This document shows positions 1 through 35,717 of a stretch of DNA of 35,717 nt, piece by piece (positions within the stretch are counted from its first letter, which is position 1; every line of letters starts with the position of its first letter). Location: IMG/VR virus record IMGVR_UViG_3300006099_000051; one strand, given 5' to 3'. The notes under the pieces were generated by a model. That model was not told the origin of the DNA, made no database searches, and worked only from the letters and a program-made list of their open reading frames with translations. This DNA is from a virus. The translations under genes and the position numbers were made by a program.

Positions 1-77
1 AACGCTTTATATCTGATTTGTTCCGGTTAAAAGCCGAAGCTATTTGCGAATGTTTTGAGGCGGAAAGGCTGGCGGGG
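1..77. repeat. Terminal overlap identical to 35641..35717
   Basis: Direct comparison gives 77/77 nt identity (aacgctttatatctgatttgttccgg...ggaaaggctggcgggg). Confidence 0.97.
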
Positions 78-638
78 TTTGTTCCGGATTTGCCGCCGGA
101 AATTCAAATGCAGGCGGTGGAATTGCTTAAAACCCAGAAGCTGCGCGGAATGGTGCTGGGAATTGAGACGGACACGGTTTTCAATCAGGAAGCAGAGGCC
201 GAAAAGGCGTTGAATGCCGTCAAGACCGTTAATGACATGATTAACACCTCGTCGCAGGCGATTATGGCGCAACCGCTTTTATTGCCGGTATATAAACAGA
301 TGATGGCATCAGTCATTGCAACGCTACCTAATGCCAGACAGTTTGAGGCTGTTATTGATGATGTATTTAAGCGTTTGGAACAGCAGCTTAACCAGCCTAA
401 ACAGCCACAGCCTAATCCGCAGTTGATAGCTGTTCAGAATCAGGCTCAGAAGAATCAGCAGGAATTTGCCGTGAAGAAAGAGCAAAACCAGCTGAAAGCG
501 CAAGAGCTGGCTCTAAAACAGCAAGTTGAAGCGGAAAAGCTGGCTATGCAGCGGCAGGAGGCCGAAATGCAATTTGCATTAAAGGCTAATGATGTTGCGG
601 ACGCTAATATTACAACCGGATATGTAAAGGCATTTTAA
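1..638 (+). CDS. Portal protein, C-terminal part (same frame as track ORF 18..638; nt 1-77 duplicate the window end)
   Basis: The codon phase of 34431..35717 ends exactly at 35717 (= nt 77), and nt 78 is in the frame of ORF 18..638. The tail is Q-rich and helical. Confidence 0.85.
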   Translation, partial: RFISDLFRLKAEAICECFEAERLAGFVPDLPPEIQMQAVELLKTQKLRGMVLGIETDTVFNQEAEAEKALNAVKTVNDMINTSSQAIMAQPLLLPVYKQMMASVIATLPNARQFEAVIDDVFKRLEQQLNQPKQPQPNPQLIAVQNQAQKNQQEFAVKKEQNQLKAQELALKQQVEAEKLAMQRQEAEMQFALKANDVADANITTGYVKAF

Positions 639-859
639 TGTTTAAAGATGAAATTGTTCTGCCGGATGGAAGCGTGGCTTCTTCAGCGGCAGATATGGAC
701 AGGTATTTAAAAGCCAATGATTTGGTTTTAAGCGACAATTATTCAGGCGAGTATCGGCGAAATATCCGCTTGCGTAATGAAAAAGCCCAAAAAAATGACC
801 TTTGGGCTGAATTTTTAAAAAATTACAAAAGGATGATTTGGAATGGAAAATTTAATTGA
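638..859 (+). CDS. Small hypothetical protein (73 aa)
   Basis: Start overlaps the portal stop (TAATG). No recognisable motif. Confidence 0.5.
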   Translation: MFKDEIVLPDGSVASSAADMDRYLKANDLVLSDNYSGEYRRNIRLRNEKAQKNDLWAEFLKNYKRMIWNGKFN

Positions 860-1712
860 TGGTAATCCGGCTGGCTCACCGCCGCCGGAAGTTACTAATG
901 GTCAGGAAGAACAAGTATGCGAAACAACGGCACAGGTCACCCCGATTGCCGAAGGCGATGCATATTTGGACGCTCCGAAGAGTTACAAACAGGAATATGC
1001 TGAAACTTTCAGGACTTTGCCGCCCGAAATGCGCAAGTATTTGCATCAGCGGGAAAAAGAAATGGAACAGGGAGTAAGCAAGTATCAGGAACGCCTTAAC
1101 AGCTATAAGTGGCTAGACAATGTGTATCAGCCCCGACAGGAGCGTTTGCGTCAGGCAGGGATTAATCATCCGCAAGAATGGTATGAAACCCTTGCCGCTT
1201 TTGATGATGCGCTAAACAGTGACCCGCAGAGTGTTGTAAAAACATTAGCTGAAGCTTATGGCGTTAGTTTTGACGGTTCTGAAAGTCAGGAAAGTCAATT
1301 GCGGCAGGAAATTAACCAATTGAAGCAGGGGTTCAGCTCGTTGAAAGGTTTTATTGCCAATCAGCGGCAGGCTGAATTAAAGGCTGAAATTCAAAATTTC
1401 ATTGATGCAAAAGATGACAGCGGCGCTTTGGTTCATCCTCATTTTGACAAGGTTAAGCACATCATGGGAAAACTCATGACCAGCGCGGCCGTCAAAAATA
1501 TTCAAGAGGCATATGACCAAGCAGTTTGGCTTGATCCTGAAATCAGGCAGCAGCTTATGGCAGCACAGTCAGAGGCGCGCCTGAAAAGCAAAGTTGAAGA
1601 AGCGGCAAAGGCGAAGGAAGCCGGGTTTGATCCAAAAGGAAAAGCAATCGGTGCAGCTCCGGAGTTGTCGACCCGTGAGCTTTTAGAACAGCAATTTGCC
1701 GCTTTGGAATAG
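843..1712 (+). CDS. Putative scaffolding protein
   Basis: 289 aa, acidic, E/Q/K-rich and predicted helical. It lies between the portal and major capsid genes, like T7 gp9. Confidence 0.6.
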   Translation: MENLIDGNPAGSPPPEVTNGQEEQVCETTAQVTPIAEGDAYLDAPKSYKQEYAETFRTLPPEMRKYLHQREKEMEQGVSKYQERLNSYKWLDNVYQPRQERLRQAGINHPQEWYETLAAFDDALNSDPQSVVKTLAEAYGVSFDGSESQESQLRQEINQLKQGFSSLKGFIANQRQAELKAEIQNFIDAKDDSGALVHPHFDKVKHIMGKLMTSAAVKNIQEAYDQAVWLDPEIRQQLMAAQSEARLKSKVEEAAKAKEAGFDPKGKAIGAAPELSTRELLEQQFAALE

Positions 1713-1739
1713 ATTTACTTTTTTTAAGGAGAAAGAGAA

Positions 1740-2720
1740 ATGGCAAGTCCTAATTCTAATTATAACGACATTTTTACCACAACGCTGGAAAGCCGCACTG
1801 GTAAACTTGCCGATAATGTGTCTGAGAACAACGCTTTGTTGTCGCGTTTGAAGGCAAAAAACAAAATTCGTCCGATTTCCGGCGGTTCTAAAATTGTGGA
1901 AGAACTGGAATACGGCGAAGGGGATATGGTGTGGTATAATGGTTACGACACAATTGATTACACGCCCAAGCAGCTGTTTACTGCCGCGGAATTTGACATG
2001 AAAATGTGCGCAGTGCCGGTGGCGATTACCGGCGAAGATATGCTGAAGAACAGCGGGCGCGAGCAGATGATTGATTTGTTTGAAAAGCGCATTGAAAACG
2101 CTCGTAAGACGATGATTAACAAAATGTCTGCTGCGATTTACGGTGATGGAACAACCGCGAAATCTATTGGCGGCTTAAAGCTGTTGGTGGCTGACAGTCC
2201 GGAAACTGGAACGGTTGGTGGCATTAACCGCGCCACTTCCGGAAATGAATTCTGGCGAAACAAAGCAATGACGGCTTCTGCGGCTTTGACATCTGAAACC
2301 ATCCGTCCGTTGATGGATAAGATGTTTCTGGCGTTAAGCCGTGGTACGGATAAGCCAGATATTATCGTGGCATCCGATGACATGTATTCGCTCTACGAGC
2401 AGTCTTTGACGCCGTTGCAGCGTTTTAGTGATGCCAAGTTGGCTGACGCAGGTTTCCAGACCTTAAAATATAAAGGTGTGGATGTCATCTATGACGGCGG
2501 CCAAGGCGGCAAATGTCCAGACAAACATATGTATTTCCTAAACACAGATTACATTTATCTGCGGCCGCATAAAGACCGGAATATGAAGGTTATCGGCGGG
2601 GATCGTATGGCAATCAATCAGGATGCATTGTATCGGATTATTGGCTGGGCTGGCAATATGACAATGTCTAATGCCAAATTGCAGGGTGTTTTGATAGATA
2701 AGGCAACGCCGGCGGCTTAG
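1740..2720 (+). CDS. Major capsid protein
   Basis: 326 aa with a strong RBS (aaggagaaagagaaATG). An intrinsic terminator follows directly. Position after the scaffold gene. Confidence 0.8.
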   Translation: MASPNSNYNDIFTTTLESRTGKLADNVSENNALLSRLKAKNKIRPISGGSKIVEELEYGEGDMVWYNGYDTIDYTPKQLFTAAEFDMKMCAVPVAITGEDMLKNSGREQMIDLFEKRIENARKTMINKMSAAIYGDGTTAKSIGGLKLLVADSPETGTVGGINRATSGNEFWRNKAMTASAALTSETIRPLMDKMFLALSRGTDKPDIIVASDDMYSLYEQSLTPLQRFSDAKLADAGFQTLKYKGVDVIYDGGQGGKCPDKHMYFLNTDYIYLRPHKDRNMKVIGGDRMAINQDALYRIIGWAGNMTMSNAKLQGVLIDKATPAA

Positions 2721-2734
2721 TTTGAAGCTGGTTA

Positions 2735-2769
2735 AACGGGCAGCAATAACAATTGCCGCCCGTTCTTTT
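2735..2769 (+). terminator. Intrinsic terminator after the capsid gene
   Basis: aacgggcagcaat-aaca-attgccgcccgtt forms a 12-bp interrupted stem, followed by cttttat. Confidence 0.7.
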
Positions 2770-2799
2770 ATATCACTAACTAAATAAGGATTAAAAAAA

Positions 2800-3366
2800 A
2801 TGGATGCAGATTTCGCGATGTTTCAGGAATTGTTAAATAATTCAAAAACGGAAGAAGGCGTTTGGGCCAGATTTTATGACCGTTCGGTAAAAACTGAACA
2901 GATTGGCAAAGACGGGCTGCCTGTGTTTGAAAATCGTACTTTTGTAGAAATTCGTACAAAAAACAACACTACCGATATTTATGACCAGCCGGCTGACCAA
3001 GAAAAAATTAAACGTTTCCCGGTGGAATATCAGCGTTATAAAATTGAGAAAAAGCAAAATGATAATGGTTCTCCTATTAATCAATTTGCTTTTTTGGATG
3101 CGGCGCAGATTGATAGTCTGCGGGTTCGCGGGATTTTTACGGTTGAGACTTTGGCGGAATTGCCCGATGACAAAGCCAAAGATTTGAACATTACGACTGA
3201 ACGCAATCTGGCTAAGAAATTTTTGGATAATGCCAAAGATAATAAGGCGTTGGTTGAGTGGGAAAAGAAAGAAGCCGAATATACGGCAGAAATTGAAGCG
3301 TTGCAAAAGAAAATTGCTGAATTACAGGCAAAGCTTGAAGAAATGGCTACGGCCAGCAAAAAATAA
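2800..3366 (+). CDS. Virion-module protein of unknown function with a C-terminal coiled coil
   Basis: 188-aa ORF in the head-tail gene string. The C-terminus (EAEYTAEIEALQKKIAELQAKLEE) has a heptad-like pattern. Confidence 0.6.
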   Translation: MDADFAMFQELLNNSKTEEGVWARFYDRSVKTEQIGKDGLPVFENRTFVEIRTKNNTTDIYDQPADQEKIKRFPVEYQRYKIEKKQNDNGSPINQFAFLDAAQIDSLRVRGIFTVETLAELPDDKAKDLNITTERNLAKKFLDNAKDNKALVEWEKKEAEYTAEIEALQKKIAELQAKLEEMATASKK

Positions 3367-3379
3367 GGTTGATTACTAT

Positions 3380-3408
3380 CCCGCTCCCTCATGCTTAAAG
3401 GGAGCGGG
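3380..3408 (+). other. Stable stem-loop without a U-tract, just upstream of an RBS
   Basis: cccgctccct (3380-3389) pairs with agggagcggg (3399-3408) around a 9-nt loop. It is followed by caggagagaaagATG. Confidence 0.6.
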
Positions 3409-3420
3409 CAGGAGAGAAAG

Positions 3421-4134
3421 ATGAAGTCAATTTTGGAAATTTGTCAGGAAGTGGCGGATATTTCCGCAACCAAGAGGCCGGAAGATTTATTTGACCGCAA
3501 TTCGCAGCATGAAGCCATTTGGCTATCAGTGGCCAAAATGGAATTGGATAACTTGTTGCGTTTTGGCGATTGGCAAGAACTGACCAAAGAGGGAGTATTG
3601 AGGACAGCTGCTAAAAAGACGAAATATATTATGTCTAATGTTGTGCCGGATTTTTATTCACTCCTGAACAATACTGTTTATGTTAAAGACGGACAGGAAA
3701 AGGTTATCGGTGCGATTACGCCTGAAGAATGGATGCGGGAAAAATATTTTAATTGTCCGGGTGCGGACATTAAATTTAAGCTGCAAAACGGTATGATTAA
3801 TTTTCTTACACCGCCGGCGGACGGATTAAAAATCGTCTTTCAATACCGCTCTAATAATATTGTGATGGATGGCGGGACTTTTGAAGAGAAAAGCATATTA
3901 AGCAAAAACAGTGATATTCCTATTTTTGATGAGTATGTGGTAAAACTTGGCATTTTGTGGCGGTGGTATCGGCGGAATGGCTTGGATTATACAGAAGAAT
4001 TTAATGAGTATGAGCGCGAACGCAAGCTTAAATTTGGCACTGGTTTGGCAACTAAGGATATTAATTTGGCTGGAAATTATTTTGAAGTGACTGATGAGCC
4101 GGTCTTTATTAATCCAGCGCCCCGGACAATGTGA
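3421..4134 (+). CDS. Putative head-tail adaptor / tail tubular protein A-like
   Basis: RBS aggagagaaag upstream of the ATG at 3421 (the track ORF starts at 3391). Position corresponds to T7 gp11. The function is inferred from gene order only. Confidence 0.55.
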   Translation: MKSILEICQEVADISATKRPEDLFDRNSQHEAIWLSVAKMELDNLLRFGDWQELTKEGVLRTAAKKTKYIMSNVVPDFYSLLNNTVYVKDGQEKVIGAITPEEWMREKYFNCPGADIKFKLQNGMINFLTPPADGLKIVFQYRSNNIVMDGGTFEEKSILSKNSDIPIFDEYVVKLGILWRWYRRNGLDYTEEFNEYERERKLKFGTGLATKDINLAGNYFEVTDEPVFINPAPRTM

Positions 4135-4142
4135 GGTTTAAA

Positions 4143-5696
4143 ATGCAACAAAGACAGACGCAACGAGGCAATAAGTCTGGCAATTACACGTTGCCTTCGC
4201 CGGTGGGCGGGTTAAATGCCCGGGATTCGATTGACAAGATGGCACTGAGTGATGCCATTGTCATGGATAATTATATTCCGCTTGACACCAAGGTGGTTTT
4301 GCGGCGCGGCTATCAGGAATATGCCCGTTTGAATGTTCCGGTTAAGACTTTGGTTGAATATAAAAAGCCGGGGGCAGACCGTTTAATTGCCATTGGCGGT
4401 GGAAAGGCTTGGAATTTAACATCTAAAGCCAATGTGACGGATTATGACGTCAGTTTTAAAGACAATACTTGTCAGACGATGCAATATAAAGACAGGTTGT
4501 TTTTTGTAAACGGTTATGACGTTCCGAAAGTTTTTTACGTAAACGAAAACGGGGAAGACGTTTTTGAGGACTGGGGGTTTACCCACGAAACGATTGTGCC
4601 GGAGCGGATGATTAATGTCAGCGTGTCAAAGCAGTTTTTGTGGTTTGTAGAGAAAGACAGCTTAAAGGCTTGGTATCCTTCTGTGGGCGGTAATACGGCA
4701 GGAGAGCTGGTTTATTTTGACCTTTCGGCGGTGGCAAGGTTTGGCGGCTATTTGGTAGCAGTATTGAACTGGACGCAGGATGGTGGGCAGGGAATTGACG
4801 ATTTGACTGTCTTTTTAACATCGGAGGGCGAAGCGCTGGTTTATGCTGGTTCTAATCCGAATAATGCGGCAGATTGGGCGCTGCGCGGGGCGTATAAAAT
4901 CAGCAAGCCTATCGGTTGGCGTTGCGCGATGCAGTATCAGGGAGATGTGGTTATTATCACTGAAGACGGATATATTCCGCTGGCCAAAGCTTTGCCGTTG
5001 GAAAAGGCTAATGCTTCCCAGATTGCTTTTAGCGATAAAATCCGAGGGTTGGTATTAGAACGAGCCAGAAGCAATCGTGAGAAGGAGGGATGGCAGGCGG
5101 TTATCTACGGCCGCGGCGGATATGCTATTTTTAACGTGCCGACGGCAAATCAGTTTGAGCAGCACGTGGTTAATCTTAATTCCGGGGCATGGTGTCGCTT
5201 TACAAATATTCGCGCATTTTGCTGGGGGATGTTTCAAGGCAGGGTGTTTTTTGGGTCAGACAAAGCGGTGTTTTTGTTTGATGAAGGTTATTCTGATAAC
5301 GGAAATCATATTCTGGGGGAGGTTCAGCAGGCTTTTAGTTCGCTGGGTACGCCCAATCTTAAAAAAATCCAGCTGCTTAATCCGCGGACAAAATCGTCAA
5401 CGCAATATGCTTTGGTGATTTATACCAATATGGACTTTGAAGAGCGTAAAGTCGGATATCGCGAGAATATCGGTTCAACCGGTATGACTAAATGGGATGT
5501 GGCGGTGTGGAGCAGCTTAGCCAATCCTATCGGGACAAAGTGGGCAACTTTGCGCGGGAAAATCCGCAGTCAATGGATTGCCAATGCAGCGACAGGTTTT
5601 AAAGCAAGTATTGTTTTTAAGACCAAAACCCGAGGAAACCTGATTGAATGGTATGACACGGGAATTCGATACGAACAAGGGCAGAACATCATTTAA
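4143..5696 (+). CDS. Putative tail tubular protein B (nozzle)-like
   Basis: RBS gaggt upstream of the ATG at 4143. The N-terminus LPSPVGGLNARDS...VMDNYIP...VLRRGY resembles the T7 gp12 N-terminal pattern. Position and size fit. Confidence 0.55.
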   Translation: MQQRQTQRGNKSGNYTLPSPVGGLNARDSIDKMALSDAIVMDNYIPLDTKVVLRRGYQEYARLNVPVKTLVEYKKPGADRLIAIGGGKAWNLTSKANVTDYDVSFKDNTCQTMQYKDRLFFVNGYDVPKVFYVNENGEDVFEDWGFTHETIVPERMINVSVSKQFLWFVEKDSLKAWYPSVGGNTAGELVYFDLSAVARFGGYLVAVLNWTQDGGQGIDDLTVFLTSEGEALVYAGSNPNNAADWALRGAYKISKPIGWRCAMQYQGDVVIITEDGYIPLAKALPLEKANASQIAFSDKIRGLVLERARSNREKEGWQAVIYGRGGYAIFNVPTANQFEQHVVNLNSGAWCRFTNIRAFCWGMFQGRVFFGSDKAVFLFDEGYSDNGNHILGEVQQAFSSLGTPNLKKIQLLNPRTKSSTQYALVIYTNMDFEERKVGYRENIGSTGMTKWDVAVWSSLANPIGTKWATLRGKIRSQWIANAATGFKASIVFKTKTRGNLIEWYDTGIRYEQGQNII

Positions 5697-5732
5697 GTAA
5701 ATTAAATGATGTTTTTTTTATATGGAGGGACA

Positions 5733-6617
5733 ATGTTACAAAATACTATTGGCGGTAAGTTGGGGTTGTTTGGCAGTAAAGCCAGTGGAAAAATGAATCT
5801 GGGAACTGCGATGGCTCTTAATACGTTGAACGGGATTGATACCAGCGATTATGATGCGGTGAACAGTAATTTTCAGGATATTGCCAAAGCGTTGAGCGAG
5901 AATAGCAATCTGGGAAACTGGACCTGGTCTGTTGACGGGTCGGATGAAGCCAGACAGCGTGCTGAAGCCGCGGCTTTTCAATCTTATCTGGATAAGACAG
6001 AGCCGGTTTATAAGCAGCAAACTAATGATTTGCAGACGAGATTAGTTAATCAAGGGCTAACACCGGGGAGTGAGGCCTATCAGCGGGCAATGACGGATTT
6101 GCAAAATAATCAGAATGATGCAACCAATCAGGCGGCTTATAATGCGACTTTAGCCGGGCAGAACGCGTTTACACAATCGTTGGGCGATCAGATAAATGCC
6201 GGGAATTTTGGCAATCAAGCGCAAGTAGGGGCGGTTAATCAGGCTTGGAATCTGTTGTCTAATTCAATGAGTGGTTATGATAAGAATATGGCCAGGGCTA
6301 ATTTGCTGACCGGATGGGATAACCAGCGACAAACGGCTAATCAGGCTAACGCTGCGGCTAATCAGCAAAATATGAATAATTTACTGCAAGCAGGCGCTAT
6401 GTTGGCGATGTTTTCCGATGCGAGGCTGAAAGAAAATATTCGGCGCGTTGGCTGGTTGGATAACGGGCTGCCGGTTTATTGCTATACTTTTAAAAATGAC
6501 AATCGTCCGCAAATCGGGCTTTTGGCGCAAGAAGTGCAAAAGGTTAAGCCGGAGGCGGTGAGCGAAACGGCTGACGGGTATTTGACGGTGAGATATGATT
6601 TGGCAACGGAGGCTTAA
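5733..6617 (+). CDS. Q/N-rich virion protein with a C-terminal S74-type intramolecular chaperone (autoproteolytic) domain
   Basis: RBS ggaggg upstream of the ATG at 5733. The C-terminus SDARLKENIRRVGWL...IGLLAQEVQKVKPEAV...YLTVRYDLA matches the SDxRxKxNI...AQEV signature of endosialidase and tail-fibre chaperone domains. Confidence 0.7.
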   Translation: MLQNTIGGKLGLFGSKASGKMNLGTAMALNTLNGIDTSDYDAVNSNFQDIAKALSENSNLGNWTWSVDGSDEARQRAEAAAFQSYLDKTEPVYKQQTNDLQTRLVNQGLTPGSEAYQRAMTDLQNNQNDATNQAAYNATLAGQNAFTQSLGDQINAGNFGNQAQVGAVNQAWNLLSNSMSGYDKNMARANLLTGWDNQRQTANQANAAANQQNMNNLLQAGAMLAMFSDARLKENIRRVGWLDNGLPVYCYTFKNDNRPQIGLLAQEVQKVKPEAVSETADGYLTVRYDLATEA

Positions 6618-6620
6618 ATA

Positions 6621-7457
6621 ATGCGGATGAAACAATTTAACAGAGACCAAGCGATTGTTAACACAATGAATCAGTTTACGCCGCAAGCGGTGTCAGGCGT
6701 GGATTGGGCAAAGGCTTTGGAAACCTATAATTCCGCCAGCAGGCAGGCACAGGAAGACAAGCACCGGCAGGAATTGGCTGCCGCTTTAGAGGGTGGAGAT
6801 CAGAGCAAGATTACTGGGGCAATGGCTAATTATAATCCGATGGCGGCGGCGCAGATGATGCTTCAAGAAAAAAATCGAACTGCTGACAGGGATTGGGAGC
6901 GTGAGAAGCTTAGTTTGCAAAATCAATATGCATTGAAGTTGTTTAAGGATAGAAGCGAATTAGCACAGCAGTTTCAAAAACCAGCGCTTTCTGAATTTGA
7001 CAAAGTTTTGCAACGAGAACAAGCGAAGAATTATGCCGCTGAATTGGAGAATCAAAGAAACTTAAAGTCTGTGATGCCTAAAATTGAGAATGATGTTGAC
7101 CGGCTTATGGAGTTGGCCGGAACAGCAACATATACAGGAACAGGAAAAGCTTTAGATTGGGTAGCATCACAGTTTGGTAAAGGAACAGAAGGGGCTGTTG
7201 CGCGAGCAGAAATGGAAAATATTGTTGAGAATAATGTTTTGCCGCAATTAAGAACATTGTTAGGTGCGCAATTCACGGAAAAAGAGGGAGAAAAAGTTAA
7301 ACAGACGATTATGGATCCTAACCGGACACCGGCAGAGCGTAGAGTTCAGTTGAAAAATTTTCTTAATTCAAAATATGATGCTTTACGGCAAAGTAATCAA
7401 AAATTGCAATTATTTGGCGGGAATAGTCAAAATAATGATCCATTGGGGATTTTGTAG
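6621..7457 (+). CDS. Putative internal virion (ejection) protein
   Basis: 278 aa and helical. RBS ggagg. Position equivalent to T7 gp14/15. Confidence 0.5.
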   Translation: MRMKQFNRDQAIVNTMNQFTPQAVSGVDWAKALETYNSASRQAQEDKHRQELAAALEGGDQSKITGAMANYNPMAAAQMMLQEKNRTADRDWEREKLSLQNQYALKLFKDRSELAQQFQKPALSEFDKVLQREQAKNYAAELENQRNLKSVMPKIENDVDRLMELAGTATYTGTGKALDWVASQFGKGTEGAVARAEMENIVENNVLPQLRTLLGAQFTEKEGEKVKQTIMDPNRTPAERRVQLKNFLNSKYDALRQSNQKLQLFGGNSQNNDPLGIL

Positions 7458-7466
7458 GAGGGGATT

Positions 7467-9299
7467 ATGAATATTGCAGAAATCAGACAGAAATATCCGC
7501 AATATAATGATTTGAGCGATGAACAATTGGCTAAAGGCTTGCATCAAAAATATTATGCCAATATGTCTTTTGACGATTTTTCGCAGAGGATTGGGTTGTC
7601 TAAAATGCCACAGATTACGGATGAGCAGCGAGAAGTTATTCAGGCTAGAAATAAAGCTTATGAAGATAAACAGGCTTCTCATTGGACGCAAAACCCTTTA
7701 ATACGGGGAGCTGTTGCTTTAGGACAGGGAATTTCAAACGCTTCGTTAAATCCAGCGGGTTATGTTGCTAGAAAAATAGGGATTGATACCAAACCATTGC
7801 AGGAGGAAAATGCAGCCGAGAGAGCTTTAGAAAAAGCAGGGGAATATGGCTTCAATGCGGCCGTTTTGTCTCCTGTCGGTAATTATCTGAAAGCTGCGGG
7901 CTTGCTTGGTAAAGGGCAAAGATTAGCCAGTAAAGCAGCGAGAGCGGTTTTGGCCCCGGGGAAAGGAGCCATGACGGCGGCGGCTTCTGGTGGTGCATTG
8001 GAGGGAGTTGTGGATCCGGAAAGTACAACTGGAAAAATTGCGGCAAATGTCGTCGGCGGTATGTTGGGCGGCGCAGCCGCAAATATTAGTAACCGTACTT
8101 ATCAGACCTTAAAAGGCGGTTTGGAAAATATTGCTGGCAATAAAAATGCAGCTCGGATTGTTCGCCGTGCTGCAAAGTTTGACGATGAGGTTGCGGAAAA
8201 GGTGTTGGCGGATATGTCTGATGCTGCCGCGGGGATTAATTCCCGAACAGCTGCCCAAATTGAAAGGAATTTAGGCAAGCCGAATTTAGATACAAAGAAA
8301 GGTATTGACGAAGCAAATAAAATTTATGGGAATTATATTTCTGATAATTTAAACAAAAGGACTGGATATGTAAAACAGCCGCGGAGTTTTAATGAATTTC
8401 AACAAGATGCATATGAAGATGCCTTAAAAGAAGGATTGAGGAAAGCGCCAAAGGGAGCTAAAGAATTTGGACTAGCTCATATAAACGAAGCAAAGAAAAT
8501 TCTTAATGACAAAATTGCAAACTCATATACGGTTAAAGGATTAGAGGTAATTCCTACCACAGATACGGCTTTGTTGACTGAAGTTAAAAAAACAGTGGAT
8601 AAAATGTTGCAGGGTGCTGGAATTAAACCATATGACGATCTTGCCAGGCAAGCAAAAGATATAGATTATTTTTATAGGCTTGGCAAAGAATATAAGCCAA
8701 GTAATATAAAATATTCAAATATAAATTTTCGCAAGCCTGCCAATGCTGCAGGAAATGAGTTAGAGTTTAATCGCTATATAGATAGGAAAAAAGCGTTTAA
8801 ATCTGGATTGTCTGAAAATATTTTATATAATTCGACGCCGCAGCAGAATTTATCCAGAGAAGCGAAGAAGTATCAAAATATTTTAAGCGAGCATCTTTAT
8901 GGAGATTCTCATAAGAAATTTTTGGAAGGAATTACTAAAAATGAGATAGATTATAATCGTTTGGCCAAGATAGGGAACTCAGCTGAAAATCATTTGGCAG
9001 TTCCGGAGGGAACGCGATTCTTCGGACGTGAACAGTTCGAAAGTAAAGGGGCTGGTGTTGGTGCCGCTTTGGATTATGCTTTGGGGCGATTAAATAGCGG
9101 ATATTATAAAAAAGCCGCACAACAGCTCTTAAACAGTAAAGGTGAGAATGTTAATGTTTTAACCAGCCCTGTTTATCAACAAATTCTGCGAAATATTTTG
9201 ACTGGAAGTGTTAAAGGGGCAGGTAGTAATATCAGAATAATGTCGTTACGGGATGTTGTGAAAAAATTGGGAGATAACGATGAATCTGCTAAAAAGTAA
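7467..9299 (+). CDS. Putative internal virion (ejection) protein, large
   Basis: 610 aa with Gly/Ala-rich hydrophobic stretches (GAMTAAASGGALEG...VVGGMLGGAAANI). Position equivalent to T7 gp15/16. Confidence 0.5.
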   Translation: MNIAEIRQKYPQYNDLSDEQLAKGLHQKYYANMSFDDFSQRIGLSKMPQITDEQREVIQARNKAYEDKQASHWTQNPLIRGAVALGQGISNASLNPAGYVARKIGIDTKPLQEENAAERALEKAGEYGFNAAVLSPVGNYLKAAGLLGKGQRLASKAARAVLAPGKGAMTAAASGGALEGVVDPESTTGKIAANVVGGMLGGAAANISNRTYQTLKGGLENIAGNKNAARIVRRAAKFDDEVAEKVLADMSDAAAGINSRTAAQIERNLGKPNLDTKKGIDEANKIYGNYISDNLNKRTGYVKQPRSFNEFQQDAYEDALKEGLRKAPKGAKEFGLAHINEAKKILNDKIANSYTVKGLEVIPTTDTALLTEVKKTVDKMLQGAGIKPYDDLARQAKDIDYFYRLGKEYKPSNIKYSNINFRKPANAAGNELEFNRYIDRKKAFKSGLSENILYNSTPQQNLSREAKKYQNILSEHLYGDSHKKFLEGITKNEIDYNRLAKIGNSAENHLAVPEGTRFFGREQFESKGAGVGAALDYALGRLNSGYYKKAAQQLLNSKGENVNVLTSPVYQQILRNILTGSVKGAGSNIRIMSLRDVVKKLGDNDESAKK

Positions 9300-9687
9300 A
9301 AATGAAGCTTTAGCTGAATTGTTGATGCAAGAAGGTGCTTTAACCGGACATGAAATTGCAGATCGTACAAGAAAACAATCTATTTTTGACCCTGCGGTTT
9401 TTTGGGAAACCTATAAAAATTTTAATCATTATAGACCATTGAGATTAAATGATAAGTATAAACATGCTATGATGAATTGTTTAGCTTCCCAACGAGGTAC
9501 AGGCGCTTTGCTGGGGATAGATATTTTATCTAGACTTAAAGAAAAATTTGATGTACTATCAGGAAATAACACGCAGAAAGAAAGCGATGAGGATATGAAA
9601 GCCAATGAAATTGGCCGCTTTTTAGGGTATAAATATCCTGAAGGAAATTGTGATGAAATGGTTCGAAAATATATTCGAAAAAAGTAA
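9280..9687 (+). CDS. Serum-amyloid-A-like domain protein
   Basis: 135 aa. FWETY...DKYKHAMMNCLASQRGTGALLG...DEDMKANEIGRFLGYKYP aligns by eye to the SAA core MWRAY...[22 protein letters not shown]...DQAANEWGRSGKDP. Confidence 0.55.
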   Translation: MNLLKSKNEALAELLMQEGALTGHEIADRTRKQSIFDPAVFWETYKNFNHYRPLRLNDKYKHAMMNCLASQRGTGALLGIDILSRLKEKFDVLSGNNTQKESDEDMKANEIGRFLGYKYPEGNCDEMVRKYIRKK

Positions 9688-9803
9688 TATCAAACAGTTT
9701 TTGACATATAAATATTGTTGGAAAATCTTGTTAAGCCTTTTTTTGCTTTGGTTTGTACCAATGTGGATGATGCTTTGCTTTATCATCATGGCAGAATAAT
9801 CAT

Positions 9804-9828
9804 AGCTCCGGGAACGGGGCTTTTTTTT
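9804..9828 (+). terminator. Intrinsic terminator ending the head/tail/ejection operon
   Basis: agctccg-ggaa-cggggct stem-loop followed by T8. Confidence 0.75.
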
Positions 9829-9855
9829 GACTCTTTTATTTGCGGATGTTAATAT
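9827..9855 (+). promoter_or_regulatory. Sigma70-type promoter of the moron
   Basis: TTGACT (9827-9832), a 17-nt spacer, then TAATAT (9850-9855). Confidence 0.65.
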
Positions 9856-9889
9856 GTTTCATCTTTTGTTTTGACTGAGAGGAGCGGAG

Positions 9890-10144
9890 ATGAAAAAGAT
9901 TTTATTGTTATTAATGGCGGCGGTGGTTTTGGCTGCCGGAGCGGCGGAAGCCAAATATCAGCGCGGATATGTCCGCAAAAACGGGACGTATGTGTCCGGG
10001 CATTTTAAGACAAGTTCTGACGGGAGTAAGTTGAATAATTACAGCACCAAAGGGAATCGGAATCCCTACACCGGAAAAAAAGGTTATAAGAATCCGTATA
10101 AGGTCAAGAGCTATAAAATGCCAAAAGTCTATCGGGGGGAATAA
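9890..10144 (+). CDS. Small secreted basic protein (moron)
   Basis: N-terminal signal peptide MKKILLLLMAAVVLAAGAAEA. The mature part is K/Y/G/N-rich, with GNRNPYTGKKGYKNPY. RBS gaggagcggag. Confidence 0.75.
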   Translation: MKKILLLLMAAVVLAAGAAEAKYQRGYVRKNGTYVSGHFKTSSDGSKLNNYSTKGNRNPYTGKKGYKNPYKVKSYKMPKVYRGE

Positions 10145-10145
10145 T

Positions 10146-10475
10146 TTGTATATTCCTATCGGTATATTAGTGTTGTTGGCTTTAGTTTTTCTCTCTTTTG
10201 ATGATTTTCTTGTGCTCTTAACTATTTTTGTTTTTGGGTGGTTACTTATTTATATGTGGCCATTAGCTCTAATTTTGTTGATTTGGTTTGTAGTAGGTAT
10301 AATGCTTGATAAGCTAAATATAATAATTGAAAAAGCGACTAAAAAAATAAATGAATTTTTAAGTTATCATAATAAGTTAAGAAAATTTGTAAGTTTTATT
10401 ACAAATAATTTTTTAATTTTAGTTGTTGGAATATTTTTTCTTTTTGTTTGGGGAATGGTCCTATTTGATAATTAA
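10146..10475 (+). CDS. Small polytopic membrane protein (moron)
   Basis: TTG start immediately after the upstream stop. About three hydrophobic segments. The DNA is very AT-rich compared with the rest of the genome. Confidence 0.6.
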   Translation: MYIPIGILVLLALVFLSFDDFLVLLTIFVFGWLLIYMWPLALILLIWFVVGIMLDKLNIIIEKATKKINEFLSYHNKLRKFVSFITNNFLILVVGIFFLFVWGMVLFDN

Positions 10476-10581
10476 TTGACTTTTAACTAATACAATATTA
10501 TTATAAAAGTATAGGGATTGAAACCCCTTCCATGAGCGGAAACGCTAGCCGAAATTGAGCGATTTTTTATTTTAAATTATT

Positions 10582-10667
10582 GTTGCGGATAGTGCGAATA
10601 TATTGAATAAGCATAAGTGACTTATGGCACTGTTTCAATATCCGCAACACCTTGAAAATTGAAACAG
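10582..10667 (+). promoter_or_regulatory. Nested, mutually exclusive inverted repeats in the leader of the Bro/antirepressor-like gene
   Basis: GTTGCGGATA (10582-10591) pairs with TATCCGCAAC (10639-10648). CTGTTTCAAT (10630-10639) pairs with ATTGAAACAG (10658-10667), which abuts the AGGAG Shine-Dalgarno. There is a perfect 15-bp palindrome CATAAGTgACTTATG at 10612-10626. Confidence 0.6.
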
Positions 10668-10678
10668 GAGACCATAAG

Positions 10679-11317
10679 ATGACAAATTTAGTGCATTTTA
10701 ACAACCATAATATTGAGTTAATTCAGTATAATAATCAGCCGTATATGACACTCCGCCAAATCGGTGGTGCGCTAGAATATGCCCGTCCGGATAAAATATC
10801 CACAATATACAATGAACACAAATCTGAATTTGATGAAGAAATGTCTTGTCTTGTTCGTAGAGGCAATACAAGAGTTCGGATTTTCAACCGAGAGGGTGCT
10901 TGGCTGATTGGTATGTTTGCTCGTACTCCTAAGGCCGCAGAGTTTCGGCGTTGGGTTCTTAAAGTTTTGGGGACAACGATAGATAAAGTTTATCCCTGCG
11001 GGGAAGTTAATGTGCGGGAGCATACCCGCTCTTTGCTGAGCGGTAAGAAAGAGATTGTGCTTTCTGAAAAAGCCAAGACTGAAATCGGCGGGATTGTTAA
11101 ATCTTGTATGGCCGCGGCGATTCGCGAAGAGTTGGCTGATTTGCTGGATTTTACGCAAGTTAAGGGGCAAGAACTGTCAGACAGCAATTTGATTTATCTG
11201 CTTTATCGTTGGCATTCAACGAAGAGTGAAGTTGATTTGAAGAAATTTCAGCAGGTGACTTCGGAAAATCAGGCGTTAAAAATTAAATTGGCGAAAATTA
11301 AACAGGCTGTTGCTTAA
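10679..11317 (+). CDS. Bro-N / P22-antirepressor-N-terminal-like protein (putative antirepressor)
   Basis: RBS aggag upstream of the ATG at 10679. NIELIQYNNQPYMTLRQIGGALEY...REGAWLIGMFARTPKAAEFRRWVLKVL resembles Bro-N/Ant N-terminal domains. Confidence 0.6.
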   Translation: MTNLVHFNNHNIELIQYNNQPYMTLRQIGGALEYARPDKISTIYNEHKSEFDEEMSCLVRRGNTRVRIFNREGAWLIGMFARTPKAAEFRRWVLKVLGTTIDKVYPCGEVNVREHTRSLLSGKKEIVLSEKAKTEIGGIVKSCMAAAIREELADLLDFTQVKGQELSDSNLIYLLYRWHSTKSEVDLKKFQQVTSENQALKIKLAKIKQAVA

Positions 11318-11346
11318 CTGGATTATATTTTCAATTAAAAAAATGC

Positions 11347-11386
11347 TTGACTTTATCCACAAGGTAAAGTAATGTTTTTTTATAGT
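11347..11386 (+). promoter_or_regulatory. Late promoter, copy A
   Basis: TTGACT (11347-11352), 17 nt, TAATGT (11370-11375), 5 nt, TATAGT (11381-11386). Near-identical to 32153-32192. Confidence 0.65.
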
Positions 11387-11438
11387 GAAAAACTGTAACT
11401 GATTAGTTGCAGTTTGACGCCTTTTCTATTTGCTAAAA

Positions 11439-11468
11439 ACCGCTTTGCGTTGCAAGGCGGTTTTTTTT
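11439..11468 (+). terminator. Intrinsic terminator in the leader downstream of late promoter copy A
   Basis: accgctttgc-gtt-gcaaggcggt forms a 10-bp stem, followed by T8. It lies directly upstream of the fibre gene RBS aagggagg. Confidence 0.85.
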
Positions 11469-11485
11469 GTTGTAAGGGAGGAATT

Positions 11486-11848
11486 ATGCCGTTTGACAGT
11501 GAGGGGATATATACCCGTTTTCATAACTGGGAAGAAGACCGGGAGAATGACATCGATATTGTGACCGATCATGCGGATGAAGAGGACAATGGGTTTGCTG
11601 ATGGGTTGTCATTGACATTTTTACGGGATGGACGCGTACCTATGCAGGGTGCTATTGATATGGCACAAAATAAAATCAAAAACTTGGCGGATGGGACAGA
11701 GGATGGTGATGCAGTGAATCGTGGGCAATTGGTTGAGGCTGCCGAACAAATAGACGCCAAGGCTGCCGTTGTGGCAGATAAGTTTAAGGCGGTGGAAACT
11801 TTGCCGGAAGAAACGGATGCGGAAACTTTTTATTTTGTATTTGAGTGA
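11486..11848 (+). CDS. Tail-fibre N-terminal (anchor) module, short paralogue (120 aa)
   Basis: The ATG at 11486 follows RBS aagggagg. MPFDSEGIYTRFHNWEEDR...EEDNGFADGLSLTFLRDGR...DAVNRGQL is paralogous to the N-terminus of the next gene. It ends with ETLPEETDAETFYFVFE. Confidence 0.75.
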   Translation: MPFDSEGIYTRFHNWEEDRENDIDIVTDHADEEDNGFADGLSLTFLRDGRVPMQGAIDMAQNKIKNLADGTEDGDAVNRGQLVEAAEQIDAKAAVVADKFKAVETLPEETDAETFYFVFE

Positions 11849-11859
11849 TGAGGGCGGAT

Positions 11860-12873
11860 ATGGCGTTTGACAGCGAGGGGATTTATCATCGTTTGCATAA
11901 CTGGACGGAAGACAGGTTGAGCGGGATAAATAAGAAAATTCAAGCGGCGCGCATGGATGAGGAAGACAACGGATTTGCTGCCGCATTGTCGCAGACGTTT
12001 CTGCGTGACGGGCGGGCAGAGATGGAAAATCCGTTAAACTTGGCAGAACATAAAATTTTTAATCTGGCTCGAGGGGCTTTGGACAGTGATGCCGTTAATC
12101 GAAAACAGCTGAACGAGGCGGTTAAAAAAGCCGATGACGCGTTAAAAAAAATAGCGGAATCCTTTGTGATTGTGGAAACGCTGCCTGCCAAACCGGTTGA
12201 CAGCGTTTTTTATTTTACTGCAGAAAAGCGTTTATACAAGGGCAGCCGCCGGATTATTGAAGTGTATTACAGCAATACGGCTTTAACTCCGATTGAGGTT
12301 TTGCACATATATAAAGGTTCGCAAATAGTTTATAAAGCTGAAGCTTATGAACCGGGAACTGTTTTGATTAAGCAAGCCGGAGCTTATACTTATAAGGCTA
12401 AGCTTCCTAAAGGGGTTTTTAAAATTTGTATTGCCAGTGCCGGGGGGACAGGGACAGTTTGGGTTGCCAATGCAATGGGCTATGCTAACAGCGGCGGTTC
12501 AGGTGCAGCGGTAGAGATAACCATTTTTAATCCTAAGGCGCAAGAATTGGAAATTTATGCCCCTCCGGGATTATCCGGTTATGGCTCACAAACCGGCGGT
12601 GATGCTTATTTGAAGATAGCCGGTGTAGAAATAGCTAGGGCGAAAGGTGGTATTGGTTCAGGAAGTGGCGGGACGTATAGTGTCAATAGTTCTGCCGAGG
12701 AGGTTGAGATTCTGAAGATTGACGGGAAAAACGGAAACGGCAGCCGCACTGGATTTTCCGGAAGTGTGCGCGTGGCTTCGGTGTCGCCTTATGATGATTG
12801 GGGTTGGGCAAATGAGTCGTCATCTGGTGCTGGAGGGATGCGTGTGGAATATATGAAATATAAAAAGGAGTGA
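11860..12873 (+). CDS. Tail fibre protein (anchor domain, short shaft, Gly-rich C-terminal domain)
   Basis: MAFDSEGIYHRLHNWTEDR...EEDNGFAAALSQTFLRDGR...DAVNRKQL, with an internal ETLPAKPVDSVFYFTAE. The C-terminal Gly-rich domain is similar to the C-terminus of 13927..15846. Confidence 0.8.
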   Translation: MAFDSEGIYHRLHNWTEDRLSGINKKIQAARMDEEDNGFAAALSQTFLRDGRAEMENPLNLAEHKIFNLARGALDSDAVNRKQLNEAVKKADDALKKIAESFVIVETLPAKPVDSVFYFTAEKRLYKGSRRIIEVYYSNTALTPIEVLHIYKGSQIVYKAEAYEPGTVLIKQAGAYTYKAKLPKGVFKICIASAGGTGTVWVANAMGYANSGGSGAAVEITIFNPKAQELEIYAPPGLSGYGSQTGGDAYLKIAGVEIARAKGGIGSGSGGTYSVNSSAEEVEILKIDGKNGNGSRTGFSGSVRVASVSPYDDWGWANESSSGAGGMRVEYMKYKKE

Positions 12874-12877
12874 TAGT

Positions 12878-13228
12878 ATGGCAGGAGTGATGACGCCGGC
12901 GGGGATTACAATTCGCCGCGGGGATAGTTTTGATATTCTGATGAATTTCAAAGCCGGCAATAAAAATTTTGATTTGACCGAATGTCAGCTCAAGATGACA
13001 GTGCGGGACAGCGACAATAACGAATTGTTCAGCAAAGAAGGGGAAATTATCTCTGCTGCGGCCGGTACGGCGCGGATTAAGCTAACTCCCGCAGAAACAG
13101 ATGCGAATCCGGGAAATTATCAAACCGACATTCAAATTATTTTTAAAAACGGGGATGTTCACACAATTTATCCGCAAAACGTCAATGCGGTGGCTTATTT
13201 TAAACTGACGCCGGAGGTGACGTTATGA
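12878..13228 (+). CDS. Small beta-rich fibre-cluster protein (116 aa)
   Basis: RBS aaaaaggag. ITIRRGDSFDILMNF...LKMTVRD...ARIKLTPAETD...YQTDIQI looks like an Ig-like sandwich pattern. The function is not identified. Confidence 0.6.
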   Translation: MAGVMTPAGITIRRGDSFDILMNFKAGNKNFDLTECQLKMTVRDSDNNELFSKEGEIISAAAGTARIKLTPAETDANPGNYQTDIQIIFKNGDVHTIYPQNVNAVAYFKLTPEVTL

Positions 13229-13917
13229 CGGTTGTGAACGAAGAAAGCACCTTGGTGGTGTTTGATGGTTTTGAACGCCAACAGTTGGAAGTGATGTTTC
13301 AGGATGAAGTGGTTCTGGATATTGAAGTGCCATTGTTTTACATCAAATCCGGTGAAGAAGAAATAAAGCATTATGTTAATACGGTGGCGAAACCCGATAT
13401 TAATCTTTTTACGGATGGCAAAAAAGCGGAATTGGATGCTGTTTCAGCCGATGAACAGAAAGAGATTGAAGAATATTCAGCCGGAAGGCAGCAGATTATT
13501 GAAAACAGTTTGGATAACTATGCCGCCGGTATTCGGACAGAGCTTGACAATTATGTCGAGGAAACGATTAAACCGGATTTAAATGTGCATGAGGCAGAGC
13601 TGAAAGCGGAATTTGATACTAATGCCGCTGAAAAAACGGCGAGTTTTAATGCTAATGCCGCTGAAAAGCAGACGGAAGTTAATGCTTTGGCAATTCAGGC
13701 GGCGGCTTCTGCCTCTGCGGCAGCGGAGGCAGCAACTGAGGCGGCGGAAAGTGCGACAGCGGCGGAAGGGTTTGCTTCAGCTGCGGCGGTTTCGGCAACT
13801 GAGGCGGCCAGTTCGGCGGCTCAGGCGCAAACGGTGTTAAACCGGGTGACTTGGGTTGTGGGGGCAGAATTGCCAACAGAACCGGTAATTGGGACAATGT
13901 ATTTTATATATGAATAG
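13225..13917 (+). CDS. Tail fibre shaft protein
   Basis: ATGA overlap with the upstream gene. Ala/Ser/Glu-rich helical repeats (AAASASAAAEAATEAAESATAAEGFASAAAVSATEAASSAAQA). It ends with ELPTEPVIGTMYFIYE. Confidence 0.75.
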   Translation: MTVVNEESTLVVFDGFERQQLEVMFQDEVVLDIEVPLFYIKSGEEEIKHYVNTVAKPDINLFTDGKKAELDAVSADEQKEIEEYSAGRQQIIENSLDNYAAGIRTELDNYVEETIKPDLNVHEAELKAEFDTNAAEKTASFNANAAEKQTEVNALAIQAAASASAAAEAATEAAESATAAEGFASAAAVSATEAASSAAQAQTVLNRVTWVVGAELPTEPVIGTMYFIYE

Positions 13918-13926
13918 GGGCAAAAT

Positions 13927-15846
13927 ATGCCAGTATATCACGAAAACAGCCAAATTCGCGAAGTGGGGGAAAACGGGGTATATTTTTGCCCGGGGAAGAG
14001 TAATTGTCTGACAGATGTGCCTAAAAACATTCATTTAGAGTTTGAATGGGGAGATTGGGAGAATCCCGCTTTATATGTGGATAAGATTGGTGATGCCGGG
14101 GGAAATCTTTACGCTGTTCGAGCCAGTTCTACCTACCCAGGTCACGATGCAAGAAAAGCTTTTGACTGGCAGAATGGTAAAGATGATATATGGGAGGCGG
14201 CAAGCAGGACTTTAAATGATTGGCTGGAGTTTTACGCACCTTTTCCGGTCAAGTTAAATTACATTCATTTTACAAATCGTCCAGGTTATGTTACTGGATA
14301 TAGCGTTGTGAGGTTGACGGCATCTAATGACGGGGTCAATTATGTGGAATTAAAACAGTTTCCGTATACTTTAGGAAATTCTTCCCAGTGGGATATTCAG
14401 GTGAATTCTAATGTTGGATATAAGTATTTTCGTTTGTCGGCGGGAGATGGTGCAACGCTTATTGGTGACGGTGATGCTAAATTTGCCTTTGGTGAGGTTC
14501 ATTTGGTGGGGCAGGCTAAAAATGTCCTCACTCTTAAAGCTGGAAGCAAAATCTACTGGCCGGATGGGCGGTCGATAGTGTTAGGACAGGATCTGGCGAA
14601 TGATAATTTATTAACATCCGGAGATTTAATGTTTTTGTGTTACACTCCGACACATCCAGAAAGTAATCAAAAGAATATTAATTATATACTTAATTCTAAT
14701 CATTACACGCAGACAACGCCACCAGCGACAGGTTCAGTGTTTAACCCAGACACTAAGAGGATAGATTATTATAACAATAGTGTGATATCTGTGACGGATT
14801 ACAGTTTGCCGTTTTGTTCAGTAACAAACACTAACGGTGTTGTGCAGATTGTTGATGTTTTTGATTGGTTTGTGCCGCTAAAAAAGAGTTTGTTTCTTTT
14901 GCCCGAGGTTAAGTATTTGAGTGCTAATGGTACTGTTGAAAATCTTTATCAAAATGAAGAAAATGAAATAACCGAACTGTTGTATAATGAAGGAACTTGG
15001 ACAACTGGTGAAAATTTTGAACTGTTTGTTCATTCAAACAATATCTGGTATAATTTTAATAATTATACACAAAAAGATATGCCTTTAAATAATGCTTATT
15101 CATCATGGTATAATCCAGCAACTAATAAGCTTTTATATAACAGCTCCGCAGATAATGTCAAAGATATATCTGAATGGGTGGAGCGGCGAAACTTTTTAGC
15201 TTTGGGCGCGTTTGATTTAGATAGTAATAAAGGGATTTCTAAAGTGCATTTGAAAGAGGTGCAGGAGGCTAACAGTTTGCTACCTGTTCATGAGATTTAT
15301 TGTGGCAATCAGTTGGTGTATGATTTTCAGGTTTATACTCCGGGGGATATATTGGGTGAGATTGCCAATCCGGGTGATGGGGCAAACAATGTTTTTTATG
15401 TCGATATGCCTAAGCCCGGCGTCTTAAAATATTGGGGCGTTGGTGGTGGTAATGGTAATACTTGGTGCTATATCGGCTGTAATTATGCTGGTTCGGCAGC
15501 GGGATTTATCGGTAAATTGTATTTTAATAGAAAATGTCGGCTGCGTGTTATTGTCGGTCGTAATCATGAAGCCAGCCAGTTGGCTGTTGCGGAGTGGGGA
15601 ACGGAGGATTGGACAACATTGATCCAATGTAATTACGGGGCTAATGCTGGTGGCGGTGGTGGCGGCAGCGGTGGTTCTGTTTACGTCAATCGTGACAGTA
15701 CATTTAATACCTTTTTTGATATAGAACTTGAACGAAACGGCTATGGCGGAAGTAATTCAACATATGGCGGTTCTGTTTGGAATGGTTATGGACGTGCCGG
15801 CACAAACGGTTATGGCAAACTTGAGTATGTGAGGAAAGAGCAATGA
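13927..15846 (+). CDS. Tail fibre / receptor-binding protein with a discoidin-like domain and a Gly-rich C-terminal domain
   Basis: 639 aa. AVRASSTYPGHDARKAFDWQ...WLEFYAPFPVKLNYIHFTNR...RLTASNDGVNYVEL...YKYFRLSA is F5/8-type-C-like. The C-terminus (GVGGGNGNTW...GGGGGGSGGS...GYGKLEYV) is paralogous to that of 11860..12873. Confidence 0.75.
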   Translation: MPVYHENSQIREVGENGVYFCPGKSNCLTDVPKNIHLEFEWGDWENPALYVDKIGDAGGNLYAVRASSTYPGHDARKAFDWQNGKDDIWEAASRTLNDWLEFYAPFPVKLNYIHFTNRPGYVTGYSVVRLTASNDGVNYVELKQFPYTLGNSSQWDIQVNSNVGYKYFRLSAGDGATLIGDGDAKFAFGEVHLVGQAKNVLTLKAGSKIYWPDGRSIVLGQDLANDNLLTSGDLMFLCYTPTHPESNQKNINYILNSNHYTQTTPPATGSVFNPDTKRIDYYNNSVISVTDYSLPFCSVTNTNGVVQIVDVFDWFVPLKKSLFLLPEVKYLSANGTVENLYQNEENEITELLYNEGTWTTGENFELFVHSNNIWYNFNNYTQKDMPLNNAYSSWYNPATNKLLYNSSADNVKDISEWVERRNFLALGAFDLDSNKGISKVHLKEVQEANSLLPVHEIYCGNQLVYDFQVYTPGDILGEIANPGDGANNVFYVDMPKPGVLKYWGVGGGNGNTWCYIGCNYAGSAAGFIGKLYFNRKCRLRVIVGRNHEASQLAVAEWGTEDWTTLIQCNYGANAGGGGGGSGGSVYVNRDSTFNTFFDIELERNGYGGSNSTYGGSVWNGYGRAGTNGYGKLEYVRKEQ

Positions 15847-16256
15847 ATGCGGAAAATTTAATTAAAAAATATACACCGGTTTATTTAAAGGCGCATCCAT
15901 GTCTTTGTGGCTATTGGGTTATCAGTTATTGGCTACGGTTTTATCCTGACAGCGGCAAAGCTGTGCAGCCGGGGGATGAGATGACACTTGATGAGGCTGA
16001 TGAGCTTTTACGTCAACATCTTGATAAGCTGGAACTGCCCGAGCGTCGGTGGTTGCCTAACGGGGAGTGGCCAAATAATCAGCGGGAAGCTTTAAAATCA
16101 ATCATGCATTATTTGCAGGAGGATTGGGCTGGCTCGGAATTAAAGCACGCGCTGGAAGCCGGTGATTGGGCTGTTGCAAAGGAACTTTGGCTTAATCTCG
16201 GCATGCCGGAATGGCGGCAGGAAGAGGTAGAGCTGTTCTTCGGGGCTGCCGGATAA
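15843..16256 (+). CDS. GH24 lysozyme-like protein lacking the catalytic signature
   Basis: ATGA overlap with the fibre gene. The GYWVISYW...MTLDEADELLRQHL...NQREALKSIMHYL...LEAGDW...EEVELF spacing mirrors phage lysozymes, but the E/D/T catalytic positions are replaced. Confidence 0.5.
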   Translation: MNAENLIKKYTPVYLKAHPCLCGYWVISYWLRFYPDSGKAVQPGDEMTLDEADELLRQHLDKLELPERRWLPNGEWPNNQREALKSIMHYLQEDWAGSELKHALEAGDWAVAKELWLNLGMPEWRQEEVELFFGAAG

Positions 16257-16328
16257 TTATTATAAACGCCTATCGACAACGACTATCTGAGACTATCAAT
16301 AATAATCAATGCTTGGGAGCTGTAAACG

Positions 16329-16589
16329 ATGGCTAAAATAACAGGCGAGTTGCGGAAGCTCGGGAAAAAAAATCCAGAATTATTGTTGCAAAAACTCGAG
16401 GCGGTGGAACTTACTGACCTCGAGTTTCTTATTATGAGGCTTCGTTATATTGACGGGTTGGTATTTAAACAGATACCGGACATTGCCGGCGTATCGGAGC
16501 GGTGGGTTTATAAAGTGCATAAAAAGGCTGCTCAAAAGACAGCTGCCAGTATAAAATTGGCGGAATGGCTGGCTTTAACCGGACGGTAA
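16329..16589 (+). CDS. Small sigma-70 region-4-like HTH protein
   Basis: 86 aa. LTDLEFLIMRLRYIDGLVFKQIPDIAGVSERWVYKVHKKAAQK resembles sigma region 4 / LuxR-type HTH. Confidence 0.55.
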   Translation: MAKITGELRKLGKKNPELLLQKLEAVELTDLEFLIMRLRYIDGLVFKQIPDIAGVSERWVYKVHKKAAQKTAASIKLAEWLALTGR

Positions 16590-16643
16590 AAGGACAGTTC
16601 TAAGCCATTATGTCGGCGATTCCTTATCGCTATCCTGAAAAGG

Positions 16644-16667
16644 TAAGCAATGGTGCTTATTTTTTTT
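16644..16667 (+). terminator. Intrinsic terminator
   Basis: taagca-atgg-tgctta stem-loop followed by T8. Confidence 0.6.
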
Positions 16668-16679
16668 AGGAGAAAAAGT

Positions 16680-17366
16680 ATGGGAATTGAATTTAATGCA
16701 TCCAATGCCGGTTCGATGGCTTGGAAAGGCTTTAACACCCTGCTCGGCGCTGCCGGTACTGCTATGGGCGCAACAGCTTTGGGTTCAAAGACCAGCGAAG
16801 AAAAAGTTCGTGAAATTTTTCGCGAAGAAGTTGGCCGTTATGGCGGATATGGCCGTTCGGTAAATGATACTGTGGTTATTTCTCAGCCATGTTCTGAAAA
16901 TACTCACGTTACTCGTTTTGAGCTGGAACAGTCTCAACGCATTTCTGAACTCGAATCGTCTAAAGAGACGGATGCCAAAATTTTGGAAGTTTGGAAAGCT
17001 GCTGCTGCTTCAGACCAACGTCAGGATGAAAAATTTGCGCAACTGACAAAATCGCTGACTGATTATGTGATTGCCAATAATCGCGAAGTTGACGCGATTA
17101 GATGCGATGCTCGTTTGAACAATCAGGAAATCAGAGATAATCTGCGTTTCTTGGACTACAAGATTGATAATAATCAGCGCGAAATGTATGCGTATGTTGA
17201 TTGCAAGACTCTGCCGCTTGAGAAAAAGCTGCCGTTGTCTTCAATCTGTCCGCAGCCGATGCCCGGATGTGTACCTGTCGGTTTCGAAGGGCAAGTTGTT
17301 AATACAACTGCAACCGGTGAGACCAACACGGTTATTTCCGCTAATAAGGCTGCTGCACCTAAATAA
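16680..17366 (+). CDS. Hypothetical protein with an N-terminal glycine-zipper-like hydrophobic segment, a central coiled coil and a Cys/Pro-containing C-terminus
   Basis: RBS aggagaaaaagt upstream of the ATG at 16680. LLGAAGTAMGATALG, then long helical Q/E/R-rich segments. No family recognised. Confidence 0.65.
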   Translation: MGIEFNASNAGSMAWKGFNTLLGAAGTAMGATALGSKTSEEKVREIFREEVGRYGGYGRSVNDTVVISQPCSENTHVTRFELEQSQRISELESSKETDAKILEVWKAAAASDQRQDEKFAQLTKSLTDYVIANNREVDAIRCDARLNNQEIRDNLRFLDYKIDNNQREMYAYVDCKTLPLEKKLPLSSICPQPMPGCVPVGFEGQVVNTTATGETNTVISANKAAAPK

Positions 17367-17416
17367 CCTACAGAGCGGGCGGTTGCAGACAGTGCCGTCC
17401 GCTCTCCAAACGGAGA

Positions 17417-17755
17417 ATGAACATGAAAATTAGCCTAGAAAATGCCGTCAAGGCAACGAGCGAATATCTTAACAAAGAGTTTTCGGCAATGGGTGAGGAC
17501 AAAGACAAGAGATGGGCAGCGTTTGGAATGCATATGATCGCTGAATACAAGATGGCGACAGCCGGCACTAAAGCTTTAAAAATGCTGGATGATGGCACGG
17601 GATTTATTGATTTAGACGTTTTGGACGGCTTTATCGGTAAATATGCTGCGGATTTGCCTGACAAAAGTTTTGCTACTCTTTTGGGCGAAATAAAGATTAA
17701 AGCTGATACCCCGGCTGAATATTTGGAACATCTTAAAAAATACGGAGAAAATTAA
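17417..17755 (+). CDS. Hypothetical protein (112 aa)
   Basis: RBS acggaga. ORF with normal codon usage. No motif recognised. Confidence 0.6.
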   Translation: MNMKISLENAVKATSEYLNKEFSAMGEDKDKRWAAFGMHMIAEYKMATAGTKALKMLDDGTGFIDLDVLDGFIGKYAADLPDKSFATLLGEIKIKADTPAEYLEHLKKYGEN

Positions 17756-17952
17756 TGATGGACGTTAAAGTTGAAGAATTGCATGCCGAGCTGCATAAAG
17801 GCGTAAAAATGATTGTTGATGCTCTTGGTGATATGTGTCAACAGGAAAATGTTCCGGCTTCGTTCATGATGGATATGTCGGGTATTCTTAAAGACATGAG
17901 TAAGGTGGAAAAGAATTTGGCCGAAGCGGCATATTATGCCCGCAAAGCGTAA
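17755..17952 (+). CDS. Hypothetical protein (65 aa)
   Basis: TAATG start-stop overlap with the upstream gene. Predicted helical. Confidence 0.55.
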   Translation: MMDVKVEELHAELHKGVKMIVDALGDMCQQENVPASFMMDMSGILKDMSKVEKNLAEAAYYARKA

Positions 17953-17972
17953 TTATTATGGTTTGGACTAAC

Positions 17973-17997
17973 AGCCCGCAAGTATGCGGGCTTTTTT
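17973..17997 (+). terminator. Intrinsic terminator upstream of the lysis cassette
   Basis: agcccgca-agta-tgcgggct stem-loop followed by T6. Confidence 0.85.
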
Positions 17998-18010
17998 ATT
18001 GGAGTAAGCA

Positions 18011-18295
18011 ATGGACTATTTGGCTTTATTTGTTTCATTTTGTGCGGGAATTTGGAATGTGCTGCAAGATACGTCAAAATTAATTTCGAGAAAAGTATGC
18101 GCCTTTATGTTAGGCGCTATTTTTTGTTACGGCGCGGTTAAAATTGCCAGTTCTTACGGCTTGTCGCATGAAGCTGCAGCCTGTGTGGGGTATTTCTTGG
18201 GCGTATTGAGCATAACCATCTATGACGTCACTGTGCAGTGTTTGCATAAAATTCCCGTGATTTTTGAAAAAAGAATGGGAGGTAAACATGATTGA
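18011..18295 (+). CDS. Holin (about 3 TM)
   Basis: 94 aa with three hydrophobic segments and a charged C-terminus. It lies immediately upstream of, and overlaps, the endolysin gene. Confidence 0.7.
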   Translation: MDYLALFVSFCAGIWNVLQDTSKLISRKVCAFMLGAIFCYGAVKIASSYGLSHEAAACVGYFLGVLSITIYDVTVQCLHKIPVIFEKRMGGKHD

Positions 18296-18758
18296 TATGA
18301 GCGAAGCCGTGCAGCGTTTGACGTTGCACGAGGGAATCCGTTTGCAGCCTTATCGCTGTCCTAAGGGATATTTGACAATCGGGGTCGGTCGAAATTTAGA
18401 TACGAATCCGCTGACGCCGGAAGAAAAAAGGCTGTGCGGCGATTATATGCACGGAATTATTAAAGAGCAGGCTTTTTATTTGCTACGCAATGATATTCGC
18501 CGGGTGGTTAAAGAATGTGAGCAACATATTCCATTTTGGAATGAGTTGGATGACGAGCGACAATATGCGCTAGTTGATATGGCGTTTAATCTGGGCATAA
18601 AGGGATTGCTGGGGTTTAAGAAAATGCTGAGTTATTTAGGCGTTGGCAATTATATCAAAGCCGCTGCGGAATGTTTGGCATCGCGTTATGCCAAAGAAGT
18701 TGGACGGCGCGCCGTCAGAATCTCAGAAATTATCCGGACCGGCAAATTTAAGCTATGA
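18288..18758 (+). CDS. Endolysin, GH24 (T4-type) lysozyme
   Basis: RBS gggagg upstream of the ATG at 18288. LHEGIRLQPYRCPKGYLTIGVGRNL...RQYALVDMAFNLG carries the E...D...T lysozyme signature. Confidence 0.9.
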   Translation: MIDMSEAVQRLTLHEGIRLQPYRCPKGYLTIGVGRNLDTNPLTPEEKRLCGDYMHGIIKEQAFYLLRNDIRRVVKECEQHIPFWNELDDERQYALVDMAFNLGIKGLLGFKKMLSYLGVGNYIKAAAECLASRYAKEVGRRAVRISEIIRTGKFKL

Positions 18759-18768
18759 GGAGAGGAGT

Positions 18769-18987
18769 ATGGCTCATATTGTGCTTCGTTTGCTTGTTTG
18801 TAGTTTTATTCTGCTTGGAGCTTTTGGCTGCGGTTATTCTATTGGCCGCAGCCGGGCCGTTGTAAAAGAAATTGAAAAACGGGTGGAGGTGATTAAATAT
18901 GTGGAAAAGCAAAAGGCGGCTATTCATGCGAAGCCTAACGCTGGCCGCGATGAGCTGCTTAGCCTCATGCGCGCAGGTAAATTCTGA
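18769..18987 (+). CDS. i-spanin (Rz-like)
   Basis: RBS gaggagaggag upstream of the ATG at 18769. N-terminal TM LRLLVCSFILLGAFG, then a charged helical periplasmic part. Confidence 0.75.
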   Translation: MAHIVLRLLVCSFILLGAFGCGYSIGRSRAVVKEIEKRVEVIKYVEKQKAAIHAKPNAGRDELLSLMRAGKF

Positions 18988-19126
18988 TTACTGCCCGGTT
19001 TATCCGGTTGCCGGCGAGGCTGTGGCGGCGGAACTGGAAAAGGCCAACTATTCGGAATTTCCGAACACTTGGGAATGGCTGGGAAGAATTGATAAATTGA
19101 GGCAGGAGTTAGAGCTGTGTAAATAA
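18899..19126 (+). CDS. o-spanin (Rz1-like lipoprotein), overlapping the i-spanin gene
   Basis: Signal peptide with lipobox LASC. Short Pro-containing mature part. It starts inside the i-spanin gene in another frame. An alternative start is at 18926. Confidence 0.75.
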   Translation: MWKSKRRLFMRSLTLAAMSCLASCAQVNSDYCPVYPVAGEAVAAELEKANYSEFPNTWEWLGRIDKLRQELELCK

Positions 19127-19149
19127 TTTTATTTTTTTTGAAAAAAACA

Positions 19150-19178
19150 TTGACATTAATGATACTTTAAGGTATCAT
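19150..19178 (+). promoter_or_regulatory. Strong sigma70 promoter with an overlapping palindromic operator
   Basis: TTGACA (19150-19155), 17 nt, TATCAT (19173-19178). The inverted repeat ATGATAC-n6-GTATCAT (19159-19178) covers the spacer and the -10. Confidence 0.7.
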
Positions 19179-19234
19179 ATGTGTATAAGGAAGCCAGAGG
19201 GGCAAACCTTTTATAATCTAGAGGAGATTTTCAA

Positions 19235-19513
19235 ATGAAACTTTTTGATGGCGAAGAAATCGTTTACAGCATTTATGATCGTGCAGCCAATGAAGTTTGG
19301 TCTGTTTCTTATAAAACTTATGAAGCCGCCGAAGCTGAAGTCCAACAATATATCAAAGATGAAGTAGCTGGCGTACGCGAGCAAGATTATTCTGATATTG
19401 AAGAATTTGAAGAGGCAAAAGCCAATTTACAGGAAAGCCTTGAGTCTGATATTGAAATTTTTGAAGAGGGTGAATTTACTGCGTTAGGACGTGGTAATAA
19501 AATTAAGGAATAA
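19235..19513 (+). CDS. Small, strongly acidic protein (92 aa)
   Basis: RBS gaggag. About a quarter of the residues are D/E (EEFEEAKANLQESLESDIEIFEEGEF). No family recognised. Confidence 0.7.
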   Translation: MKLFDGEEIVYSIYDRAANEVWSVSYKTYEAAEAEVQQYIKDEVAGVREQDYSDIEEFEEAKANLQESLESDIEIFEEGEFTALGRGNKIKE

Positions 19514-19515
19514 CT

Positions 19516-19872
19516 ATGCGCGGTTATTTATCAGGAACAGAATATCGCGCCATCCGTGAAAGTTTGGGATTGACACAGGCAGAAGCCGCGGCTCTTCATG
19601 GACTTAAAGGTGTATTGACTATCAAACGCTGGGAAGCCGGGCGGAGCTATATATCAAAAGCTGCTTGTGATAAAATAGTGTCATTGTGCCGAAAATTTTA
19701 TACAGAGCAGGAAGAGCTATTTCGTTCTTTGAGAAAAAAAGAGGAGGAGATTGTTTTAACATTTCCTCCAGCGGGCGGGGATTTTATGGCTTCTCTTGAA
19801 AGAACAAAAATCAAAAATTTATATGTCCGTCTTAGATCTGAAGGGTATTGCGTGAGATTGGTAAAGTCTTAA
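19516..19872 (+). CDS. XRE-type HTH regulator (118 aa)
   Basis: LSGTEYRAIRESLGLTQAEAAALHGL...TIKRWEAGRSYISKAA is a typical HTH_XRE N-terminus. It starts 2 nt after the upstream stop. Confidence 0.75.
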   Translation: MRGYLSGTEYRAIRESLGLTQAEAAALHGLKGVLTIKRWEAGRSYISKAACDKIVSLCRKFYTEQEELFRSLRKKEEEIVLTFPPAGGDFMASLERTKIKNLYVRLRSEGYCVRLVKS

Positions 19873-19893
19873 TTTGCACAAAATTTGCACAAA
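19873..19893 (+). repeat. Tandem TTTGCACAAA repeats (putative integrase arm-type sites, left of the attP core)
   Basis: TTTGCACAAA at 19873-19882 and 19884-19893. The same TTGCACAA core occurs twice at 20107-20125. Confidence 0.6.
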
Positions 19894-19955
19894 GAACGAG
19901 GGATTTTGCTTTAATATATTGATAATAAATGATTAAATTCTCTGTGATTATAGTT

Positions 19956-20000
19956 CTGAAAATCCTCGTGTCGGCGGTTCGATCCCGTCCCCGAGCACCA
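19956..20000 (+). other. attP core: 3' half of a tRNA-Phe(GAA) gene (anticodon loop to CCA), not a complete tRNA
   Basis: CTGAAAATCCTCGTGTCGGCGGTTCGATCCCGTCCCCGAGCACCA parses as anticodon loop/stem, variable loop GTGTC, T-arm GGCGG-TTCGATC-CCGTC and acceptor 3' strand plus ACCA. No matching 5' half lies upstream. Confidence 0.8.
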
Positions 20001-20003
20001 TCT

Positions 20004-20029
20004 AAAAGCCTTGGTTTTCCAAGGCTTTT
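20004..20029 (+). terminator. Intrinsic terminator following the tRNA fragment
   Basis: aaaagccttgg-tttt-ccaaggctttt is a perfect 11-bp stem. Confidence 0.8.
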
Positions 20030-20106
20030 ATTGTATCTAAATGATAGCGGAGGTTTTTTTGTAAATGTTGTTTTGGGGCAAAAAATGCCGAGTCTTTTTG
20101 TTAAAG

Positions 20107-20125
20107 TTGCACAATTTTTGCACAA
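20107..20125 (+). repeat. TTGCACAA repeats (putative integrase arm-type sites, right of the attP core)
   Basis: TTGCACAA at 20107-20114 and 20118-20125, in the same orientation as the left pair. Confidence 0.6.
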
Positions 20126-20139
20126 AAACGAATCTGGTA

Positions 20140-21219
20140 TTAATCGATGAAAACTGAATCTAGTGCTTGACGTTTTTCATCGTCAAGCGTGTGCGCATAC
20201 TTTAATGTTGTATTGATATTAGCATGGCCTAAAAGTTCTTTTGTCGTTCTTAGATTTTTTGTTTTGCGCAAAACCCAAGTTGCAAAAGTATGGCGTAGTG
20301 TATGAAAGTTTGTGTAAGGCAAGGTTGGATCTTTCAATTCCCTACTAAAAGATTTTCTTGTGTTTCTTTTATAGAAAATATTGCGCCAAGCAGTAGAGAT
20401 GCTTTTGATTGGTTTATTTTTATAGTTAAAAACATAGTTATTAATTTTGGGTTGATTTTCAAGGATCGCCATTAAAGGCTTGGCAATTGGCATTGTGTGG
20501 ATTTTTCCTCCGGATTTTGTGGAATCCTTGACTTTCAATGTTATTTGTCCGGTGTTAAAATCTATTTCTGACCATTTAAGATTAAGGATGTTACTTTCGC
20601 GAAATCCTGTATAGAGTGCCGTATATATAATTGGCTTTAAATGATCCGCAGCTTTATCTATTATTCTTTGAGCATAATTCCAATCTTTCAGATATTTGAT
20701 ATTTTCAGCAGGTTCTTTAAGTTTAAATTTTGAAAGCCTGATGGGGTAAGTTTTTACTTTCCATTCTTCGTTTGCGGTTCTTAAAACGGCGGAAAGAAGG
20801 TAAAGATAGCGGTTTATTGTGGAATTGCTTAGTGTGCCGCGATTTTGAGTAATGAAGCTGTTTATTTGCAGTTCGGTAATTTCGTGTAAATAGTATATTT
20901 TTAAATCATGTTTGAGTTTTGATAAGCGGCTTAATCTTTGTTGGGGGAGAGTTAGATATTGGCCTTTTTCCTGAAAATAACGGGCAAACGCCTCGTCAAT
21001 GGTTATGCAGGGCAATTCACCATTGGCTTGTTGACGAGCTTTCTTTTGCAATTGCGCAATTCTCTTGATGCAATATTGGATTGCTTTTGCTTCATCCGTT
21101 GTTCGAGTAGTCTCTCTAAACTGTATTCTGGCTCCGTTTTCGTCAATATACGAGATATAGGCATGGTAGATGTCGCCTCTTTTGAACAATCTATATGGTT
21201 CGTTGTGTCGTTTTGCCAT
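20140..21219 (-). CDS. int: Tyrosine integrase
   Basis: 359 aa. The C-terminus HTLRHTFATWVL...LLGHANINTTLKYAH carries the R..HxxR..Y catalytic pattern. It is adjacent to the tRNA-derived attP. Confidence 0.95.
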   Translation of the reverse strand: MAKRHNEPYRLFKRGDIYHAYISYIDENGARIQFRETTRTTDEAKAIQYCIKRIAQLQKKARQQANGELPCITIDEAFARYFQEKGQYLTLPQQRLSRLSKLKHDLKIYYLHEITELQINSFITQNRGTLSNSTINRYLYLLSAVLRTANEEWKVKTYPIRLSKFKLKEPAENIKYLKDWNYAQRIIDKAADHLKPIIYTALYTGFRESNILNLKWSEIDFNTGQITLKVKDSTKSGGKIHTMPIAKPLMAILENQPKINNYVFNYKNKPIKSISTAWRNIFYKRNTRKSFSRELKDPTLPYTNFHTLRHTFATWVLRKTKNLRTTKELLGHANINTTLKYAHTLDDEKRQALDSVFID

Positions 21220-21389
21220 TTATCTAAACACCAGACGGGATAAAATTTTTTGCGCCCAATGAGTTTATATTCAATATCACCATTTTGGACGGCTTTTTCA
21301 AAGGAATAACGCGGAATACCAAGATAAGCCTGTGCTTCTTTAGCGTTTAAGACTCTCTTTATATTATTTTGACAAGTTTGTCGAATCAT
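21003..21389 (-). CDS. xis: Excisionase-type HTH protein (ORF extends 217 nt into int)
   Basis: LNAKEAQAYLGIPRYSFEKAVQNGDIEYKLIGRKKFYPVWCLDKW resembles the Xis/AlpA (HTH_17) family. It lies directly upstream of int. Confidence 0.7.
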   Translation of the reverse strand: MIRQTCQNNIKRVLNAKEAQAYLGIPRYSFEKAVQNGDIEYKLIGRKKFYPVWCLDKWQNDTTNHIDCSKEATSTMPISRILTKTEPEYSLERLLEQRMKQKQSNIASRELRNCKRKLVNKPMVNCPA

Positions 21390-21494
21390 TTTTAAAAGTC
21401 TCCGTTAAAAAGTTGAAAAGGTGGGGCGGTGGTTGTAGTCAACATGAGAGATTTTTAATGAGAAAACGCATAATAATAGCCGCCCCGTGGTTTT

Positions 21495-21668
21495 TTAATG
21501 TTTTGTTTGAAAATTGCGCTGTTGGCGCATGATGTGTTGAATTTGTGATAAAGAGCAGCCTTTTGCTGTTAATTTAGAAACAGTGGTGAAATCGTCAAAA
21601 GAAATGCCGAATTTTCTGTCTGTCTCTTCATCAACAAGGATTTGCCATGTTATTTCTGTTCTTATCAT
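21495..21668 (-). CDS. Small hypothetical protein (57 aa, below the track cutoff)
   Basis: Its ATG overlaps the upstream stop (TGATG). Sequence: MIRTEITWQILVDEETDRKFGISFDDFTTVSKLTAKGCSLSQIQHIMRQQRNFQTKH. Possible short HTH. Confidence 0.45.
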   Translation of the reverse strand: MIRTEITWQILVDEETDRKFGISFDDFTTVSKLTAKGCSLSQIQHIMRQQRNFQTKH

Positions 21669-21997
21669 CATTCCTCACTTTCACCAAGAGCGGTATTGAT
21701 ACGCTTTATTAAGTTTACAACACTATTATAAACTGTATCTGTATCAGGATTATAGGCTTCGGATTGAAGTTGTTTCCGACAATCTCTCAACAAATCTTTC
21801 ATGCTCTGCAGTTTTTTATAATTACAAGAAGCAAGGACTTCTAAATGATAAGAAACGGGATAAATTGTTCCGTCCACATCAAAGCTATTATCAATGTTTA
21901 GAAAAGCAGGCTTTGCTCCAATAAAGACAGGGCTTTTTACCCAATATCTTTCACATTTCAAAAGCTTTCCATCTTTCCAATCTTCTGTTAAACTCAT
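21668..21997 (-). CDS. Hypothetical early protein (109 aa)
   Basis: Translationally coupled on both sides (ATGA and TGATG overlaps). Confidence 0.65.
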   Translation of the reverse strand: MSLTEDWKDGKLLKCERYWVKSPVFIGAKPAFLNIDNSFDVDGTIYPVSYHLEVLASCNYKKLQSMKDLLRDCRKQLQSEAYNPDTDTVYNSVVNLIKRINTALGESEE

Positions 21998-22137
21998 TCT
22001 TCGTACTCCTCTTCTTCATCATTTACTTCATCAATAAGTTTAACCTCAACATCTGCTTCTTCGCCTAAATACTGCTCTACAACAAAAGCACTTACACAAT
22101 CTCCAGTTGTTACATCATAAATTGCATATTTATACAT
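21994..22137 (-). CDS. Small acidic hypothetical protein (47 aa)
   Basis: MYKYAIYDVTTGDCVSAFVVEQYLGEEADVEVKLIDEVNDEEEEYEE. Overlapping start and stop with both neighbours. Confidence 0.45.
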   Translation of the reverse strand: MYKYAIYDVTTGDCVSAFVVEQYLGEEADVEVKLIDEVNDEEEEYEE

Positions 22138-22316
22138 CACTTAATCTCCGCTATCTTTGCTAAAGCGATTTCCGCAAATCTAACATCCTCACTGATATTG
22201 TTTGTTTCATCTTCTATTTTGTATTTTTCCAAAGCATCCATCGCAATATCTAGCTTTTGTTGTAGTTCTTCTTTTTCATTTTCTAAAACGTCAACTCTTG
22301 CTTCATAAAAATTCAT
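22137..22316 (-). CDS. Small coiled-coil hypothetical protein (59 aa)
   Basis: MNFYEARVDVLENEKEELQQKLDIAMDALEKYKIEDETNN... Its stop overlaps the next ATG (TGATG). Confidence 0.45.
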   Translation of the reverse strand: MNFYEARVDVLENEKEELQQKLDIAMDALEKYKIEDETNNISEDVRFAEIALAKIAEIK

Positions 22317-22321
22317 TCTAC

Positions 22322-22552
22322 TTACTCCCTAATCTCAAACAAATCGTTGATATTAGCTTTGCTTTTGCCGATATATGTTTCAGTAGTATATCCCCATAAA
22401 AATGCTCCCTGAAAATCCTCAGTAATACAATAAGGATTGACAAAGTCAGATGTATTAATGACTATAGCTTTATACGTTCCTGCGTTAGGGTCATATATTT
22501 CCCATATATCGCCAACTTGTGGTTTATTTTCACTCACTTTCTCTACCCTCAT
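22322..22552 (-). CDS. Hypothetical early protein (76 aa)
   Basis: ORF in the coupled leftward gene string. No motif recognised. Confidence 0.6.
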   Translation of the reverse strand: MRVEKVSENKPQVGDIWEIYDPNAGTYKAIVINTSDFVNPYCITEDFQGAFLWGYTTETYIGKSKANINDLFEIRE

Positions 22553-22916
22553 AAAAAGTTACTTCATCTCTGCGTACGGGGCGGCACTTTTTAAACCCCA
22601 TATTGTTGTTATCTTCAAAAGGATATTCTTCATCCATGTTGACTGAGATTAGCAATCCTGTTTCTCTCCTTCCTAAGCCATTATCCCAAAGCCAGCACAG
22701 ACATTTATTTTTGATGATATAATCCCAATCAATAGGCTCTTGGTAAATTTCCCAATCATCCGCTGTTAATTCGTTAGGTTCTAAAAAGTAACTGTCACCG
22801 TATTCATCTTTTGCATACAATCCACATAATTTAATATATTTTTTCTCTCCCCAATCTTTTCGCCTAATCTTTGCCCCGTTTCTGAACTCGGGCAAAAGTT
22901 CTTCTAAATATGACAT
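22530..22916 (-). CDS. DUF2829 (Tad2-like) N-terminal domain protein
   Basis: The ATG at 22916 follows RBS ggaga. LLPEFRNGAKIRRKDWGEKKYIKL...LTADDWEIY matches the DUF2829 pattern (GKKxxRxxW...yi...DllAxDWei). Confidence 0.6.
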   Translation of the reverse strand: MSYLEELLPEFRNGAKIRRKDWGEKKYIKLCGLYAKDEYGDSYFLEPNELTADDWEIYQEPIDWDYIIKNKCLCWLWDNGLGRRETGLLISVNMDEEYPFEDNNNMGFKKCRPVRRDEVTFYEGRESE

Positions 22917-22920
22917 TGGC

Positions 22921-23055
22921 TTATCTCCATAAAATGGCAGCATGAACTACCGCGCCGAATAAGCAAACAACAAAAGCTGAAGCGCGCTTTTCTATAATAG
23001 CGATAACAACAAGTGCGCAAAACCATCCAAATACGAAACAATTAAAATCAAACAT
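22921..23055 (-). CDS. Small membrane protein (44 aa, below the track cutoff)
   Basis: RBS aaggag upstream of the ATG at 23055. MFDFNCFVFGWFCALVVIAIIEKRASAFVVCLFGAVVHAAILWR has two hydrophobic segments. Confidence 0.45.
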   Translation of the reverse strand: MFDFNCFVFGWFCALVVIAIIEKRASAFVVCLFGAVVHAAILWR

Positions 23056-23117
23056 TATTAATCTCCTTTATCTTTTTAGCGTCTACCTATTCCGCCACCC
23101 TCAAAATAGCTAAATAG

Positions 23118-23654
23118 TTAAAGCTTAACAGCGAGAACCGGCCTGACGTAGAGATTGTAATGGTACTTACTGCCGTAGGCCCTATAACCATACCTCATAG
23201 CGAATAGCCACGCATCGATAATATCGTACTCGGTAGAGGACCAATACCAGCTTTCCAGTTTTTCACCGTTTGCGGCTGTTAATCCGGCATTTACGTCCTC
23301 GATATTTAAGTGAATTAATGTTAACTCCCGGATGTCGGGGACGCGATATCCTTCAGGTAATTCTAACCCCATGGCTTTGTTCCAAGTAAATTCATCTTCG
23401 CAGTCTTCATCTTCAAAATCTTTTAGCGATACGAAAACGCCATAAAATCCGTCTTCTTTTTTGAGTTCTCCTGCGTATACGCCTTTGTCCGGGTAGTGTT
23501 TGCCAACTTCGTAGATTTTGCGCAGCTGCTCCATCGGCGTTTCGGACTGTTCCGCTTCTTTAGCCGGGATAATCAGTGCAAGTTCCGGATAGTCGCCGTG
23601 CATATGGGCGTTTAAAATTTCTTCATGGGTTTCAAGCATTATAACGTTTTTCAT
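23118..23654 (-). CDS. DUF1566 (Lcl C-terminal-like) domain protein, paralogue 1
   Basis: The C-terminus ...VPDIRELTLIHLN...WYWSSTEYDIIDAWLFAMRYG...YVRPVLAV matches the xWSSTE...AW...G...VRPV signature. Confidence 0.7.
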   Translation of the reverse strand: MKNVIMLETHEEILNAHMHGDYPELALIIPAKEAEQSETPMEQLRKIYEVGKHYPDKGVYAGELKKEDGFYGVFVSLKDFEDEDCEDEFTWNKAMGLELPEGYRVPDIRELTLIHLNIEDVNAGLTAANGEKLESWYWSSTEYDIIDAWLFAMRYGYRAYGSKYHYNLYVRPVLAVKL

Positions 23655-23663
23655 GGTAGAGTC

Positions 23664-23879
23664 CTATTTTTGATTAAAAGATTTATCAAGATGGGCGCGT
23701 TCGGCAGCGCAGAGCGTTTCATAAACCGCTTTCATGCAATTCAGTTCATAATCAGCAACAACCTGATCCATTTTTCCGCGGGCAATCATGTTGGGATAAA
23801 AATTTTCGCGGCGACGTATTTCACGGATGACGCACTGGATTTGGTTGCTGATTTTGCTGTATGTTGGTGTTTTCTTCAT
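23664..23879 (-). CDS. Hypothetical early protein (71 aa)
   Basis: RBS aaggagc. ORF in the leftward operon. Confidence 0.6.
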   Translation of the reverse strand: MKKTPTYSKISNQIQCVIREIRRRENFYPNMIARGKMDQVVADYELNCMKAVYETLCAAERAHLDKSFNQK

Positions 23880-24001
23880 ATTTGCTCCTTATGTTGATTT
23901 AATATTGTTGAGGTGTTGACCTGGATTCCGGCTCGGAGGCCGGAATGACAAAGAAAAACAGCTTGAATGACAGTGCCGATTGAGGGCGTAGCATTAATAG
24001 A

Positions 24002-24253
24002 CTATTTTAATTTATCAACGGCGGTGGGAATGCGCGCCCAGAATTTGATGTTGCGGGTATCGGAAAATTTATTTCCAATCCATGTTGAAACATCGTAATT
24101 ATAAGGCGGGATGCCGTTGTTGATGTGTTCGCCGGCAAATTTGCTTTTATAAAAGCGCGGGTTAGGGTAGGCGATTAGAAATGTGTTCCAGCGCTCGATT
24201 TCTGTTGGCTTTTGTGCCGGATACGGATTCCAAAAGGGGGAGCGGTTAATCAT
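24002..24253 (-). CDS. Hypothetical early protein (83 aa from MINRSPFWNPYP)
   Basis: The ATG at 24253 overlaps the stop of the upstream micro-ORF (ATGATTAA). The track ORF extends to 24304. Confidence 0.55.
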   Translation of the reverse strand: MINRSPFWNPYPAQKPTEIERWNTFLIAYPNPRFYKSKFAGEHINNGIPPYNYDVSTWIGNKFSDTRNIKFWARIPTAVDKLK

Positions 24254-24383
24254 TTTTTTCCTCATTGATAAAAGTTTTTTTGTAGATGATGTCCAGCTGC
24301 TCAAAGCTGGGGTTCATTTTGGCTTGTTCTAAAATCTGGCGTATGGTTTGCAGATTTTCGATGGCTTTTGAATTGGTGTTCAT
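24246..24383 (-). CDS. Small hypothetical protein (45 aa)
   Basis: RBS aaggagc upstream of the ATG at 24383. MNTNSKAIENLQTIRQILEQAKMNPSFEQLDIIYKKTFINEEKND. Confidence 0.45.
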   Translation of the reverse strand: MNTNSKAIENLQTIRQILEQAKMNPSFEQLDIIYKKTFINEEKND

Positions 24384-24458
24384 GTTTGCTCCTTGCGTTG
24401 CTGGGATGCCTTATCCTCGCATTCTGGTCGAACGCTCGAAGGCATGACGGCTGTGGGG

Positions 24459-24608
24459 TTACCTCATAAATTGGATAAGTGTATAAAGCGGCAGGAACTT
24501 CAGGCAGAAGCCGCAAAATCCGGCGGTCAATTGATCTGTGAGACGGATACAGCGCTCAATATGCTGTAATTCTGACGGCTCATCGTATAAGTAATAATCT
24601 GGCTGCAT
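24459..24608 (-). CDS. Small Cys-containing hypothetical protein (49 aa)
   Basis: RBS ggaggaac upstream of the ATG at 24608. MQPDYYLYDEPSELQHIERCIRLTDQLTAGFCGFCLKFLPLYTLIQFMR. Confidence 0.35.
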   Translation of the reverse strand: MQPDYYLYDEPSELQHIERCIRLTDQLTAGFCGFCLKFLPLYTLIQFMR

Positions 24609-24650
24609 AGGGTGTTCCTCCGGCTAAATAGGTGAATCGATAAAGTAAAT

Positions 24651-25055
24651 TTATAAAGCGAGAACCGGCCTGACGTAGTTATTGCTACCGTTCTTATAGT
24701 AGTAGTTCCTATTACCAATATTCATAGTGAATCTCCACGCACTGTAATTAGTGAACTCGGTAGAGGACCAGACTGTTTCATCATCAATGGGGGTAAATCC
24801 AGCAGCCGTGAGGGATTGGTTCAAAACCCCTTTATTGTCATAAATCGCTTGGCATTGGCGCAGATTGGGCATTTCGGCAAAAAGTTCCTCACATTCCTTT
24901 TTTCCGTCGTACCAGTCAACATCTTCAATCATCTCCGGATGCATGGCAAAGGCGTGATACTCATCTTCAACGACTACAATGCCTTTGAACTTTTTGTTCT
25001 CGTCAAACTCCGGGCTGATGGTCCCGTCAAAATAAGCGTAATCTCCTGTTTTCAT
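24651..25055 (-). CDS. DUF1566 domain protein, paralogue 2 (first gene of the leftward early operon)
   Basis: ...MPNLRQCQAIYDNKG...VWSSTEFTNYSAWRFTMNIG...YVRPVLAL. RBS aggag. Confidence 0.7.
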   Translation of the reverse strand: MKTGDYAYFDGTISPEFDENKKFKGIVVVEDEYHAFAMHPEMIEDVDWYDGKKECEELFAEMPNLRQCQAIYDNKGVLNQSLTAAGFTPIDDETVWSSTEFTNYSAWRFTMNIGNRNYYYKNGSNNYVRPVLAL

Positions 25056-25091
25056 TTTTTTATCTCCTGTGTTTATTCATTTTGTGTATGT

Positions 25092-25120
25092 ATATTTATT
25101 CATAAAATGAATAATGTCAA
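25092..25120 (-). promoter_or_regulatory. PL-like early-left promoter with an embedded operator
   Basis: On the minus strand: TTGACA (25120-25115), immediately followed by the palindrome TTATTCA-n5-TGAATAA (25096-25114) and an AT-rich -10 (AAATAT). Same layout as the rightward promoter at 26783. Confidence 0.7.
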
Positions 25121-25164
25121 TAGAAGAAATAAAAAAATATTCTTAATATGAATATGTAAGGGCG

Positions 25165-25187
25165 AGAAAAACCGCCCGAAGGCGGTT
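25165..25187 (-). terminator. Intrinsic terminator of the cI-DUF3800 operon
   Basis: On the minus strand: aaccgcc-ttcg-ggcggtt followed by ttttt. Confidence 0.75.
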
Positions 25188-25267
25188 GGAAGGAAAGAGG
25201 GTGGTTAATTTTTTGGGAGGTACTGTGTTGAATTTTCACATAAATAGTATAAATGCTATTTATTATG

Positions 25268-25296
25268 TTGACATCTATATGATGATTTGTTATATC
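25268..25296 (+). promoter_or_regulatory. Promoter of a candidate small RNA
   Basis: TTGACA (25268-25273), 17 nt, TATATC (25291-25296), with a TGt extended -10. Confidence 0.55.
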
Positions 25297-25302
25297 TATA
25301 AA

Positions 25303-25381
25303 TGGAATTGCCCGCTATACCGAAGCAGCTCCGTACGGAGTGTGCAAAGCTCGACAAGAGAGGTAGGTTAGCGGGTTTTTA
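25303..25381 (+). ncRNA. Candidate ~78-nt structured small RNA, convergent with the DUF3800 gene and antisense to the immunity-operon 3' UTR
   Basis: GCCCGCTA (25310-25317) pairs with TAGCGGGT (25369-25376), followed by a U-run. There is an internal hairpin CTCC-GUAC-GGAG (25329-25340). No credible ORF. Confidence 0.45.
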
Positions 25382-25981
25382 TTTAAAAATCCATACATCC
25401 AATTTCTTATTGATTTGATTTAGCCATTTTTTTTGTGATTCTGTTGGTGTTGGTGAATGGGCGTGGATGGTAAGGCCGACTATCATATCGGCTAATTGGA
25501 TAAGGCGGTTATTTTTAGAATCTTCGTATTTTATTTTTGCTACATTGTTGCCTGCTTGAGAACGAATATAGTTAATAAGTTCAGTTTTAACTGAATCTTT
25601 TTTGCCGTCTAATTTTACAGAGGCGTTATTTAGTCTAGCGTGAGTTAAAACCTGTTTGAGGAAAAAGTTATAAAATTTATTAGCGTTACTGCGCAATTCT
25701 GAGCTGTTTACGAGTTTTTTGTTTACATAGAGGATTTTTGCGCGGAAATGACAGGCAGATATTTCTTGAAAAAATATATCTTTTACGCGATTGCAAGTTT
25801 TTGAGTATTTGAATTCAGAAAGGTGTCTTGCTTGTGTTGCAATGTGATTTATGGTTAATTCAGTATCCTCGGCATCCTTGGAATCTTCAAATATGATTAG
25901 GGCAAAAGCAAAGTTTTGCGAGGAATTTGCTTTAAATCCAGGATCGCCGCTTTCATCTATAAAAACTAATTGCTTAGTCAT
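25379..25981 (-). CDS. DUF3800 domain protein, translationally coupled to the repressor gene
   Basis: The N-terminus LVFIDESGDPGF and the C-terminal LIQLADMIVG match the DUF3800 pattern. Its ATG overlaps the cI stop (TAATG). Confidence 0.75.
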   Translation of the reverse strand: MTKQLVFIDESGDPGFKANSSQNFAFALIIFEDSKDAEDTELTINHIATQARHLSEFKYSKTCNRVKDIFFQEISACHFRAKILYVNKKLVNSSELRSNANKFYNFFLKQVLTHARLNNASVKLDGKKDSVKTELINYIRSQAGNNVAKIKYEDSKNNRLIQLADMIVGLTIHAHSPTPTESQKKWLNQINKKLDVWIFK

Positions 25982-26733
25982 TATCCTACCTTTTCCGCTT
26001 TAAGTGTGTAAATAATGCGGCCGAGAATGATAATATCTGATAATTTGGCATTTTCGTCTTTATAGTGCTGGTTGTCAGATAGAATTCTTATGGTGTTGGG
26101 TTCGGCGGAGCCTTGCAGGCGTTTGACGGCCAAGCCGGTGGAAAGGTGCAACAAATATATGCCGTCTGATTCCGGTGCGCGGCGCGAGGTATCTGTCAGC
26201 ACCCAGTCGCCGTCTTTTAAGGTTGGTTCCATGCTGTCGCCGCAGATGCGCAGCATTTTTATTTTGTCAGGCGTAGATGTATGAGAAATTGTGCGGAAAT
26301 CTTCGGTCGATATAATCCATTGGCCGGAGACGTTTTCGGAAAAGTTGTCAATCCCGTTGCCACAACAGGCGGTAACGTCCAGAATATCAATGGCGATATT
26401 GTCGGCAGGGGCTTTTTTGAAGAAGGAAGAAACGGTGTTGACGATTTTTTCGGCCGCGGCGGTGGTACCGGAAGTCGGAAGAGATAATGAGATTTTATCA
26501 GCTTTTCCCAAATTGTACGCGGTTAATTCACCTAAATCTAGGTTAAAAAATTTTGCAATATTATAAAGTTTGCTGGAAGGAATGTCTCTTTTATTGGATA
26601 ACAATTCAGAAACGCGTGCTTGATTCCAGTCAACTTTTTCCGCAAATTCTGCCTGGCTTATTTTGCGCTGCGTTAATATGTCATTCATCCATTGCCATTT
26701 ATTCATTGTTTTTTTTTGCCTCTTTTTATACAT
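25981..26733 (-). CDS. cI: CI/LexA-type repressor (HTH_XRE + S24 peptidase)
   Basis: ISQAEFAEKVDWNQARVSELLSNKR is the HTH. GDSMEPTLKDGDW...GLAVKRL is the S24 Ser/Lys signature. The start is at 26733 (possibly leaderless) or 26706. The track ORF upstream of these starts is non-coding. Confidence 0.9.
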   Translation of the reverse strand: MYKKRQKKTMNKWQWMNDILTQRKISQAEFAEKVDWNQARVSELLSNKRDIPSSKLYNIAKFFNLDLGELTAYNLGKADKISLSLPTSGTTAAAEKIVNTVSSFFKKAPADNIAIDILDVTACCGNGIDNFSENVSGQWIISTEDFRTISHTSTPDKIKMLRICGDSMEPTLKDGDWVLTDTSRRAPESDGIYLLHLSTGLAVKRLQGSAEPNTIRILSDNQHYKDENAKLSDIIILGRIIYTLKAEKVG

Positions 26734-26740
26734 ATTGTGT

Positions 26741-26768
26741 ATAATATCACATTTTTTTTGTTTGTAAA
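26741..26768 (-). promoter_or_regulatory. PRM-like repressor-maintenance promoter
   Basis: On the minus strand: TTTACA (26768-26763), 16 nt, TGaTATTAT (26749-26741). The ATG at 26733 lies about 8 nt after the -10, so the transcript may be leaderless. Confidence 0.5.
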
Positions 26769-26782
26769 ATGCATAAAATGAA

Positions 26783-26812
26783 TTGACATTATTCGTTTTG
26801 TGAATATATATA
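26783..26812 (+). promoter_or_regulatory. PR-like early-right promoter with an embedded operator
   Basis: TTGACA (26783-26788), immediately followed by TTATTC-n6-TGAATA (26789-26806) and a TATATA -10 region. cro starts at 26831. Confidence 0.75.
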
Positions 26813-26830
26813 AATGGTAGGAGGTGCAAA

Positions 26831-27028
26831 ATGCAAATACGAGCCAATAAAATTATAGAAGAATTTGGAGGAGTTTGTCGAATGGCAAAAGCTCTTGGTA
26901 TTTGGCCGAGTGTTGTGCAGGGGTGGAAAAATCGAAATAAGATTCCGATTTGGCGAATGTCTGTAATTTTATCCAAAGCAGCTGAAATGAATATTGATTT
27001 GGCTGATATAGATGATGGAGAGGAATAG
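26831..27028 (+). CDS. cro: Cro-like small HTH regulator
   Basis: 65 aa. FGGVCRMAKALGIWPSVVQGWKNRNKIP resembles Cro/YdaS-type HTH. RBS ggaggtg. Divergent from cI. Confidence 0.8.
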   Translation: MQIRANKIIEEFGGVCRMAKALGIWPSVVQGWKNRNKIPIWRMSVILSKAAEMNIDLADIDDGEE

Positions 27029-27691
27029 ATGGATATTTCGTCTCTGGAAAACAAAATTATCAATGCAGATTGTCTGGATATTCTTAAACAGCTGCCGGAT
27101 AAGTGCGTTGATTTAGTGCTGACTGACCCGCCGTATGGGATAGGTAATAAATTTACATCGGAATATGGTTTACAAGTTCAGAAAAGCAAGAGGGGGAGTT
27201 TTTCTTGGAATGATGCAATTCCATCCAAAGAAATTTTTGACGAAATTAAACGTGTTTCAAGGAATCAAATAATATTTGGCGGTAATTATTTTACAGAATA
27301 TTTGAAGCCGACAAATTCATGGCTGATTTGGGATAAGGTGGGGGAATATAATTTAAAGAATCCTTTTTCCGATTGTGAATTAGCATGGACAAGTTTTAAA
27401 AAGCCGATGCGCAAATATACGATTGTTAATATGGGGTTTATTTCCCAATCTGAAGAAAAAGGTAAAAGAATTCATCCGACTCAAAAGCCATTAAAGCTCT
27501 TTCAGAAAATTTTATCTGATTTCAGCAAGGAAAATGACCTTGTTCTTGATTGTTTTTCCGGTTCGGGGACGACAGCGGTGGCGTGTCATAAGCTAAAACG
27601 GCGGTTTATTTGTATTGAAAAAGATTTTGACTACTGGAAGTCCAGCGTTGCCCGGCTGGATGAGGTTCAGAGGCAGGGCAGTTTGTTTTAA
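27029..27691 (+). CDS. DNA methyltransferase, N6-adenine/N4-cytosine type (beta class), orphan
   Basis: LVLTDPPYG (motif IV) precedes VLDCFSGSGTTAVA (motif I). HPTQKPLKL is also present. No adjacent endonuclease. Confidence 0.9.
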   Translation: MDISSLENKIINADCLDILKQLPDKCVDLVLTDPPYGIGNKFTSEYGLQVQKSKRGSFSWNDAIPSKEIFDEIKRVSRNQIIFGGNYFTEYLKPTNSWLIWDKVGEYNLKNPFSDCELAWTSFKKPMRKYTIVNMGFISQSEEKGKRIHPTQKPLKLFQKILSDFSKENDLVLDCFSGSGTTAVACHKLKRRFICIEKDFDYWKSSVARLDEVQRQGSLF

Positions 27692-27709
27692 CAGATATAA
27701 GGAGGCATA

Positions 27710-27937
27710 ATGTTTGGTTTTGGCAAGAAAAAGAAGCATGTTCGATTGGACAAGGGCTGCGATAACGCGACAATAGAGAATTCTTATATAAATGAGTTTA
27801 ATCGGTTGGCGGCTAAGATTGTTGATGAGCAAAACCGATTGAAAGCGGATCATTGGGATAAGGAAGCTTTTGAACAGCTTGATACTATGGTTAAGAGGAT
27901 GTCTTTTTTGGCTTATCGGCATGGTTTTAGTAAATAA
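27710..27937 (+). CDS. Hypothetical early protein (75 aa)
   Basis: RBS aaggagg. No motif recognised. Confidence 0.6.
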   Translation: MFGFGKKKKHVRLDKGCDNATIENSYINEFNRLAAKIVDEQNRLKADHWDKEAFEQLDTMVKRMSFLAYRHGFSK

Positions 27938-27951
27938 GAGAGGAGAAAGTT

Positions 27952-28566
27952 ATGGAAGATATGAATATGGTGGCGCATTGTGTTGCTATTGGCGGTGTGG
28001 GGATGGTGTTGGGAGCTGTTGTTTCTTGGCTATATTGTGTATTAGCCGCCGGCAGCCCCAGCGGGGCAGGCACCGGCAGCGCCCCCGGCGGGGGAGACTT
28101 CACAGGCACGGAGATGCCTAATCCTCGCACATGCCAGTGTGTTCGGAGGCATGACGGAAAGGATGGTGACGTTGTAACGGCGGAAATTGAAGTTATTCCA
28201 GAGATTGGGGAATATGTAAAAGGCCGCGGGGTATATGCCGGTATTAACCGGAGCGGCAAGCATTTGTATGTACGCTTGAAAGATCATTTGATGGAGATGA
28301 GCTGGAGCGGGATGATGAAGCAGTATAAGCCGGAAAATCTGCCGACAATCGAAGATTTGGTGTTGATTTATATTCACAATGACAAAATTAACGCGGGCTT
28401 GATTGCTGCAGGCGGGCAGCCGTTAAAGGAAGATGGTTTCTATTGGTCCTCTACCGAGATCTATTATAACTACGCGTGGAAGTTCAGTATGCATAATGGT
28501 CGCAGGTACAGCACCAGTAAGTACTCTAGCAATGGCTACGTCAGGCCGGTTCGTTTGTTGGGATAA
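27952..28566 (+). CDS. DUF1566 domain protein, paralogue 3, with an N-terminal TM segment and a Gly/Pro-rich linker
   Basis: VAIGGVGMVLGAVVSWLYCVLAA is the TM segment. The C-terminus reads NLPTIEDLVLIYIHNDK...FYWSSTEIYYNYAWKFSMHNG...YVRPVRLL. Confidence 0.7.
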   Translation: MEDMNMVAHCVAIGGVGMVLGAVVSWLYCVLAAGSPSGAGTGSAPGGGDFTGTEMPNPRTCQCVRRHDGKDGDVVTAEIEVIPEIGEYVKGRGVYAGINRSGKHLYVRLKDHLMEMSWSGMMKQYKPENLPTIEDLVLIYIHNDKINAGLIAAGGQPLKEDGFYWSSTEIYYNYAWKFSMHNGRRYSTSKYSSNGYVRPVRLLG

Positions 28567-28573
28567 GTCGCCA

Positions 28574-28963
28574 ATGAAGAAAATGCATGCGCTTAAAGGA
28601 AAAGCTCAAGAATTAGCGAAAAAGTTTGGAGTTTCGCAGGAAATAGCAGACAGCTTTAGTTATGAGGATGAAGAAATGGAAAAAGAGCCTAAGATGCAAA
28701 TTGTTTATGATGCAGACAATGACAGTAAGAATATTCAACTGTCGGCCGATCGGTTGCGGTCATTGATTGAACGAGTGGAGCGTTTGGAGGAGGAAAAGGC
28801 AGCCATCGGCTCGGATATTCGCGATGTTTTTGCCGAAGCGAAAAGCGCGGGGTTTGACGTGAAATGTATGCGGGCGGTTATTAAGCTGCGGAAGATGAAT
28901 GCCGCGGATCGTGATGAGCAAGAGCTGTTGCTGGATACTTATTGCAAAGCTTTGGATATGTAG
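28574..28963 (+). CDS. GapR / DUF2312 (UPF0335) family DNA-binding protein
   Basis: LRSLIERVERLEEEKAAIGSDIRDVFAEAKSAGFDVKCMRAVIKLRKMNAADRDEQELLLDTYCKALDM aligns closely with the GapR core as I recall it. The ATG is at 28574; the track ORF starts further upstream. Confidence 0.8.
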   Translation: MKKMHALKGKAQELAKKFGVSQEIADSFSYEDEEMEKEPKMQIVYDADNDSKNIQLSADRLRSLIERVERLEEEKAAIGSDIRDVFAEAKSAGFDVKCMRAVIKLRKMNAADRDEQELLLDTYCKALDM

Positions 28964-29003
28964 CCGTTCAAGAGGCCGGCGATGAGTTCTGAACCCCTCC
29001 TGA

Positions 29004-29027
29004 CCTCCCCTTATCATTAAGGGGAGG
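29004..29027 (+). other. Perfect 10-bp hairpin without a U-tract
   Basis: cctcccctta-tcat-taaggggagg. The 3' arm contains a GGGGAGG Shine-Dalgarno-like sequence upstream of a 34-codon ORF (29040..29144). Confidence 0.6.
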
Positions 29028-29202
29028 AAATGGCCGGCAATGCCAGAGAAAGATTTCGGGGAGTATGAACGGAAGGCGGGCGCAGGCGTCCGTGAAGATG
29101 CAAACCATAAGGCAGAAAGCCGGTTCCCCGATTTACTGACATGACCGGCGAAATTTGCATCAACCTGCGCAGATTTTTTTTTATTCAATTAAGGATTTTG
29201 TG

Positions 29203-30084
29203 ATGGTGAAAATAAAATACATTGATTTGTTTTCCGGAATTGGCGGATTTACGCTGGGATTACAAAACGCCGGAATTGAATTTGACAGGCATTATTTTAG
29301 CGAGATAGATAAAAACGCTATTTCCATTTATAAAAAACATTTTCCAGCAGCAAAGGCGTTAGGCGATGTCACAACAATTAGAACTTTTTCAGGAATATCG
29401 GCCGATCTCATTACCTTCGGATTTCCCTGTCAAGATCTTTCATATGCTGGCAAAAGGCAAGGTTTGGCAGGCGCACGAAGCGGTTTGTTCTTTGAAGCGT
29501 TGCGGATTGTCAGGCAAGTTAAGCCTAAATATTTTATCTTTGAAAACGTCAAGGGATTGTTTACAAGTGACGGAGGAGCGGACTTTGTCAGATGTCTGCG
29601 AGAAATTGCCGACATTGGGCTATATGACTGCGAATGGCAGCTTGTTAATACAAGCTGGATATTACCCCAAAATCGAGAGCGGATATACTTTATCGGACAT
29701 CTTAGAGGAGCATCCTCCCCGAAAGTATTTCCTATCCGCGGACAGGCAGAAGAAAATAATAAATTTATTAAAGAAGCGCGGCGAGATTTAACCGTTTGGC
29801 CGGTGTGCGACATTACTTCTGCAAGTAAAATGCAAACTGGGCGGATGATTGGCGGTAGAAATGCATTTACTTTGACTACACGCAATATGCAGGGTGTTTG
29901 GAACGGGGAAAATTTTCGTTTTTTGATGCCGGTGGAGAGAGAACGTTTGCAGGGATTTCCCGATGGATGGACGGCCGAAGGAATAAACGGCGAAATAATA
30001 TCAGATAACGTTCGCGCAGAATTATTGGGGCGAGCCGTAACGGTGGGTATGGTTCAATTAATAGCACAGAAGTTATTCAATTAA
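29203..30084 (+). CDS. DNA (cytosine-5) methyltransferase, orphan
   Basis: DLFSGIGGF (motif I), FPCQDLS (IV), FENVKGL (VI), QNRERIYFIG (VIII), RERLQGFPDGW and GRAVTV (X). Confidence 0.92.
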   Translation: MVKIKYIDLFSGIGGFTLGLQNAGIEFDRHYFSEIDKNAISIYKKHFPAAKALGDVTTIRTFSGISADLITFGFPCQDLSYAGKRQGLAGARSGLFFEALRIVRQVKPKYFIFENVKGLFTSDGGADFVRCLREIADIGLYDCEWQLVNTSWILPQNRERIYFIGHLRGASSPKVFPIRGQAEENNKFIKEARRDLTVWPVCDITSASKMQTGRMIGGRNAFTLTTRNMQGVWNGENFRFLMPVERERLQGFPDGWTAEGINGEIISDNVRAELLGRAVTVGMVQLIAQKLFN

Positions 30085-30095
30085 AGGATTTAAGG

Positions 30096-31343
30096 ATGGC
30101 GGAATTTTTGCGGCGGCAGATTATGATACCGGACAGGGTGTATAATACTCTCCGGCGTTATGATCCGTTGGTGGCGTGGGAGGTTTTTGAAGCTATTCGG
30201 GTTTATGCGCATTACTGGGATGTCCACCGCAGTGATGATGGATTTGATTTGGCTGCTTTATCGGCAGATGCCAAGGCTGTTTTTTTATCAATTTATGACG
30301 AATTATATGAGTGTAACAGCGCCTATTTTGAGCGCTGTGCTTTGGCGCGGCAGGCTGCGGTGGAAAAAAACAGGCAGGACAAGCAGCGCAAACAGACGCG
30401 GGAGCGTGTCAAAAAATATCGGCAGAAAAATAAAAAATGTAACGCAAAAAGCGCTGATAATAGACAGAAAAGCGTTACAGTAACGCAATGTAACGCAAAA
30501 AATGGACAAGCGCAAAATTCGGCGCAAAATCAGTCTGTATATAGTGTTGCGGCTAAAAGTGTAACGCTTGACAAAAATGGGAATTATACAAAAAAAGCGT
30601 TACAGAATTTCCCTCAAAGCCAGAGCCAGCAAGGGATTGCGGAGAATTGTGCAGGATATAAGGATTATTGTAATACCTCATTACATTCGGTATTACAGGA
30701 TTACTGGAAAGGGGGTATGGGGGAAAACCAAGTTATGCACAAGCTGGGTGCGCCGGCACGGCCGGAGCGTTCACGGGTACTAGGGGAAGCTGGGGGTGCT
30801 GAGATGACAAGTTATGCTTCCCTCGCTGGGGGCAGTAACCAGACAAGCGGTTTGTCTTGCAGTAAGGCAGTGCCGGGCATACGAGACCCCGAACCCATTA
30901 TGCCCGGCAGCCGCAGCGCGGCAGGCAGTAAGGCAGATGACCGTGAGGGCAGTAAGCCGGCAGTAAAGGGCAGTGAGGAAATAGGGGGCAATAAGGGGCG
31001 CTTGAGCAGTAAGGATAGTGAGGTAATAAGCAGTAAGCGGCTTGACGCCGCTGTGCGGCCTACGGCCGGGATTAGCAAGGTTGAAGTGCCGCCTTTGCCA
31101 AGTGCGCCTCATAAACCGGCTGCGCATGAGGTTTTAATTACCAAAGGCTTCAAAATCGATTTGACAGATGAATTTTTTTACCCTTACCGGCGGGCGGATG
31201 GGTTTTTGCTGCGTGGGGTGGAAAATTGGCTGGCGGCTAACAAAAGGGGCTGTTCGGTCGAAAAACGTTGGATTTGCAAGCAAATCTACAAATTTGCCGA
31301 AAGGCAGGGGAAGCTAGAACAGCTTCTCGGCGTGTCTGACTGA
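30096..31343 (+). CDS. Putative replication initiator / replisome organiser (lambda O-like role)
   Basis: 415 aa, at the position of a lambdoid replication gene. It has a basic K/R/Q-rich segment, two internal DNA repeat arrays and a conserved-looking C-terminal domain. No helicase or primase gene is present in the genome. Confidence 0.5.
   Translation: MAEFLRRQIMIPDRVYNTLRRYDPLVAWEVFEAIRVYAHYWDVHRSDDGFDLAALSADAKAVFLSIYDELYECNSAYFERCALARQAAVEKNRQDKQRKQTRERVKKYRQKNKKCNAKSADNRQKSVTVTQCNAKNGQAQNSAQNQSVYSVAAKSVTLDKNGNYTKKALQNFPQSQSQQGIAENCAGYKDYCNTSLHSVLQDYWKGGMGENQVMHKLGAPARPERSRVLGEAGGAEMTSYASLAGGSNQTSGLSCSKAVPGIRDPEPIMPGSRSAAGSKADDREGSKPAVKGSEEIGGNKGRLSSKDSEVISSKRLDAAVRPTAGISKVEVPPLPSAPHKPAAHEVLITKGFKIDLTDEFFYPYRRADGFLLRGVENWLAANKRGCSVEKRWICKQIYKFAERQGKLEQLLGVSD
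30438..30604. repeat. Six copies of TGTAACGC in both orientations inside the replication gene (candidate origin iterons)
   Basis: Forward at 30438-30445, 30480-30486 (GTAACGC), 30489-30496 and 30560-30567. Inverted (GCGTTACA) at 30472-30479 and 30597-30604. Flanked by A-tracts. Confidence 0.7.
30831..31037 (+). repeat. Eight or more direct copies of (G/A)GCAGTAA(G/A) in a GC-rich stretch of the replication gene
   Basis: Copies start at 30831, 30859, 30924, 30948, 30959, 30969 (GGCAGTGAG), 31005 and 31029. They are read as Gly/Ser-Ser-Lys codons. Confidence 0.7.
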
Positions 31344-31374
31344 TGAGTGTGTTTGACAGTTAAGGGAGAATGTT

Positions 31375-31851
31375 ATGAGAGTAAGTAGTGATGAAACTTA
31401 TATCAGCAAAAAGGACTTGGTTCGCACGGATGAAAAGCCTTTTAACCGATTTGTCCGCCGCTACGGGACTTGGTATCGCCGCAGTGCGCTAGAGGTTATT
31501 TATGAAGAAACGGATTGGCTTGCCTATTGTGACGATGATGTTTATAACGCGCTTAATCGTTTTACTGTCGCCAAGCGGTATTTTGGCGATTTCAAGAAAT
31601 CCGGATTGGGAGAAGTCGGCGTTCCAAACATGGCAAAAATAAAAGTTGATGGCGGTTTTAAAGGCTTTGGCAAGTCATCTGCATATATGGAAAGCGCTGA
31701 AAGCCGGTATATTCAGGCCTCTCGTGCTGTTGCTGCTTGGGTTTTGCCTATATTGCAGAGGGTATGTCTTGAGGACAAACTTATTGATAAGGCTCAGGCG
31801 CATCATTTGTGCGCTGGATTGGACTATTTGATTTTTTATTATTTGCATTAA
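31375..31851 (+). CDS. Hypothetical protein; candidate late-gene regulator by position (Q-like slot)
   Basis: 158 aa. RBS agggaga. It is the last sizeable early-right gene, upstream of the terminator and late promoter. No motif recognised. Confidence 0.45.
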   Translation: MRVSSDETYISKKDLVRTDEKPFNRFVRRYGTWYRRSALEVIYEETDWLAYCDDDVYNALNRFTVAKRYFGDFKKSGLGEVGVPNMAKIKVDGGFKGFGKSSAYMESAESRYIQASRAVAAWVLPILQRVCLEDKLIDKAQAHHLCAGLDYLIFYYLH

Positions 31852-31928
31852 AAATTTCATGTTGATGTCTTGTATATGTGATGAGGGTGCTTATATCTTT
31901 TGTCGAATGAAACAAAAAGGAGTTGGCT

Positions 31929-32075
31929 ATGATTGATATGATCACGACTTACTATCTTTTCTTATTTTTTTGCGGTGTCTTTTCTGATGTTAAGCAAGGG
32001 CGCGGATACCCAGTTATTTTAATGGCGTTTCTTTTGGAGATTCCCAAAGCCGGGCGATTTTTTGGGATTTGGTAA
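31929..32075 (+). CDS. Small hydrophobic protein (48 aa, below the track cutoff)
   Basis: RBS aaaggag upstream of the ATG at 31929. MIDMITTYYLFLFFCGVFSDVKQGRGYPVILMAFLLEIPKAGRFFGIW has two hydrophobic segments. Confidence 0.45.
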   Translation: MIDMITTYYLFLFFCGVFSDVKQGRGYPVILMAFLLEIPKAGRFFGIW

Positions 32076-32095
32076 AAGCTTCTGATGGGGGGAAG

Positions 32096-32130
32096 ATGAG
32101 ACTGTTTGGGGAGGCAGTCTCATTTTTTTT
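32096..32130 (+). terminator. Intrinsic terminator ending the early-right operon
   Basis: atgagactg-n10-cagtctcat followed by T8. Confidence 0.85.
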
Positions 32131-32152
32131 ATTATTTCACGAAAAAAAGTTC

Positions 32153-32192
32153 TTGACTTTATCCACAGGGGGATGTAGTGTTTTTCTATAGT
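32153..32192 (+). promoter_or_regulatory. Late promoter, copy B
   Basis: TTGACT (32153-32158), 17 nt, TAGTGT (32176-32181), 5 nt, TATAGT (32187-32192). Near-identical to 11347-11386. Confidence 0.65.
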
Positions 32193-32213
32193 GAAAAATT
32201 GTATGTATATGAA

Positions 32214-32243
32214 ACCCCGCGGGCGTGAGCTTGGCGGGGTTTT
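32214..32243 (+). terminator. Intrinsic terminator in the late leader (first of three)
   Basis: accccgc-n13-gcggggt followed by tttt. Confidence 0.65.
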
Positions 32244-32330
32244 CTGACTCGAAAATACGCGCACGATAATATTTTATTGGGCGCAATGCCTTTAAATGCA
32301 AGGCTTTTAGGCGATTGTTAAAACTTGAAT

Positions 32331-32355
32331 AAACGGCTGATTCAGCCGTTTTTTT
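32331..32355 (+). terminator. Intrinsic terminator immediately upstream of terS
   Basis: aaacggctg-att-cagccgttt followed by T7. A weaker hairpin, gcctt-n7-aaggc-tttt, lies at 32288-32308. Confidence 0.8.
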
Positions 32356-32391
32356 GTGGAAATTTGGGAAAGATGGCGGCGAGGAGGGAGA

Positions 32392-32886
32392 ATGGAGAGC
32401 AAAGAAGAATATTTGGTTAAGTTTAAAAAATGGGGGTTATTGGGCGGTCGGCCGCGGGCTTTTAAAAATCCCCGCGATATGGCTGAGCAGATGGCGGCTT
32501 TTTTGGAACAAGCGCAGAACCGCAGAGTGGAGCGGATTACCAAAAGCGGGCTAGTGACGGCCAATATTCCGGCGCCGACAACCATTGAGGCTTTTTGTGA
32601 TTATTGCGGAATTACCAAGACAACTTTTTACGAGTATGACAAAAAGCCGGAATTTAAGCCTTTGACGCAGTATTACGCGACTAAAGTGGAAAAATACTGG
32701 GTTGACCAATGTGCCGAGGGGATGCCGGGCAATAAAGCCGATTTCATTCTCAAAAATGCCTTTGGCGGCAGCTGGAAAGAGGAAAGCAGCGTTAAAATGG
32801 ATGTGACGCAGGCTTTGGTTGGTTTTGTTGATACTGGCGAGGATGACAATGGAGACAATTCGGGTAAACATACCGAGGCCTTTTGA
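32392..32886 (+). CDS. terS: Terminase small subunit (Terminase_2-like)
   Basis: RBS gaggaggga upstream of the ATG at 32392. PAPTTIEAFCDYCGITKTTFYEY...GNKADFILKNAFGGSWKE matches the small-terminase pattern. Confidence 0.85.
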   Translation: MESKEEYLVKFKKWGLLGGRPRAFKNPRDMAEQMAAFLEQAQNRRVERITKSGLVTANIPAPTTIEAFCDYCGITKTTFYEYDKKPEFKPLTQYYATKVEKYWVDQCAEGMPGNKADFILKNAFGGSWKEESSVKMDVTQALVGFVDTGEDDNGDNSGKHTEAF

Positions 32887-34171
32887 GCCGTTGCTGCGGG
32901 AAAAGTGGCGCTATAAGTTTTATTATGGCGGCCGCGGTGGGGGAAAGTCTTATGCTTTTGCCGACAGCATTTTGATGATTGGGCGGCAGCGAAAGGTGTT
33001 TGTGGCTTGTTTGCGTGAAATTCAGGACTCCATTAAAGATTCTGTTTACAAACTCTTAAGTGATCGTATCAGCCATTATGGGCTGAATGATTACCGGATA
33101 TATGAAGATAGGATTGACAATATAGTCACCGGAACTCGTATTATTTTCAAAGGATTGCGCGATCAAGACCCGCAAAAAATTAAATCGCTTGAGGGCGTGG
33201 ATATTGCATGGATTGAAGAAGCTCAGACTATTACCAAAAAGTCTTGGGATATTTTAGACCCGACTATTCGTAAGGATGGCTCGGAAATCTGGATTTCCAT
33301 GAACCGGATGGAAGTAAACGATGCTTTGTGGAAAATCTTGGCGGCTAACCCGGATGAGCGGACTTTGGTGCGCAAGGTAAATTATTATGATAATCCCTTT
33401 TGCCCGAATGAGATTAAGATTCAGGCCGAAAAATGCAAACGCGCGGATTATGAGGATTATTGCCATATTTGGCTGGGGGAACCTTTGGCGCAAGGCGATT
33501 ACAAGCTGATTAACGCGGAAAAGGTTCGGGAGGCTATGAAGCCAAAAATGGATGCCTCGACCTCGCCGTTGGTTATTGGGTTGGATATTGCCCGCGCCGG
33601 TTCGGATCGTTCTGTCTTTTGTTTCCGAAAAGGGCGGTGGGTTTATAAATTTCACGTTTTGCGCGGTTTTGACACGGTTGAACTGGCTGATTTGACGACC
33701 CGGTTTATCAAAGATTATCAGCCGGCAAGAGTGTTTTTGGATTTGGGAAATTCGGGAGCGGGCGTTTATGACATTTTAAGCCATCGCGGTTATGCCGAAG
33801 TGGTGAAAGGCATTAACTTTGGCGGAAAGGCTATACAGTCGGAGCGTTACAAGAATAAACGCGCGGAAATGTGGGACAGTGTGAATCAATGGCTGCGTCA
33901 GGATTTGCCGGTCGAACTGCCAAATGATGAAGAACTGTTTGACGAGTTGTGCGGCATTGAGCGGATTAAAGTGGCGCAAGATCAGTTGCAGCTTGAGGAT
34001 AAGGATGCTTTTAAGAAACGTTTGGGACGTTCGCCGGATAAGGCGGATGCTTTGGCCTTAACTTTTGCCGAGCCGGTTTATGACACCGGTCGGCCGAAGC
34101 TGTATGGCAACGGTTATGTAACTTTTGATGAATTATTTAACGATGCAGGAAAGGATAATGGCGGATGGTGA
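32849..34171 (+). CDS. terL: Terminase large subunit (PBSX/Terminase_3-like)
   Basis: Walker A YYGGRGGGKSY. Acidic nuclease-domain motifs in the C-terminal half. The start is at 32849 (RBS gagga) or 32843. It overlaps terS. Confidence 0.93.
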   Translation: METIRVNIPRPFEPLLREKWRYKFYYGGRGGGKSYAFADSILMIGRQRKVFVACLREIQDSIKDSVYKLLSDRISHYGLNDYRIYEDRIDNIVTGTRIIFKGLRDQDPQKIKSLEGVDIAWIEEAQTITKKSWDILDPTIRKDGSEIWISMNRMEVNDALWKILAANPDERTLVRKVNYYDNPFCPNEIKIQAEKCKRADYEDYCHIWLGEPLAQGDYKLINAEKVREAMKPKMDASTSPLVIGLDIARAGSDRSVFCFRKGRWVYKFHVLRGFDTVELADLTTRFIKDYQPARVFLDLGNSGAGVYDILSHRGYAEVVKGINFGGKAIQSERYKNKRAEMWDSVNQWLRQDLPVELPNDEELFDELCGIERIKVAQDQLQLEDKDAFKKRLGRSPDKADALALTFAEPVYDTGRPKLYGNGYVTFDELFNDAGKDNGGW

Positions 34172-34428
34172 TGAGAGCAATACTTGATAGAGTGTTTATT
34201 CGTTTAGACAGCAAGGAAAAGACAACAGCCGGCGGGATTATTCTCACCGAAAGTCACGAAAGTGAGCAGACTATCGGCACGGTGGAGGCTGTCGGGCCGG
34301 ATGTGGATTCCGTGAAAGTGGGGGAGCGAGTGCTTTTCCATGTGTTTGACGAGCTGCCGACTTATGATCCGGATGTGGTGGTGGTTCGTGAGAGTTCGCT
34401 GCTGGGCGTGTTTACTGACGAGGATTGA
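34165..34428 (+). CDS. GroES/Cpn10-like co-chaperonin
   Basis: ILDRVFIRLDSKEKTTAGGIILTESHESEQTIGTVEAVGPDV...VKVGERVLF aligns with GroES ([27 protein letters not shown]...GEVLAVGNG...VKVGDIVIF). It overlaps the terL stop. Confidence 0.8.
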   Translation: MVMRAILDRVFIRLDSKEKTTAGGIILTESHESEQTIGTVEAVGPDVDSVKVGERVLFHVFDELPTYDPDVVVVRESSLLGVFTDED

Positions 34429-34430
34429 TC

Positions 34431-35717
34431 ATGGAAAACGGAAATGATTTGTCTAAATCCGGAAAAGTAAAGCTTTGGCATGAGCGTTTATCTAGGGCTG
34501 AGGAAAAGTACCGAGCGTTTCATGAGCTGATTAAGGAGACGCGAGAGTACTACAAAAACGCCAAAGATAAGAATAATCATAATATTTTTTGGGCTTCAGT
34601 CGAAACGATGAAGCCTTTTTTATATTTCAAGCAGCCGCGGCCTTATATTGACCGGAAGAACAAAAATGATAATCCGGTGGAAGCGGCGGCCTGCAAGATT
34701 ATTGAGAAGGCTTTAGTTTGGGATTTGGCACAATTTGATTTTGACTCGGTGATTAAATATGTCCGCAATGATTTTCTGATTTCCGGAATGGGATTGGCCG
34801 AAGAAAAATATGAGGCGGAATTTGAAGACGTGGCTTGGGGTGATGAATTACAGGCTGTTAAATCCTCTGAAAAAGTGGTGACCTCATATATTGATCCGGT
34901 AGATTTTATTGTTGATGTCGAGAAGGTCGGCATCTGGGAAGATGTGACTTGGGTTGCGCGGAAAATCTGGATGACAAAACAGGAAGTCATAGACGCTTTT
35001 GGCAAAGAGGCGAAAGACCTGATTGTTGCGCCGGATGAAAAGGAATATCAGGGTAAGGACACTTTAATCTATAAAATATGGGATAAAACGTCCTCTCGTA
35101 TTTATTGGCTGTCAAAAGAATGCAAAACGGATTTTCTGAAAATCAGTGATGATTTGCTGAAGCTTAATGGTTTTTTTCCGATGCCGAAGCCGATTTTTGC
35201 AACGCAGAGCAATGATTGTCTTATTCCCGTGCCGGATTACAGCGAAATTAAGCCTTTGTTGGGGGAAATGAAAGGGATTGTCGAGCGGATGCGTTTGACG
35301 ATGAAAGCTTTAAAAGTCAGCGGCGCTTATGACAAGTCTTTTCCTGAATTGAGTGATATTTTGCGCAAAGATGTGACTTTGTTGGCGGTGCCTGATTTTC
35401 AGAAGCTTAAAGAAGCCGGCGGTCTGCGGGGAATTATAGATTTTGCGCCGATTGAGCAATATGCGCAAGTGTTGGTTAATTTAGCGCAGCGGCGTCAGGA
35501 AATTAAAGCCGAGTTGTTTGAAATCACCGGCGTGTCGGACATTATGCGAGGAAACTCTGACCCGAGGGAAACCGCCTCCGCCGTGCGGCAAAAGACCAAT
35601 TTTGGCAGTTTGCGCAACCAAGACCGGCAGAATGATATGCAACGCTTTATATCTGATTTGTTCCGGTTAAAAGCCGAAGCTATTTGCGAATGTTTTGAGG
35701 CGGAAAGGCTGGCGGGG
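34431..35717 (+). CDS. Portal protein, N-terminal 429 codons. The ORF runs off the window end and continues at 78..638, about 615 aa in total.
   Basis: ATG at 34431, just after the upstream stop. No stop codon through 35717 (1287 nt). It sits after the terminase, and its size and the ITGVSDIMRGNSDPRETASAVRQK segment are portal-like. Confidence 0.85.
   Translation, partial: MENGNDLSKSGKVKLWHERLSRAEEKYRAFHELIKETREYYKNAKDKNNHNIFWASVETMKPFLYFKQPRPYIDRKNKNDNPVEAAACKIIEKALVWDLAQFDFDSVIKYVRNDFLISGMGLAEEKYEAEFEDVAWGDELQAVKSSEKVVTSYIDPVDFIVDVEKVGIWEDVTWVARKIWMTKQEVIDAFGKEAKDLIVAPDEKEYQGKDTLIYKIWDKTSSRIYWLSKECKTDFLKISDDLLKLNGFFPMPKPIFATQSNDCLIPVPDYSEIKPLLGEMKGIVERMRLTMKALKVSGAYDKSFPELSDILRKDVTLLAVPDFQKLKEAGGLRGIIDFAPIEQYAQVLVNLAQRRQEIKAELFEITGVSDIMRGNSDPRETASAVRQKTNFGSLRNQDRQNDMQRFISDLFRLKAEAICECFEAERLAG
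35641..35717. repeat. Terminal overlap identical to 1..77
   Basis: Direct comparison gives 77/77 nt identity with the window start. Confidence 0.97.

Follow-up and report, generated by a model that had tools for sequence, protein, structure and literature searches.

Paired late-promoter cassettes of a temperate phage and a putative GafZ-related anti-terminator

How a small temperate phage could switch on two separate late-gene blocks together is the question raised by a repeat in IMG/VR virus record IMGVR_UViG_3300006099_000051, whose whole analyzed stretch of 35,717 nucleotides is referred to here as the window. The phage carries integrase and CI genes and has a G+C content of 42.5%. Each of its two late-gene blocks is fronted by one of two near-identical promoter-plus-terminator cassettes: copy A (11346-11397) and copy B (32152-32203; these and the other mapped parts of the two cassette regions are on the plus strand), 20.8 kb apart and identical at 45 of 52 positions without gaps. 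Given the base composition of the window, ~5e-11 pairs this similar were expected by chance, so the duplication that an initial annotation of the sequence had described is real. The similarity reaches 75 nt at 81% identity (11323-11397 against 32129-32203, repeat family D4), and an exact 15-mer, TTGACTTTATCCACA, and an exact 12-mer, TATAGTGAAAAA, each occur twice in the window, in the two cassettes only. Gene identification confirmed that late genes lie 3' of both copies, with terS, terL, portal, major head and tail genes following copy B and fibre-like and lysozyme-like genes following copy A. No matches were returned for the window by Rfam (gathering threshold) or ARAGORN, nor for the cassette by blastn against GenBank phages.

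The promoter geometry of the initial annotation (TTGACT, a 17-nt spacer, TAATGT or TAGTGT, 5 nt and TATAGT) holds in both copies. In cassette A, the A-tract and -35 sequence CTTGACT occupy 11337-11352 (TTGACT at 11347-11352) and the -10 hexamer TAATGT lies at 11370-11375; in cassette B, a UP-like A-tract and CTTGACT occupy 32142-32158 (TTGACT at 32153-32158) and TAGTGT lies at 32176-32181. After a gap of 5 nt, both continue with a second, -10-like hexamer, TATAGT (11381-11386 and 32187-32192), and a conserved stretch, GAAAAACTGTA in cassette A (hexamer and stretch, 11381-11397) and the predicted initial transcribed GAAAAATTGTA in cassette B (32187-32203). In cassette B, TATAGT at about -1 to +5 and GAAAAATTGTA are proposed to form a sigma-dependent pause and loading site. 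The first hexamers match TATAAT at only 3/6 positions (T, A and the final T are kept), which is why a consensus scanner listed neither promoter; three relatives have TATAAA or TATGAA there, without the final T. TATAGT matches at 5/6 and, being both the better matching and the more conserved of the two, could itself be the true -10, a reading that is weighed below.

Seven cassettes from five phage lineages (copies A and B and five from relatives) were aligned and follow one shared plan. From the 5' side, this consists of an A-tract, a CTTGAC -35 and a 17-18 nt spacer whose element differs from phage to phage and is often dyad-symmetric; a TAnnn(T/A) -10 comes next, then, after 5-6 nt, a better-conserved nATnnTG, 1-3 intrinsic terminators and the late genes. 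CTTGAC and nATnnTG are invariant (7/7), an A-run precedes the -35 in 7/7, and a hairpin with a T-run lies within ~100 nt downstream of every one. The -35/-10 assignment, the hexamer near +1, the spacer element and the leader terminators, which the initial annotation had drawn from the two copies, thereby recur in five other cassettes. Collection-wide matches to TTGACTTTATCCACA-N-TATAGT or TTATCCACA-N-TATAGTGAAAAA were all rejected as chance or unrelated: a Clostridia coding region (L001, L005-L007), giant-virus coding DNA (L009, L010), an unrelated promoter (L008) and a tandem DnaA-box site (L011). Exact-peptide matching with terS as the query returned no relatives.

Both leaders contain predicted terminators. 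In cassette A, a 5' leader hairpin (11390-11415) folds but is not a terminator; it is followed by a leader terminator at 11435-11468 (14-pair stem 11435-11465 and T8) that ends 18 nt before the fibre-gene start codon (11486) and lies 49-79 nt after TATAGT. The fold of the whole leader has a z-score of -5.8. A homologous terminator, CCGCTTTGTGTGAACAAGGCGG with T7, precedes the fibre-gene homologue in L026 and also lies 3' of the second cassette in L025. In cassette B, a terminator-like hairpin 1 (32212-32245, stem 32212-32243, tail UUUUCU) begins only ~20 nt after TATAGT; L016/L021 retain its stem, in which at least one compensated change can be read by eye (the window has CCCCGC/GCGGGG where those two have CCCCGGA/TCCGGGG). 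The cleaner terminator 2 (32331-32358, 9-pair stem 32331-32351 and T7) lies 139 nt after TATAGT, directly before the ribosome-binding site of terS, which probably starts at ATG 32392. The placement of a terminator 50-80 nt downstream of each copy, as first annotated, was therefore right for copy A and wrong for copy B, where the distances are ~20 and 139 nt. Upstream of cassette B, the early-right operon is closed by a further terminator (32089-32130, 19-pair stem and T8); L027 and L034 have equivalent hairpins ahead of their cassettes.

The initial annotation had named two open reading frames as candidate regulators. The second, p86 (16329-16589), has only a sigma-region-4-like HTH and no link to the cassette, and it was also rejected as a GafY-like partner, as it resembles sigma region 4/FliA and not DnaA. 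The first, p158 (31375-31851), is encoded by the penultimate gene of the early-right operon (the 'Q position') and is the likely regulator, since the late promoters of the five other cassettes, too, have a family gene on their upstream side. A p158-family gene was found by hmmsearch upstream of the terS-proximal cassette in every lineage (L002, L019/L020, L027, L029 and L034); it directly abuts the cassette in L002, and small ORFs intervene in the window, L019/L020, L027 and L034. One of these encodes p48 (31929-32075), a small hydrophobic protein whose gene accompanies the GafZ-like one: homologues of 47-53 aa ending in ...LE(I/L)P..GR....W lie between family gene and cassette in L019/L020, L027, L028 and L034, and p48 is missing in L002.

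The class of p158 was approached through its homologues. A phmmer search with p158 over 1.84 billion representatives gave 14 relatives (P0006 at 6e-10, P0007 at 2e-7, P0011 at 1e-4). PF20057 (DUF6456) was matched by 11 of 18 aligned family sequences, five of them reaching the gathering score of 26.3 bits: P0006 (26.3) and P0007 (26.6), both just at that score, P0009 (29.2), and P0011 and P0013 (45-47). p158 alone had no match to DUF6456 at E ≤ 1, and its direct search of Pfam, PHROG and NCBIfam gave no match, including none to a PHROG or Pfam Q. Its predicted membership of the DUF6456/GafZ lineage, as a divergent late-gene anti-terminator, is accordingly drawn from a homology chain via 30-36% identical homologues. 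The AlphaFold2 model of p158 is helical (pLDDT 77); Foldseek found no significant fold match among solved structures (best E 1.8), and the family profile had no significant match to PDB sequences.

GafZ has been shown experimentally to be an anti-terminator of gene transfer agents (GTAs) that lets polymerase bypass terminators; it binds a near-palindromic element (ZBE) located between -35 and -10, it acts with GafY and IHF, and gafA is annotated as DUF6456. By homology, p158 appears to be of the same protein lineage as Caulobacter crescentus GafZ and the C-terminal domain of Rhodobacter capsulatus GafA. The likeness extends to a putative binding element, often a near-palindrome, between -35 and -10, to terminators downstream of the promoter that would have to be bypassed for head and tail genes, and to a protein that seems specific for one promoter type. 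The setting differs: here it is a genuine temperate phage, equipped with integrase and CI, rather than a GTA; its host may lie outside the Alphaproteobacteria, and Neisseria and Pasteurellaceae uptake sequences were not enriched in the window. The -35 is consensus here and degenerate at the GafZ promoter, so GafY-type recruitment seems not to be needed; no GafY-like or DnaA-like HTH gene, the expected partner, was found among the scanned window ORFs, which is a point against the GafZ-like reading. The terminators lie in the leader before the first gene, whereas those of the GafZ system lie after it; each genome has two loading cassettes, against a single target for GafZ; and the conserved -10-like hexamer has no reported counterpart at PgtaT. 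No sigma-dependent pause has been reported for GafZ, which counts against a loading pause at these cassettes.

GafA was first described as an activator binding near -10/-35, and deletion of gafZ lowers expression ~4-fold even without a terminator. On that model, TATAGT would be the real -10, p158 a classical activator that recruits polymerase from a site over -46 to -32 and the hairpins attenuators or insulators, with neither pause nor antitermination; the 5/6 match of TATAGT against 3/6 for TAATGT/TAGTGT, and the invariance of the second hexamer in the seven-cassette alignment, are what it would predict. It is nevertheless very unlikely. CTTGAC and the A-tract stand 17-18 nt from a TA-hexamer in 7/7 cassettes, whereas the 28-29 nt from the -35 to the second hexamer are too long for sigma-70, and 1-3 strong terminators stand between promoter and first gene in every lineage. 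Activator-dependent late promoters, moreover, typically have no good -35, as is the case for those of Mu and P2; the activator-dependent GTA promoter is likewise without one. A promoter of the Mu Mor/C or P2 Ogr type was rejected, as a consensus CTTGAC -35 is present in every cassette.

In its layout, the locus resembles lambdoid late control (lambda Q with PR', qut and tR', and phages 21 and 82), in which a regulator gene at the end of the early-right operon lies upstream of a late promoter with a spacer element between -35 and -10, a NANNNT hexamer a few nt after the -10 and a short terminated leader RNA before the late genes; all of these have counterparts here, the leader RNA as a prediction. 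NANNNT 5 bp after the -10 is the pause and loading signal of Q-type anti-terminators at lambdoid PR' and in the Bartonella gene transfer agent (BaGTA), and the 5-6 nt that separate the two hexamers here agree with both descriptions. In BaGTA (BrrG and PbgtA-K), the hexamer is required; BrrG, structurally akin to Q21, is a processive anti-terminator with a long attenuating leader, whereas the p158 model gave no Q21-like structure match. Sequence or fold similarity of p158 to the lambdoid Q families was not found either. Further differences from lambdoid Q are two promoter cassettes in place of one, up to two leader terminators and a spacer element that coincides with a DnaA box. The lambdoid Q/qut-style reading of the initial annotation thus stands for the layout (spacer element, hexamer and terminators) and fails for the regulator, which is most likely a phage protein related to GafZ and not a lambdoid Q. 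Taken with the conservation among relatives, these comparisons argue that each cassette is probably a strong late promoter of the sigma-70 type, with a site built in at which a processive anti-terminator of the GafZ lineage, specific for this promoter, would load.

The spacer of cassette A (11353-11369) carries TTATCCACA (11353-11361) inside a near-dyad, ACTTTATCC-ACA-AGGTAAAGT (11350-11370); that of cassette B (32159-32175), also a proposed regulator-binding element, carries TTATCCACA (32159-32167) with the right half of the dyad degenerate. Dyad symmetry was 14/15 in L019, 16/21 in L027 (P ~0.002), 14/21 in copy A and 10/12 in L029; copy B shows it only weakly and L034 lacks it, which counts against the GafZ-like reading. 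The spacer element tracks the protein clade: TTATCCACA, found also in the cassette spacers of L002 and L027, goes with p158 and its 98% and 46% homologues, the perfect palindrome GCAGGC-A-GCCTGC pairs with the 26% homologue P0010, and TTTCG-GG-CGAAA pairs with P0006. The proposal that TTATCCACA is a Q-style spacer element is supported by this co-variation with the regulator and by its position; what had been missed is that TTATCCACA is an exact match to the 9-mer DnaA-box consensus. A site of this kind is open to the host protein whatever p158 does, a point against the preferred reading, and the reader of TTATCCACA may be p158, host DnaA or both.

Control of the late promoters by host DnaA, which would bind the high-affinity box TTATCCACA between -35 and -10 and either block polymerase until titrated off by replicating phage genomes or help to recruit p158, acting alone or on top of antitermination, is unlikely but was given the most weight among the alternatives. 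The exact 9/9 box occupies one and the same position in copies A and B, L002 and L027, and perfect boxes number 3 in the window against 0.44 expected. L016, L021, L023 and L024, which have another late-promoter type and in whose available stretches no p158 homologue was found, also carry a perfect box, at the promoter's upstream border. Homologues of the rep-like gene at 30096-31343 hold paired DnaA boxes in L013, L016 and L017, and the corresponding site in the window reads TTATGCACA; this phage group therefore seems to use DnaA. GafZ-type domains, furthermore, have a DnaA-domain-IV-like HTH as their natural partner. However, the cassettes of L019/L020, L029 and L034 lack the box yet retain all their other elements, and the spacer elements found there instead track their own family member. 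The 9-mer of copy A and L027, moreover, makes up the left half and center of a longer dyad, which fits a dimeric phage protein and not DnaA. A narrower idea, that the phage, lacking a GafY-type DnaA-domain-IV-like partner, uses host DnaA as partner or gatekeeper of a GafZ-like anti-terminator, is distinctly doubtful; if true, the box would be no accident and the late switch would read the DnaA and replication state of the cell directly, opening of the late promoters requiring either titration of DnaA by replicating phage genomes or DnaA that is free to pass p158 on to polymerase. The exact box in the spacer is, in any case, a possible connection between replication and late transcription.

For anti-terminator loading by p158, the following sequence of events is proposed. 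Host RNA polymerase would bind the A-tract, CTTGACT and TAATGT/TAGTGT across the 17-nt spacer and start inside TATAGT. Sigma region 2 would then re-bind the non-template TATAGT and so hold the early elongation complex at the conserved YTGTA, ~15-17 nt further on. If the regulator is missing, transcription would stop at 11435-11468 (copy A) or at 32212-32245 and 32331-32358 (copy B). p158, made at the end of the early-right operon, would bind TTATCCACA and the partial dyad in the spacer and move to the paused polymerase, which would become termination-resistant. Transcription from copy B would run into terS and through the tail genes, and from copy A into the fibre and lysis genes. The second copy would re-license transcription after the moron/anti-repressor block, which has its own predicted promoters and from which the strong terminator at 11435 would insulate the lysis genes.

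Two cassettes per genome had been explained, in the initial annotation, by a moron insertion that split the late regulon of this phage; this proved too narrow. In the L019/L026 and L020/L025 phages, each genome's own cassette is likewise present twice, in identical copies, one ahead of terS and one ahead of the fibre-gene homologue (77% protein identity). The L019/L026 relative has a diverged p158-family member, a different spacer element and a different cassette sequence, yet its two cassettes lie at the same two positions, so the arrangement is read as a lineage trait. P22 is likewise a short-tailed temperate phage with an anti-repressor block (immI/ant before the tailspike) under its own promoter between virion and receptor-binding genes. 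It has a single late promoter, read through by gp23-modified polymerase, whereas in the present phage a second full cassette and terminator would re-start and insulate the fibre/lysis block. By means of the conserved layout, a small phage may shield lysis and fibre genes from moron transcription without giving up their late expression.

The same copies could also be viewed as constitutive promoters of short terminated RNAs, or mainly as conserved junctions at which modules are exchanged by recombination, with late expression driven from elsewhere. The predicted products are compact, well-folded and terminator-ended (~45-90 nt), the identical 80-nt copies in L019/L026 border variable moron and fibre modules, and the L002 variant is rearranged at the cassette edge. 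This is highly improbable, however, as the two RNAs share no sequence beyond their first 16 nt, neither matches an Rfam family, the promoter scan listed nothing further in either leader between its terminators and the first late gene, and the recurrence of a linked GafZ-like gene in all lineages would find no explanation.

If p158 is indeed of the GafZ lineage, the GafA/GafZ regulator family is extended to true phages; to our knowledge, GafA and GafZ have been known only from alphaproteobacterial gene transfer agents. A GafZ-like gene in the Q position, with a consensus promoter, a -10-like hexamer and simple leader terminators, suggests a phage late-gene anti-terminator as the ancestor of the GTA regulator. 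The lineage also offers a compact natural system, with no apparent need for GafY or IHF, for asking whether this family loads at a Q-like sigma-dependent pause, and the protein of each genome with its own spacer element makes a ready specificity pair for mapping DNA recognition.

Two further observations were made among the relatives. The DnaA-box promoter of the L021 type was single-copy in each contig, with no duplication. In the terS leader, RNAalifold found no supported consensus RNA structure for a conserved element, TTTTCTGACTCGAAAATACGCGC...GCCTTTAAATGCAAGGC (32240-32325 in the window); the element is common to L013, L016, L019, L021 and L023, is present whatever the late-promoter type of the relative, and is a candidate packaging site or leader RNA.

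Gene identities in the window were assigned with PHROG, Pfam and NCBIfam scans, which gave a lambdoid or P22-like gene order. The window is a circularly assembled temperate phage genome (35.6 kb, 42.5% G+C); its ends (1-77 and 35641-35717) were 100% identical over 77 nt, so that the assembly is circularly closed or terminally redundant (~35,640 bp), and the portal gene spans them, as ORF 18-638 matches the C-terminal part of a portal profile. The integrase (20140-21219, -) and a CI-like repressor (25981-27063, -) were followed by the early-right operon (27029-32075, +), which encodes two methyltransferases, a GapR-like protein, a 415-aa rep-like protein, p158 (31375-31851) and a 48-aa hydrophobic protein, p48. 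A strong terminator (32089-32130), cassette B (from 32142), and terS, terL, portal, major head, tail and ejection-like genes (from 32392, across the window ends to 9687) came next, then a terminator (9804-9821), the moron and anti-repressor (Ant/Bro) genes (9827-11317, each with its own promoter-like site), cassette A (from 11337), and fibre-like and lysozyme-like genes (from 11486). From this order, with p158 in the early-right operon ahead of cassette B and terS, p158 holds the genomic position of Q in lambda.

The duplicated cassette is real and non-random. Copies A (11346-11397) and B (32152-32203) were identical at 45/52 positions without gaps, where the initial annotation had placed them, and at 61/75 once extended upstream (chance expectation for such pairs ~5e-11); within the window, the 15-mer TTGACTTTATCCACA and the 12-mer TATAGTGAAAAA were confined to the two copies. 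Both read TTGACT, 17 nt, TAATGT/TAGTGT, 5 nt, TATAGT, the spacing originally proposed. Scans of public collections with the cassette as a DNA pattern returned chance matches only; relatives were instead found via proteins and a conserved terS-leader element, and five further cassettes were informative. The first, L002 (p158 homologue 98% identical), carried an identical cassette B fused straight onto the gene's stop codon. L027 (homologue 46% identical) read CTTGACTTTATCCACAGGGTAAAG-TAGTAT-TTAGC-TATGAT-GAAATAAGTGTATG, then a terminator; L019/L020 (family protein P0010, 26% identical) read CTTGACA-GCAGGCAGCCTGCTTTGC-TATAAA-AAAGG-TATCGT-GAAAGAG, then two terminators and terS; and L029 (family protein P0006) read TTGACA-ATTTCGGGCGAAACTGG-TATGAA-AATTGT-CATAAT, with a terminator after it. 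The family protein of L034 (temperate phage, 38.5 kb) is a Pfam-significant DUF6456 member; the cassette there read TTGACA-17 nt-TATAAA-AATATG-TATAGT-GGGA, then three terminator-like hairpins and terS.

When the seven cassettes were aligned, two blocks proved invariant: CTTGAC and, in the second hexamer, nATnnTG. Every cassette had a TA-hexamer 17-18 nt from the -35, with an A-tract upstream. This supports the -35/-10 assignment first made, because the only other candidate -10 would stand 28-29 nt from the consensus -35. A reading in which TATAGT is the true -10 and p158 a plain activator was down-weighted, since the consensus -35 is spaced 17-18 nt from the first hexamer. The alignment also shows selection acting on the second hexamer, whose 5-6 nt gap is the one described in lambdoid PR' promoters and BaGTA between the -10 and the NANNNT pause element.

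p158 had no direct family match in the PHROG, Pfam and NCBIfam scans. Exhaustive phmmer searches from it gave 14 relatives, and 11 of the 18 aligned family sequences matched DUF6456 (five reaching the gathering score), under which gafA and homologous genes are annotated. GafZ, which corresponds to the GafA C-terminal domain, is an anti-terminator that accompanies RNA polymerase together with NusA, NusG and NusE, requires a near-palindrome in the -35/-10 spacer, and lets polymerase bypass terGTA and rrnB T1. The authors of the GafZ study note a parallel with the lambda QBE and describe GafZ as unlike any known anti-terminator; in agreement, the AlphaFold2 model of p158 (pLDDT 77) had no meaningful match among solved structures. 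In phage databases the family was represented only by phrog_21451 (unknown function) and one unannotated metagenomic fragment, and in the literature searched DUF6456 was mentioned by two papers only, both on gene transfer agents. By homology, the regulator is placed in the GafZ/DUF6456 lineage rather than a Q family. Comparative evidence supports the Q/qut-style reading of the layout and not a lambdoid Q as regulator; what the sequences show is the architecture with its conservation, besides homology and synteny. In several lineages the interval from the GafZ-like gene to the late promoter encoded a conserved hydrophobic protein of 47-66 aa with the ending ...LE(I/L)P..GR....W (window 31929-32075, i.e. 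p48; L019; L027 882-1028; L028 811-1011; L034 11232-11378). It matched no family and could be a membrane partner or lysis-timing factor.

The promoter spacer contained TTATCCACA, an exact DnaA-box consensus overlooked initially, which accompanied p158 and the proteins closest to it; a near-dyad, ACTTTATCC-ACA-GGGTAAAGT, surrounded it in copy A and L027. The P0010 cassette spacer was a perfect palindrome, the P0006 spacer a different dyad, and the L034 spacer had no dyad. The spacer sequence thus follows the protein, as expected for a cognate regulator-site pair, and TTATCCACA, by its match to the consensus, doubles as a DnaA box. A perfect box in both late-promoter spacers is unlikely by chance, as 0.44 were expected in the whole window. 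Host DnaA, which would bind it, is an improbable but possible extra layer of control: L016, L021, L023 and L024 keep a perfect box bordering a late promoter of another type, with no p158 homologue in the stretch examined, paired boxes occur inside relatives' rep-like genes, and GafZ-type domains naturally pair with a DnaA-like HTH. A further and still less probable reading has DnaA substitute for GafY. As main reader of the element, however, DnaA fits poorly with three cassette lineages that lack the box and keep all other features, and with the longer dyad around the box in copy A and L027.

Genes homologous to that for the 415-aa rep-like protein contained one or two internal DnaA boxes adjoining a conserved GGGGGAAAAC stretch (window gene 30096-31343, box-like TTATGCACA at 30733; L013 about 4300; L016 2759-2783; L017 about 4343). 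These mark a candidate internal origin using host DnaA, comparable to lambda, where ori lies within gene O. Two such boxes were also present downstream of the p158 homologue in L004.

A terminator had been described after each copy. After copy A there is just one, which is very strong (11435-11465 plus T8), whereas copy B has an early hairpin (32212-32243, ~20 nt past TATAGT, weak U-tract) and a cleaner second terminator (32331-32351). At the cassettes we infer a start site, regulator binding, a sigma-dependent pause where a GafZ-type anti-terminator would be loaded lambda-style, and antitermination. In a lysogen, the 11435 terminator would halt transcription from the moron/ant promoters before the fibre and lysis genes, which makes sense as an insulator, and cassette A would re-license late transcription beyond it. 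The cassettes as small-RNA promoters or mere recombination junctions were given less weight, as neither the association with the GafZ-like gene nor the placement ahead of late operons would be explained. Sequence comparison thus predicts that cassettes and GafZ-like regulator are a variant of a known system type.

The L019 and L020 contigs each carried a second copy of their own cassette (on L026 and L025, respectively), 100% identical and including the first hairpin. On L026 this was followed by a terminator of the copy A type and then a gene homologous to the first fibre gene of the window (protein 77% identical); in L025 both the fibre homologue and the terminator sequence recurred, with a longer intervening leader. 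Each copy matched the other copy of its genome, not the one at the equivalent position in another genome, so that the two-cassette layout is maintained along with its regulator. The proposed splitting of the late regulon by the moron/bro insertion is therefore not upheld; by these comparisons, two cassettes appear to be a lineage trait, no accident of a single insertion. The moron promoter (TTGACT-17-TAATAT with TG; 9827-9855) and small-gene start (MKKIL...; 9890-10144) were also conserved in the L026 phage (about 5080, -), upstream of its second cassette.

Compared with window 31830-32140, L002 (860-900) lacked p48 as well as the upstream terminator; its p158 homologue ends inside the cassette (stop codon, the TGA of CTTGAC), and the break coincides with a short direct repeat, TTTTTTATTATTT, found in the window at both ends of the missing segment. 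L013 (5200-5320) and L017 (5230-5340) had the same terS/terL module and a different late switch. There a small HTH gene between rep and terS precedes 3-4 direct repeats (ATTTTACA or TTTGCAACA), after which come a -10 and a hairpin resembling a terminator; within this phage group the module for late regulation is thus a mosaic. A third late-promoter type, single-copy per contig (L016 4992-5064; equivalents in L021, L023 and L024), lay in a divergent intergenic region, where a perfect DnaA box is followed by the palindrome ATGTTTAAACAT in duplicate and then by TATAAT. In L016 a ~250-nt extra insert between promoter and hairpin was tRNA-like by eye, with no tRNA call by ARAGORN. Directly upstream of terS, an ~85-nt element (TTTTCTKACTCGAAAATAYGCGCG ... 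GCAAGGCCTTGAAAAATAAGGGCTTGC; window 32240-32325; L013 5431-5515; L016 5426-5510; L019 5283-5367, -; L021 4408-4492, -; L023 5492-5576) was kept across phages with three different late-promoter types; RNAalifold gave no supported consensus fold, and the element may serve in packaging (as a pac/cos site) or in the terS leader.

Elsewhere in the window, the last gene of the virion operon (9280-9687) encodes a 135-aa product matching Pfam serum amyloid A (PF00277; E 4.6e-10; 40.2 bits, cut-off 30.8), a domain unusual in that position. The first two genes past cassette A have a common N-terminal motif, MPFDSEGIY...HNW.EDR (11485-11542 and 11859-11916, 81% DNA identity; also 8207-8240), which suggests two alternative or stacked fibre proteins with the same attachment domain. 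An 86-aa protein resembling sigma-70 region 4 / FliA (16329-16589) lies between two lysozyme-like genes of the late fibre-lysis block. Three paralogous early genes (23118-23654, -; 24651-25055, -; 27952-28566, +) have a common C-terminal domain, phrog_4245, with a weak Lcl_C-like match, and two of them form a 125-nt repeat of 73% identity.

What the first reader, a model, noticed from the sequence alone, without database searches (positions are those of the whole stretch)
13225..15846. Fibre shaft and receptor-binding ORFs are in the same frame, separated by one TAG, at a junction that is fused in the neighbouring paralogue
ORF 13225..13917 ends ...ELPTEPVIGTMYFIYE-TAG. Twelve nt later, in the same frame, ORF 13927..15846 begins MPVYHENSQIREV.... 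In the adjacent fibre (11860..12873) the equivalent segments are continuous: ...ETLPAKPVDSVFYFTAEKRLYKGSRRIIEV.... The short paralogue (11486..11848) also stops exactly after ...ETLPEETDAETFYFVFE. So ETLP-x5-8-(F/M)YFxxE marks a module boundary that is a C-terminus in two proteins and an internal joint in a third. The single in-frame TAG could mean an evolutionary split into two subunits that reassemble. It could instead mean low-level stop read-through producing a fused long fibre alongside the separate shaft.
Basis: partly seen in the sequence, partly recalled or inferred. Interest (0 to 1): 0.65.

Follow-up and report, generated by a model that had tools for sequence, protein, structure and literature searches.

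The report
Split tail fibre with docking joint
Two neighbouring phage tail-fibre genes that share a reading frame across one TAG are ordinary, separately translated genes: the shaft protein ends in a widespread C-terminal joint motif next to which the receptor-binding protein is encoded (docking inferred, not shown), and nothing points to stop-codon read-through.

Summary
ORF 13225..13917 ends ...ELPTEPVIGTMYFIYE-TAG, and after 9 nt ORF 13927..15846 starts in the same frame. The same motif ends the short paralogue and is internal in 11860..12873.

Read-through is not supported.
- The downstream gene has its own Shine-Dalgarno-like site (tAGGGG) and ATG.
- Eleven independent lineages have the same shaft-motif/partner junction. 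Only 4 are in frame, which is chance level, and their stops are TAA, TAG or TGA.
- In one relative, 1.5 kb of toxin-antitoxin genes separates the two genes.
- No protein in 5.8 billion clusters spans both ORFs.
- The window has no tRNA gene.
- Within the window, 10 of 28 adjacent gene pairs share a frame, and 3 are separated by a single stop.

The "split subunits" reading is supported.
- The two ORFs together are colinear with single-chain ~639-aa fibres of relatives.
- An exhaustive profile search found the motif module (...KFQVVxxLPxxPxxxxFYFxxE) at the extreme C-terminus in 82 of 82 motif-reaching hits.
- The next gene usually begins with [ILV]YxG strand repeats followed by a glycine-rich receptor-binding domain.

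This is a two-component fibre of a known general kind with a joint motif I could not find described. Docking itself is inferred, not shown.

The parts
11486..11848 (+). p1: short fibre paralogue (120 aa). It has an N-terminal anchor, a YadA-stalk-like coil and the terminal joint motif LPEETDAETFYFVFE (11801..11845), then TGA. No partner gene with the strand repeats follows it.
   Evidence: (PF05662, 33.8 bits, above the cut-off of 28.4). Conserved at 77% identity in L003/L004.
11860..12873 (+). p2: fused fibre (337 aa). Same anchor and coil as p1, joint motif LPAKPVDSVFYFTAE internal (12181..12225), [ILV]YxG strand repeats (12226..12348), then a glycine-rich C-terminal domain (from about 12349).
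   Evidence: A profile of partner N-termini matches aa ~125-163 at E = 6e-6. Homologues P0140-P0142 are fused in the same way. The glycine-rich domain is 89% identical (BLASTP local alignment) to a stand-alone protein of a myovirus (P0143).
12878..13228 (+). p3: 116-aa protein resembling the BppU N-terminal domain (phrog_1084). It overlaps the p4 start (ATGA) and precedes p4-type anchors in every relative examined. It probably attaches the fibre to the tail.
   Evidence: PF10651, 21.1 bits, below the cut-off of 23.1; phrog_1084, E = 9e-17; 51% identity to the L013 gene.
13225..13917 (+). p4: proximal or shaft subunit (230 aa). Conserved N-terminal anchor (LEVMFQDEVVLDIEVPLFYIKSGEEE, 13285..13377), an Ala-rich coiled coil, and the terminal joint motif LPTEPVIGTMYFIYE (13870..13914). 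The stop is TAG at 13915..13917.
13916..13929 (+). Intergenic initiation region. A Shine-Dalgarno-like AGGGG overlaps the TAG stop, followed by 6 nt and the ATG of p5.
   Evidence: Read directly from the sequence. The junction 6621..7457|7467 has the same design (TAGGAGGGGATTATG). No terminator-like site lies between p4 and p5.
13927..15846 (+). p5: distal or receptor-binding subunit (639 aa). It has a short N-terminal segment (MPVYHENSQIREV...), an inserted F5/8 type C (discoidin) domain (about 14116..14445), and a central domain homologous to the distal part of single-chain fibres (from 14524). A strand motif PVHEIYCGNQLVY (15283..15336) and a glycine-rich C-terminal domain follow, running to 15843.
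   Evidence: (PF00754, 32.7 bits, above the cut-off of 28.2).
15843..16256 (+). 137-aa gene overlapping the p5 stop (ATGA). It travels with p5 as a cassette (70% identity in the siphovirus L009, where p5 is 73% identical). It may be a fibre accessory protein and has a weak match to the phage lysozyme family.

Best explanation
p4 and p5 are the proximal and distal subunits of one tail fibre of a roughly 36-kb temperate phage that looks podovirus-like. They are made as two polypeptides. Translation of p4 stops at an ordinary TAG. Ribosomes start p5 at its own site (AGGGG, 6 nt, ATG), which overlaps that stop, as is usual for coupled genes in compact phage operons. The shared frame is a coincidence. 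p4 is held on the tail by its conserved N-terminal anchor, probably together with p3. It ends in a short conserved C-terminal module, LPxx[PT]xxxx[FM]YFxxE. I infer that this module is the joint onto which the N-terminal part of the separately made receptor-binding protein docks non-covalently. In p2 the same joint is covalently continuous, and in most relatives of p4 the whole fibre is one chain without the joint. So this fibre family evolves by fusing, splitting and swapping modules at this boundary. p5 carries the specificity parts: a discoidin-type sugar-binding domain and a glycine-rich tip domain. Shown: the gene structure, the lack of frame conservation, the colinearity with single-chain fibres, the strictly C-terminal position of the motif and its synteny with partner genes. 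Inferred: the physical docking and its stoichiometry.
For: (1) p5 has its own initiation signals, and there is no terminator between the genes.
(2) Eleven independent adjacent shaft-motif/partner junctions were examined. Four are in frame: the window, the L013/L029/L031 lineage, L040 and L045. Seven are out of frame: L009, L017, L028, L039, L042, L043 and L046. The binomial P(>=4 of 11) is 0.53. L040 and L042 have near-identical motif and partner sequences yet differ in frame. Stops are TAA, TAG or TGA.
(3) In L018 the partner gene lies 1,534 nt downstream, behind two toxin-antitoxin pairs.
(4) L009 is a siphovirus with a GpJ-like tail protein. It has a p5 homologue (73% identity) behind an unrelated 223-aa protein. 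That protein shares with p4 only the last ~14 residues (PTDPVAGKYYAVSE versus PTEPVIGTMYFIYE). The junction there is out of frame, and the 137-aa downstream gene has come along. So the motif variant travels with its partner.
(5) p4 aa 1-153 aligns to aa 1-202 of the single-chain 639-aa fibre P0004 (47% identity). p5 aa 200-402 aligns to aa 260-471 of the same protein (28% identity, E = 2e-18). More than 100 such single-chain clusters exist.
(6) A profile search of 1.84 billion representatives gave 1,284 hits at E <= 0.001. Of the best 150, 82 reach the motif, and all 82 end 0-4 residues after it. There were no genuine internal cases.
(7) Partner genes begin with [ILV]YxGxxx[IV] repeats and carry Gly_rich_2 (PF21722) domains. 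The same repeat follows the motif inside p2.
(8) TAG is a working stop here. The major capsid gene 1740..2720 ends at TAG and matches its family profile up to position 328 of 329.
(9) The window has no tRNA gene. No protein in 5.8 billion clusters covers both p4 and p5; the best coverage of the fused query was 73%. An independent 99%-identical copy (L012) has the same TAG, spacer and ATG.
Against: No experiment or confident structure shows that p5 binds the p4 terminus. The AlphaFold model of the fused paralogue p2 has pLDDT below 50 across the joint. The N-terminus of p5 (MPVYHENSQIREV) matches the partner-repeat profile only weakly; the significant matches are in p2, with a weak one at p5 aa 454-466. 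p1 ends in the motif but has no obvious partner, so the motif can exist without an adjacent docking protein. L041 likewise shows a terminator-like hairpin after the shaft. Low-level read-through of any stop codon cannot be excluded by sequence alone. The host and its suppressor tRNAs are unknown.
Confidence: 0.75

Rival explanations
1. Programmed or leaky read-through of the TAG makes a minor 873-aa fused fibre alongside separate p4 and p5, as with the Qbeta A1 protein.
For: The two ORFs share a frame, and only one stop and 9 nt separate them. The fused state is viable at this joint, as p2 shows. Two other lineages also have a single in-frame stop (L040 TAA+3 nt; L045 TAG+3 nt).
Against: The frame is conserved in only 4 of 11 junctions, which is chance level. 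Relatives mostly use TAA. L018 has 1.5 kb between the genes. p5 has its own ribosome-binding site and ATG. There is no suppressor tRNA in the window and no fused homologue in the databases. Single-stop in-frame junctions occur at two unrelated gene pairs in the same window. TAG ends the major capsid gene at the end of its family profile.
Confidence: 0.04
2. The motif is only a structural cap at the fibre end, or a conserved recombination linker. p5 attaches to the virion through another protein (for example p3 or the tail itself), so p4 and p5 are two independent fibres.
For: p1 ends in the motif with no partner gene. L041 has a terminator-like hairpin after its motif-ended shaft and no partner in the next 240 nt. 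The N-terminus of p5 matches the partner-repeat profile poorly. No structural evidence for a contact was obtained.
Against: p4+p5 are colinear with single-chain fibres. The joint is covalently continuous in p2 and its homologues. The partner gene directly follows the motif in 11 of 13 lineages examined. In L009 an unrelated shaft carries the p4-like variant of the motif together with the p5-like partner. p5 and the small glycine-rich partners have no recognisable tail-attachment domain of their own.
Confidence: 0.17
3. The TAG is a recent nonsense mutation or an assembly error in a formerly fused gene, so p5 is a dying remnant.
For: Most relatives of p4 are single-chain fibres.
Against: The same TAG, spacer and ATG are present in an independent sample (L012). 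The 73%-identical homologue in L009 has the same split, with its own stop, spacer and start. A ribosome-binding site and ATG sit immediately after the stop. p5 is an intact 639-aa ORF. The single-chain relatives lack the motif altogether, so the split is not a point mutation of that form.
Confidence: 0.03

Closest known systems
T-even long tail fibre tip: gp37 with the separately encoded gp38 adhesin (phage S16 / T2 type)
   Same: [quoted passage not shown] In other phages the equivalent glycine-rich domain is part of the fibre chain. The window shows both states side by side: p2 is fused and p4|p5 is split.
   Different: No sequence relationship was detected. The PDB sequence searches with p5 and p2 gave no credible match: three chance-level hits to a mitochondrial ribosomal protein for p5 and none for p2. 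gp38 attaches through short helices on a hydrophobic platform of gp37 (PMC9608196). Here the joint is a C-terminal LPxxPxxxxFYFxxE tail next to [ILV]YxG strand repeats. p5 is much larger and has an added discoidin domain. The stoichiometry is unknown.
Branched receptor-binding protein systems of Klebsiella podophages (KP32, K11, KP34): the anchor or branching domain of RBP1 plus a conserved docking peptide of RBP2
   Same: A tail-attached protein presents a docking site for a second, separately encoded receptor-binding protein that carries a short conserved terminal peptide. The modules can be exchanged between phages (PMC8262889, PMC13352976).
   Different: In those systems RBP1 is itself a complete receptor-binding protein and RBP2 branches off it. 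Here p4 has no distal domain and the joint is end to end. The motifs are unrelated, and here the conserved short peptide is on the C-terminus of the anchor subunit.
Cyanophage Pam3 gp24: a single-chain fibre with a helical shaft, a TNF-like domain and a glycine-rich domain
   Same: It has the same order of parts as p2: N-terminal docking helix or coil, then a beta domain with glycine-rich motifs that recognises the receptor (PMC9608196). The top Foldseek hits for the p2 model are the ALK/LTK TNF-like plus glycine-rich domains, the fold class that paper reports for gp24.
   Different: The fold match is weak (E about 0.01, TM about 0.2, model pLDDT 54). Pfam Gly_rich_2 does not hit p2 or p5 directly. 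Pam3 gp24 has no LPxxP...FYF joint that I know of.
Two-protein L-shaped fibres of T5-like phages DT57C and DT571/2 (LtfA/LtfB), compared with the single Ltf of T5
   Same: A fibre that is one protein in one phage is made of two separately encoded proteins in close relatives (PMC4728585).
   Different: The architecture there is branched rather than end to end, and the families and motifs are unrelated.
Qbeta A1 read-through protein (programmed stop read-through in a phage structural gene)
   Same: Only the formal arrangement is shared: a structural ORF followed in frame by more coding sequence.
   Different: In Qbeta the extension has no start of its own and depends on a leaky UGA (own knowledge). 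Here the downstream gene has its own ribosome-binding site and ATG, and neither the frame nor the stop codon is conserved in relatives.

Membership tests
Programmed stop-codon read-through | The downstream coding sequence depends on the upstream ORF for initiation (it has no start site of its own). | tested here: not met
   AGGGG, 6 nt, then ATG directly after the stop. The homologue in L009 also has its own ATG.
Programmed stop-codon read-through | The in-frame relation and the type of stop codon are conserved among relatives. | tested here: not met
   4 of 11 junctions are in frame (P = 0.53 under chance). Stops are TAA, TAG or TGA. In L018 the genes are 1.5 kb apart.
Programmed stop-codon read-through | A suppressor tRNA or stop-codon reassignment is available. 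| tested here: inconclusive
   There is no tRNA gene in the window. TAG ends the major capsid gene at the end of its family profile. The host is unknown, so host suppressors cannot be checked.
Programmed stop-codon read-through | A fusion polypeptide is present in virions. | not testable with these tools
   This needs proteomics. No predicted protein in 5.8 billion clusters spans both ORFs.
Multi-subunit (split) phage tail fibre with a non-covalent joint | Adjacent, separately initiated genes in the fibre module that are together colinear with single-chain fibres of relatives. | tested here: met
Multi-subunit (split) phage tail fibre with a non-covalent joint | Conserved terminal peptides at the junction that go together with the partner. 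| tested here: met
   The motif is C-terminal in 82 of 82 motif-reaching hits. The partner gene is adjacent in 11 of 13 lineages. The p4-like motif variant accompanies the p5-like partner in L009, behind an otherwise unrelated shaft.
Multi-subunit (split) phage tail fibre with a non-covalent joint | A physical complex of the two subunits exists. | not testable with these tools
   Only monomer prediction is available, and the p2 joint was modelled at pLDDT below 50.
Glycine-rich receptor-binding domain (Pfam Gly_rich_2 PF21722; structural class of S16 gp38 / Pam3 gp24) | Match to the family profile above its cut-off. | tested here: not met
   p2 and the p5 C-terminal domain have no PF21722 hit, even at E <= 5. 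The stand-alone partners in L018 (26.3 bits, above the cut-off of 24.3) and L045 do hit.
Glycine-rich receptor-binding domain (Pfam Gly_rich_2 PF21722; structural class of S16 gp38 / Pam3 gp24) | Fold of a TNF-like beta sandwich plus a glycine-rich lattice. | tested here: inconclusive
   13 of the top 16 Foldseek PDB hits for the p2 model are ALK/LTK glycine-rich domains, but E is about 0.01-0.1, TM about 0.2, and the model pLDDT is 54.
F5/8 type C (discoidin) domain, PF00754 | Match to the family profile above its cut-off. | tested here: met
   p5 aa ~64-173 scores 32.7 bits against a cut-off of 28.2 when aa 37-202 is scanned alone. The full-length scan gave no hit at E <= 0.1.
BppU N-terminal domain, PF10651 (for p3) | Match to the family profile above its cut-off. 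| tested here: inconclusive
   21.1 bits against a cut-off of 23.1. There is a clear match to phrog_1084, a family of unknown function.

The most novel reading that the evidence does not exclude
The C-terminal tail ...(KFQVV)xxLPxxPxxxx[FY]YFxxE-stop, together with the N-terminal [ILV]YxGxxx[IV] strand repeats of the next gene, may be a very widespread plug-and-socket joint that I could not find described. It occurs in over a thousand protein clusters and in phages whose gene content marks them as podovirus-like, siphovirus and a 314-kb giant phage. Through it, unrelated fibre shafts could accept interchangeable receptor-binding tips, either non-covalently (the usual state) or as a fusion (p2). 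If so, p1 would be a motif-ended shaft without a tip. It might accept p5 as well, or co-assemble with p2 to set how many tip domains a fibre carries.
Probability: 0.4. Interest if true: 0.55.

Novelty: new variant of a known kind. Interest (0 to 1): 0.33.

Why it matters
The striking part of the finding, possible stop-codon read-through in a fibre gene, turns out to be an ordinary gene junction, so no recoding mechanism needs to be invoked. What remains useful is the boundary itself: a short, easily recognised C-terminal motif that marks where fibre shafts end and exchangeable receptor-binding tips begin. The window shows it fused (p2), split (p4|p5) and orphan (p1). Relatives show the p5 cassette in a phage of a different tail type, and the p2-type tip domain as a stand-alone protein in a third tail type. 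If the motif is confirmed as a docking joint, it would give a rule for three tasks: annotating two-component fibres in metagenomic phages, predicting which tip belongs to which shaft, and choosing swap points for host-range engineering. This would parallel the use already made of the docking peptides of Klebsiella phages.

Tried and rejected
- DNA search of the locus against GenBank phages found only one 115-nt match. tblastn of a partner protein and of a 39-aa motif peptide against that collection found nothing. tblastn of the shaft P0173 found only the generic fibre repeat upstream of the motif. I therefore found no phage in that collection (GenBank records, some of them uncultured) that carries the joint.
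- Searching with p4 alone in viral contigs found nothing. An alignment of the anchor family was needed.
- The fused 873-aa query retrieved no spanning protein. I first misread its many 639-aa hits as matches to the glycine-rich domain. Alignment A2 showed that they are single-chain p4-type fibres.
The stricter pattern found 6 viral contigs, 5 of them genuine.
- The PDB sequence searches with p5 and p2 gave nothing credible: three chance-level hits for p5 and none for p2.
- AlphaFold of p2 with a 9-sequence alignment was too poor at the joint to test strand pairing. Foldseek on that model was only suggestive.
- The partner N-terminus profile did not significantly match the N-terminus of p5, so I do not claim that p5 starts with the canonical repeats.
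- A full-text search for five motif strings found no paper.
- I considered TAG reassignment and rejected it. Genes are intact under the standard code, TAG ends the capsid gene at the end of its profile, and only 6 of 55 ORFs end in TAG.
- I considered a p3/p4 frameshift product but did not pursue it. The ATGA overlap is the usual coupling arrangement and is also seen at p5 and the next gene.
Full report
**1. The observation**

- ORF 13225..13917 (p4, 230 aa) ends ...GAELPTEPVIGTMYFIYE and stops at TAG (13915-13917).
- Nine bases follow (gggcaaaat).
- ORF 13927..15846 (p5, 639 aa) then starts at ATG in the same frame.
- A read-through product would be 873 aa.
- The short paralogue p1 (11486..11848, 120 aa) ends ...ETLPEETDAETFYFVFE-TGA.
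- In p2 (11860..12873, 337 aa) the motif ETLPAKPVDSVFYFTAE is internal (aa 108-122). It runs straight on into KRLYKGSRRIIEVYY...HIYKGSQIVYK and a glycine-rich C-terminal domain.

**2. Context**

The window looks like a complete temperate phage of about 36 kb with a short-tailed (podovirus-like) gene set.
- It encodes a large terminase, a major capsid protein, tail and ejection-type proteins, no tape measure or sheath, and an integrase-sized gene on the minus strand.
- It has no tRNA gene.
- The fibre block is p1, p2, p3 (12878..13228), p4, p5, then a 137-aa gene (15843..16256).
- p3 is a 116-aa protein resembling the BppU N-terminal domain. It belongs to phrog_1084 and overlaps the p4 start by ATGA.
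- p5 contains an F5/8 type C (discoidin) domain at aa ~64-173 (32.7 bits, cut-off 28.2). This fits a role in receptor (sugar) binding.

**3. Is the shared frame meaningful?**

It is not, on several independent grounds.
- *Initiation.* The TAG is part of a Shine-Dalgarno-like tAGGGG placed 6 nt before the ATG. The junction 6621..7457|7467 in the same window has the same design (TAGGAGGGGATTATG). No terminator-like site lies between p4 and p5.
- *Within the window.* 10 of 28 adjacent + strand gene pairs share a frame (36%, expected 33%). Three pairs are separated by a single in-frame stop.
- *Stop usage.* TAG is a working stop. 6 of 55 ORFs end in TAG, including the major capsid gene, whose match to its family profile runs to position 328 of 329.
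- *Close copy.* An independent 99%-identical copy (L012) has the same TAG, spacer and ATG.
- *No fused protein.* A search of 5.8 billion protein clusters with the artificial fusion found no protein covering both halves. The best coverage was 73%, which is p5 alone.

**4. Relatives: fused or split, and in which frame?**

*Closest phages (L003/L004, 34-35 kb).* They keep p1, p2 and p3. Their p4 homologue is a single 617-aa chain, and it continues from the coiled coil directly into a distal domain homologous to p5 aa 200-374. It has no LP...YF...E motif. The glycine-rich domain is a separate 187-aa gene there. More than 100 clusters of such ~600-640-aa single-chain fibres exist. In P0004, aa 1-202 align with p4 aa 1-153 (47% identity) and aa 260-471 align with p5 aa 200-402 (28% identity, E = 2e-18). 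So p4+p5 are colinear with a one-piece fibre.

Relative to the single-chain form, the window has two insertions.
- The first is the joint itself: ...TVLNRVTWVVGAELPTEPVIGTMYFIYE, the stop, then MPVYHENSQIREVGENGVYFCPG.
- The second is the discoidin domain.

*The only other full-length p5 homologue (P0002, 73% identity).* It lies in a siphovirus with a GpJ-like tail protein (L009).
- Its upstream protein (223 aa) is unrelated to p4 except for its last residues, ...GRPTDPVAGKYYAVSE.
- These are followed by TAG, 5 nt and ATG, which is out of frame.
- The 137-aa downstream gene has come along (70% identity).

*Other members of the p4 anchor family.* They occur in prophages of gut alphaproteobacterial genomes assembled from metagenomes, and they carry many alternative distal ends. 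Several end in ...KFQVVxxLPEEPDEHVFYFVTE-stop and are followed by a separate ~225-aa gene.

*Further motif-ended shafts.* More came from a DNA pattern scan and from the profile search.

| Junction | Stop | Spacer (nt) | Frame |
|---|---|---|---|
| Window | TAG | 9 | same |
| L013/L031, L029 (one lineage) | TAA / TGA | 6 | same |
| L040 | TAA | 3 | same |
| L045 | TAG | 3 | same |
| L009 | TAG | 5 | different |
| L017 | TAA | 1 | different |
| L028 | TAA | 1 (or a 29-nt overlap, depending on the start chosen) | different |
| L039 | TAA | 35 | different |
| L042 | TAA | 4 | different |
| L043 | TAA | 14 | different |
| L046 | TGA | 5 | different |

- That is 4 of 11 in frame, with P(>=4) = 0.53 under a one-in-three expectation.
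- L040 and L042 have near-identical motif and partner sequences and differ in frame.
- In L018 the partner gene lies 1,534 nt downstream, behind MazE/Fic and RelB/YafQ modules.
- In L041 a terminator-like hairpin follows the shaft.

**5. What the motif is**

I built a 61-column profile from three motif-ended shafts and searched it against 1.84 billion cluster representatives.
- It gave 1,284 hits at E <= 0.001.
- Of the best 150, 82 extend to the motif, and every one of them ends 0-4 residues later.
- A regular expression finds 77 terminal and no genuine internal occurrences.
- The remaining hits match only the generic fibre repeat upstream.
- The consensus is ...ATTxx[IV]NxKFQVVxxLPxxPDxNxFYF[IV]P/T-E-stop.

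The motif is therefore a C-terminal end module of fibre proteins 73-875 aa long. The internal (fused) state seen in p2 and its homologues P0140-P0142 is the exception.

The genes that follow the motif start with two or three [ILV]YxGxxx[IV] strands. Examples are MPIYKGNQEISDIYVGGTKIDSIYKGSQLVW and MTLYKGSTKIDSIFKGSTVISKVYKGSTLVY. Most then carry a glycine-rich domain, which matches Pfam Gly_rich_2 in L018 and L045.

A profile of these N-termini, run against all 630 stop-to-stop segments of the window, picks p2 aa ~125-163 first (E = 6e-6). p5 comes second but only weakly (E = 0.06), mainly through aa 454-466 just before its glycine-rich domain. The N-terminus of p5 itself does not match significantly.

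**6. Mechanism proposed**

*Shown:*
- There are two genes, each with its own start.
- The frame is not conserved in relatives.
- p4+p5 are colinear with one-piece fibres.
- The motif is strictly C-terminal and syntenic with partner genes.
- The motif variant travels with its partner into an unrelated shaft.

*Inferred:*
- The C-terminal LPxxPxxxxFYFxxE tail of the shaft subunit is the docking joint for the separately made distal subunit, and this joint is covalently closed in p2.
- p3 and the N-terminal anchor of p4 hold the fibre on the tail.
- p5 supplies specificity through its discoidin domain and glycine-rich tip.

I could not test the contact. The AlphaFold model of p2 (9-sequence alignment) has a mean pLDDT of 54 and is below 50 across the joint.

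Its better-modelled C-terminal core gives ALK/LTK TNF-like plus glycine-rich domains as the top Foldseek hits (E about 0.01, TM about 0.2). This is the fold class reported for the Pam3 gp24 fibre tip and related to the S16 gp38 adhesin (PMC9608196). The match is suggestive only.

**7. Comparison with known systems**

The general principle is well known.
- Fibres are built from exchangeable modules that can be fused or split (PMC10684548).
- gp38 adhesins are separately encoded glycine-rich tips on gp37 (PMC9608196, PMC12032242).
- Klebsiella podophages dock a second receptor-binding protein through a conserved peptide (PMC8262889, PMC13352976).
- T5-like phages split Ltf into LtfA and LtfB (PMC4728585).

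The particular joint is different. It consists of a C-terminal LPxxP...FYF..E tail with [ILV]YxG strand repeats on the partner. A full-text search for five motif strings found no paper, and I found no phage in the GenBank collection that carries it. I therefore rate it a new variant of a known kind, with the caveat that absence from the searchable literature is not proof.

**8. Verdict**

Read-through is not supported (about 4%). A split two-subunit fibre with a conserved joint is the best explanation (about 75%, with the docking step itself at about 60%). Interest is modest. The recoding idea falls away, but the boundary motif is a useful and apparently undescribed marker of where fibre shafts end and exchangeable tips begin.

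Noticed in passing
window 11486..11848 (p1): p1 is a conserved (77% identity in L003/L004) 120-aa shaft that ends in the joint motif. No partner gene with strand repeats follows it; the next gene is its own longer, fused paralogue p2. It might accept p5, co-assemble with p2, or be a tip-less fibre.
   Followed up: partly
window 15843..16256; L009 7944..8345: The 137-aa gene overlapping the p5 stop matches the phage lysozyme family only weakly (31 bits). It moves together with p5 between a podovirus-like phage and a siphovirus (70% identity). This suggests a fibre accessory or assembly role rather than an endolysin role.
   Followed up: partly
window 5706..6617|6621 and 6621..7457|7467: Two more gene pairs are in frame across a single stop (TAA + 3 nt; TAG + 9 nt with TAGGAGGGGATTATG). 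This shows that the arrangement is routine in this genome.
   Followed up: yes
L001 7069..7632, L003 7043..7633, L047 6195..7624; P0143, P0144: There is a second, different joint type for the same kind of glycine-rich tip domain. Fibres end ...SDAG(S/A)xGG-stop and are followed by a stand-alone ~190-207-aa glycine-rich protein that starts MGxPxxxDPLGSGNSxPY. P0143 is 89% identical to the p2 tip domain but sits in a myovirus baseplate module.
   Followed up: partly
L018 2527..2606 and 3312..3391: An exact 80-nt direct repeat flanks the RelB/YafQ toxin-antitoxin insertion between the shaft gene and the partner gene. The repeat comprises a terminator-like hairpin, a ribosome-binding site and the first 9 codons of the partner gene (MAGKIYKGS). 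It looks like a footprint of how the insertion arrived.
   Followed up: partly
window 14116..14445 (p5 aa ~64-173): An F5/8 type C (discoidin) domain is inserted between ...NIHLEFEW and VLTLKAGSKIY. These two segments are contiguous in the single-chain relatives (L003, P0004).
   Followed up: partly
window 9280..9687: A 135-aa protein matches the Pfam serum amyloid A family above its cut-off (40.2 bits against 30.8). This is unexpected in a phage tail region. An 82%-identical copy is present in L003.
   Followed up: no
window 10652..11317 and 11435..11465: A Bro-N / anti-repressor-like gene lies in a low-GC stretch (33%) between the tail genes and the fibre genes. It is followed by a strong terminator-like hairpin (14-bp stem plus a T run) just before p1. 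It looks like an inserted accessory gene (a moron).
   Followed up: no
L009, L045, L046 junctions: The conserved final Glu codon (GAG) of the shaft motif, together with the base before it, often forms the GGAG ribosome-binding site of the partner gene (ccGGAGTAGaatATG, tcGGAGTAGaacaaATG). The end of the motif and the partner's start signal therefore overlap.
   Followed up: no

Follow-up and report, generated by a model that had tools for sequence, protein, structure and literature searches.

An acidic protein gene and an Aca2-family regulator gene beside the attP site of a temperate phage: a plausible candidate cassette of the acr-aca layout

Position of the two-gene cassette in the phage genome

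The window, that is, the whole stretch of DNA analysed here (IMG/VR virus record IMGVR_UViG_3300006099_000051; 35,717 nucleotides), carries a 77-bp exact terminal repeat. Hence the phage genome is circular and complete, and the site described below is a true attP. It is the genome of a temperate phage and measures 35.6 kb. A cassette of two genes, ORF1 and ORF2, sits 3' of the lysozyme gene and the overlapping Rz/Rz1-like ORFs (18264-19126). The features of this region are as follows.

19132-19147, plus strand: A/T tract (T8-G-A7) directly 5' of the -35 hexamer, read from the sequence
19150-19178, plus strand: near-consensus sigma-70-type promoter TTGACA-17-TATCAT, score 11/12 (-35 TTGACA, 19150-19155; 17-nt spacer; -10 TATCAT, 19173-19178)
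19159-19178, no strand assigned: palindromic candidate operator ATGATAC-N6-GTATCAT, covering the spacer and the -10 hexamer (ATGATAC, 19159-19165; TTTAAG loop; GTATCAT, 19172-19178)
19185-19234, plus strand: predicted 5' UTR, its start placed from the position of the -10 hexamer
19221-19226: GAGGAG Shine-Dalgarno sequence, 8 nt 5' of ORF1
19235-19513, plus strand: ORF1, candidate effector, 92 aa
19516-19872, plus strand: ORF2, candidate autorepressor, a basic HTH protein of 118 aa, pI 9.6
19873-20125, no strand assigned: attP region, with arm repeats, tRNA-Phe 3' core and terminator
19873, 19884, 20106 and 20117: arm repeats TTTGCACAA, two before the tRNA-Phe core and two after the terminator
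19956-20001: copy of the 3' part of tRNA-Phe, 46 nt, the attP core
20003-20030: terminator, which would end the operon transcript as well
20140-21219, minus strand: tyrosine integrase gene, outside the operon and given for context (Pfam Phage_integrase, E = 2.6e-24)

The first-pass annotation of this DNA had described a strong promoter overlapped by a palindrome, a strongly acidic 92-aa protein followed 2 nt later by a 118-aa HTH protein, and a unit placed between the lysis genes and attP. All of this was confirmed on reanalysis. The promoter and the palindrome over its spacer and -10 hexamer are present as described (11/12), and so are the two genes, with correct coordinates and a first product of pI 4.16 and net charge -16. 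On one side the Rz/Rz1-like ORFs end at 19126; on the other, the first arm repeats (19873, 19884) begin directly after the ORF2 stop codon.

The host of the phage is probably a member of the uncultured gut Alphaproteobacteria. A host among the Pasteurellaceae or in Neisseria was considered and abandoned, the Haemophilus/Pasteurellaceae USS and the Neisseriaceae DUS being absent and the Apl-type USS being represented by one chance copy. When 105 host tRNA-Phe loci were compared with the phage, only scattered chance matches of 18-19 nt were obtained outside the tRNA core. A scan of all fetched loci detected no CRISPR array, and a literature search for CRISPR in this host group found nothing. Neither a CRISPR-Cas system nor a self-targeting spacer was linked to the host.

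The promoter, the palindrome and the 5' UTR

Two promoter sites with a score of at least 11/12 were observed in the 35.7-kb window, against 0.67 expected from Markov simulations, and the one at 19150 alone combines a perfect -35 hexamer with the 17-nt spacing. TTGACA-17-TATCAT is kept in nine loci, and the promoter is presumably active in the cell. The A/T tract at 19132-19147 may serve as an UP-element-like enhancer. It is kept in all loci of the Aca2 type, and a similar TTTTTTGAAAAAA tract lies 5' of the -35 hexamer in L111 and L125, two loci of the RHH type described below.

With 90% complementarity, the palindrome can be extended to 10+10 nt. Among random 35-nt segments, about 1% contain a perfect 7-nt inverted repeat whose loop is at most 10 nt. 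Its exact motif is unique in the window. When the rest of the phage was searched for a further operator, only sites with 2-3 mismatches came up, consistent with chance. Since the palindrome is absent from the rest of the phage, the regulator appears to be dedicated to its own operon. Ten related loci carry an exact ATGATAC-N(3-9)-GTATCAT 5' of an ORF1 homologue, and outside these ten the exact motif was found in one other fetched locus only, the host locus L008. In an alignment of nine diverged loci the half-sites are conserved, while the spacer (TTTAAG, TATAAG, TTTAAT, TTTTG or TTTTAA) and the flanks vary; the single half-site mismatch in this alignment belongs to L115, and one was also seen in L133. 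The alignment establishes conservation of the candidate operator, to which ORF2 would bind.

Across loci, the promoter and UTR are 85.6-96% identical, compared with 70-91% for the tail of the flanking Rz1 gene and 75-99% for ORF2. The 5' UTR is unusually conserved, with 88-100% identity across loci where the nucleotide identity of ORF2 drops to 75%. The idea that this conservation reflects a structured RNA, taken from the RNA binding of Aca2, was unsupported (fold z = -0.23, no Rfam match).

ORF1, a small and highly acidic protein

ORF1 contains 25 D+E against 9 K+R residues (27% D+E). It belongs to a tiny orphan family of about ten members, all of them with a net charge of -15 to -21, and this charge is retained although the helical region differs among members, by replacement or relocation. 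The protein is soluble, with neither membrane nor signal features.

Homology searches gave no indication of its function. The family has no match in Pfam, PHROGs or NCBIfam, and ORF1 itself gave nothing in PDB sequence searches and matched neither a PADLOC defence model nor a toxin family. No relatives were found by pattern scans of GTDB genomes and IMG/VR, and nothing by tblastn against GenBank phages and PLSDB plasmids or by a literature search with peptide strings from ORF1 and ORF2. Nor did it match any described Acr family, among those with a solved structure or a Pfam model.

For the structure of ORF1, an initial AF2 run with six close homologues gave an all-helical model of pLDDT 58.8, which was discarded. 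Addition of two distant members from an exhaustive HMMER search changed the fold and raised the pLDDT to 91.6. The resulting model, built on only eight sequences, has the order beta-beta-alpha-alpha-beta-alpha-beta. Foldseek detected no fold relatives, the best matches having E = 2.2 in the PDB and E = 0.028 in BFVD (uncharacterised proteins). Thus the structure prediction suggested in the first-pass annotation succeeded as far as a confident model, and this model had no relative in either collection.

Several weak Foldseek matches were to GIY-YIG endonucleases and I-TevI, to which the motif VYSIYD...EVWSVSY is superficially alike. This assignment was rejected. The matches were not significant (E 0.4-6, TM-scores 0.36-0.41), helix 1 has no conserved Arg, and the tyrosines that come first are not fully conserved. 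An internal domain duplication as the origin of the 118-aa variants of ORF1 was likewise unsupported (BLASTP E = 0.21 for the N-terminal extension against ORF1).

Among phage inhibitors, AcrIIA4 and AcrIF2 are examples of acidic DNA mimics. ORF1 has small size and very high negative charge in common with proteins of the Ocr, ArdA, AcrIIA4 and AcrIF2 types, but no similarity of sequence or fold. For the Ocr/ArdA-like DNA mimic that had also been proposed for this locus, no homology was found: ORF1 has no Pfam match and no PDB fold match to Ocr or ArdA, and acidity is all that they share. DNA mimicry by ORF1 is conceivable from its charge.

ORF2, a regulator of the Aca2_YdiL family

ORF2 starts 2 nt past the stop codon of ORF1, and an AAGGA ribosome-binding site lies within the end of ORF1, 6 nt before the ORF2 ATG. 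By this layout, translation of ORF2 is coupled to that of ORF1.

The expectation that an Aca model would recognise ORF2 was borne out. Against Pfam PF08965 (Aca2_YdiL), ORF2 scored 29.3 bits (E = 1.1e-6), above the curated gathering cut-off of 23.8; residues 7-92 align with profile positions 3-89 of 118, so that the match reaches past the HTH. It also matched Pfam HTH_3 (26.0 bits, cut-off 23). Its homologues P0006, P0007 and P0009 have the same precomputed Pfam match to Aca2_YdiL, and these profile matches place ORF2 in the family.

Aca2 is a protein of 116 aa with an N-terminal HTH and a C-terminal dimerisation part, comprising alpha1-6 and beta1-2 (PMC8434428), and its HTH resembles that of MqsA (PMC6765145). 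ORF2 is like Aca2 in its length of 118 aa and in an HTH that resembles that of MqsA. The matches to MqsA models are sub-threshold (Pfam, E = 1.3e-3; TIGR03830, 32.9 bits against a cut-off of 61.8) and confined to the HTH part (positions 63-116 of 127 in TIGR03830 and 71-113 of 131 in Pfam MqsA_antitoxin). The zinc-binding N-terminal domain of MqsA is absent from ORF2. When solved structures were searched with a profile, the best sequence match for the HTH was Aca3 of Neisseria meningitidis (PDB 9vt3; E = 5e-4), which covers ORF2 residues 9-44 and includes the RWEA motif in the recognition helix. This match concerns the HTH only; at 76 aa, Aca3 has no counterpart to the C-terminal half of ORF2. 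Against the solved Aca2 chains, phmmer gave an insignificant E of about 1.

The subfamily of ORF2 is small. It consists of only five clusters, and in these clusters and the loci found, the upstream gene is always a member of the ORF1 family and never a known Acr. Being small and always paired with the ORF1 family, the subfamily cannot be tied by association to a validated Acr. An IMG/VR pattern scan gave no relatives of ORF2; its nearest annotated phage relatives occupy CI-repressor-like positions and resemble CI-type repressors. It may be noted that membership in Aca2_YdiL alone is not diagnostic of an acr operon, because the members YdiL and SO3848 occur outside acr loci (PMC8434428).

Mobility of the cassette and exchange of the partner gene

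The cassette was found in at least three unrelated prophage contexts. In one of them, phages that differ in their structural modules and tRNA att sites, it forms the final operon ahead of attP. In another, a plus-strand cassette stands amid minus-strand terminase and early genes. The remaining one is the end of a Mu-like prophage, where the cassette adjoins an orphan Dam-type methyltransferase gene. By this distribution the cassette behaves as a mobile moron, in agreement with the moron-type position assigned to it in the first-pass annotation.

Two branches of the ORF1 family have a basic RHH-like protein of 57-62 aa as the partner instead of the HTH protein, and their promoter palindromes differ. 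These RHH-like partners, all of them encoded outside this window, fall below the threshold of Pfam RHH_7 (E = 0.003-0.015). One homologue of ORF1 is solo, with no partner and with its own terminator. Thus the conserved core of ORF1 is kept with an HTH partner, with an RHH-like partner or with none, and the type of promoter repeat changes along with that of the partner. The compared loci demonstrate both the mobility of the cassette and the swapping of partners.

Comparison with the acrIF8-aca2 operon

The closest parallel in layout is acrIF8-aca2 of the Pectobacterium phage ZF40 (PMC6765145, PMC8434428). Both are found in temperate phages, and in both a small effector gene is followed by the gene for an Aca2_YdiL regulator of about 116-118 aa. 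Also in common are a strong sigma-70 promoter of 17-nt spacing, an overlapping inverted repeat with N6 between the half-sites, and a predicted logic of burst and shut-off. The operator IR1 of Aca2 is TTCG-N6-CGAA (PMC6765145), whereas here ATGATAC-N6-GTATCAT has the same spacing and position but another sequence. The acrIF8-aca2 operon has a further repeat, IR2; unlike it, the present locus has neither a second repeat nor a supported RNA structure in the 5' UTR. AcrIF8 and all solved Acrs are unrelated to ORF1, and the host is gammaproteobacterial in the case of acrIF8-aca2 but appears to be a gut alphaproteobacterium here.

The locus has the acr-aca architecture: a mobile element carries a single operon in which a small gene precedes that of a DNA-binding regulator, and the strong promoter of this operon contains an inverted repeat. 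ORF2 differs from Aca2 sensu stricto, as the TTCG-N6-CGAA operator is absent and no validated acr gene is adjacent.

Discussion

The findings fit a mobile, repressor-controlled anti-defence cassette, the ORF1 family being present in unrelated prophages with swapped partners. We put at about one half the probability that ORF1 is the anti-defence payload of a self-contained two-gene cassette of the acr-aca type that moves horizontally. The acr-aca assignment made in the first-pass annotation stands for the architecture (the 29.3-bit match to PF08965, the Aca3 match and the conserved half-sites) and does not extend to any likeness to a known Acr or the presence of one as a neighbour. We regard the cassette as a plausible new candidate of this layout. 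In a wider formulation, the ORF1 family would be an inhibitor of host immunity with a new fold, possibly an anti-CRISPR, in a cassette that exchanges HTH and RHH repressors; we offer this as a tentative proposal that may well prove wrong.

The cassette would operate as follows. On entry of the phage DNA into the cell, host RNA polymerase would fire a very strong promoter composed of the UP-like tract, the consensus -35, the 17-nt spacer and TATCAT. Its rapid output would be the 92-aa acidic protein, followed through translational coupling by the HTH protein of the Aca2 family. As the latter accumulates, a dimer of it would occupy the 20-bp palindrome that overlaps the spacer and -10 hexamer, turning the promoter off. 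Owing to this shut-off, expression would come as a short burst and then settle at a low, steady level in the lysogen. Read-through toward the integrase gene would be blocked by the terminator, which lies just 3' of the attP core. The acidic protein, as the payload, would most likely bind and neutralise a component of host immunity, either through direct contact with a protein or by imitating nucleic acid with its charge. Possible targets are CRISPR-Cas, restriction and other defence systems.

Published work on Aca-controlled genes is in line with such an anti-defence role, which we infer for ORF1. RHH proteins (Aca14) are able to replace HTH Acas (PMC13551039), and the swap from HTH to RHH-like regulators in two ORF1-family branches matches this pattern. 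Among genes under predicted Aca1 or Aca2 control, a function has been assigned to fewer than half, and the unannotated ones are treated as anti-defence candidates (PMC13551039).

Several other functions would be compatible with parts of this evidence. ORF1 might be a moron of lysogenic conversion or superinfection exclusion, acting at a low, autoregulated level on competing phages or on host physiology. Morons of any function typically lie at a prophage end by the att site with a promoter of their own, negative autoregulation would keep the level steady in lysogens, and no homology of ORF1 points toward anti-defence. However, ORF1 is soluble, highly acidic and 92 aa long, has no membrane or signal features and no PADLOC defence match, and one branch of its family adjoins an orphan methyltransferase gene, which is an anti-restriction setting. 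In addition, acr-aca operons have as their signature the pairing of a burst-type consensus promoter and a dedicated repressor (PMC6765145). We consider such a moron unlikely, while giving it some weight. As in the immI region of P22 (arc-ant), where an effector is accompanied by a small dedicated repressor and a strong promoter outside the main immunity region, ORF1 could also be an antirepressor, held silent by the small repressor and binding the DNA-binding surface of a CI-type repressor of its own or a resident prophage. Repressors can be bound by acidic proteins that mimic DNA, the phage does encode a CI-like repressor (25981-27063), and a strong promoter outside the immunity region, with an effector and a small autoregulator of the RHH or HTH type, does resemble immI. 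Yet the two are not homologous and their gene order is reversed, the effector gene standing first here; ORF1 has no likeness to Ant, Tum or other antirepressor families in Pfam and PHROGs, and its family occurs in unrelated prophage types that need not have a repressor in common. An antirepressor module is accordingly improbable.

The remaining two alternatives concern the relation between the two proteins. ORF1 could be a DNA mimic directed at its own partner, titrating ORF2 off DNA, so that the pair would form a regulatory switch rather than a payload with its regulator. The Neisseria DNA mimic DMP19 reportedly titrates the neighbouring HTH factor NHTF off DNA in this manner. The opposite charges of the two proteins (pI 4.2 and 9.6), their translational coupling and the occurrence of ORF2 with the ORF1 family only would agree with this, but the core of ORF1 is kept while the fold of the partner switches from HTH to RHH-like or the partner is absent, and we think it quite improbable. 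Two small coupled genes behind an autoregulated palindromic promoter, together with the sub-threshold matches of the ORF2 HTH to MqsA models, could also be taken for a type II toxin-antitoxin system with the toxin gene first, as in HigBA or MqsRA, and with ORF2 as the HTH antitoxin; the first-pass annotation had listed toxin-antitoxin as an alternative. The extreme acidity of ORF1 is unlike RelE, HigB and MqsR toxins and no toxin family matched it, one homologue is solo with its own terminator and others are paired with an unrelated RHH-like protein, and ORF2 has no MqsA zinc-binding N-terminal domain, the MqsA models matching its HTH part only. A toxin-antitoxin system is therefore strongly disfavoured.

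If ORF1 is not an anti-defence protein, the combination of a small gene, an Aca2-like HTH gene and a promoter palindrome is not specific to anti-CRISPR operons, and the locus would serve as a warning to that effect. If it is an inhibitor of immunity, the anti-defence repertoire would gain a new protein fold. For the uncultured gut Alphaproteobacteria, in which, to our knowledge, no genes of phage-host conflict have been characterised, it would then be the first anti-defence protein to be described, and possibly an anti-CRISPR. The ORF1 family also offers a natural comparison of one effector core under an Aca2-type regulator, an RHH-type regulator or no cis-encoded regulator at all, which would be useful for the study of how Aca-style control evolves.

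Genomic setting of the operon

The ends of the window carry an exact 77-bp direct repeat (1–77 and 35641–35717). The contig is thus a circular assembly and represents a complete temperate phage genome, with ~35.64 kb of unique sequence; the G+C content of the window is 42.5%. Head and other structural genes (probably tail) come first in the gene order. The remaining features are as follows.

18264–18758, lysozyme gene of the lysis cluster
ending at 19126, overlapping Rz/Rz1-like ORFs of the lysis cluster
19150–19155, −35 element TTGACA, followed by a 17-nt spacer
19159–19178, palindrome ATGATAC-TTTAAG-GTATCAT (the putative operator)
19173–19178, −10 element TATCAT
19235–19513, ORF1 (candidate effector), 92 aa, pI 4.16, net charge −16
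19516–19872, ORF2 (candidate autorepressor), 118 aa, pI 9.6, starting 2 nt past the ORF1 stop
19873–20125, attP, consisting of arm repeats, tRNA core and terminator
20003–20030, terminator just past the tRNA core, the first one downstream of ORF2
20140–21219, minus strand, integrase gene
beyond the integrase, leftward early operon and a CI-like repressor (gene at 25981–27063)
rightward early genes, including the large terminase and two orphan DNA methyltransferases (27029–27691 and 29155–30084; PHROG E = 1e-50 and 1.3e-78)

The first-pass annotation had described a strongly acidic protein and an HTH protein encoded 2 nt apart, under a promoter whose spacer and −10 are covered by the palindrome, and had placed this unit between the lysis genes and attP. 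All of these elements were confirmed, with the promoter at 19150–19178 and the ORF2 stop codon directly 5′ of the first attP arm repeat. The two methyltransferases are likely to be anti-restriction functions of the same phage.

The attP core is a 46-nt stretch (19956–20001) that matches tRNA-Phe(GAA) exactly over its 3′ part, between the anticodon loop and CCA; pairs of the repeat TTTGCACAA bracket it at 19873/19884 and 20106/20117. Exact copies of this 9-mer in the window are confined to three of the four attP sites, the copy at 20106 having one mismatch; the repeats are probably integrase arm sites. The longest ORFs of the integrase and of an HTH_17 excisionase-like gene (21003–21389), both on the minus strand, overlap by ~217 nt in different frames, so one of the two genes probably starts at a codon downstream of the one chosen by the mechanical ORF call.

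An exact 38-nt fragment of the tRNA was present in 105 genome stretches. Apart from one MAG each of Lactobacillaceae and Gastranaerophilales, the 80 matches listed were labelled Alphaproteobacteria, Azospirillaceae/Azospirillum or ‘proteobacterium’, and the sources were mostly gut, rumen or faecal samples. The host is thus likely to belong to this group. No representative genome showed similarity to the phage past the tRNA.

Promoter and putative operator

Two sites in the genome, including this one, score at least 11/12 as a promoter, against an expected 0.67, and ~1% of 35-nt segments would be expected to hold a perfect inverted repeat of 7 nt with a loop no longer than 10 nt. The exact palindrome occurs once in the window, and the count of near-matches is within chance expectation. 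An operator-like sequence with two mismatches, ATGATGCTTTGCTTTATCAT, lies at 9767–9786 within the 9688–9889 intergenic region, 5′ of a terminator-like hairpin.

Database searches gave five clusters of ORF2 homologues in all (74–97% identity), and nine promoter regions, including the loci recovered for these clusters, were aligned. The half-sites ATGATAC and GTATCAT were kept in all nine, with one mismatch in a single locus (L115). The palindrome spacer differed (TTTAAG, TATAAG, TTTAAT, TTTTG, TTTTAA), and the bases from the −35 to the left half-site and those past the −10 were also variable. Across loci, identity in the operon's 5′ UTR is 88–100%, while neighbouring genes fall to 70–75% nucleotide identity. 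Where divergence is greatest, identity is 85.6% over promoter plus UTR and 92% over the 50-nt UTR alone (19185–19234), compared with ~70% for the Rz1 end and ~75% for ORF2. Such alignments indicate that the constraint on the non-coding region is stronger than that on the adjacent genes. No stable fold was predicted for the UTR and Rfam gave no match, so no RNA structure was found that would account for its conservation.

ORF2 groups with the Aca2_YdiL family by sequence

The ribosome-binding site of ORF2, AAGGA, is located within the 3′ end of ORF1. Against Pfam Aca2_YdiL, ORF2 scored 29.3 bits (curated threshold 23.8), residues 7–92 aligning with profile positions 3–89 of 118; it also matches HTH_3. 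In a family profile search, the closest solved structure for its HTH was Aca3 (E = 5e-4). Compared directly, ORF2 reached an E of only about 1 with solved Aca2 chains. Sub-threshold matches to MqsA models are in line with a reported resemblance of the Aca2 HTH to MqsA (PMC6765145). Aca2 is a dimeric protein of 116 aa; its binding site is an inverted repeat (core TTCG-N6-CGAA) within a strong promoter whose spacing is 17 nt (PMC6765145, PMC8434428). The ORF2 locus resembles it in protein size, N6 spacing and promoter overlap, but the half-site sequence differs. Judged by its sequence, ORF2 is a member of the Aca2_YdiL fold family, from which strict-sense Aca2 identity does not follow: the family includes YdiL and SO3848, both outside acr loci (PMC8434428). 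The nearest annotated phage relatives of ORF2 (32–37% identity), from one Streptococcus phage and one Campylobacter phage, occupy CI-repressor-like positions.

ORF1 is a conserved acidic orphan

ORF1 had no match in Pfam, PHROGs, NCBIfam, PADLOC or PDB sequences, and no relatives were found in GenBank phages, PLSDB plasmids, IMG/VR or GTDB representative genomes. A word-indexed search gave five clusters of homologues, exhaustive HMMER searching across 1.84 billion representatives brought in just two further real relatives (P0011 and P0012), and a metagenome scan added three human-gut loci. The family shares the core (E)xVYSIxD-x4-EVWSxSYxTxEAAE ... EIFEE-x6-9-RGN, the acidic helical parts being variable; in a 118-aa form the central helix is missing and the N terminus is extended by an acidic stretch instead. 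Every member carries a net charge of −15 to −21, which might be compatible with nucleic-acid mimicry.

Structure prediction, proposed in the first-pass annotation, gave a confident AlphaFold2 model (pLDDT 91.6, pTM 0.77) of the order beta-beta-alpha-alpha-beta-alpha-beta, which needs confirmation since the alignment of eight sequences is shallow. With this model, Foldseek returned nothing significant (best E = 2.2 in PDB and 0.028 in BFVD, the latter with uncharacterised proteins). As far as present evidence goes, ORF1 is an orphan whose predicted fold has no counterpart.

The cassette is mobile and changes its partner

The promoter and ORF1–ORF2 module are common to the window and another phage, L003 (1–18408), at 96% identity. 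The structural module of L003 (Baseplate_J, sheath initiator) is unrelated to that of the window, and L003 contains no integrase region and no attP core. Homology starts in the spanin genes at 18844 and stops at 19913, just 5′ of the attP core; the spanin end, the cassette and the attP P-arm (96%) are shared, plus early-gene patches. Mosaic junctions with L003 lie at window positions 19913 and 22139. At locus L133 the module stands at the end of an integrated prophage, abutting a different tRNA 3′ end, and at L123 it adjoins yet another tRNA-like end. The suggestion of a moron beside attP is supported.

In the P0011 branch, found in prophages on 100–190 kb contigs, the cassette is on the plus strand, between the terminase gene and early genes that are on the minus strand. 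Members of the P0012 branch occupy the end of a Mu-like prophage, immediately 3′ of an orphan Dam-type methyltransferase gene; the two genes together resemble a small island of anti-restriction or anti-defence type. At the P0012 loci (L125, 7054–7893; L126–L130) the methyltransferase is Pfam MethyltransfD12, and host gyrB, rpsB and tsf adjoin the prophage end. In both branches the downstream overlapping gene encodes a basic protein of 57–62 aa instead of an HTH protein. These RHH-like genes are located as follows.

L109, 6285–6458
L111, 6285–6458
L125, 8335–8523

Identity between the two small proteins is 60%; both have the motif GGxRxGxGRKP...YSFYLTxEQ and show the strand-helix-helix sequence pattern of RHH, with sub-threshold matches to Pfam RHH_7. 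The inverted repeats in their promoters are different ones, such as the 21-nt arms around the −35 in L125.

In the P0005 branch no gene follows the ORF1 homologue, and a terminator lies right past its stop codon. A palindrome, ATAACAT/ATGTTAT, is nevertheless kept at the spacer/−10 of the promoter, which hints at control in trans. Two contigs with a solo ORF1 homologue from different samples, L001 (repeat at 1511–1589) and L002, terminate in the perfect tandem repeat ATCGTGCCGGAGTGTTCAACGCCGCCGA (28-nt unit, at least 2.8 copies, no spacers), which may have halted their assemblies.

Proposed function of the operon

In overall pattern, one conserved small putative effector has moved among unrelated phages along with a consensus-like promoter, in the company of interchangeable dedicated repressors. 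The acr-aca operons and, in a wider sense, Aca-controlled anti-defence operons have the same combination of mobile effector, promoter-overlapping operators and dedicated repressors (PMC6765145, PMC13551039), and a recent report adds Aca14, of the RHH type, to the regulators in this role (PMC13551039). This likeness and the Aca14 precedent argue for an anti-defence cassette of the burst-then-repress type, with ORF1 as the putative inhibitor and ORF2 as the putative autorepressor. According to a 2026 paper, a function is assigned to fewer than half of the genes predicted to be controlled by Aca1 or Aca2; the others are treated there as anti-defence candidates (PMC13551039). The acr-aca-like architecture proposed at first pass is supported, with an Aca2-family regulator and a palindromic operator. 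To CRISPR-Cas in particular ORF1 shows no link: no homology to any Acr was found, and the HTH subfamily of ORF2, in its five clusters, never adjoins a known Acr. We put the probability that ORF1 is an anti-defence protein at about 0.5, roughly half of which would fall to anti-CRISPR activity. The specific function proposed for it is a reasonable hypothesis.

A toxin–antitoxin pair, the alternative offered in the first-pass annotation, is unlikely: ORF1 is highly acidic and without toxin similarity, its homologue can stand alone, and the fold of the partner changes among branches. The swapping or loss of the partner likewise argues against ORF1 being a DNA mimic directed at its own partner. Two further readings may apply, the operon as an antirepressor module or as a moron of use to the lysogen, such as one for superinfection exclusion. 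With the anti-defence cassette as the favoured reading, the locus is a candidate for a known kind of system, possibly with a new effector fold and in an under-studied host group.

Follow-up and report, generated by a model that had tools for sequence, protein, structure and literature searches.

A DUF3800 gene and a convergent DUF3800-IX-like RNA as a candidate two-part module in a temperate-phage immunity region

Why does a temperate phage carry a DUF3800 gene directly behind its repressor, and does that gene act alone? The question was raised by IMG/VR virus record IMGVR_UViG_3300006099_000051, a 35,717-nt stretch of viral DNA (hereafter, the window). The slot next to cI usually houses prophage exclusion and abortive-infection genes, and a first-pass annotation had accordingly read the locus as a single-gene DUF3800 unit. 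The protein gene stood, but the unit proved incomplete, as a predicted DUF3800-IX RNA, convergent and on the plus strand, was found besides it. The immunity region comprises the following features.

25076..25153, minus: OL/PL-like region with palindromes ATTCATAAAATGAAT (25098-25112) and ATTCTTAATATGAAT (25139-25153)
25163..25188, minus: intrinsic-terminator-like hairpin AACCGCC-UUCG-GGCGGUU followed by UUUUUCUC (RNAfold)
25379..25981, minus: DUF3800 gene, 200 aa, RNase HII-like fold (Pfam PF12686, AlphaFold2, Foldseek)
25981..26706, minus: cI-like repressor gene, 241 aa, N-terminal HTH_3 and C-terminal Peptidase_S24 autocleavage domain
26741..26815, no strand: divergent promoter/operator region, cI versus the cro-like gene (promoter scan, motif count, repeat families D2 and I1)
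26768..26741, minus: PRM-like promoter (promoter scan)
26769-26783: operator-like palindrome ATGCATAAAATGAAT, with a partial copy at 26792-26805
26782-26815, plus: PR-like TTGACA promoter (promoter scan)
26831..27028, plus: cro-like gene, 65 aa, divergent from cI (P22_Cro, PHROG transcriptional regulators)

The DUF3800 protein was matched to PF12686 over residues 5-170 (Pfam, E=5.3e-14, 53.6 bits against a gathering cut-off of 21). The repressor, with its ATG start at 26706, was matched to HTH_3 (E=1.8e-8) and Peptidase_S24 (E=3.3e-17) in Pfam, and to PHROG 4 'transcriptional repressor' (E=6e-35). At GGATAATGACT, base 25981 is common to the cI stop TAA and the DUF3800 start ATG. Family membership and tight coupling to a cI-like S24 repressor, both claimed at first pass, were thus confirmed by Pfam, PHROG and ORF overlap, the last being the 1-base TAATG overlap that had been described. 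The layout suggests that DUF3800 shares a transcript with cI and that translation of the two is probably coupled, and the protein should therefore be made in lysogens. The gene's neighbors are cI upstream and a Lcl_C-domain gene downstream.

Homologues of DUF3800 numbered 314. The PADLOC models matched, PDC-M04A (E=1.4e-10) and PDC-S51 (E=3.9e-10), are both candidate systems only, and a literature search found no papers describing PDC-S51 or PDC-M04. Against 50,697 GenBank phage records, neither tblastn of DUF3800 nor megablast of positions 23000-29000 gave a match; with no cultured phage carrying this DUF3800 subfamily, there is no phenotype to borrow.

The gene had been placed in the position of lambda rexAB, and the comparison is apt because operator and promoter copies bound the cI-DUF3800 unit: OR-like (26769-26815) and OL/PL-like (25088-25153) copies enclose it, flanking cI, DUF3800, the RNA and the terminator. 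Matches to the operator motif numbered 8 where 2.2 were expected, a count reached in none of the shuffles. The PR-like promoter at 26782-26815 recurs at 25088-25121 with 88% identity over 34 nt (repeat family I1), and this PL-like copy reads leftward into gene 24651..25055. The palindromes of the OL/PL-like region are putative operators. The match of the cro-like gene to Pfam P22_Cro (E=1.3e-5) is below the cut-off. The immunity region is bounded on its left by the OL/PL-like region, immediately past the minus-strand terminator.

That terminator had been proposed at 25165-25187. A 7-bp, GC-rich hairpin (~25171-25188) is predicted there by RNAfold, and relatives keep a hairpin and T-run at the same minus-strand site with different stem sequences, but the hairpin at 25163-25188 drew no call in a simple terminator scan. 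It is likely the end of the cI-DUF3800 transcript; an mRNA ending there would carry, in its 3' UTR, the complement of the entire small-RNA gene described below. A minus-strand promoter-like site at 25274..25246 (9/12 matches), from which a short C/U-rich transcript might run to the same terminator, was rejected as a chance-level score; 13 promoter-like sites were found in the scan against 9.5 expected, and the 25274..25246 stretch is unconserved in relatives.

Lambda rexA-rexB and sieB-type exclusion genes occupy the same slot, downstream of cI, in one transcription unit and between OR and OL. As at rexA-rexB, the terminator precedes the PL-like promoter, and by this analogy expression in the lysogen would be expected. 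The likeness does not extend to the products: DUF3800 has no RexA or RexB homology by sequence or fold, Pfam, PHROGs and PADLOC giving DUF3800-type matches only, and where lambda rexAB consists of a sensor and a membrane channel, the window has one soluble RNase H-like protein and a small RNA.

The protein was modeled with AlphaFold2 (pLDDT 92, pTM 0.89) and compared with solved structures using Foldseek. All top ten PDB matches were RNase HII/H2 (E 6e-6 to 6e-4, TM 0.53-0.61, probability 1.00), the best being archaeal RNase HII (2dff, 1uax, 3p83, 1i39; E 6e-6 to 1e-5, TM ~0.6), and the BFVD matches were viral DUF3800 and RNase H proteins. The first-pass guess of a metal-dependent nuclease-like fold, for which structure prediction and Foldseek (here E ~6e-6, TM ~0.6) had been the suggested checks, is thereby borne out at the level of the fold. 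The overall fold is shared with the RNase HII/H2 catalytic subunit (T. kodakarensis 2dff, A. fulgidus 1i39, human RNASEH2A 3puf; TM ~0.6), as is an N-terminal beta-strand motif hIDE(S/A)G, whereas sequence identity to RNase HII is only 11-14%. At the sequence level, RNase_HII in Pfam gave no match, DUF3800 was the sole domain reported for the protein at E<=0.01, and a profile search of PDB sequences with DUF3800 returned no RNase H and a single spurious match.

Residues D9, E56, K88, D125, S155, Q162 and D165 are invariant in 39 DUF3800 homologues, down to 36% identity, and every one of the 39 has E or D at position 10. The conserved acidic motifs pointed out earlier are present: the N-terminal DE lies in FIDESGD (D9, E10) and the C-terminal QxxD in LIQLADM (Q162, D165), with D9, D125, Q162 and D165 among the invariant positions. 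The further conserved aspartates fall at what we take to be the places of the third and fourth RNase HII carboxylates. Two published studies independently arrived at an RNase H/H2-like model of DUF3800, in which DE is the N-terminal motif and QxxD the C-terminal one (Altae-Tran 2023, PMC10910872; Mestre 2020, PMC7736814).

The ~190 nt that follow the DUF3800 stop codon, ahead of the minus-strand hairpin at 25163-25188, hold the second part of the cassette, a predicted small RNA gene.

~25303..25384, plus: predicted small structured RNA gene, divergent DUF3800-IX class (Rfam RF02968), convergent with DUF3800
25268..25296, plus: predicted promoter, -35 TTGACA (25268-25273), 17-nt spacer, extended -10 TGT-TATATC
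25310-25321 pairing with 25366-25375, plus: P1, closing a three-way junction
~25326-25345, plus: P3 hairpin, GCAGCUCC-GUAC-GGAGU.UGC
~25350-25362, plus: short P2, CUC-GACAAGA-GAG
25366..25384, plus: predicted intrinsic terminator, the 3' strand of P1 followed by the U-run TTTTTATTT (25376-25384)

The predicted promoter is a sigma-70 promoter of the RNA's own and constitutive-looking; its extended -10 was read as TG at 25288-25289 with the -10 at 25291-25296, and the 5' end of the RNA would by its spacing lie at ~25303. Across the family, the -10 of the best sigma-70 match ends 9-14 nt before the model start in 66/76 distinct loci, with the -35 in a fixed column. At the other end, the stop codon (25379-25381) and last codon of DUF3800 share their bases with the U-run (25376-25384). 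P1 is followed by T5-7 in 10/10 clade members (clade alignment), and the Rfam RF02968 consensus likewise ends in P1 and UUUU; distant loci often have an additional second hairpin, with a T-run on the small-RNA strand only. The fold has an MFE of -28.4 kcal/mol (z=-2.9), and a clade-specific alignment gave the same P1/P3/P2 fold as the distant family. DNA identity to relatives is highest in the small RNA (81-90%), followed by the DUF3800 CDS (70-80%) and cI (57-66%). An attP site or tRNA fragment as the source of this extreme DNA conservation was rejected (ARAGORN found no tRNA, the integrase is 4 kb off, and the element covaries).

Family assignment was made with a covariance model (R1) built from 55 distant loci, this phage clade excluded; those of the source loci that were also scanned with Rfam were RF02968 matches. 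On the plus strand of the window, 25308..25384 aligned to the whole of R1 (1-77; 31.3 bits, E=1.9e-7). This was the single match below E=0.8 in the whole window, giving a single-copy small RNA. RF02968 itself matches the equivalent antisense element in 13/20 distant loci (43-71 bits); it gave no match in the whole window at the gathering score of 36.8 bits, nor at E<=10 on either strand of 25050-25450, and the equivalent RNA of the close relatives L015-L017 was likewise missed. Weak Rfam microRNA and snoRNA matches near the element were set aside as chance matches to AT-rich hairpins. R1 matches 76/82 genome and metagenome loci, always antisense to and abutting DUF3800, together with 17/23 viral contigs. 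The strict pairing of the DUF3800-IX RNA with this DUF3800 subfamily thus holds across phyla.

Both sides vary in 21 of the 24 base pairs across the family, compensatory changes occur in all three helices, and 91.5% of cells in the family alignment are paired, against 32-51% with the partners slid. Because stem mismatches read on the plus strand are G-U/U-G in 181 cases and A-C/C-A in 20, the RNA was assigned to the plus strand. A minus-strand fold of the element (z=-3.8) was rejected, the G-U asymmetry, promoter and U-run all lying on the plus strand. The invariant junction and loop nucleotides of the family are CCGAA, UAGG and CCGUAUGG. A UAACGG/AAGG variant is carried by L032, L034, L061 and L063.

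Judged by these sequence features, the window RNA is a divergent member of DUF3800-IX (RF02968). The cassette shares with DUF3800-IX loci the protein family and the RNA architecture: a P1-closed three-way junction, the CCGAA and UAGG strands, the CCGUAUGG hairpin, a terminator of P1 plus U-run, and an antisense position abutting the DUF3800 3' end. It differs in a shortened and shifted P2 and an all Watson-Crick lower P3, and, unlike other DUF3800-IX cassettes, it is fused to a prophage cI operon.

Does this fusion reflect a general habit of prophages? A survey of how often DUF3800 sits downstream of S24 repressors, suggested with the first-pass annotation, gave a negative answer as to a general prophage rule: within the sample the arrangement is confined to one phage clade (L001-L014 and L098-L100), and the closest chromosomal copies (L015, L017) and distant viral copies have no S24 neighbor. 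The closest genome matches of this phage clade are gut alphaproteobacterial MAGs, and the natural host would be an uncultured gut alphaproteobacterium. The same cassette without a repressor is found in the closest MAG chromosomes, Saccharibacteria, Brucella and elsewhere; cI has diverged (43-52% identity) beside a cassette that is conserved, and replication genes differ among related phages of the clade. Cultured carriers of DUF3800-IX include Brucella and Brevundimonas strains. DUF3800 plus RNA is a portable module.

The pairing of DUF3800 genes with structured RNAs, eleven of them and unrelated to one another, was described by Weinberg et al. 2017 (Nucleic Acids Res 45:10811, PMC5737381), where self-cleavage tests were negative. 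Beyond those tests, a literature search found no experiments on any DUF3800 protein or RNA, in agreement with the earlier remark that the family has no experimentally defined role. In type VII retrons DUF3800 is placed in the effector role (Mestre et al. 2020, PMC7736814), and the literature also describes it as accessory to Cas12a2/a3 and type VI-F systems. A strain-specific DUF3800 gene of Legionella (HL77S_00079) scored as essential in a Tn-seq screen, where it was listed alongside antitoxins; if applicable, this result suggests that the protein is the protective partner, the opposite of the polarity preferred here.

Taken whole, we propose, with slightly less than even confidence, that DUF3800 and the RNA form a two-part cassette in the phage immunity region that acts as a module of the toxin-antitoxin (TA) or abortive-infection type. 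The anatomy of the cassette is held with high confidence; its functional reading, that lysogens express a TA or abortive-infection type module with the RNA as the nuclease's partner, is offered more tentatively. The cassette would have been inserted in a temperate phage with the repressor gene on one side and the OL/PL-like promoter on the other, in the lambda rexAB slot. Its first part would be the DUF3800 protein, produced in lysogens and carrying the conserved acidic residues (D9, E10, D125, D165) plus Q162. The second would be the independently transcribed three-way-junction RNA of ~80 nt, convergent and with its terminator over the DUF3800 stop. The RNA may bind the protein, and the structured RNA would restrain or license the nuclease, in the role that msDNA has towards the DUF3800 effector in type VII retrons. 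Upon infection, or when the element is lost, the ratio of RNA to protein would then be upset and the nuclease freed, and a defence or exclusion role may follow. Hints of defence come from the PADLOC candidate models, the retron effector and CRISPR accessory roles of DUF3800, and the Legionella screen.

The type VII retrons (PMC7736814) are alike in combining a DUF3800 protein bearing an N-terminal DE with a structured non-coding nucleic acid encoded adjacently, but their partner is msDNA and that of the window a plain transcript. No RT adjoins DUF3800, and no RT domain was present among the window ORFs scanned, which were part of all ORFs. The window protein also keeps the QxxD glutamine Q162, which retron-linked DUF3800 is reported to be without (PMC7736814). 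Type III TA and abortive-infection systems (ToxIN, CptIN, TenpIN), used as the working analogy for the proposed mechanism, likewise join a nuclease to a structured RNA of the same locus and lie on mobile elements. Type III antitoxins are tandem repeats on the same strand upstream of the toxin, with a terminator in between, and are processed by it, whereas the window RNA is single copy, convergent and downstream; the toxin fold is ToxN/Kid-like in those systems and RNase HII-like in DUF3800.

A second effect, not exclusive of the proposed RNA-protein partnership, may come from the cI-DUF3800 mRNA, which would be antisense through the RNA gene, so that the two transcripts could pair over ~80 nt. 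Taken alone, as pure cis-antisense control, such pairing with the 3' end of the DUF3800 (and cI) mRNA, or a collision of transcription, would tune mRNA stability or termination without any complex, like 3'-overlapping type I TA pairs; we consider this unlikely. The convergent overlapping layout is invariant in the subfamily and transcription of the mRNA has to run through all of the RNA gene before it meets the minus-strand terminator, as this explanation would have it, yet a three-way junction, invariant CCGAA, UAGG and CCGUAUGG, and compensatory changes exceed what antisense pairing needs. The type I toxins known to us are, moreover, small membrane peptides and not 200-aa RNase H-like enzymes. 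Other DUF3800 RNA motifs lie on either side of the gene and in either orientation (Weinberg et al., PMC5737381), and overlap is therefore not defining for the partnership.

Equally doubtful is the converse assignment of roles, in which DUF3800 is protective and continually processes or degrades an RNA that would by itself be harmful, or an active RNP nuclease that cannot do without the RNA as its scaffold or sensor subunit. RNase H-fold proteins often pair with RNA, as in Argonaute and the RuvC domains of Cas9 and Cas12. The essential Legionella gene, on the same list as antitoxins, fits this explanation, as does the judgement that DUF3800 RNAs are complex enough for a 'sophisticated biochemical function' (Weinberg et al., PMC5737381). 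The Legionella result is, however, a single, indirect datum on a DUF3800 gene that may belong to another subfamily and have another RNA partner, and the type VII retron DUF3800 occupies the effector (toxin) slot. The RNA alignments, moreover, have no variable single-stranded guide segment, and a guide-RNA role for the small RNA was itself deemed unlikely on the same ground.

That DUF3800 works alone, as a lysogen-expressed exclusion or defence nuclease with merely a 3' UTR and terminator downstream, draws on the cI coupling, the immunity-region position and the nuclease-like fold, but leaves aside the most conserved feature of the unit: the downstream element is better conserved than the gene, covaries as an opposite-strand RNA, has its own predicted promoter and accompanies the subfamily in 76/82 loci, and we regard this explanation as very improbable. 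Phage housekeeping, as an RNase H for replication (primer or R-loop removal) or in lysogeny maintenance or induction with no anti-phage role, has in its favor the RNase HII-like fold and several phage-encoded RNases H among the BFVD matches, but is highly unlikely given a gene in the repressor operon and outside the replication module, an identical cassette in non-phage chromosomes and very small CPR genomes, and the same cassette beside cI genes of different specificity in a clade with differing replication genes.

The pairing of DUF3800 with DUF3800-IX was known; new is a divergent member wired to a prophage cI operon, in a whole clade of gut-metagenome phages that the Rfam DUF3800-IX model misses. 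The locus gives clear strand, promoter and terminator assignments for the DUF3800-IX RNA, and offers a natural, interpretable setting for one DUF3800-RNA pair, a prophage immunity region with a tie to cI. It is possible, though we lean against it more than against the module as a whole or its functional reading, that the cassette represents a new RNA-protein class of immunity or addiction, in which a three-way-junction RNA checks or arms an RNase HII-like nuclease and is wired into a repressor operon protecting lysogens. If true, this would explain why the same domain appears as a retron and a CRISPR accessory effector, and would give the DUF3800-IX motif a function and might offer a clue to the ten remaining motifs, no function having been proposed for any of these RNAs since 2017.

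The genome of a temperate phage, apparently complete and circularly permuted, makes up the window. No match was found among GenBank phage records, and the closest genome loci were in gut and rumen MAGs labelled Alphaproteobacteria. The features referred to below are as follows.

1-19872: structural genes, assigned from position
20140..21219: integrase
25171-25188 plus U-run, minus strand: putative terminator hairpin, past the small RNA gene when read in the cI-DUF3800 direction
25268-25273 and 25288-25296, plus strand: putative small RNA promoter, read from the sequence (TTGACA, 17-nt spacer, TGT-TATATC)
25376-25384, plus strand: U-run that follows helix P1 at the small RNA 3' end, overlapping the DUF3800 stop codon at 25379-25381
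25379..25981, minus strand: DUF3800 gene, a 200-aa ORF (Pfam PF12686, E=5.3e-14, 53.6 bits vs. a cut-off of 21)
25981..26706, minus strand: cI repressor gene from a plausible ATG at 26706, 241 aa, N-terminal HTH_3 and C-terminal Peptidase_S24 (Pfam)
26831..27028: cro-like gene, divergent from cI (Pfam and PHROG matches)
32819..34171: terminase large subunit

The cI product also matched PHROG 4 'transcriptional repressor' (E=6e-35). The overlap of the cI stop and DUF3800 start codons claimed in the first-pass annotation was borne out, with base 25981 common to TAA and ATG as read in GGATAATGACT, and both motifs it had named, FIDESGD and LADMIVG, are present in the DUF3800 ORF. Downstream, ~190 nt without a notable ORF separate the DUF3800 stop codon from the hairpin that it had named as operon terminator. 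Its two genes and the hairpin stand; a conserved small RNA gene between stop codon and hairpin had been overlooked.

Downstream regions were aligned from the loci of close homologues (P0012, 70% identity; P0002, 86%). A ~75-nt stretch starting a few bases past the DUF3800 stop was near-invariant, and the remaining spacer was too diverged to align. In DNA identity to the window the element reached 81-90%, against 70-80% for the DUF3800 CDS and 57-66% for cI. A lead for its identification came from the eleven distinct structured RNA motifs, DUF3800-I to -XI, that accompany DUF3800 genes, several followed by intrinsic terminators and with no function proposed by the authors (Weinberg et al., 2017, PMC5737381). 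A search limited to one genome per species yielded 80 loci with DUF3800 homologues (34-68% identity), spread over Alpha-, Beta- and Gammaproteobacteria, Saccharibacteria and further CPR lineages, and MAGs labelled Bacillota and Caldilineaceae (Chloroflexota); a comparable element lay past the DUF3800 stop in almost all. RF02968 (DUF3800-IX RNA) matched in 13 of 20 tested loci (43-71 bits vs. a gathering score of 36.8), every time on the strand opposite DUF3800. Rfam did not find RF02968 in the window, at either the gathering threshold or E<=10, and also missed it in the closest relatives (L015-L017), so a covariance model (R1) was built with the window's clade excluded, solely on 55 distant loci. 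With filters off, R1 gave one significant match in the 35.7-kb window, 25308..25384 (+), at full model length (31.3 bits, E=1.9e-7; second-best match, E=0.87). The RNA was detected by R1 at 76 of 82 loci, without exception antisense to DUF3800 and abutting it, and in 17 of 23 IMG/VR viral contigs.

Across 74 distinct sequences, double-sided, pair-keeping changes were seen at 21 of 24 base pairs. Paired cells made up 91.5%, vs. 32-51% with partners slid by 1-3 columns, and 0 of 500 shuffles reached the observed values; these covariation figures are flattered, as the alignment was fitted to the model. An independent RNAalifold analysis of a plain MAFFT alignment gave double changes at 16 of 19 pairs. 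Non-Watson-Crick helix cells were G-U/U-G in 181 cases vs. A-C/C-A in 20, an excess that places the RNA on the strand antisense to DUF3800. The element is an RNA and its strand is settled. A sigma-70 promoter lies on the same strand at a fixed distance, the -10 of the best -35/-10 pair ending 9-14 nt before the model start at 66 of the 76 distinct loci. In distant loci a second hairpin is often present as well, with a T-run confined to the RNA strand. The RNA of the window's clade has a long P1, a lower P3 that is all Watson-Crick, an invariant G-U in upper P3 and a short P2 (CUC-GACAAGA-GAG). Compensatory changes were seen within the clade: five P1 pairs covary, for example, and CUC/GAG becomes CUU/AAG in L017. 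The predicted ~82-nt RNA has a folding energy of -28.4 kcal/mol (z=-2.9).

An RNA variant with UAACGG for CCGAAC and AAGG for UAGG occurred ~20-100 nt past DUF3800 in Micavibrio aeruginosavorus and in Parvibaculaceae, Alphaproteobacteria and Pseudomonadales MAGs (L032, L034, L061, L063); it was missed by Rfam and weakly detected by R1 (L032, 31 bits; L063, 19.6). At L030, extending the matched DUF3800 frame leads to a stop ~110 nt downstream of the RNA (~3617-3693). The frame seems to continue beyond the protein's usual end, and this gene may carry a frameshift or lack its normal stop. In the window, a weak minus-strand promoter-like site (ATGTCA-17-TATACT, 25274..25246) overlaps the small RNA -35 and is followed, up to the minus-strand terminator (25190-25274 region), by a C/U-rich stretch (CCUCCC, CCACCCUCUUUCCUUCC). 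The site could give a second short transcript, but it scores no better than chance and relatives do not conserve the stretch.

Across 39 aligned homologues, with identities as low as 36%, seven DUF3800 residues (D9, E56, K88, D125, S155, Q162 and D165) were invariant, and position 10 was E or D. The structure prediction and search proposed earlier gave an RNase HII-like fold: the AlphaFold2 model from a 39-sequence alignment had a mean pLDDT of 92 and pTM of 0.89, and the ten best solved-structure matches were all type 2 RNases H (E 6e-6 to 6e-4, TM 0.53-0.61), including RNase HII of T. kodakarensis, P. horikoshii and A. fulgidus and human RNASEH2A. Among predicted viral structures, DUF3800 proteins matched first and RNases H next. 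The active site of RNase HII is D-E-D-D, its first two residues within the N-terminal hIDEAG strand; D9/E10, D125 and D165 would be the likely counterparts. At the sequence level no RNase H relation was found, Pfam giving DUF3800 alone and a profile search of PDB sequences nothing real. The modelled fold agrees with the RNase H-type fold assigned to the type VII retron DUF3800 effector (Mestre et al., 2020, PMC7736814) and to the TPR-DUF3800 accessory of Cas12a2 loci (Altae-Tran et al., 2023, PMC10910872).

A 15-nt palindrome, ATTCATAAAATGAAT, lies in the cI-cro intergenic region at 26769-26783, with a partial copy at 26792-26805, and recurs at 25098-25112 and 25139-25153 (8 motif matches vs. 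2.2 expected; 0 of 100 shuffles get to 8). At 26782-26815 lies a 34-nt segment of promoter plus operator (PR-like TTGACA promoter, plus strand), of which 25088-25121 is an 88% copy, pointing leftward into gene 24651..25055. These repeats, within 25076-25153 and 26769-26815, suggest that a single repressor binds both an OR and an OL set, and that the Lcl_C-domain gene 24651..25055 has a PL-like early promoter. The resulting order (OR/PR/PRM, cI, DUF3800, small RNA gene, minus-strand terminator hairpin, OL/PL-like) follows the lambda plan with the DUF3800-RNA cassette replacing rexAB. The rexAB position proposed in the first-pass annotation is thus sound, operator/promoter copies flanking cI and the cassette; its terminator is present as the hairpin with U-run at 25171-25188, and equivalence to t(imm) is plausible. 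From the gene order, a cI-DUF3800 transcript reaching this terminator would be antisense to the whole small RNA and its promoter.

Flanking the immunity region are genes for three small paralogues in all, with a C-terminal Lcl_C/DUF1566-like domain, at 23118-23654 (-), 24651-25055 (-) and 27952-28566 (+) (E 6e-5 to 6e-7, all below the Pfam cut-off); such genes also occur in related prophages and putative host MAGs (L009-L014, L017). In the early-left operon, a 137-aa ORF at 22530-22943 (-) falls just short of a match to the Thoeris anti-defence Tad2-like domain (23.8 bits vs. a cut-off of 25) and may serve in counter-defence. The early-right operon has two DNA methyltransferases: the cro-like gene is followed directly by one of N6/N4 type (27029-27691, +), and one of C5 cytosine type comes later (29155-30084, +), with a GapR-like DNA-binding protein (28433..28963) between them.

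The survey of DUF3800 genes behind S24 repressors held for the window's phage clade, with an S24 protein directly upstream in all phage-context loci examined; one base was common in L009-L014, and the spacing was 21 nt in L001-L008 and 21-23 nt in viral contigs L098-L100. Clade repressors were 43-52% identical to the window cI and DUF3800 70-86%, a difference indicating that the cassette moves between immunity types. It did not hold for the closest chromosomal copies (L015, L017; 66-68% identity), which are without an upstream repressor; ORFs near L015 resemble glycerol-3-phosphate dehydrogenase and chloramphenicol acetyltransferase, as judged from their sequences. Nor did it for distant copies, whose neighbours were a sortase and a gene with a CdiA_C domain (Saccharibacteria), a phage lysozyme (Brucella) or, in viral contigs, YopX, ParA, HTH_3 or unknown proteins. 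What is inherited as a unit is DUF3800 together with its RNA, and the link to a repressor was acquired locally. In two distant IMG/VR viral contigs, L115 and L119, the gene directly upstream encodes an HTH_3 protein of 195-238 aa without recognisable S24, and these may be further independent pairings of a repressor-like gene with the cassette.

A structured small RNA, conserved and with a promoter of its own, strictly accompanies one RNase HII-like DUF3800 subfamily, and in the window the pair probably sits within a lysogen-expressed operon; we hold this anatomy of the locus with high confidence. RNA and protein would interact physically, and the pair may act as a toxin-antitoxin or abortive-infection module in which the RNA restrains the nuclease, a tentative reading by analogy that we rate at somewhat under even chances. 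Hints in support are DUF3800 matches to PADLOC candidate-defence models, the DUF3800 accessory in Cas12a2/a3 and type VI-F loci, a DUF3800 gene flagged, in a temperate phage of S. suis, as a retron VII component, and a Tn-seq screen of Legionella that scored one strain-specific DUF3800 gene essential along with antitoxins. If it transfers, the Legionella result favours a rival, reverse polarity with the protein as protective partner, which we group with a ribonucleoprotein model. Another rival, antisense control alone, is opposed by the eleven unrelated RNA folds, in either orientation, beside DUF3800 genes (PMC5737381), which argue for a protein-RNA partnership over antisense pairing. A phage housekeeping RNase H and the lone-protein model of the first-pass annotation come last.

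The best analogy for an RNA-restrained nuclease is the type VII retron, where the effector slot is filled by DUF3800 and the regulatory slot by a dedicated structured nucleic acid (PMC7736814); a plain transcript would here fill the slot of msDNA. Lacking an adjacent RT, the locus is not a retron. Nor is it a type III toxin-antitoxin system, in which the RNA would be an upstream repeat array; here there is one convergent copy. In sequence the cassette does not resemble Rex. As a DUF3800 member the protein is ordinary. The RNA, below the Rfam threshold yet recognised by the member-built model, and alike in architecture, position and orientation, is on these grounds best classed as a divergent RF02968 member. 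New here are the cI-operon context and OR/OL framing, and an RNA anatomy in which strand, promoter and terminator are made explicit, along with a clade missed by Rfam. The finding overturns nothing; it gives a concrete, testable biological setting for an RNA-protein pairing unexplained since 2017.

Follow-up and report, generated by a model that had tools for sequence, protein, structure and literature searches.

How are the late genes of this phage turned on, when each of its late promoters is followed by transcription terminators lying ahead of the genes that it would serve? The window analysed here, i.e., the whole stretch of 35,717 nucleotides, is a complete circular temperate phage of ~35.6 kb, whose host is probably an uncultured gut alphaproteobacterium. 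In the rightward early operon, the gene for a 158-aa protein is the last substantial gene and lies directly upstream of a late promoter and terminators. The initial annotation had placed this protein in the lambda Q slot, and the placement stands: the Q gene of lambda likewise ends the early operon, directly 5' of the late promoter. The region is composed of the following features.

31375..31851, + strand: gene for the 158-aa GafZ-like protein, with a good ribosome-binding site; residues ~47-157 resemble the DUF6456 domain of GafZ/GafA and follow a small N-terminal domain (residues 1-46) that is specific to the family.
31929..32075, + strand: conserved hydrophobic micro-ORF of 48 aa, 34-39% identical in relatives, where its size and position are the same.
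32092..32134, + strand: intrinsic terminator T0 at the end of the early operon (16-bp stem, dG -19.7 kcal/mol, z -6.2, U8 run).
32129..32203, + strand: copy B of a 75-nt repeat holding an A/T-rich upstream region and the late promoter, 81% identical to 11323-11397.
32153..32192, + strand: predicted late promoter B, with -35 TTGACT at 32153-58, a 17-nt spacer and -10 TAGTGT at 32176-81.
32187-92, + strand: second -10-like hexamer of promoter B, TATAGT, around the predicted start site.
32211..32248, + strand: hairpin T1, candidate first terminator of the leader (dG -21.3, z -3.8), followed by only UUUUCU (four U's).
32236..32322, + strand: conserved leader block of ~85 nt 5' of terS, which may be a pac/terS-recognition site or a leader RNA; two hairpins lie in it, at 32259-32284 and 32288-32308.
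32331..32358, + strand: canonical intrinsic terminator T2 (9-bp stem, dG -11.9, U7), at a distance of 34 nt from the ATG of terS.
32392..32886, + strand: terS (GP3_package type), the first late gene (PF16677 1.9e-6; phrog_606 6e-15).

Searches with the 158-aa protein itself gave no direct match in Pfam at E<=0.1, and thus none at the gathering score of PF20057 (26.3 bits), nor in the PHROG and NCBIfam scans; neither Sigma70_r2 nor Sigma70_r4 of Pfam was matched, and tblastn against 50,697 GenBank phage records returned nothing. When the query was the C-terminus of GafZ or a strong member of DUF6456, only two metagenomic records were matched, unannotated or hypothetical, and IMG/VR yielded no match when scanned with the protein family, with terS or with promoter patterns. 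From 1.84 billion representatives, a profile built on the protein together with three close relatives recovered 28 family members, and 19 of the 31 aligned family members matched Pfam DUF6456 (PF20057), the best at 4.4e-14. The gathering score was reached by six relatives (P0006-P0010 and P0016, at 26.3-47.3 bits) along profile positions 20-135/136, i.e., essentially the whole domain, and P0004, which is 45% identical to the 158-aa protein, scored 22.6 bits, below gathering. GafZ (CCNA_01112, Caulobacter crescentus) and GafA (rcc01865, Rhodobacter capsulatus RcGTA), whose sequences were read off Suppl. Fig. 8 of PMC11150451 by OCR, both match PF20057 at 1e-44 to 1e-56. In hhalign, the 31-sequence family aligned to GafZ at 93.9% (E 1.5e-7, 118 columns), with residues 47-157 corresponding to GafZ 119-242; with GafZ as phmmer query, the 158-aa ORF ranked first among all 249 ORFs of the window (E 0.027). 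Since the hhalign match to GafZ/GafA was weak when only the four closest sequences were used (13%, E 0.002, 37 columns), the homology rests on intermediate sequences. As judged from these profiles, the 158-aa protein is a distant, divergent relative of GafZ/GafA in the DUF6456 domain, and so belongs to a known family and not to a new one. The ORF had been described as without a recognisable family, which is correct for direct Pfam and PHROG matches and fails at the profile level, where it is a DUF6456/GafA-C/GafZ member. The suggestion of a new antiterminator family has to be given up, since the protein is a divergent member of this family and GafZ antitermination is already published (PMC11150451).

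Structural comparison was carried out with an AF2 model built from 24 sequences (pLDDT 78.4, pTM 0.71), a model from 4 sequences being unusable (pLDDT 41). The best Foldseek match in the PDB had E 1.7 and was insignificant, as was ECF sigma L (E 9.3, TM 0.31), and no Q-lambda, Q21 or AlpA entry was present among the 25 PDB matches; PDB chain sequences searched with the family profile yielded only a kinesin (E 1.1). Alignment to lambda Q by hhalign gave 0.1%. The lack of similarity to known Q proteins, noted earlier from the letters of the sequence, was upheld by both profile and structure: in neither sequence nor fold did the protein resemble Q-lambda, Q21 or the other solved antiterminators. 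BrrG, the Q21-like antiterminator of Bartonella BaGTA, belongs to a different protein family; Foldseek did not confirm a Q21-like fold for the 158-aa protein.

For GafZ of the Caulobacter gene transfer agent (GTA), antitermination has been shown by experiment: the protein binds or loads between the -35 and -10 of PgtaT, travels with RNA polymerase and NusA/G/E, and allows terGTA and rrnB T1 to be read through (PMC11150451). GafA is a direct activator of particle genes that binds the -10/-35 region. The DUF6456 domain of GafZ and the C-terminal DUF6456 of GafA are both homologous to that of the phage protein. The GafZ system and the phage have in common a terS-first head-tail cluster as target (presumed for the phage), an element between -35 and -10 (a candidate in the phage), terminators downstream of the promoter, and expression within a repressor-controlled cascade. 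They differ in the protein itself, GafZ being 244 aa and the phage protein 158 aa; the N-terminal ~105 residues of GafZ are missing from the latter, and an unrelated domain of ~46 aa stands in their place. In GafA, a fusion protein of 382 aa, there are also an N-terminal HTH and a central region that binds RNAP omega, whereas the phage protein has neither. The phage protein is encoded by a bona fide phage beside its target, whereas GafZ is encoded elsewhere on the bacterial chromosome, and the phage terminators are short canonical hairpins 20-170 nt from the promoter, whereas the GafZ system has three 150-bp repeats after the first gene. Finally, GafZ acts with a GafY partner, and GafY-type (DnaA-domain-IV) proteins are encoded beside 494 of 759 GafZ homologues (PMC9632790). 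No such partner was found in the phage: among all 249 window ORFs, phmmer returned no match below E 0.5 for either GafY or the N-terminus of GafA, a test of low sensitivity.

The arrangement around the gene recurs. Other phages, and elements in metagenome-assembled genomes (MAGs) of gut Alphaproteobacteria, provided more than 30 related loci in which the homologue lies directly 5' of the micro-ORF, promoter, terminator(s) and terS. The order homologue-(micro-ORF)-promoter-terminator(s)-terS-terL-Cpn10-portal was seen in every context recovered, over 9 independent protein look-ups and 27 GTDB species genomes. The hydrophobic 48-aa ORF proposed earlier is real by this comparison, with micro-ORFs of 42-48 aa in L002, L005, L008, L011, L013, L014, L047, L048 and many MAG loci, and the relatives have in common the motif M..I..Y.LF...G...LE[IL]P..GR.F..W. 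In compact MAG elements, the GafZ-like gene and a 47-aa micro-ORF are the only genes between the repressor and the late operon.

This recurrence bears on whether late control could lie with another factor, either the 86-aa sigma-region-4-like ORF 16329-16589 or host DnaA, so that the Q-like position of the 158-aa gene would be coincidental. We regard this as very improbable. ORF 16329-16589 has a weak Sigma70_r4 match (7e-5, below gathering), perfect DnaA boxes occur in both late promoters, and the 158-aa protein has its own link to DUF6456 only indirectly. However, ORF 16329-16589 lies inside the late region, 3' of promoter A and of an endolysin-like gene; it lacks an obvious promoter and has no counterpart in the related loci, whereas the GafZ-like gene adjoins the promoter-terminator-terS module in all of the more than 30 loci and is, in the compact elements, the sole candidate besides the micro-ORF. 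The MAG elements have conserved ORFs of 86 aa, which align weakly with ORF 16329-16589 (11% identity) and have no Pfam match; they were set aside both as homologues of that ORF and as a GafY-like partner.

The late promoter proposed upstream of terS is present, and it has a second copy, which precedes the tail-fibre genes:

11323..11397, + strand: copy A of the 75-nt repeat with late promoter A (-35 at 11347-52; -10 TAATGT at 11370-75; TATAGT at 11381-86).
11390..11473, + strand: two elements that separate promoter A from the tail-fibre ATG, a hairpin at 11390-11415 with dG -11.4 and a strong terminator at 11435-11473 with dG -18.6 and a U8 run.

The tail-fibre gene starts with an ATG at 11487, and ORFs 3' of promoter A match tail-fibre PHROGs. 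The two repeat copies share the 15-mer TTGACTTTATCCACA exactly. Across both strands of the whole genome, the pattern TTGAC[AT]-N27-30-[TC]AT[AG][AG]T occurs twice, at the late promoters only; related loci, 248 kb in all, have 29 occurrences on the + strand vs one on the - strand. The same layout, i.e., -35, 17 nt, -10, 5-6 nt and a -10-like hexamer, is found at promoters A and B of the window, in L011, L042, L047 and L048 and in the L002-type group. Spacers contain candidate binding elements: TTATCCACA(G/A)GG in the window promoters, and the GC-rich partial palindromes CCGTCGGGYGG, GCAGGCAGCCTGC and GTGCCGCAC in relatives. Two metagenome pattern scans for the promoter found nothing, so that no close relative of the window's own leader came from those collections, and the contigs of the closest homologues (P0001, P0002 and P0003) end before the promoter. 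Compared with lambda PR' (TTGACT-17-TAAATT-6-AACGAT), the window promoter (TTGACT-17-TAGTGT-5-TATAGT) has a matching geometry, a likeness at the level of sequence pattern only; lambda has one late promoter, whereas the phage has two.

A rival reading takes another hexamer as the -10. GafA was first read as an initiation activator or sigma-like factor, and both GafA and GafZ have been described with a sigma-region-4-like HTH and promoter DNA binding. By analogy, the GafZ-like protein might be an initiation factor of the late promoters, i.e., a sigma-region-4-like activator or appropriator; TATAGT would then be the real -10, TTGAC plus spacer an activator site, and the hairpins insulators, attenuators or packaging signals. 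TATAGT does agree with the -10 consensus at 5/6 positions vs 3/6 for TAGTGT or TAATGT, and has no -35 17 nt upstream of it. Deletion of gafZ lowered PgtaT-lacZ 4-fold even without a terminator (PMC11150451), and the ECF sigma factor stands among the best, still insignificant, PDB hits of the model. Against this, the -10 positions that are most conserved (T, A ... T) are all three retained in the upstream hexamers, which stand exactly 17 nt from a near-consensus -35, after an A/T-rich region, and on these grounds the late promoters should fire unaided. Moreover, a start 7 nt past the second hexamer would remove the hairpin in relatives, whereas a hairpin of -12 to -23 kcal/mol with its U-run is kept in 14/14 distinct L002-type sequences, and is found also in L011 (each sequence was folded separately, since indels misalign the 3' arms). 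In the L002-type sequences and for the first L011 hairpin, the hairpin begins inside or just after the second hexamer, which places the start site upstream of that hexamer. Terminators also follow both window promoters and every related promoter examined. We therefore consider it unlikely that the protein works as an initiation factor.

Both window promoters lead into hairpin-plus-U-run elements. The strong terminator proposed at 32096-32130 was recovered as T0, and the claim that the ~200-nt terS leader carries terminators holds for two credible ones. Of the three stacked terminators described there, those at 32211-32243 (U-run only UUUUCU) and 32331-32358 are credible, and the element at 32288-32308 is instead a hairpin of the conserved block: its dG is -5.5 and its z -0.2, and 71/200 shuffles fold as well. 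Terminator status is less certain for T1 than for T2, because the 3' arm and U-run of T1 overlap the start of the conserved leader block; a terminator analogous to T2 occupies the same place in L048. The hairpin and terminator after promoter copy A do not appear in the initial annotation. Further strong terminators are found inside the late region, e.g., at 9804 and 17973, and lambda likewise has a terminator shortly downstream of its late promoter and more within the long late operon. A known cis-acting RNA, put-like or riboswitch, was rejected as an explanation, since the window gave no Rfam matches.

Part of the leader may have a separate role. The conserved block aligns with L047 2394-2482 and L048 2428-2516, and its first 30 nt also with L011. 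It might be non-transcriptional in function and serve packaging, as pac or the region recognised by terS, or else translation, as a leader for terS, a reading that we hold as possible but somewhat doubtful, and which would be compatible with antitermination. Three to four phages whose terS is related keep the block, whereas the flanking promoter and terminators are not alignable. The stems of the block are invariant, without covariation, it is missing after promoter copy A, and its hairpin at 32288-32308 has neither the energy nor the U-run of a terminator. On the other hand, the comparison covers three sequences and has little statistical power, and the block is transcribed within the leader, so that a role as RNA is equally possible.

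Because the gene precedes two late promoters, each of which is blocked by terminators, the phage probably has a lambda-Q-like switch made from an already described protein family. The initial annotation had argued that late expression seems to require processive antitermination, and the comparative data favour antitermination as the regulated step. Our preferred model, which we think probable, is promoter-loaded processive antitermination of the late genes with the 158-aa protein as the switch. What the analysis shows is the chain of homology, the conserved gene order, and the make-up of promoters and terminators with its return in relatives; DNA binding, pausing, loading and antitermination are what we infer. 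Host sigma-70 RNA polymerase would initiate at the two near-identical late promoters, B before terS and A before the tail-fibre and lysis genes, each with its consensus-like -35, 17-nt spacer and T-A-...-T -10. At TATAGT, which would span ~+1 to +6, the polymerase may be held close to the promoter in a pause that depends on sigma. As long as the phage protein is absent, transcripts would stop at the terminators 20-170 nt downstream. Once the early operon has supplied it, the GafZ-like protein would bind the promoter, likely at the spacer or at the conserved initial transcribed GAAAAnTG, and load onto the paused polymerase, which would become terminator-resistant and read through into the late operons.

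A further element of the promoters may bear on timing. The perfect DnaA-box consensus TTATCCACA opens the -35/-10 spacer in both (B 32159-67, A 11353-61), where the initial annotation did not name it as such, and two further diverged lineages have the same sequence near the homologous promoters, on the same strand. Its distance 5' of the -35 is 93-95 nt in L002-type elements, where it falls within the micro-ORF, its codons are frozen and only the N of TTATNCACA varies, and 27 nt in L036-type loci. From these recurring boxes, it is conceivable, if rather unlikely, that the late promoters are gated by host DnaA or a DnaA-domain-IV-like factor in addition to the GafZ-like protein. GafZ has as its partner GafY/HdaB, a DnaA-domain-IV paralogue, and for this reason the ancestral state may be what the phage systems show. 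If so, late and particle genes would be licensed by DnaA occupancy, mirroring replication or nutritional status, and host DnaA would later have given way, in GTAs, to a dedicated protein derived from DnaA.

To our knowledge, GafA and GafZ have so far been described only as regulators of domesticated gene transfer agents, and we know of no structure and no defined loading pathway for GafZ antitermination. A homologue that is compact, has no partner and belongs to an intact temperate phage may offer a minimal system for studying how DUF6456 loads onto RNA polymerase, and the position of the phage gene, beside short lambda-PR'-like promoters with canonical terminators, makes a handy test setting. 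The analysis proposes a function for a widespread 'hypothetical' gene of prophages or GTA-like elements in gut Alphaproteobacteria, met here in 27 species-level genomes. It also supports a phage origin of GTA regulation, and the recurring DnaA boxes hint that the replication initiator may be tied to the timing of late genes.

Direct searches with the 158-aa protein found no match in Pfam, PHROGs, NCBIfam, GenBank phages or IMG/VR, and a word-indexed search recovered three relatives only. A four-sequence profile searched against 1.84 billion representatives returned 28 proteins of 126-243 aa. Pfam DUF6456 (PF20057) was matched by 19 members of the 31-sequence alignment (best 4.4e-14), and six of the ten members tested individually reached or passed the gathering score across profile positions 20-135 of 136, with the PF20057 span at residues ~44-158 of those six relatives. 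In the literature, DUF6456 is linked with GafA, which activates the gene transfer agent (GTA) of Rhodobacter. With the GafA, GafY and GafZ sequences read by OCR in Supplementary Fig. 8 (Tran & Le, 2024; PMC11150451), PF20057 was found to span GafA 228-366 (3.9e-56) and GafZ 109-242 (9.4e-44), and GafY proved to be a DnaA-domain-IV (Bac_DnaA_C) protein. The 31-sequence family aligned with GafZ in hhalign over 118 columns (93.9% probability, E 1.5e-7), pairing residues 47-157 of the window protein with GafZ 119-242; common motifs include D/ERL.AG.R...D, K.RVDG, A..R..KA and.VC.., and the C-terminal helix ends ..L...Y. Because the four closest sequences alone gave a weak signal (13%, E 0.002), DUF6456 membership rests on intermediate sequences. 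Homology of the 158-aa protein to GafZ is, in our judgement, very likely.

The AlphaFold model from 24 homologues was confident (pLDDT 78.4, pTM 0.71). No PDB entry matched it significantly (best E 1.7), Q-lambda, Q21 and AlpA included; in BFVD it matched phage proteins that are uncharacterised, including one with a DUF6456 label. In hhalign, lambda Q scored 0.1%, and the family profile found nothing among all PDB chain sequences. The initial annotation had suggested a new antiterminator family; that claim fails, since the protein belongs to a described family with a member for which antitermination has been shown experimentally. The 158-aa protein is a divergent, phage-borne addition to an already known family.

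An exact 77-bp terminal duplication (1-77 identical to 35641-35717) shows the window to be a complete circular genome of ~35,640 bp, with the gene map of a temperate tailed phage:

9804-11320, moron-like insert that separates the upstream late genes (to 9687) from the tail-fibre genes
9804-9829, strong terminator bracketing the moron region
9827 and 10476, the moron region's own promoters
10652-11317, Ant-type anti-repressor moron
11487-15846, tail fibres
15843-16256, endolysin-like ORF 1 (phrog_7 match, 2.6e-6)
18264-18758, endolysin-like ORF 2 (phrog_7 match, 5.8e-20)
20140-21219, minus strand, integrase
25981-27063, minus strand, CI-like HTH + S24 repressor
from ~27029, rightward early operon (N6-methylase, Lcl_C-domain protein, GapR-like protein, Dcm methylase, 415-aa protein)
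27029-27691 and 29155-30084, the two early-operon DNA methyltransferases (N6/N4 and C5)
28433-28963, GapR-like DNA-binding protein of the early operon (1.4e-32)
30096-31343, 415-aa protein without a family match and with a low-complexity centre
32392, terS ATG
34165-34428, Cpn10/GroES-like gene between terL and the portal-position ORF

The early operon is followed by the region of the 158-aa protein, terS, terL, the Cpn10-like gene, a large ORF and the major head protein. The large ORF, which appears to cross the genome junction, would by comparison with related loci hold the portal position, and the Cpn10/GroES-like gene is kept at the terL/portal interval in nearly all of these loci. The 415-aa protein, possibly a replication protein, has a homologue of 39% identity (3902-5008) directly upstream of the GafZ-like gene in the phage-like contig L011; a TTATGCACA box lies inside its gene at 30733. 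L011 and L047, another phage-like contig, likewise have GapR in their early operons. GC content is lower in the moron-like insert (0.33-0.38 over 9-11 kb).

Several further features were observed in the window. An 86-aa sigma-region-4-like ORF (16329-16589) lies within the late region between the two separate endolysin-like ORFs, and a tail-fibre-like ORF contains an imperfect 21-nt-periodic GC-rich (GCGGC-type) repeat array (13698-13829). Three paralogous ORFs, at 23118-23654 (-), 24651-25055 (-) and 27952-28566 (+), have sub-threshold matches to the Lcl_C-terminal domain, two of them sharing a 125-nt direct repeat (23119-23243 / 24646-24770, 73% identity). The ORF at 22530-22943 (-) has a sub-threshold match to Tad2 (Thoeris anti-defence 2; E 6.6e-5, 23.8 bits vs a cut-off of 25).

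Genomic context was collected for nine homologues and 27 species-representative genomes; the titles of most of the latter identify them as Alphaproteobacteria MAGs, and in several the name points to a gut or rumen source (human, deer, sheep). In every context recovered, the homologue is closely followed by terS (GP3_package), terL (Terminase_3), the Cpn10-like gene and the portal-position ORF. In the phage-like contigs L011, L047 and L048 it is the last gene of an early operon with GapR and a 415-aa-protein homologue; in MAG elements of the L002 type it is the first gene opposite the S24 repressor. Most loci carry, after the GafZ-like gene, a 42-48-aa hydrophobic micro-ORF (L002 6570-6713 and equivalents) homologous to that at 31929-32075 in the window. 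It forms a conserved gene family, always positioned after the GafZ-like gene and before the late promoter, and could encode a small membrane protein. Compact elements were seen in gut and rumen Alphaproteobacteria MAGs (L002-L010, L013-L015, L018-L035, L043): on one side of the GafZ-like gene come directly the micro-ORF, terS, terL, Cpn10 and portal, and on the other, in divergent orientation, an S24 repressor with a conserved 86-aa ORF. Host genes (AnmK, L21, chromate transporter, others) border the latter side immediately, with no sign of an early or replication module. Such elements may be GTA-like or may be compact prophages.

The layout described by the initial annotation is real: the 158-aa ORF (31375-31851), the 48-aa ORF (31929-32075) and the strong terminator (T0, 32092-32134; dG -19.7, U8) were all recovered. 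A 75-nt repeat (copy B, 32129-32203) is 81% identical to a sequence upstream of the tail-fibre genes (copy A, 11323-11397). Both copies consist, in order, of an A/T-rich stretch, a -35 TTGACT, a 17-nt spacer starting with a perfect TTATCCACA (11353-11361 and 32159-32167), the consensus DnaA box, and a -10, TAGTGT in copy B and TAATGT in copy A, with T, A and final T retained. Five T-rich bases, TATAGT and GAAAA(A/C)TG follow. The pattern TTGAC[AT]-N27-30-[TC]AT[AG][AG]T occurs nowhere else in the genome on either strand. The moron promoter at 10476 (TTGACT-17-TATTAT-5-TATAGG) has the late-promoter layout without the DnaA box. As to three stacked terminators before terS, three hairpin elements are present, of which T1 (32211-32243; dG -21.3, then UUUUCU) and T2 (32331-32358; dG -11.9, U7 run) are credible terminators; the middle one (32288-32308) was not significant by folding (dG -5.5, z -0.2) and drops out as a terminator. 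Downstream of copy A, a hairpin at 11390-11415 is followed by a strong terminator (11435-11473; dG -18.6, U8), and then come the RBS and ATG (11487) of the first tail-fibre gene. Rfam had no match in the window or leader.

A promoter of the same design was always present between the micro-ORF and terS in the related loci, for example:

L011, TTGACA-17-TATGAT-5-CATGAT
L005, TTGACA-17-TATAAA-6-TATAGT
L047, TTGACA-18-TATAAA-5-TATCGT
L048, TTGACA-17-TTATGA-6-CATAAT
L042, TTGACA-18-TATAAA-6-TATGGT

The same geometry is found in lambda PR', read from the lambda record as TTGACT-17-TAAATT-6-AACGAT, in which AACGAT is the sigma-dependent pause element where Q loads. One to four hairpin-plus-U-run elements lie directly 3' of each related promoter, and a hairpin of -12 to -22 kcal/mol is kept in all 14 distinct L002-type sequences despite sequence changes. 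Its 5' arm starts within or right after the second hexamer; transcription must therefore start upstream of that hexamer, as the hairpin would otherwise not exist in the RNA, so that the upstream hexamer is the -10 and TATAGT lies in the initial transcribed region. This overlap, and the near-consensus -35 at 17-nt spacing from the upstream hexamer, speak against the main rival explanation, that the GafZ-like protein activates initiation and TATAGT is the true -10. That explanation, which we disfavour, draws on the 4-fold increase in expression caused by GafZ itself even without a terminator (PMC11150451).

The window holds three perfect TTATCCACA boxes vs 0.2 expected, and seven TTATNCACA vs 1.35 expected. 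In L002-type loci the box lies inside the micro-ORF (L002 6642-6650), 93-95 nt upstream of the -35; its codons TTA TCC ACA are invariant and neighbouring synonymous sites vary. Two variants were seen, a recurrent TTATACACA (three loci), in which the N of TTATNCACA alone is changed, and TTGTCCACA (one locus). In L036 and L039 a box (L036 3900-3908) precedes by 27 nt a TTGACT-17-TATGTA promoter that has two terminators after it, and L047 (1320, 1869) and L001 (884, 951) each have two reversed boxes near the promoter. No box was found near the promoter in L048, L016, L037/L041 or L042. GafZ's partner GafY is a DnaA-domain-IV paralogue, but no such protein was found in the window; the box may be bound by host DnaA, by the GafZ-like protein or by another factor.

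Immediately upstream of terS lies a non-coding block of ~85 nt (32236-32322; GGGTTTTCTTACTCGAAAAT...AATGCCTT-N7-AAGGC...GATTGTTA), which aligns with L047 2394-2482 and L048 2428-2516 and, over its first 30 nt, with L011 ~5800-5830; the surrounding promoter and terminators are not alignable among these phages. The block holds the middle hairpin, overlaps the T1 U-run, shows no covariation in the alignment and is absent downstream of copy A. It may be a pac/terS-recognition site or a leader RNA.

The element bound by Caulobacter GafZ in the GTA promoter lies between the -35 and the -10, and read-through of terGTA repeats and rrnB T1 requires GafZ (PMC11150451). We consider it probable that the GafZ-like protein is a positive late-gene regulator, and lean towards antitermination rather than initiation as the regulated step; the function guessed by the initial annotation is probably right. 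The late promoter would be constitutive, with transcription pausing close to the promoter and ending early until the GafZ-like protein, made from the end of the early operon, loads at the promoter and lifts the block. Copy A, placed after the moron region, would re-establish the terminator-resistant complex for the tail-fibre and lysis genes.
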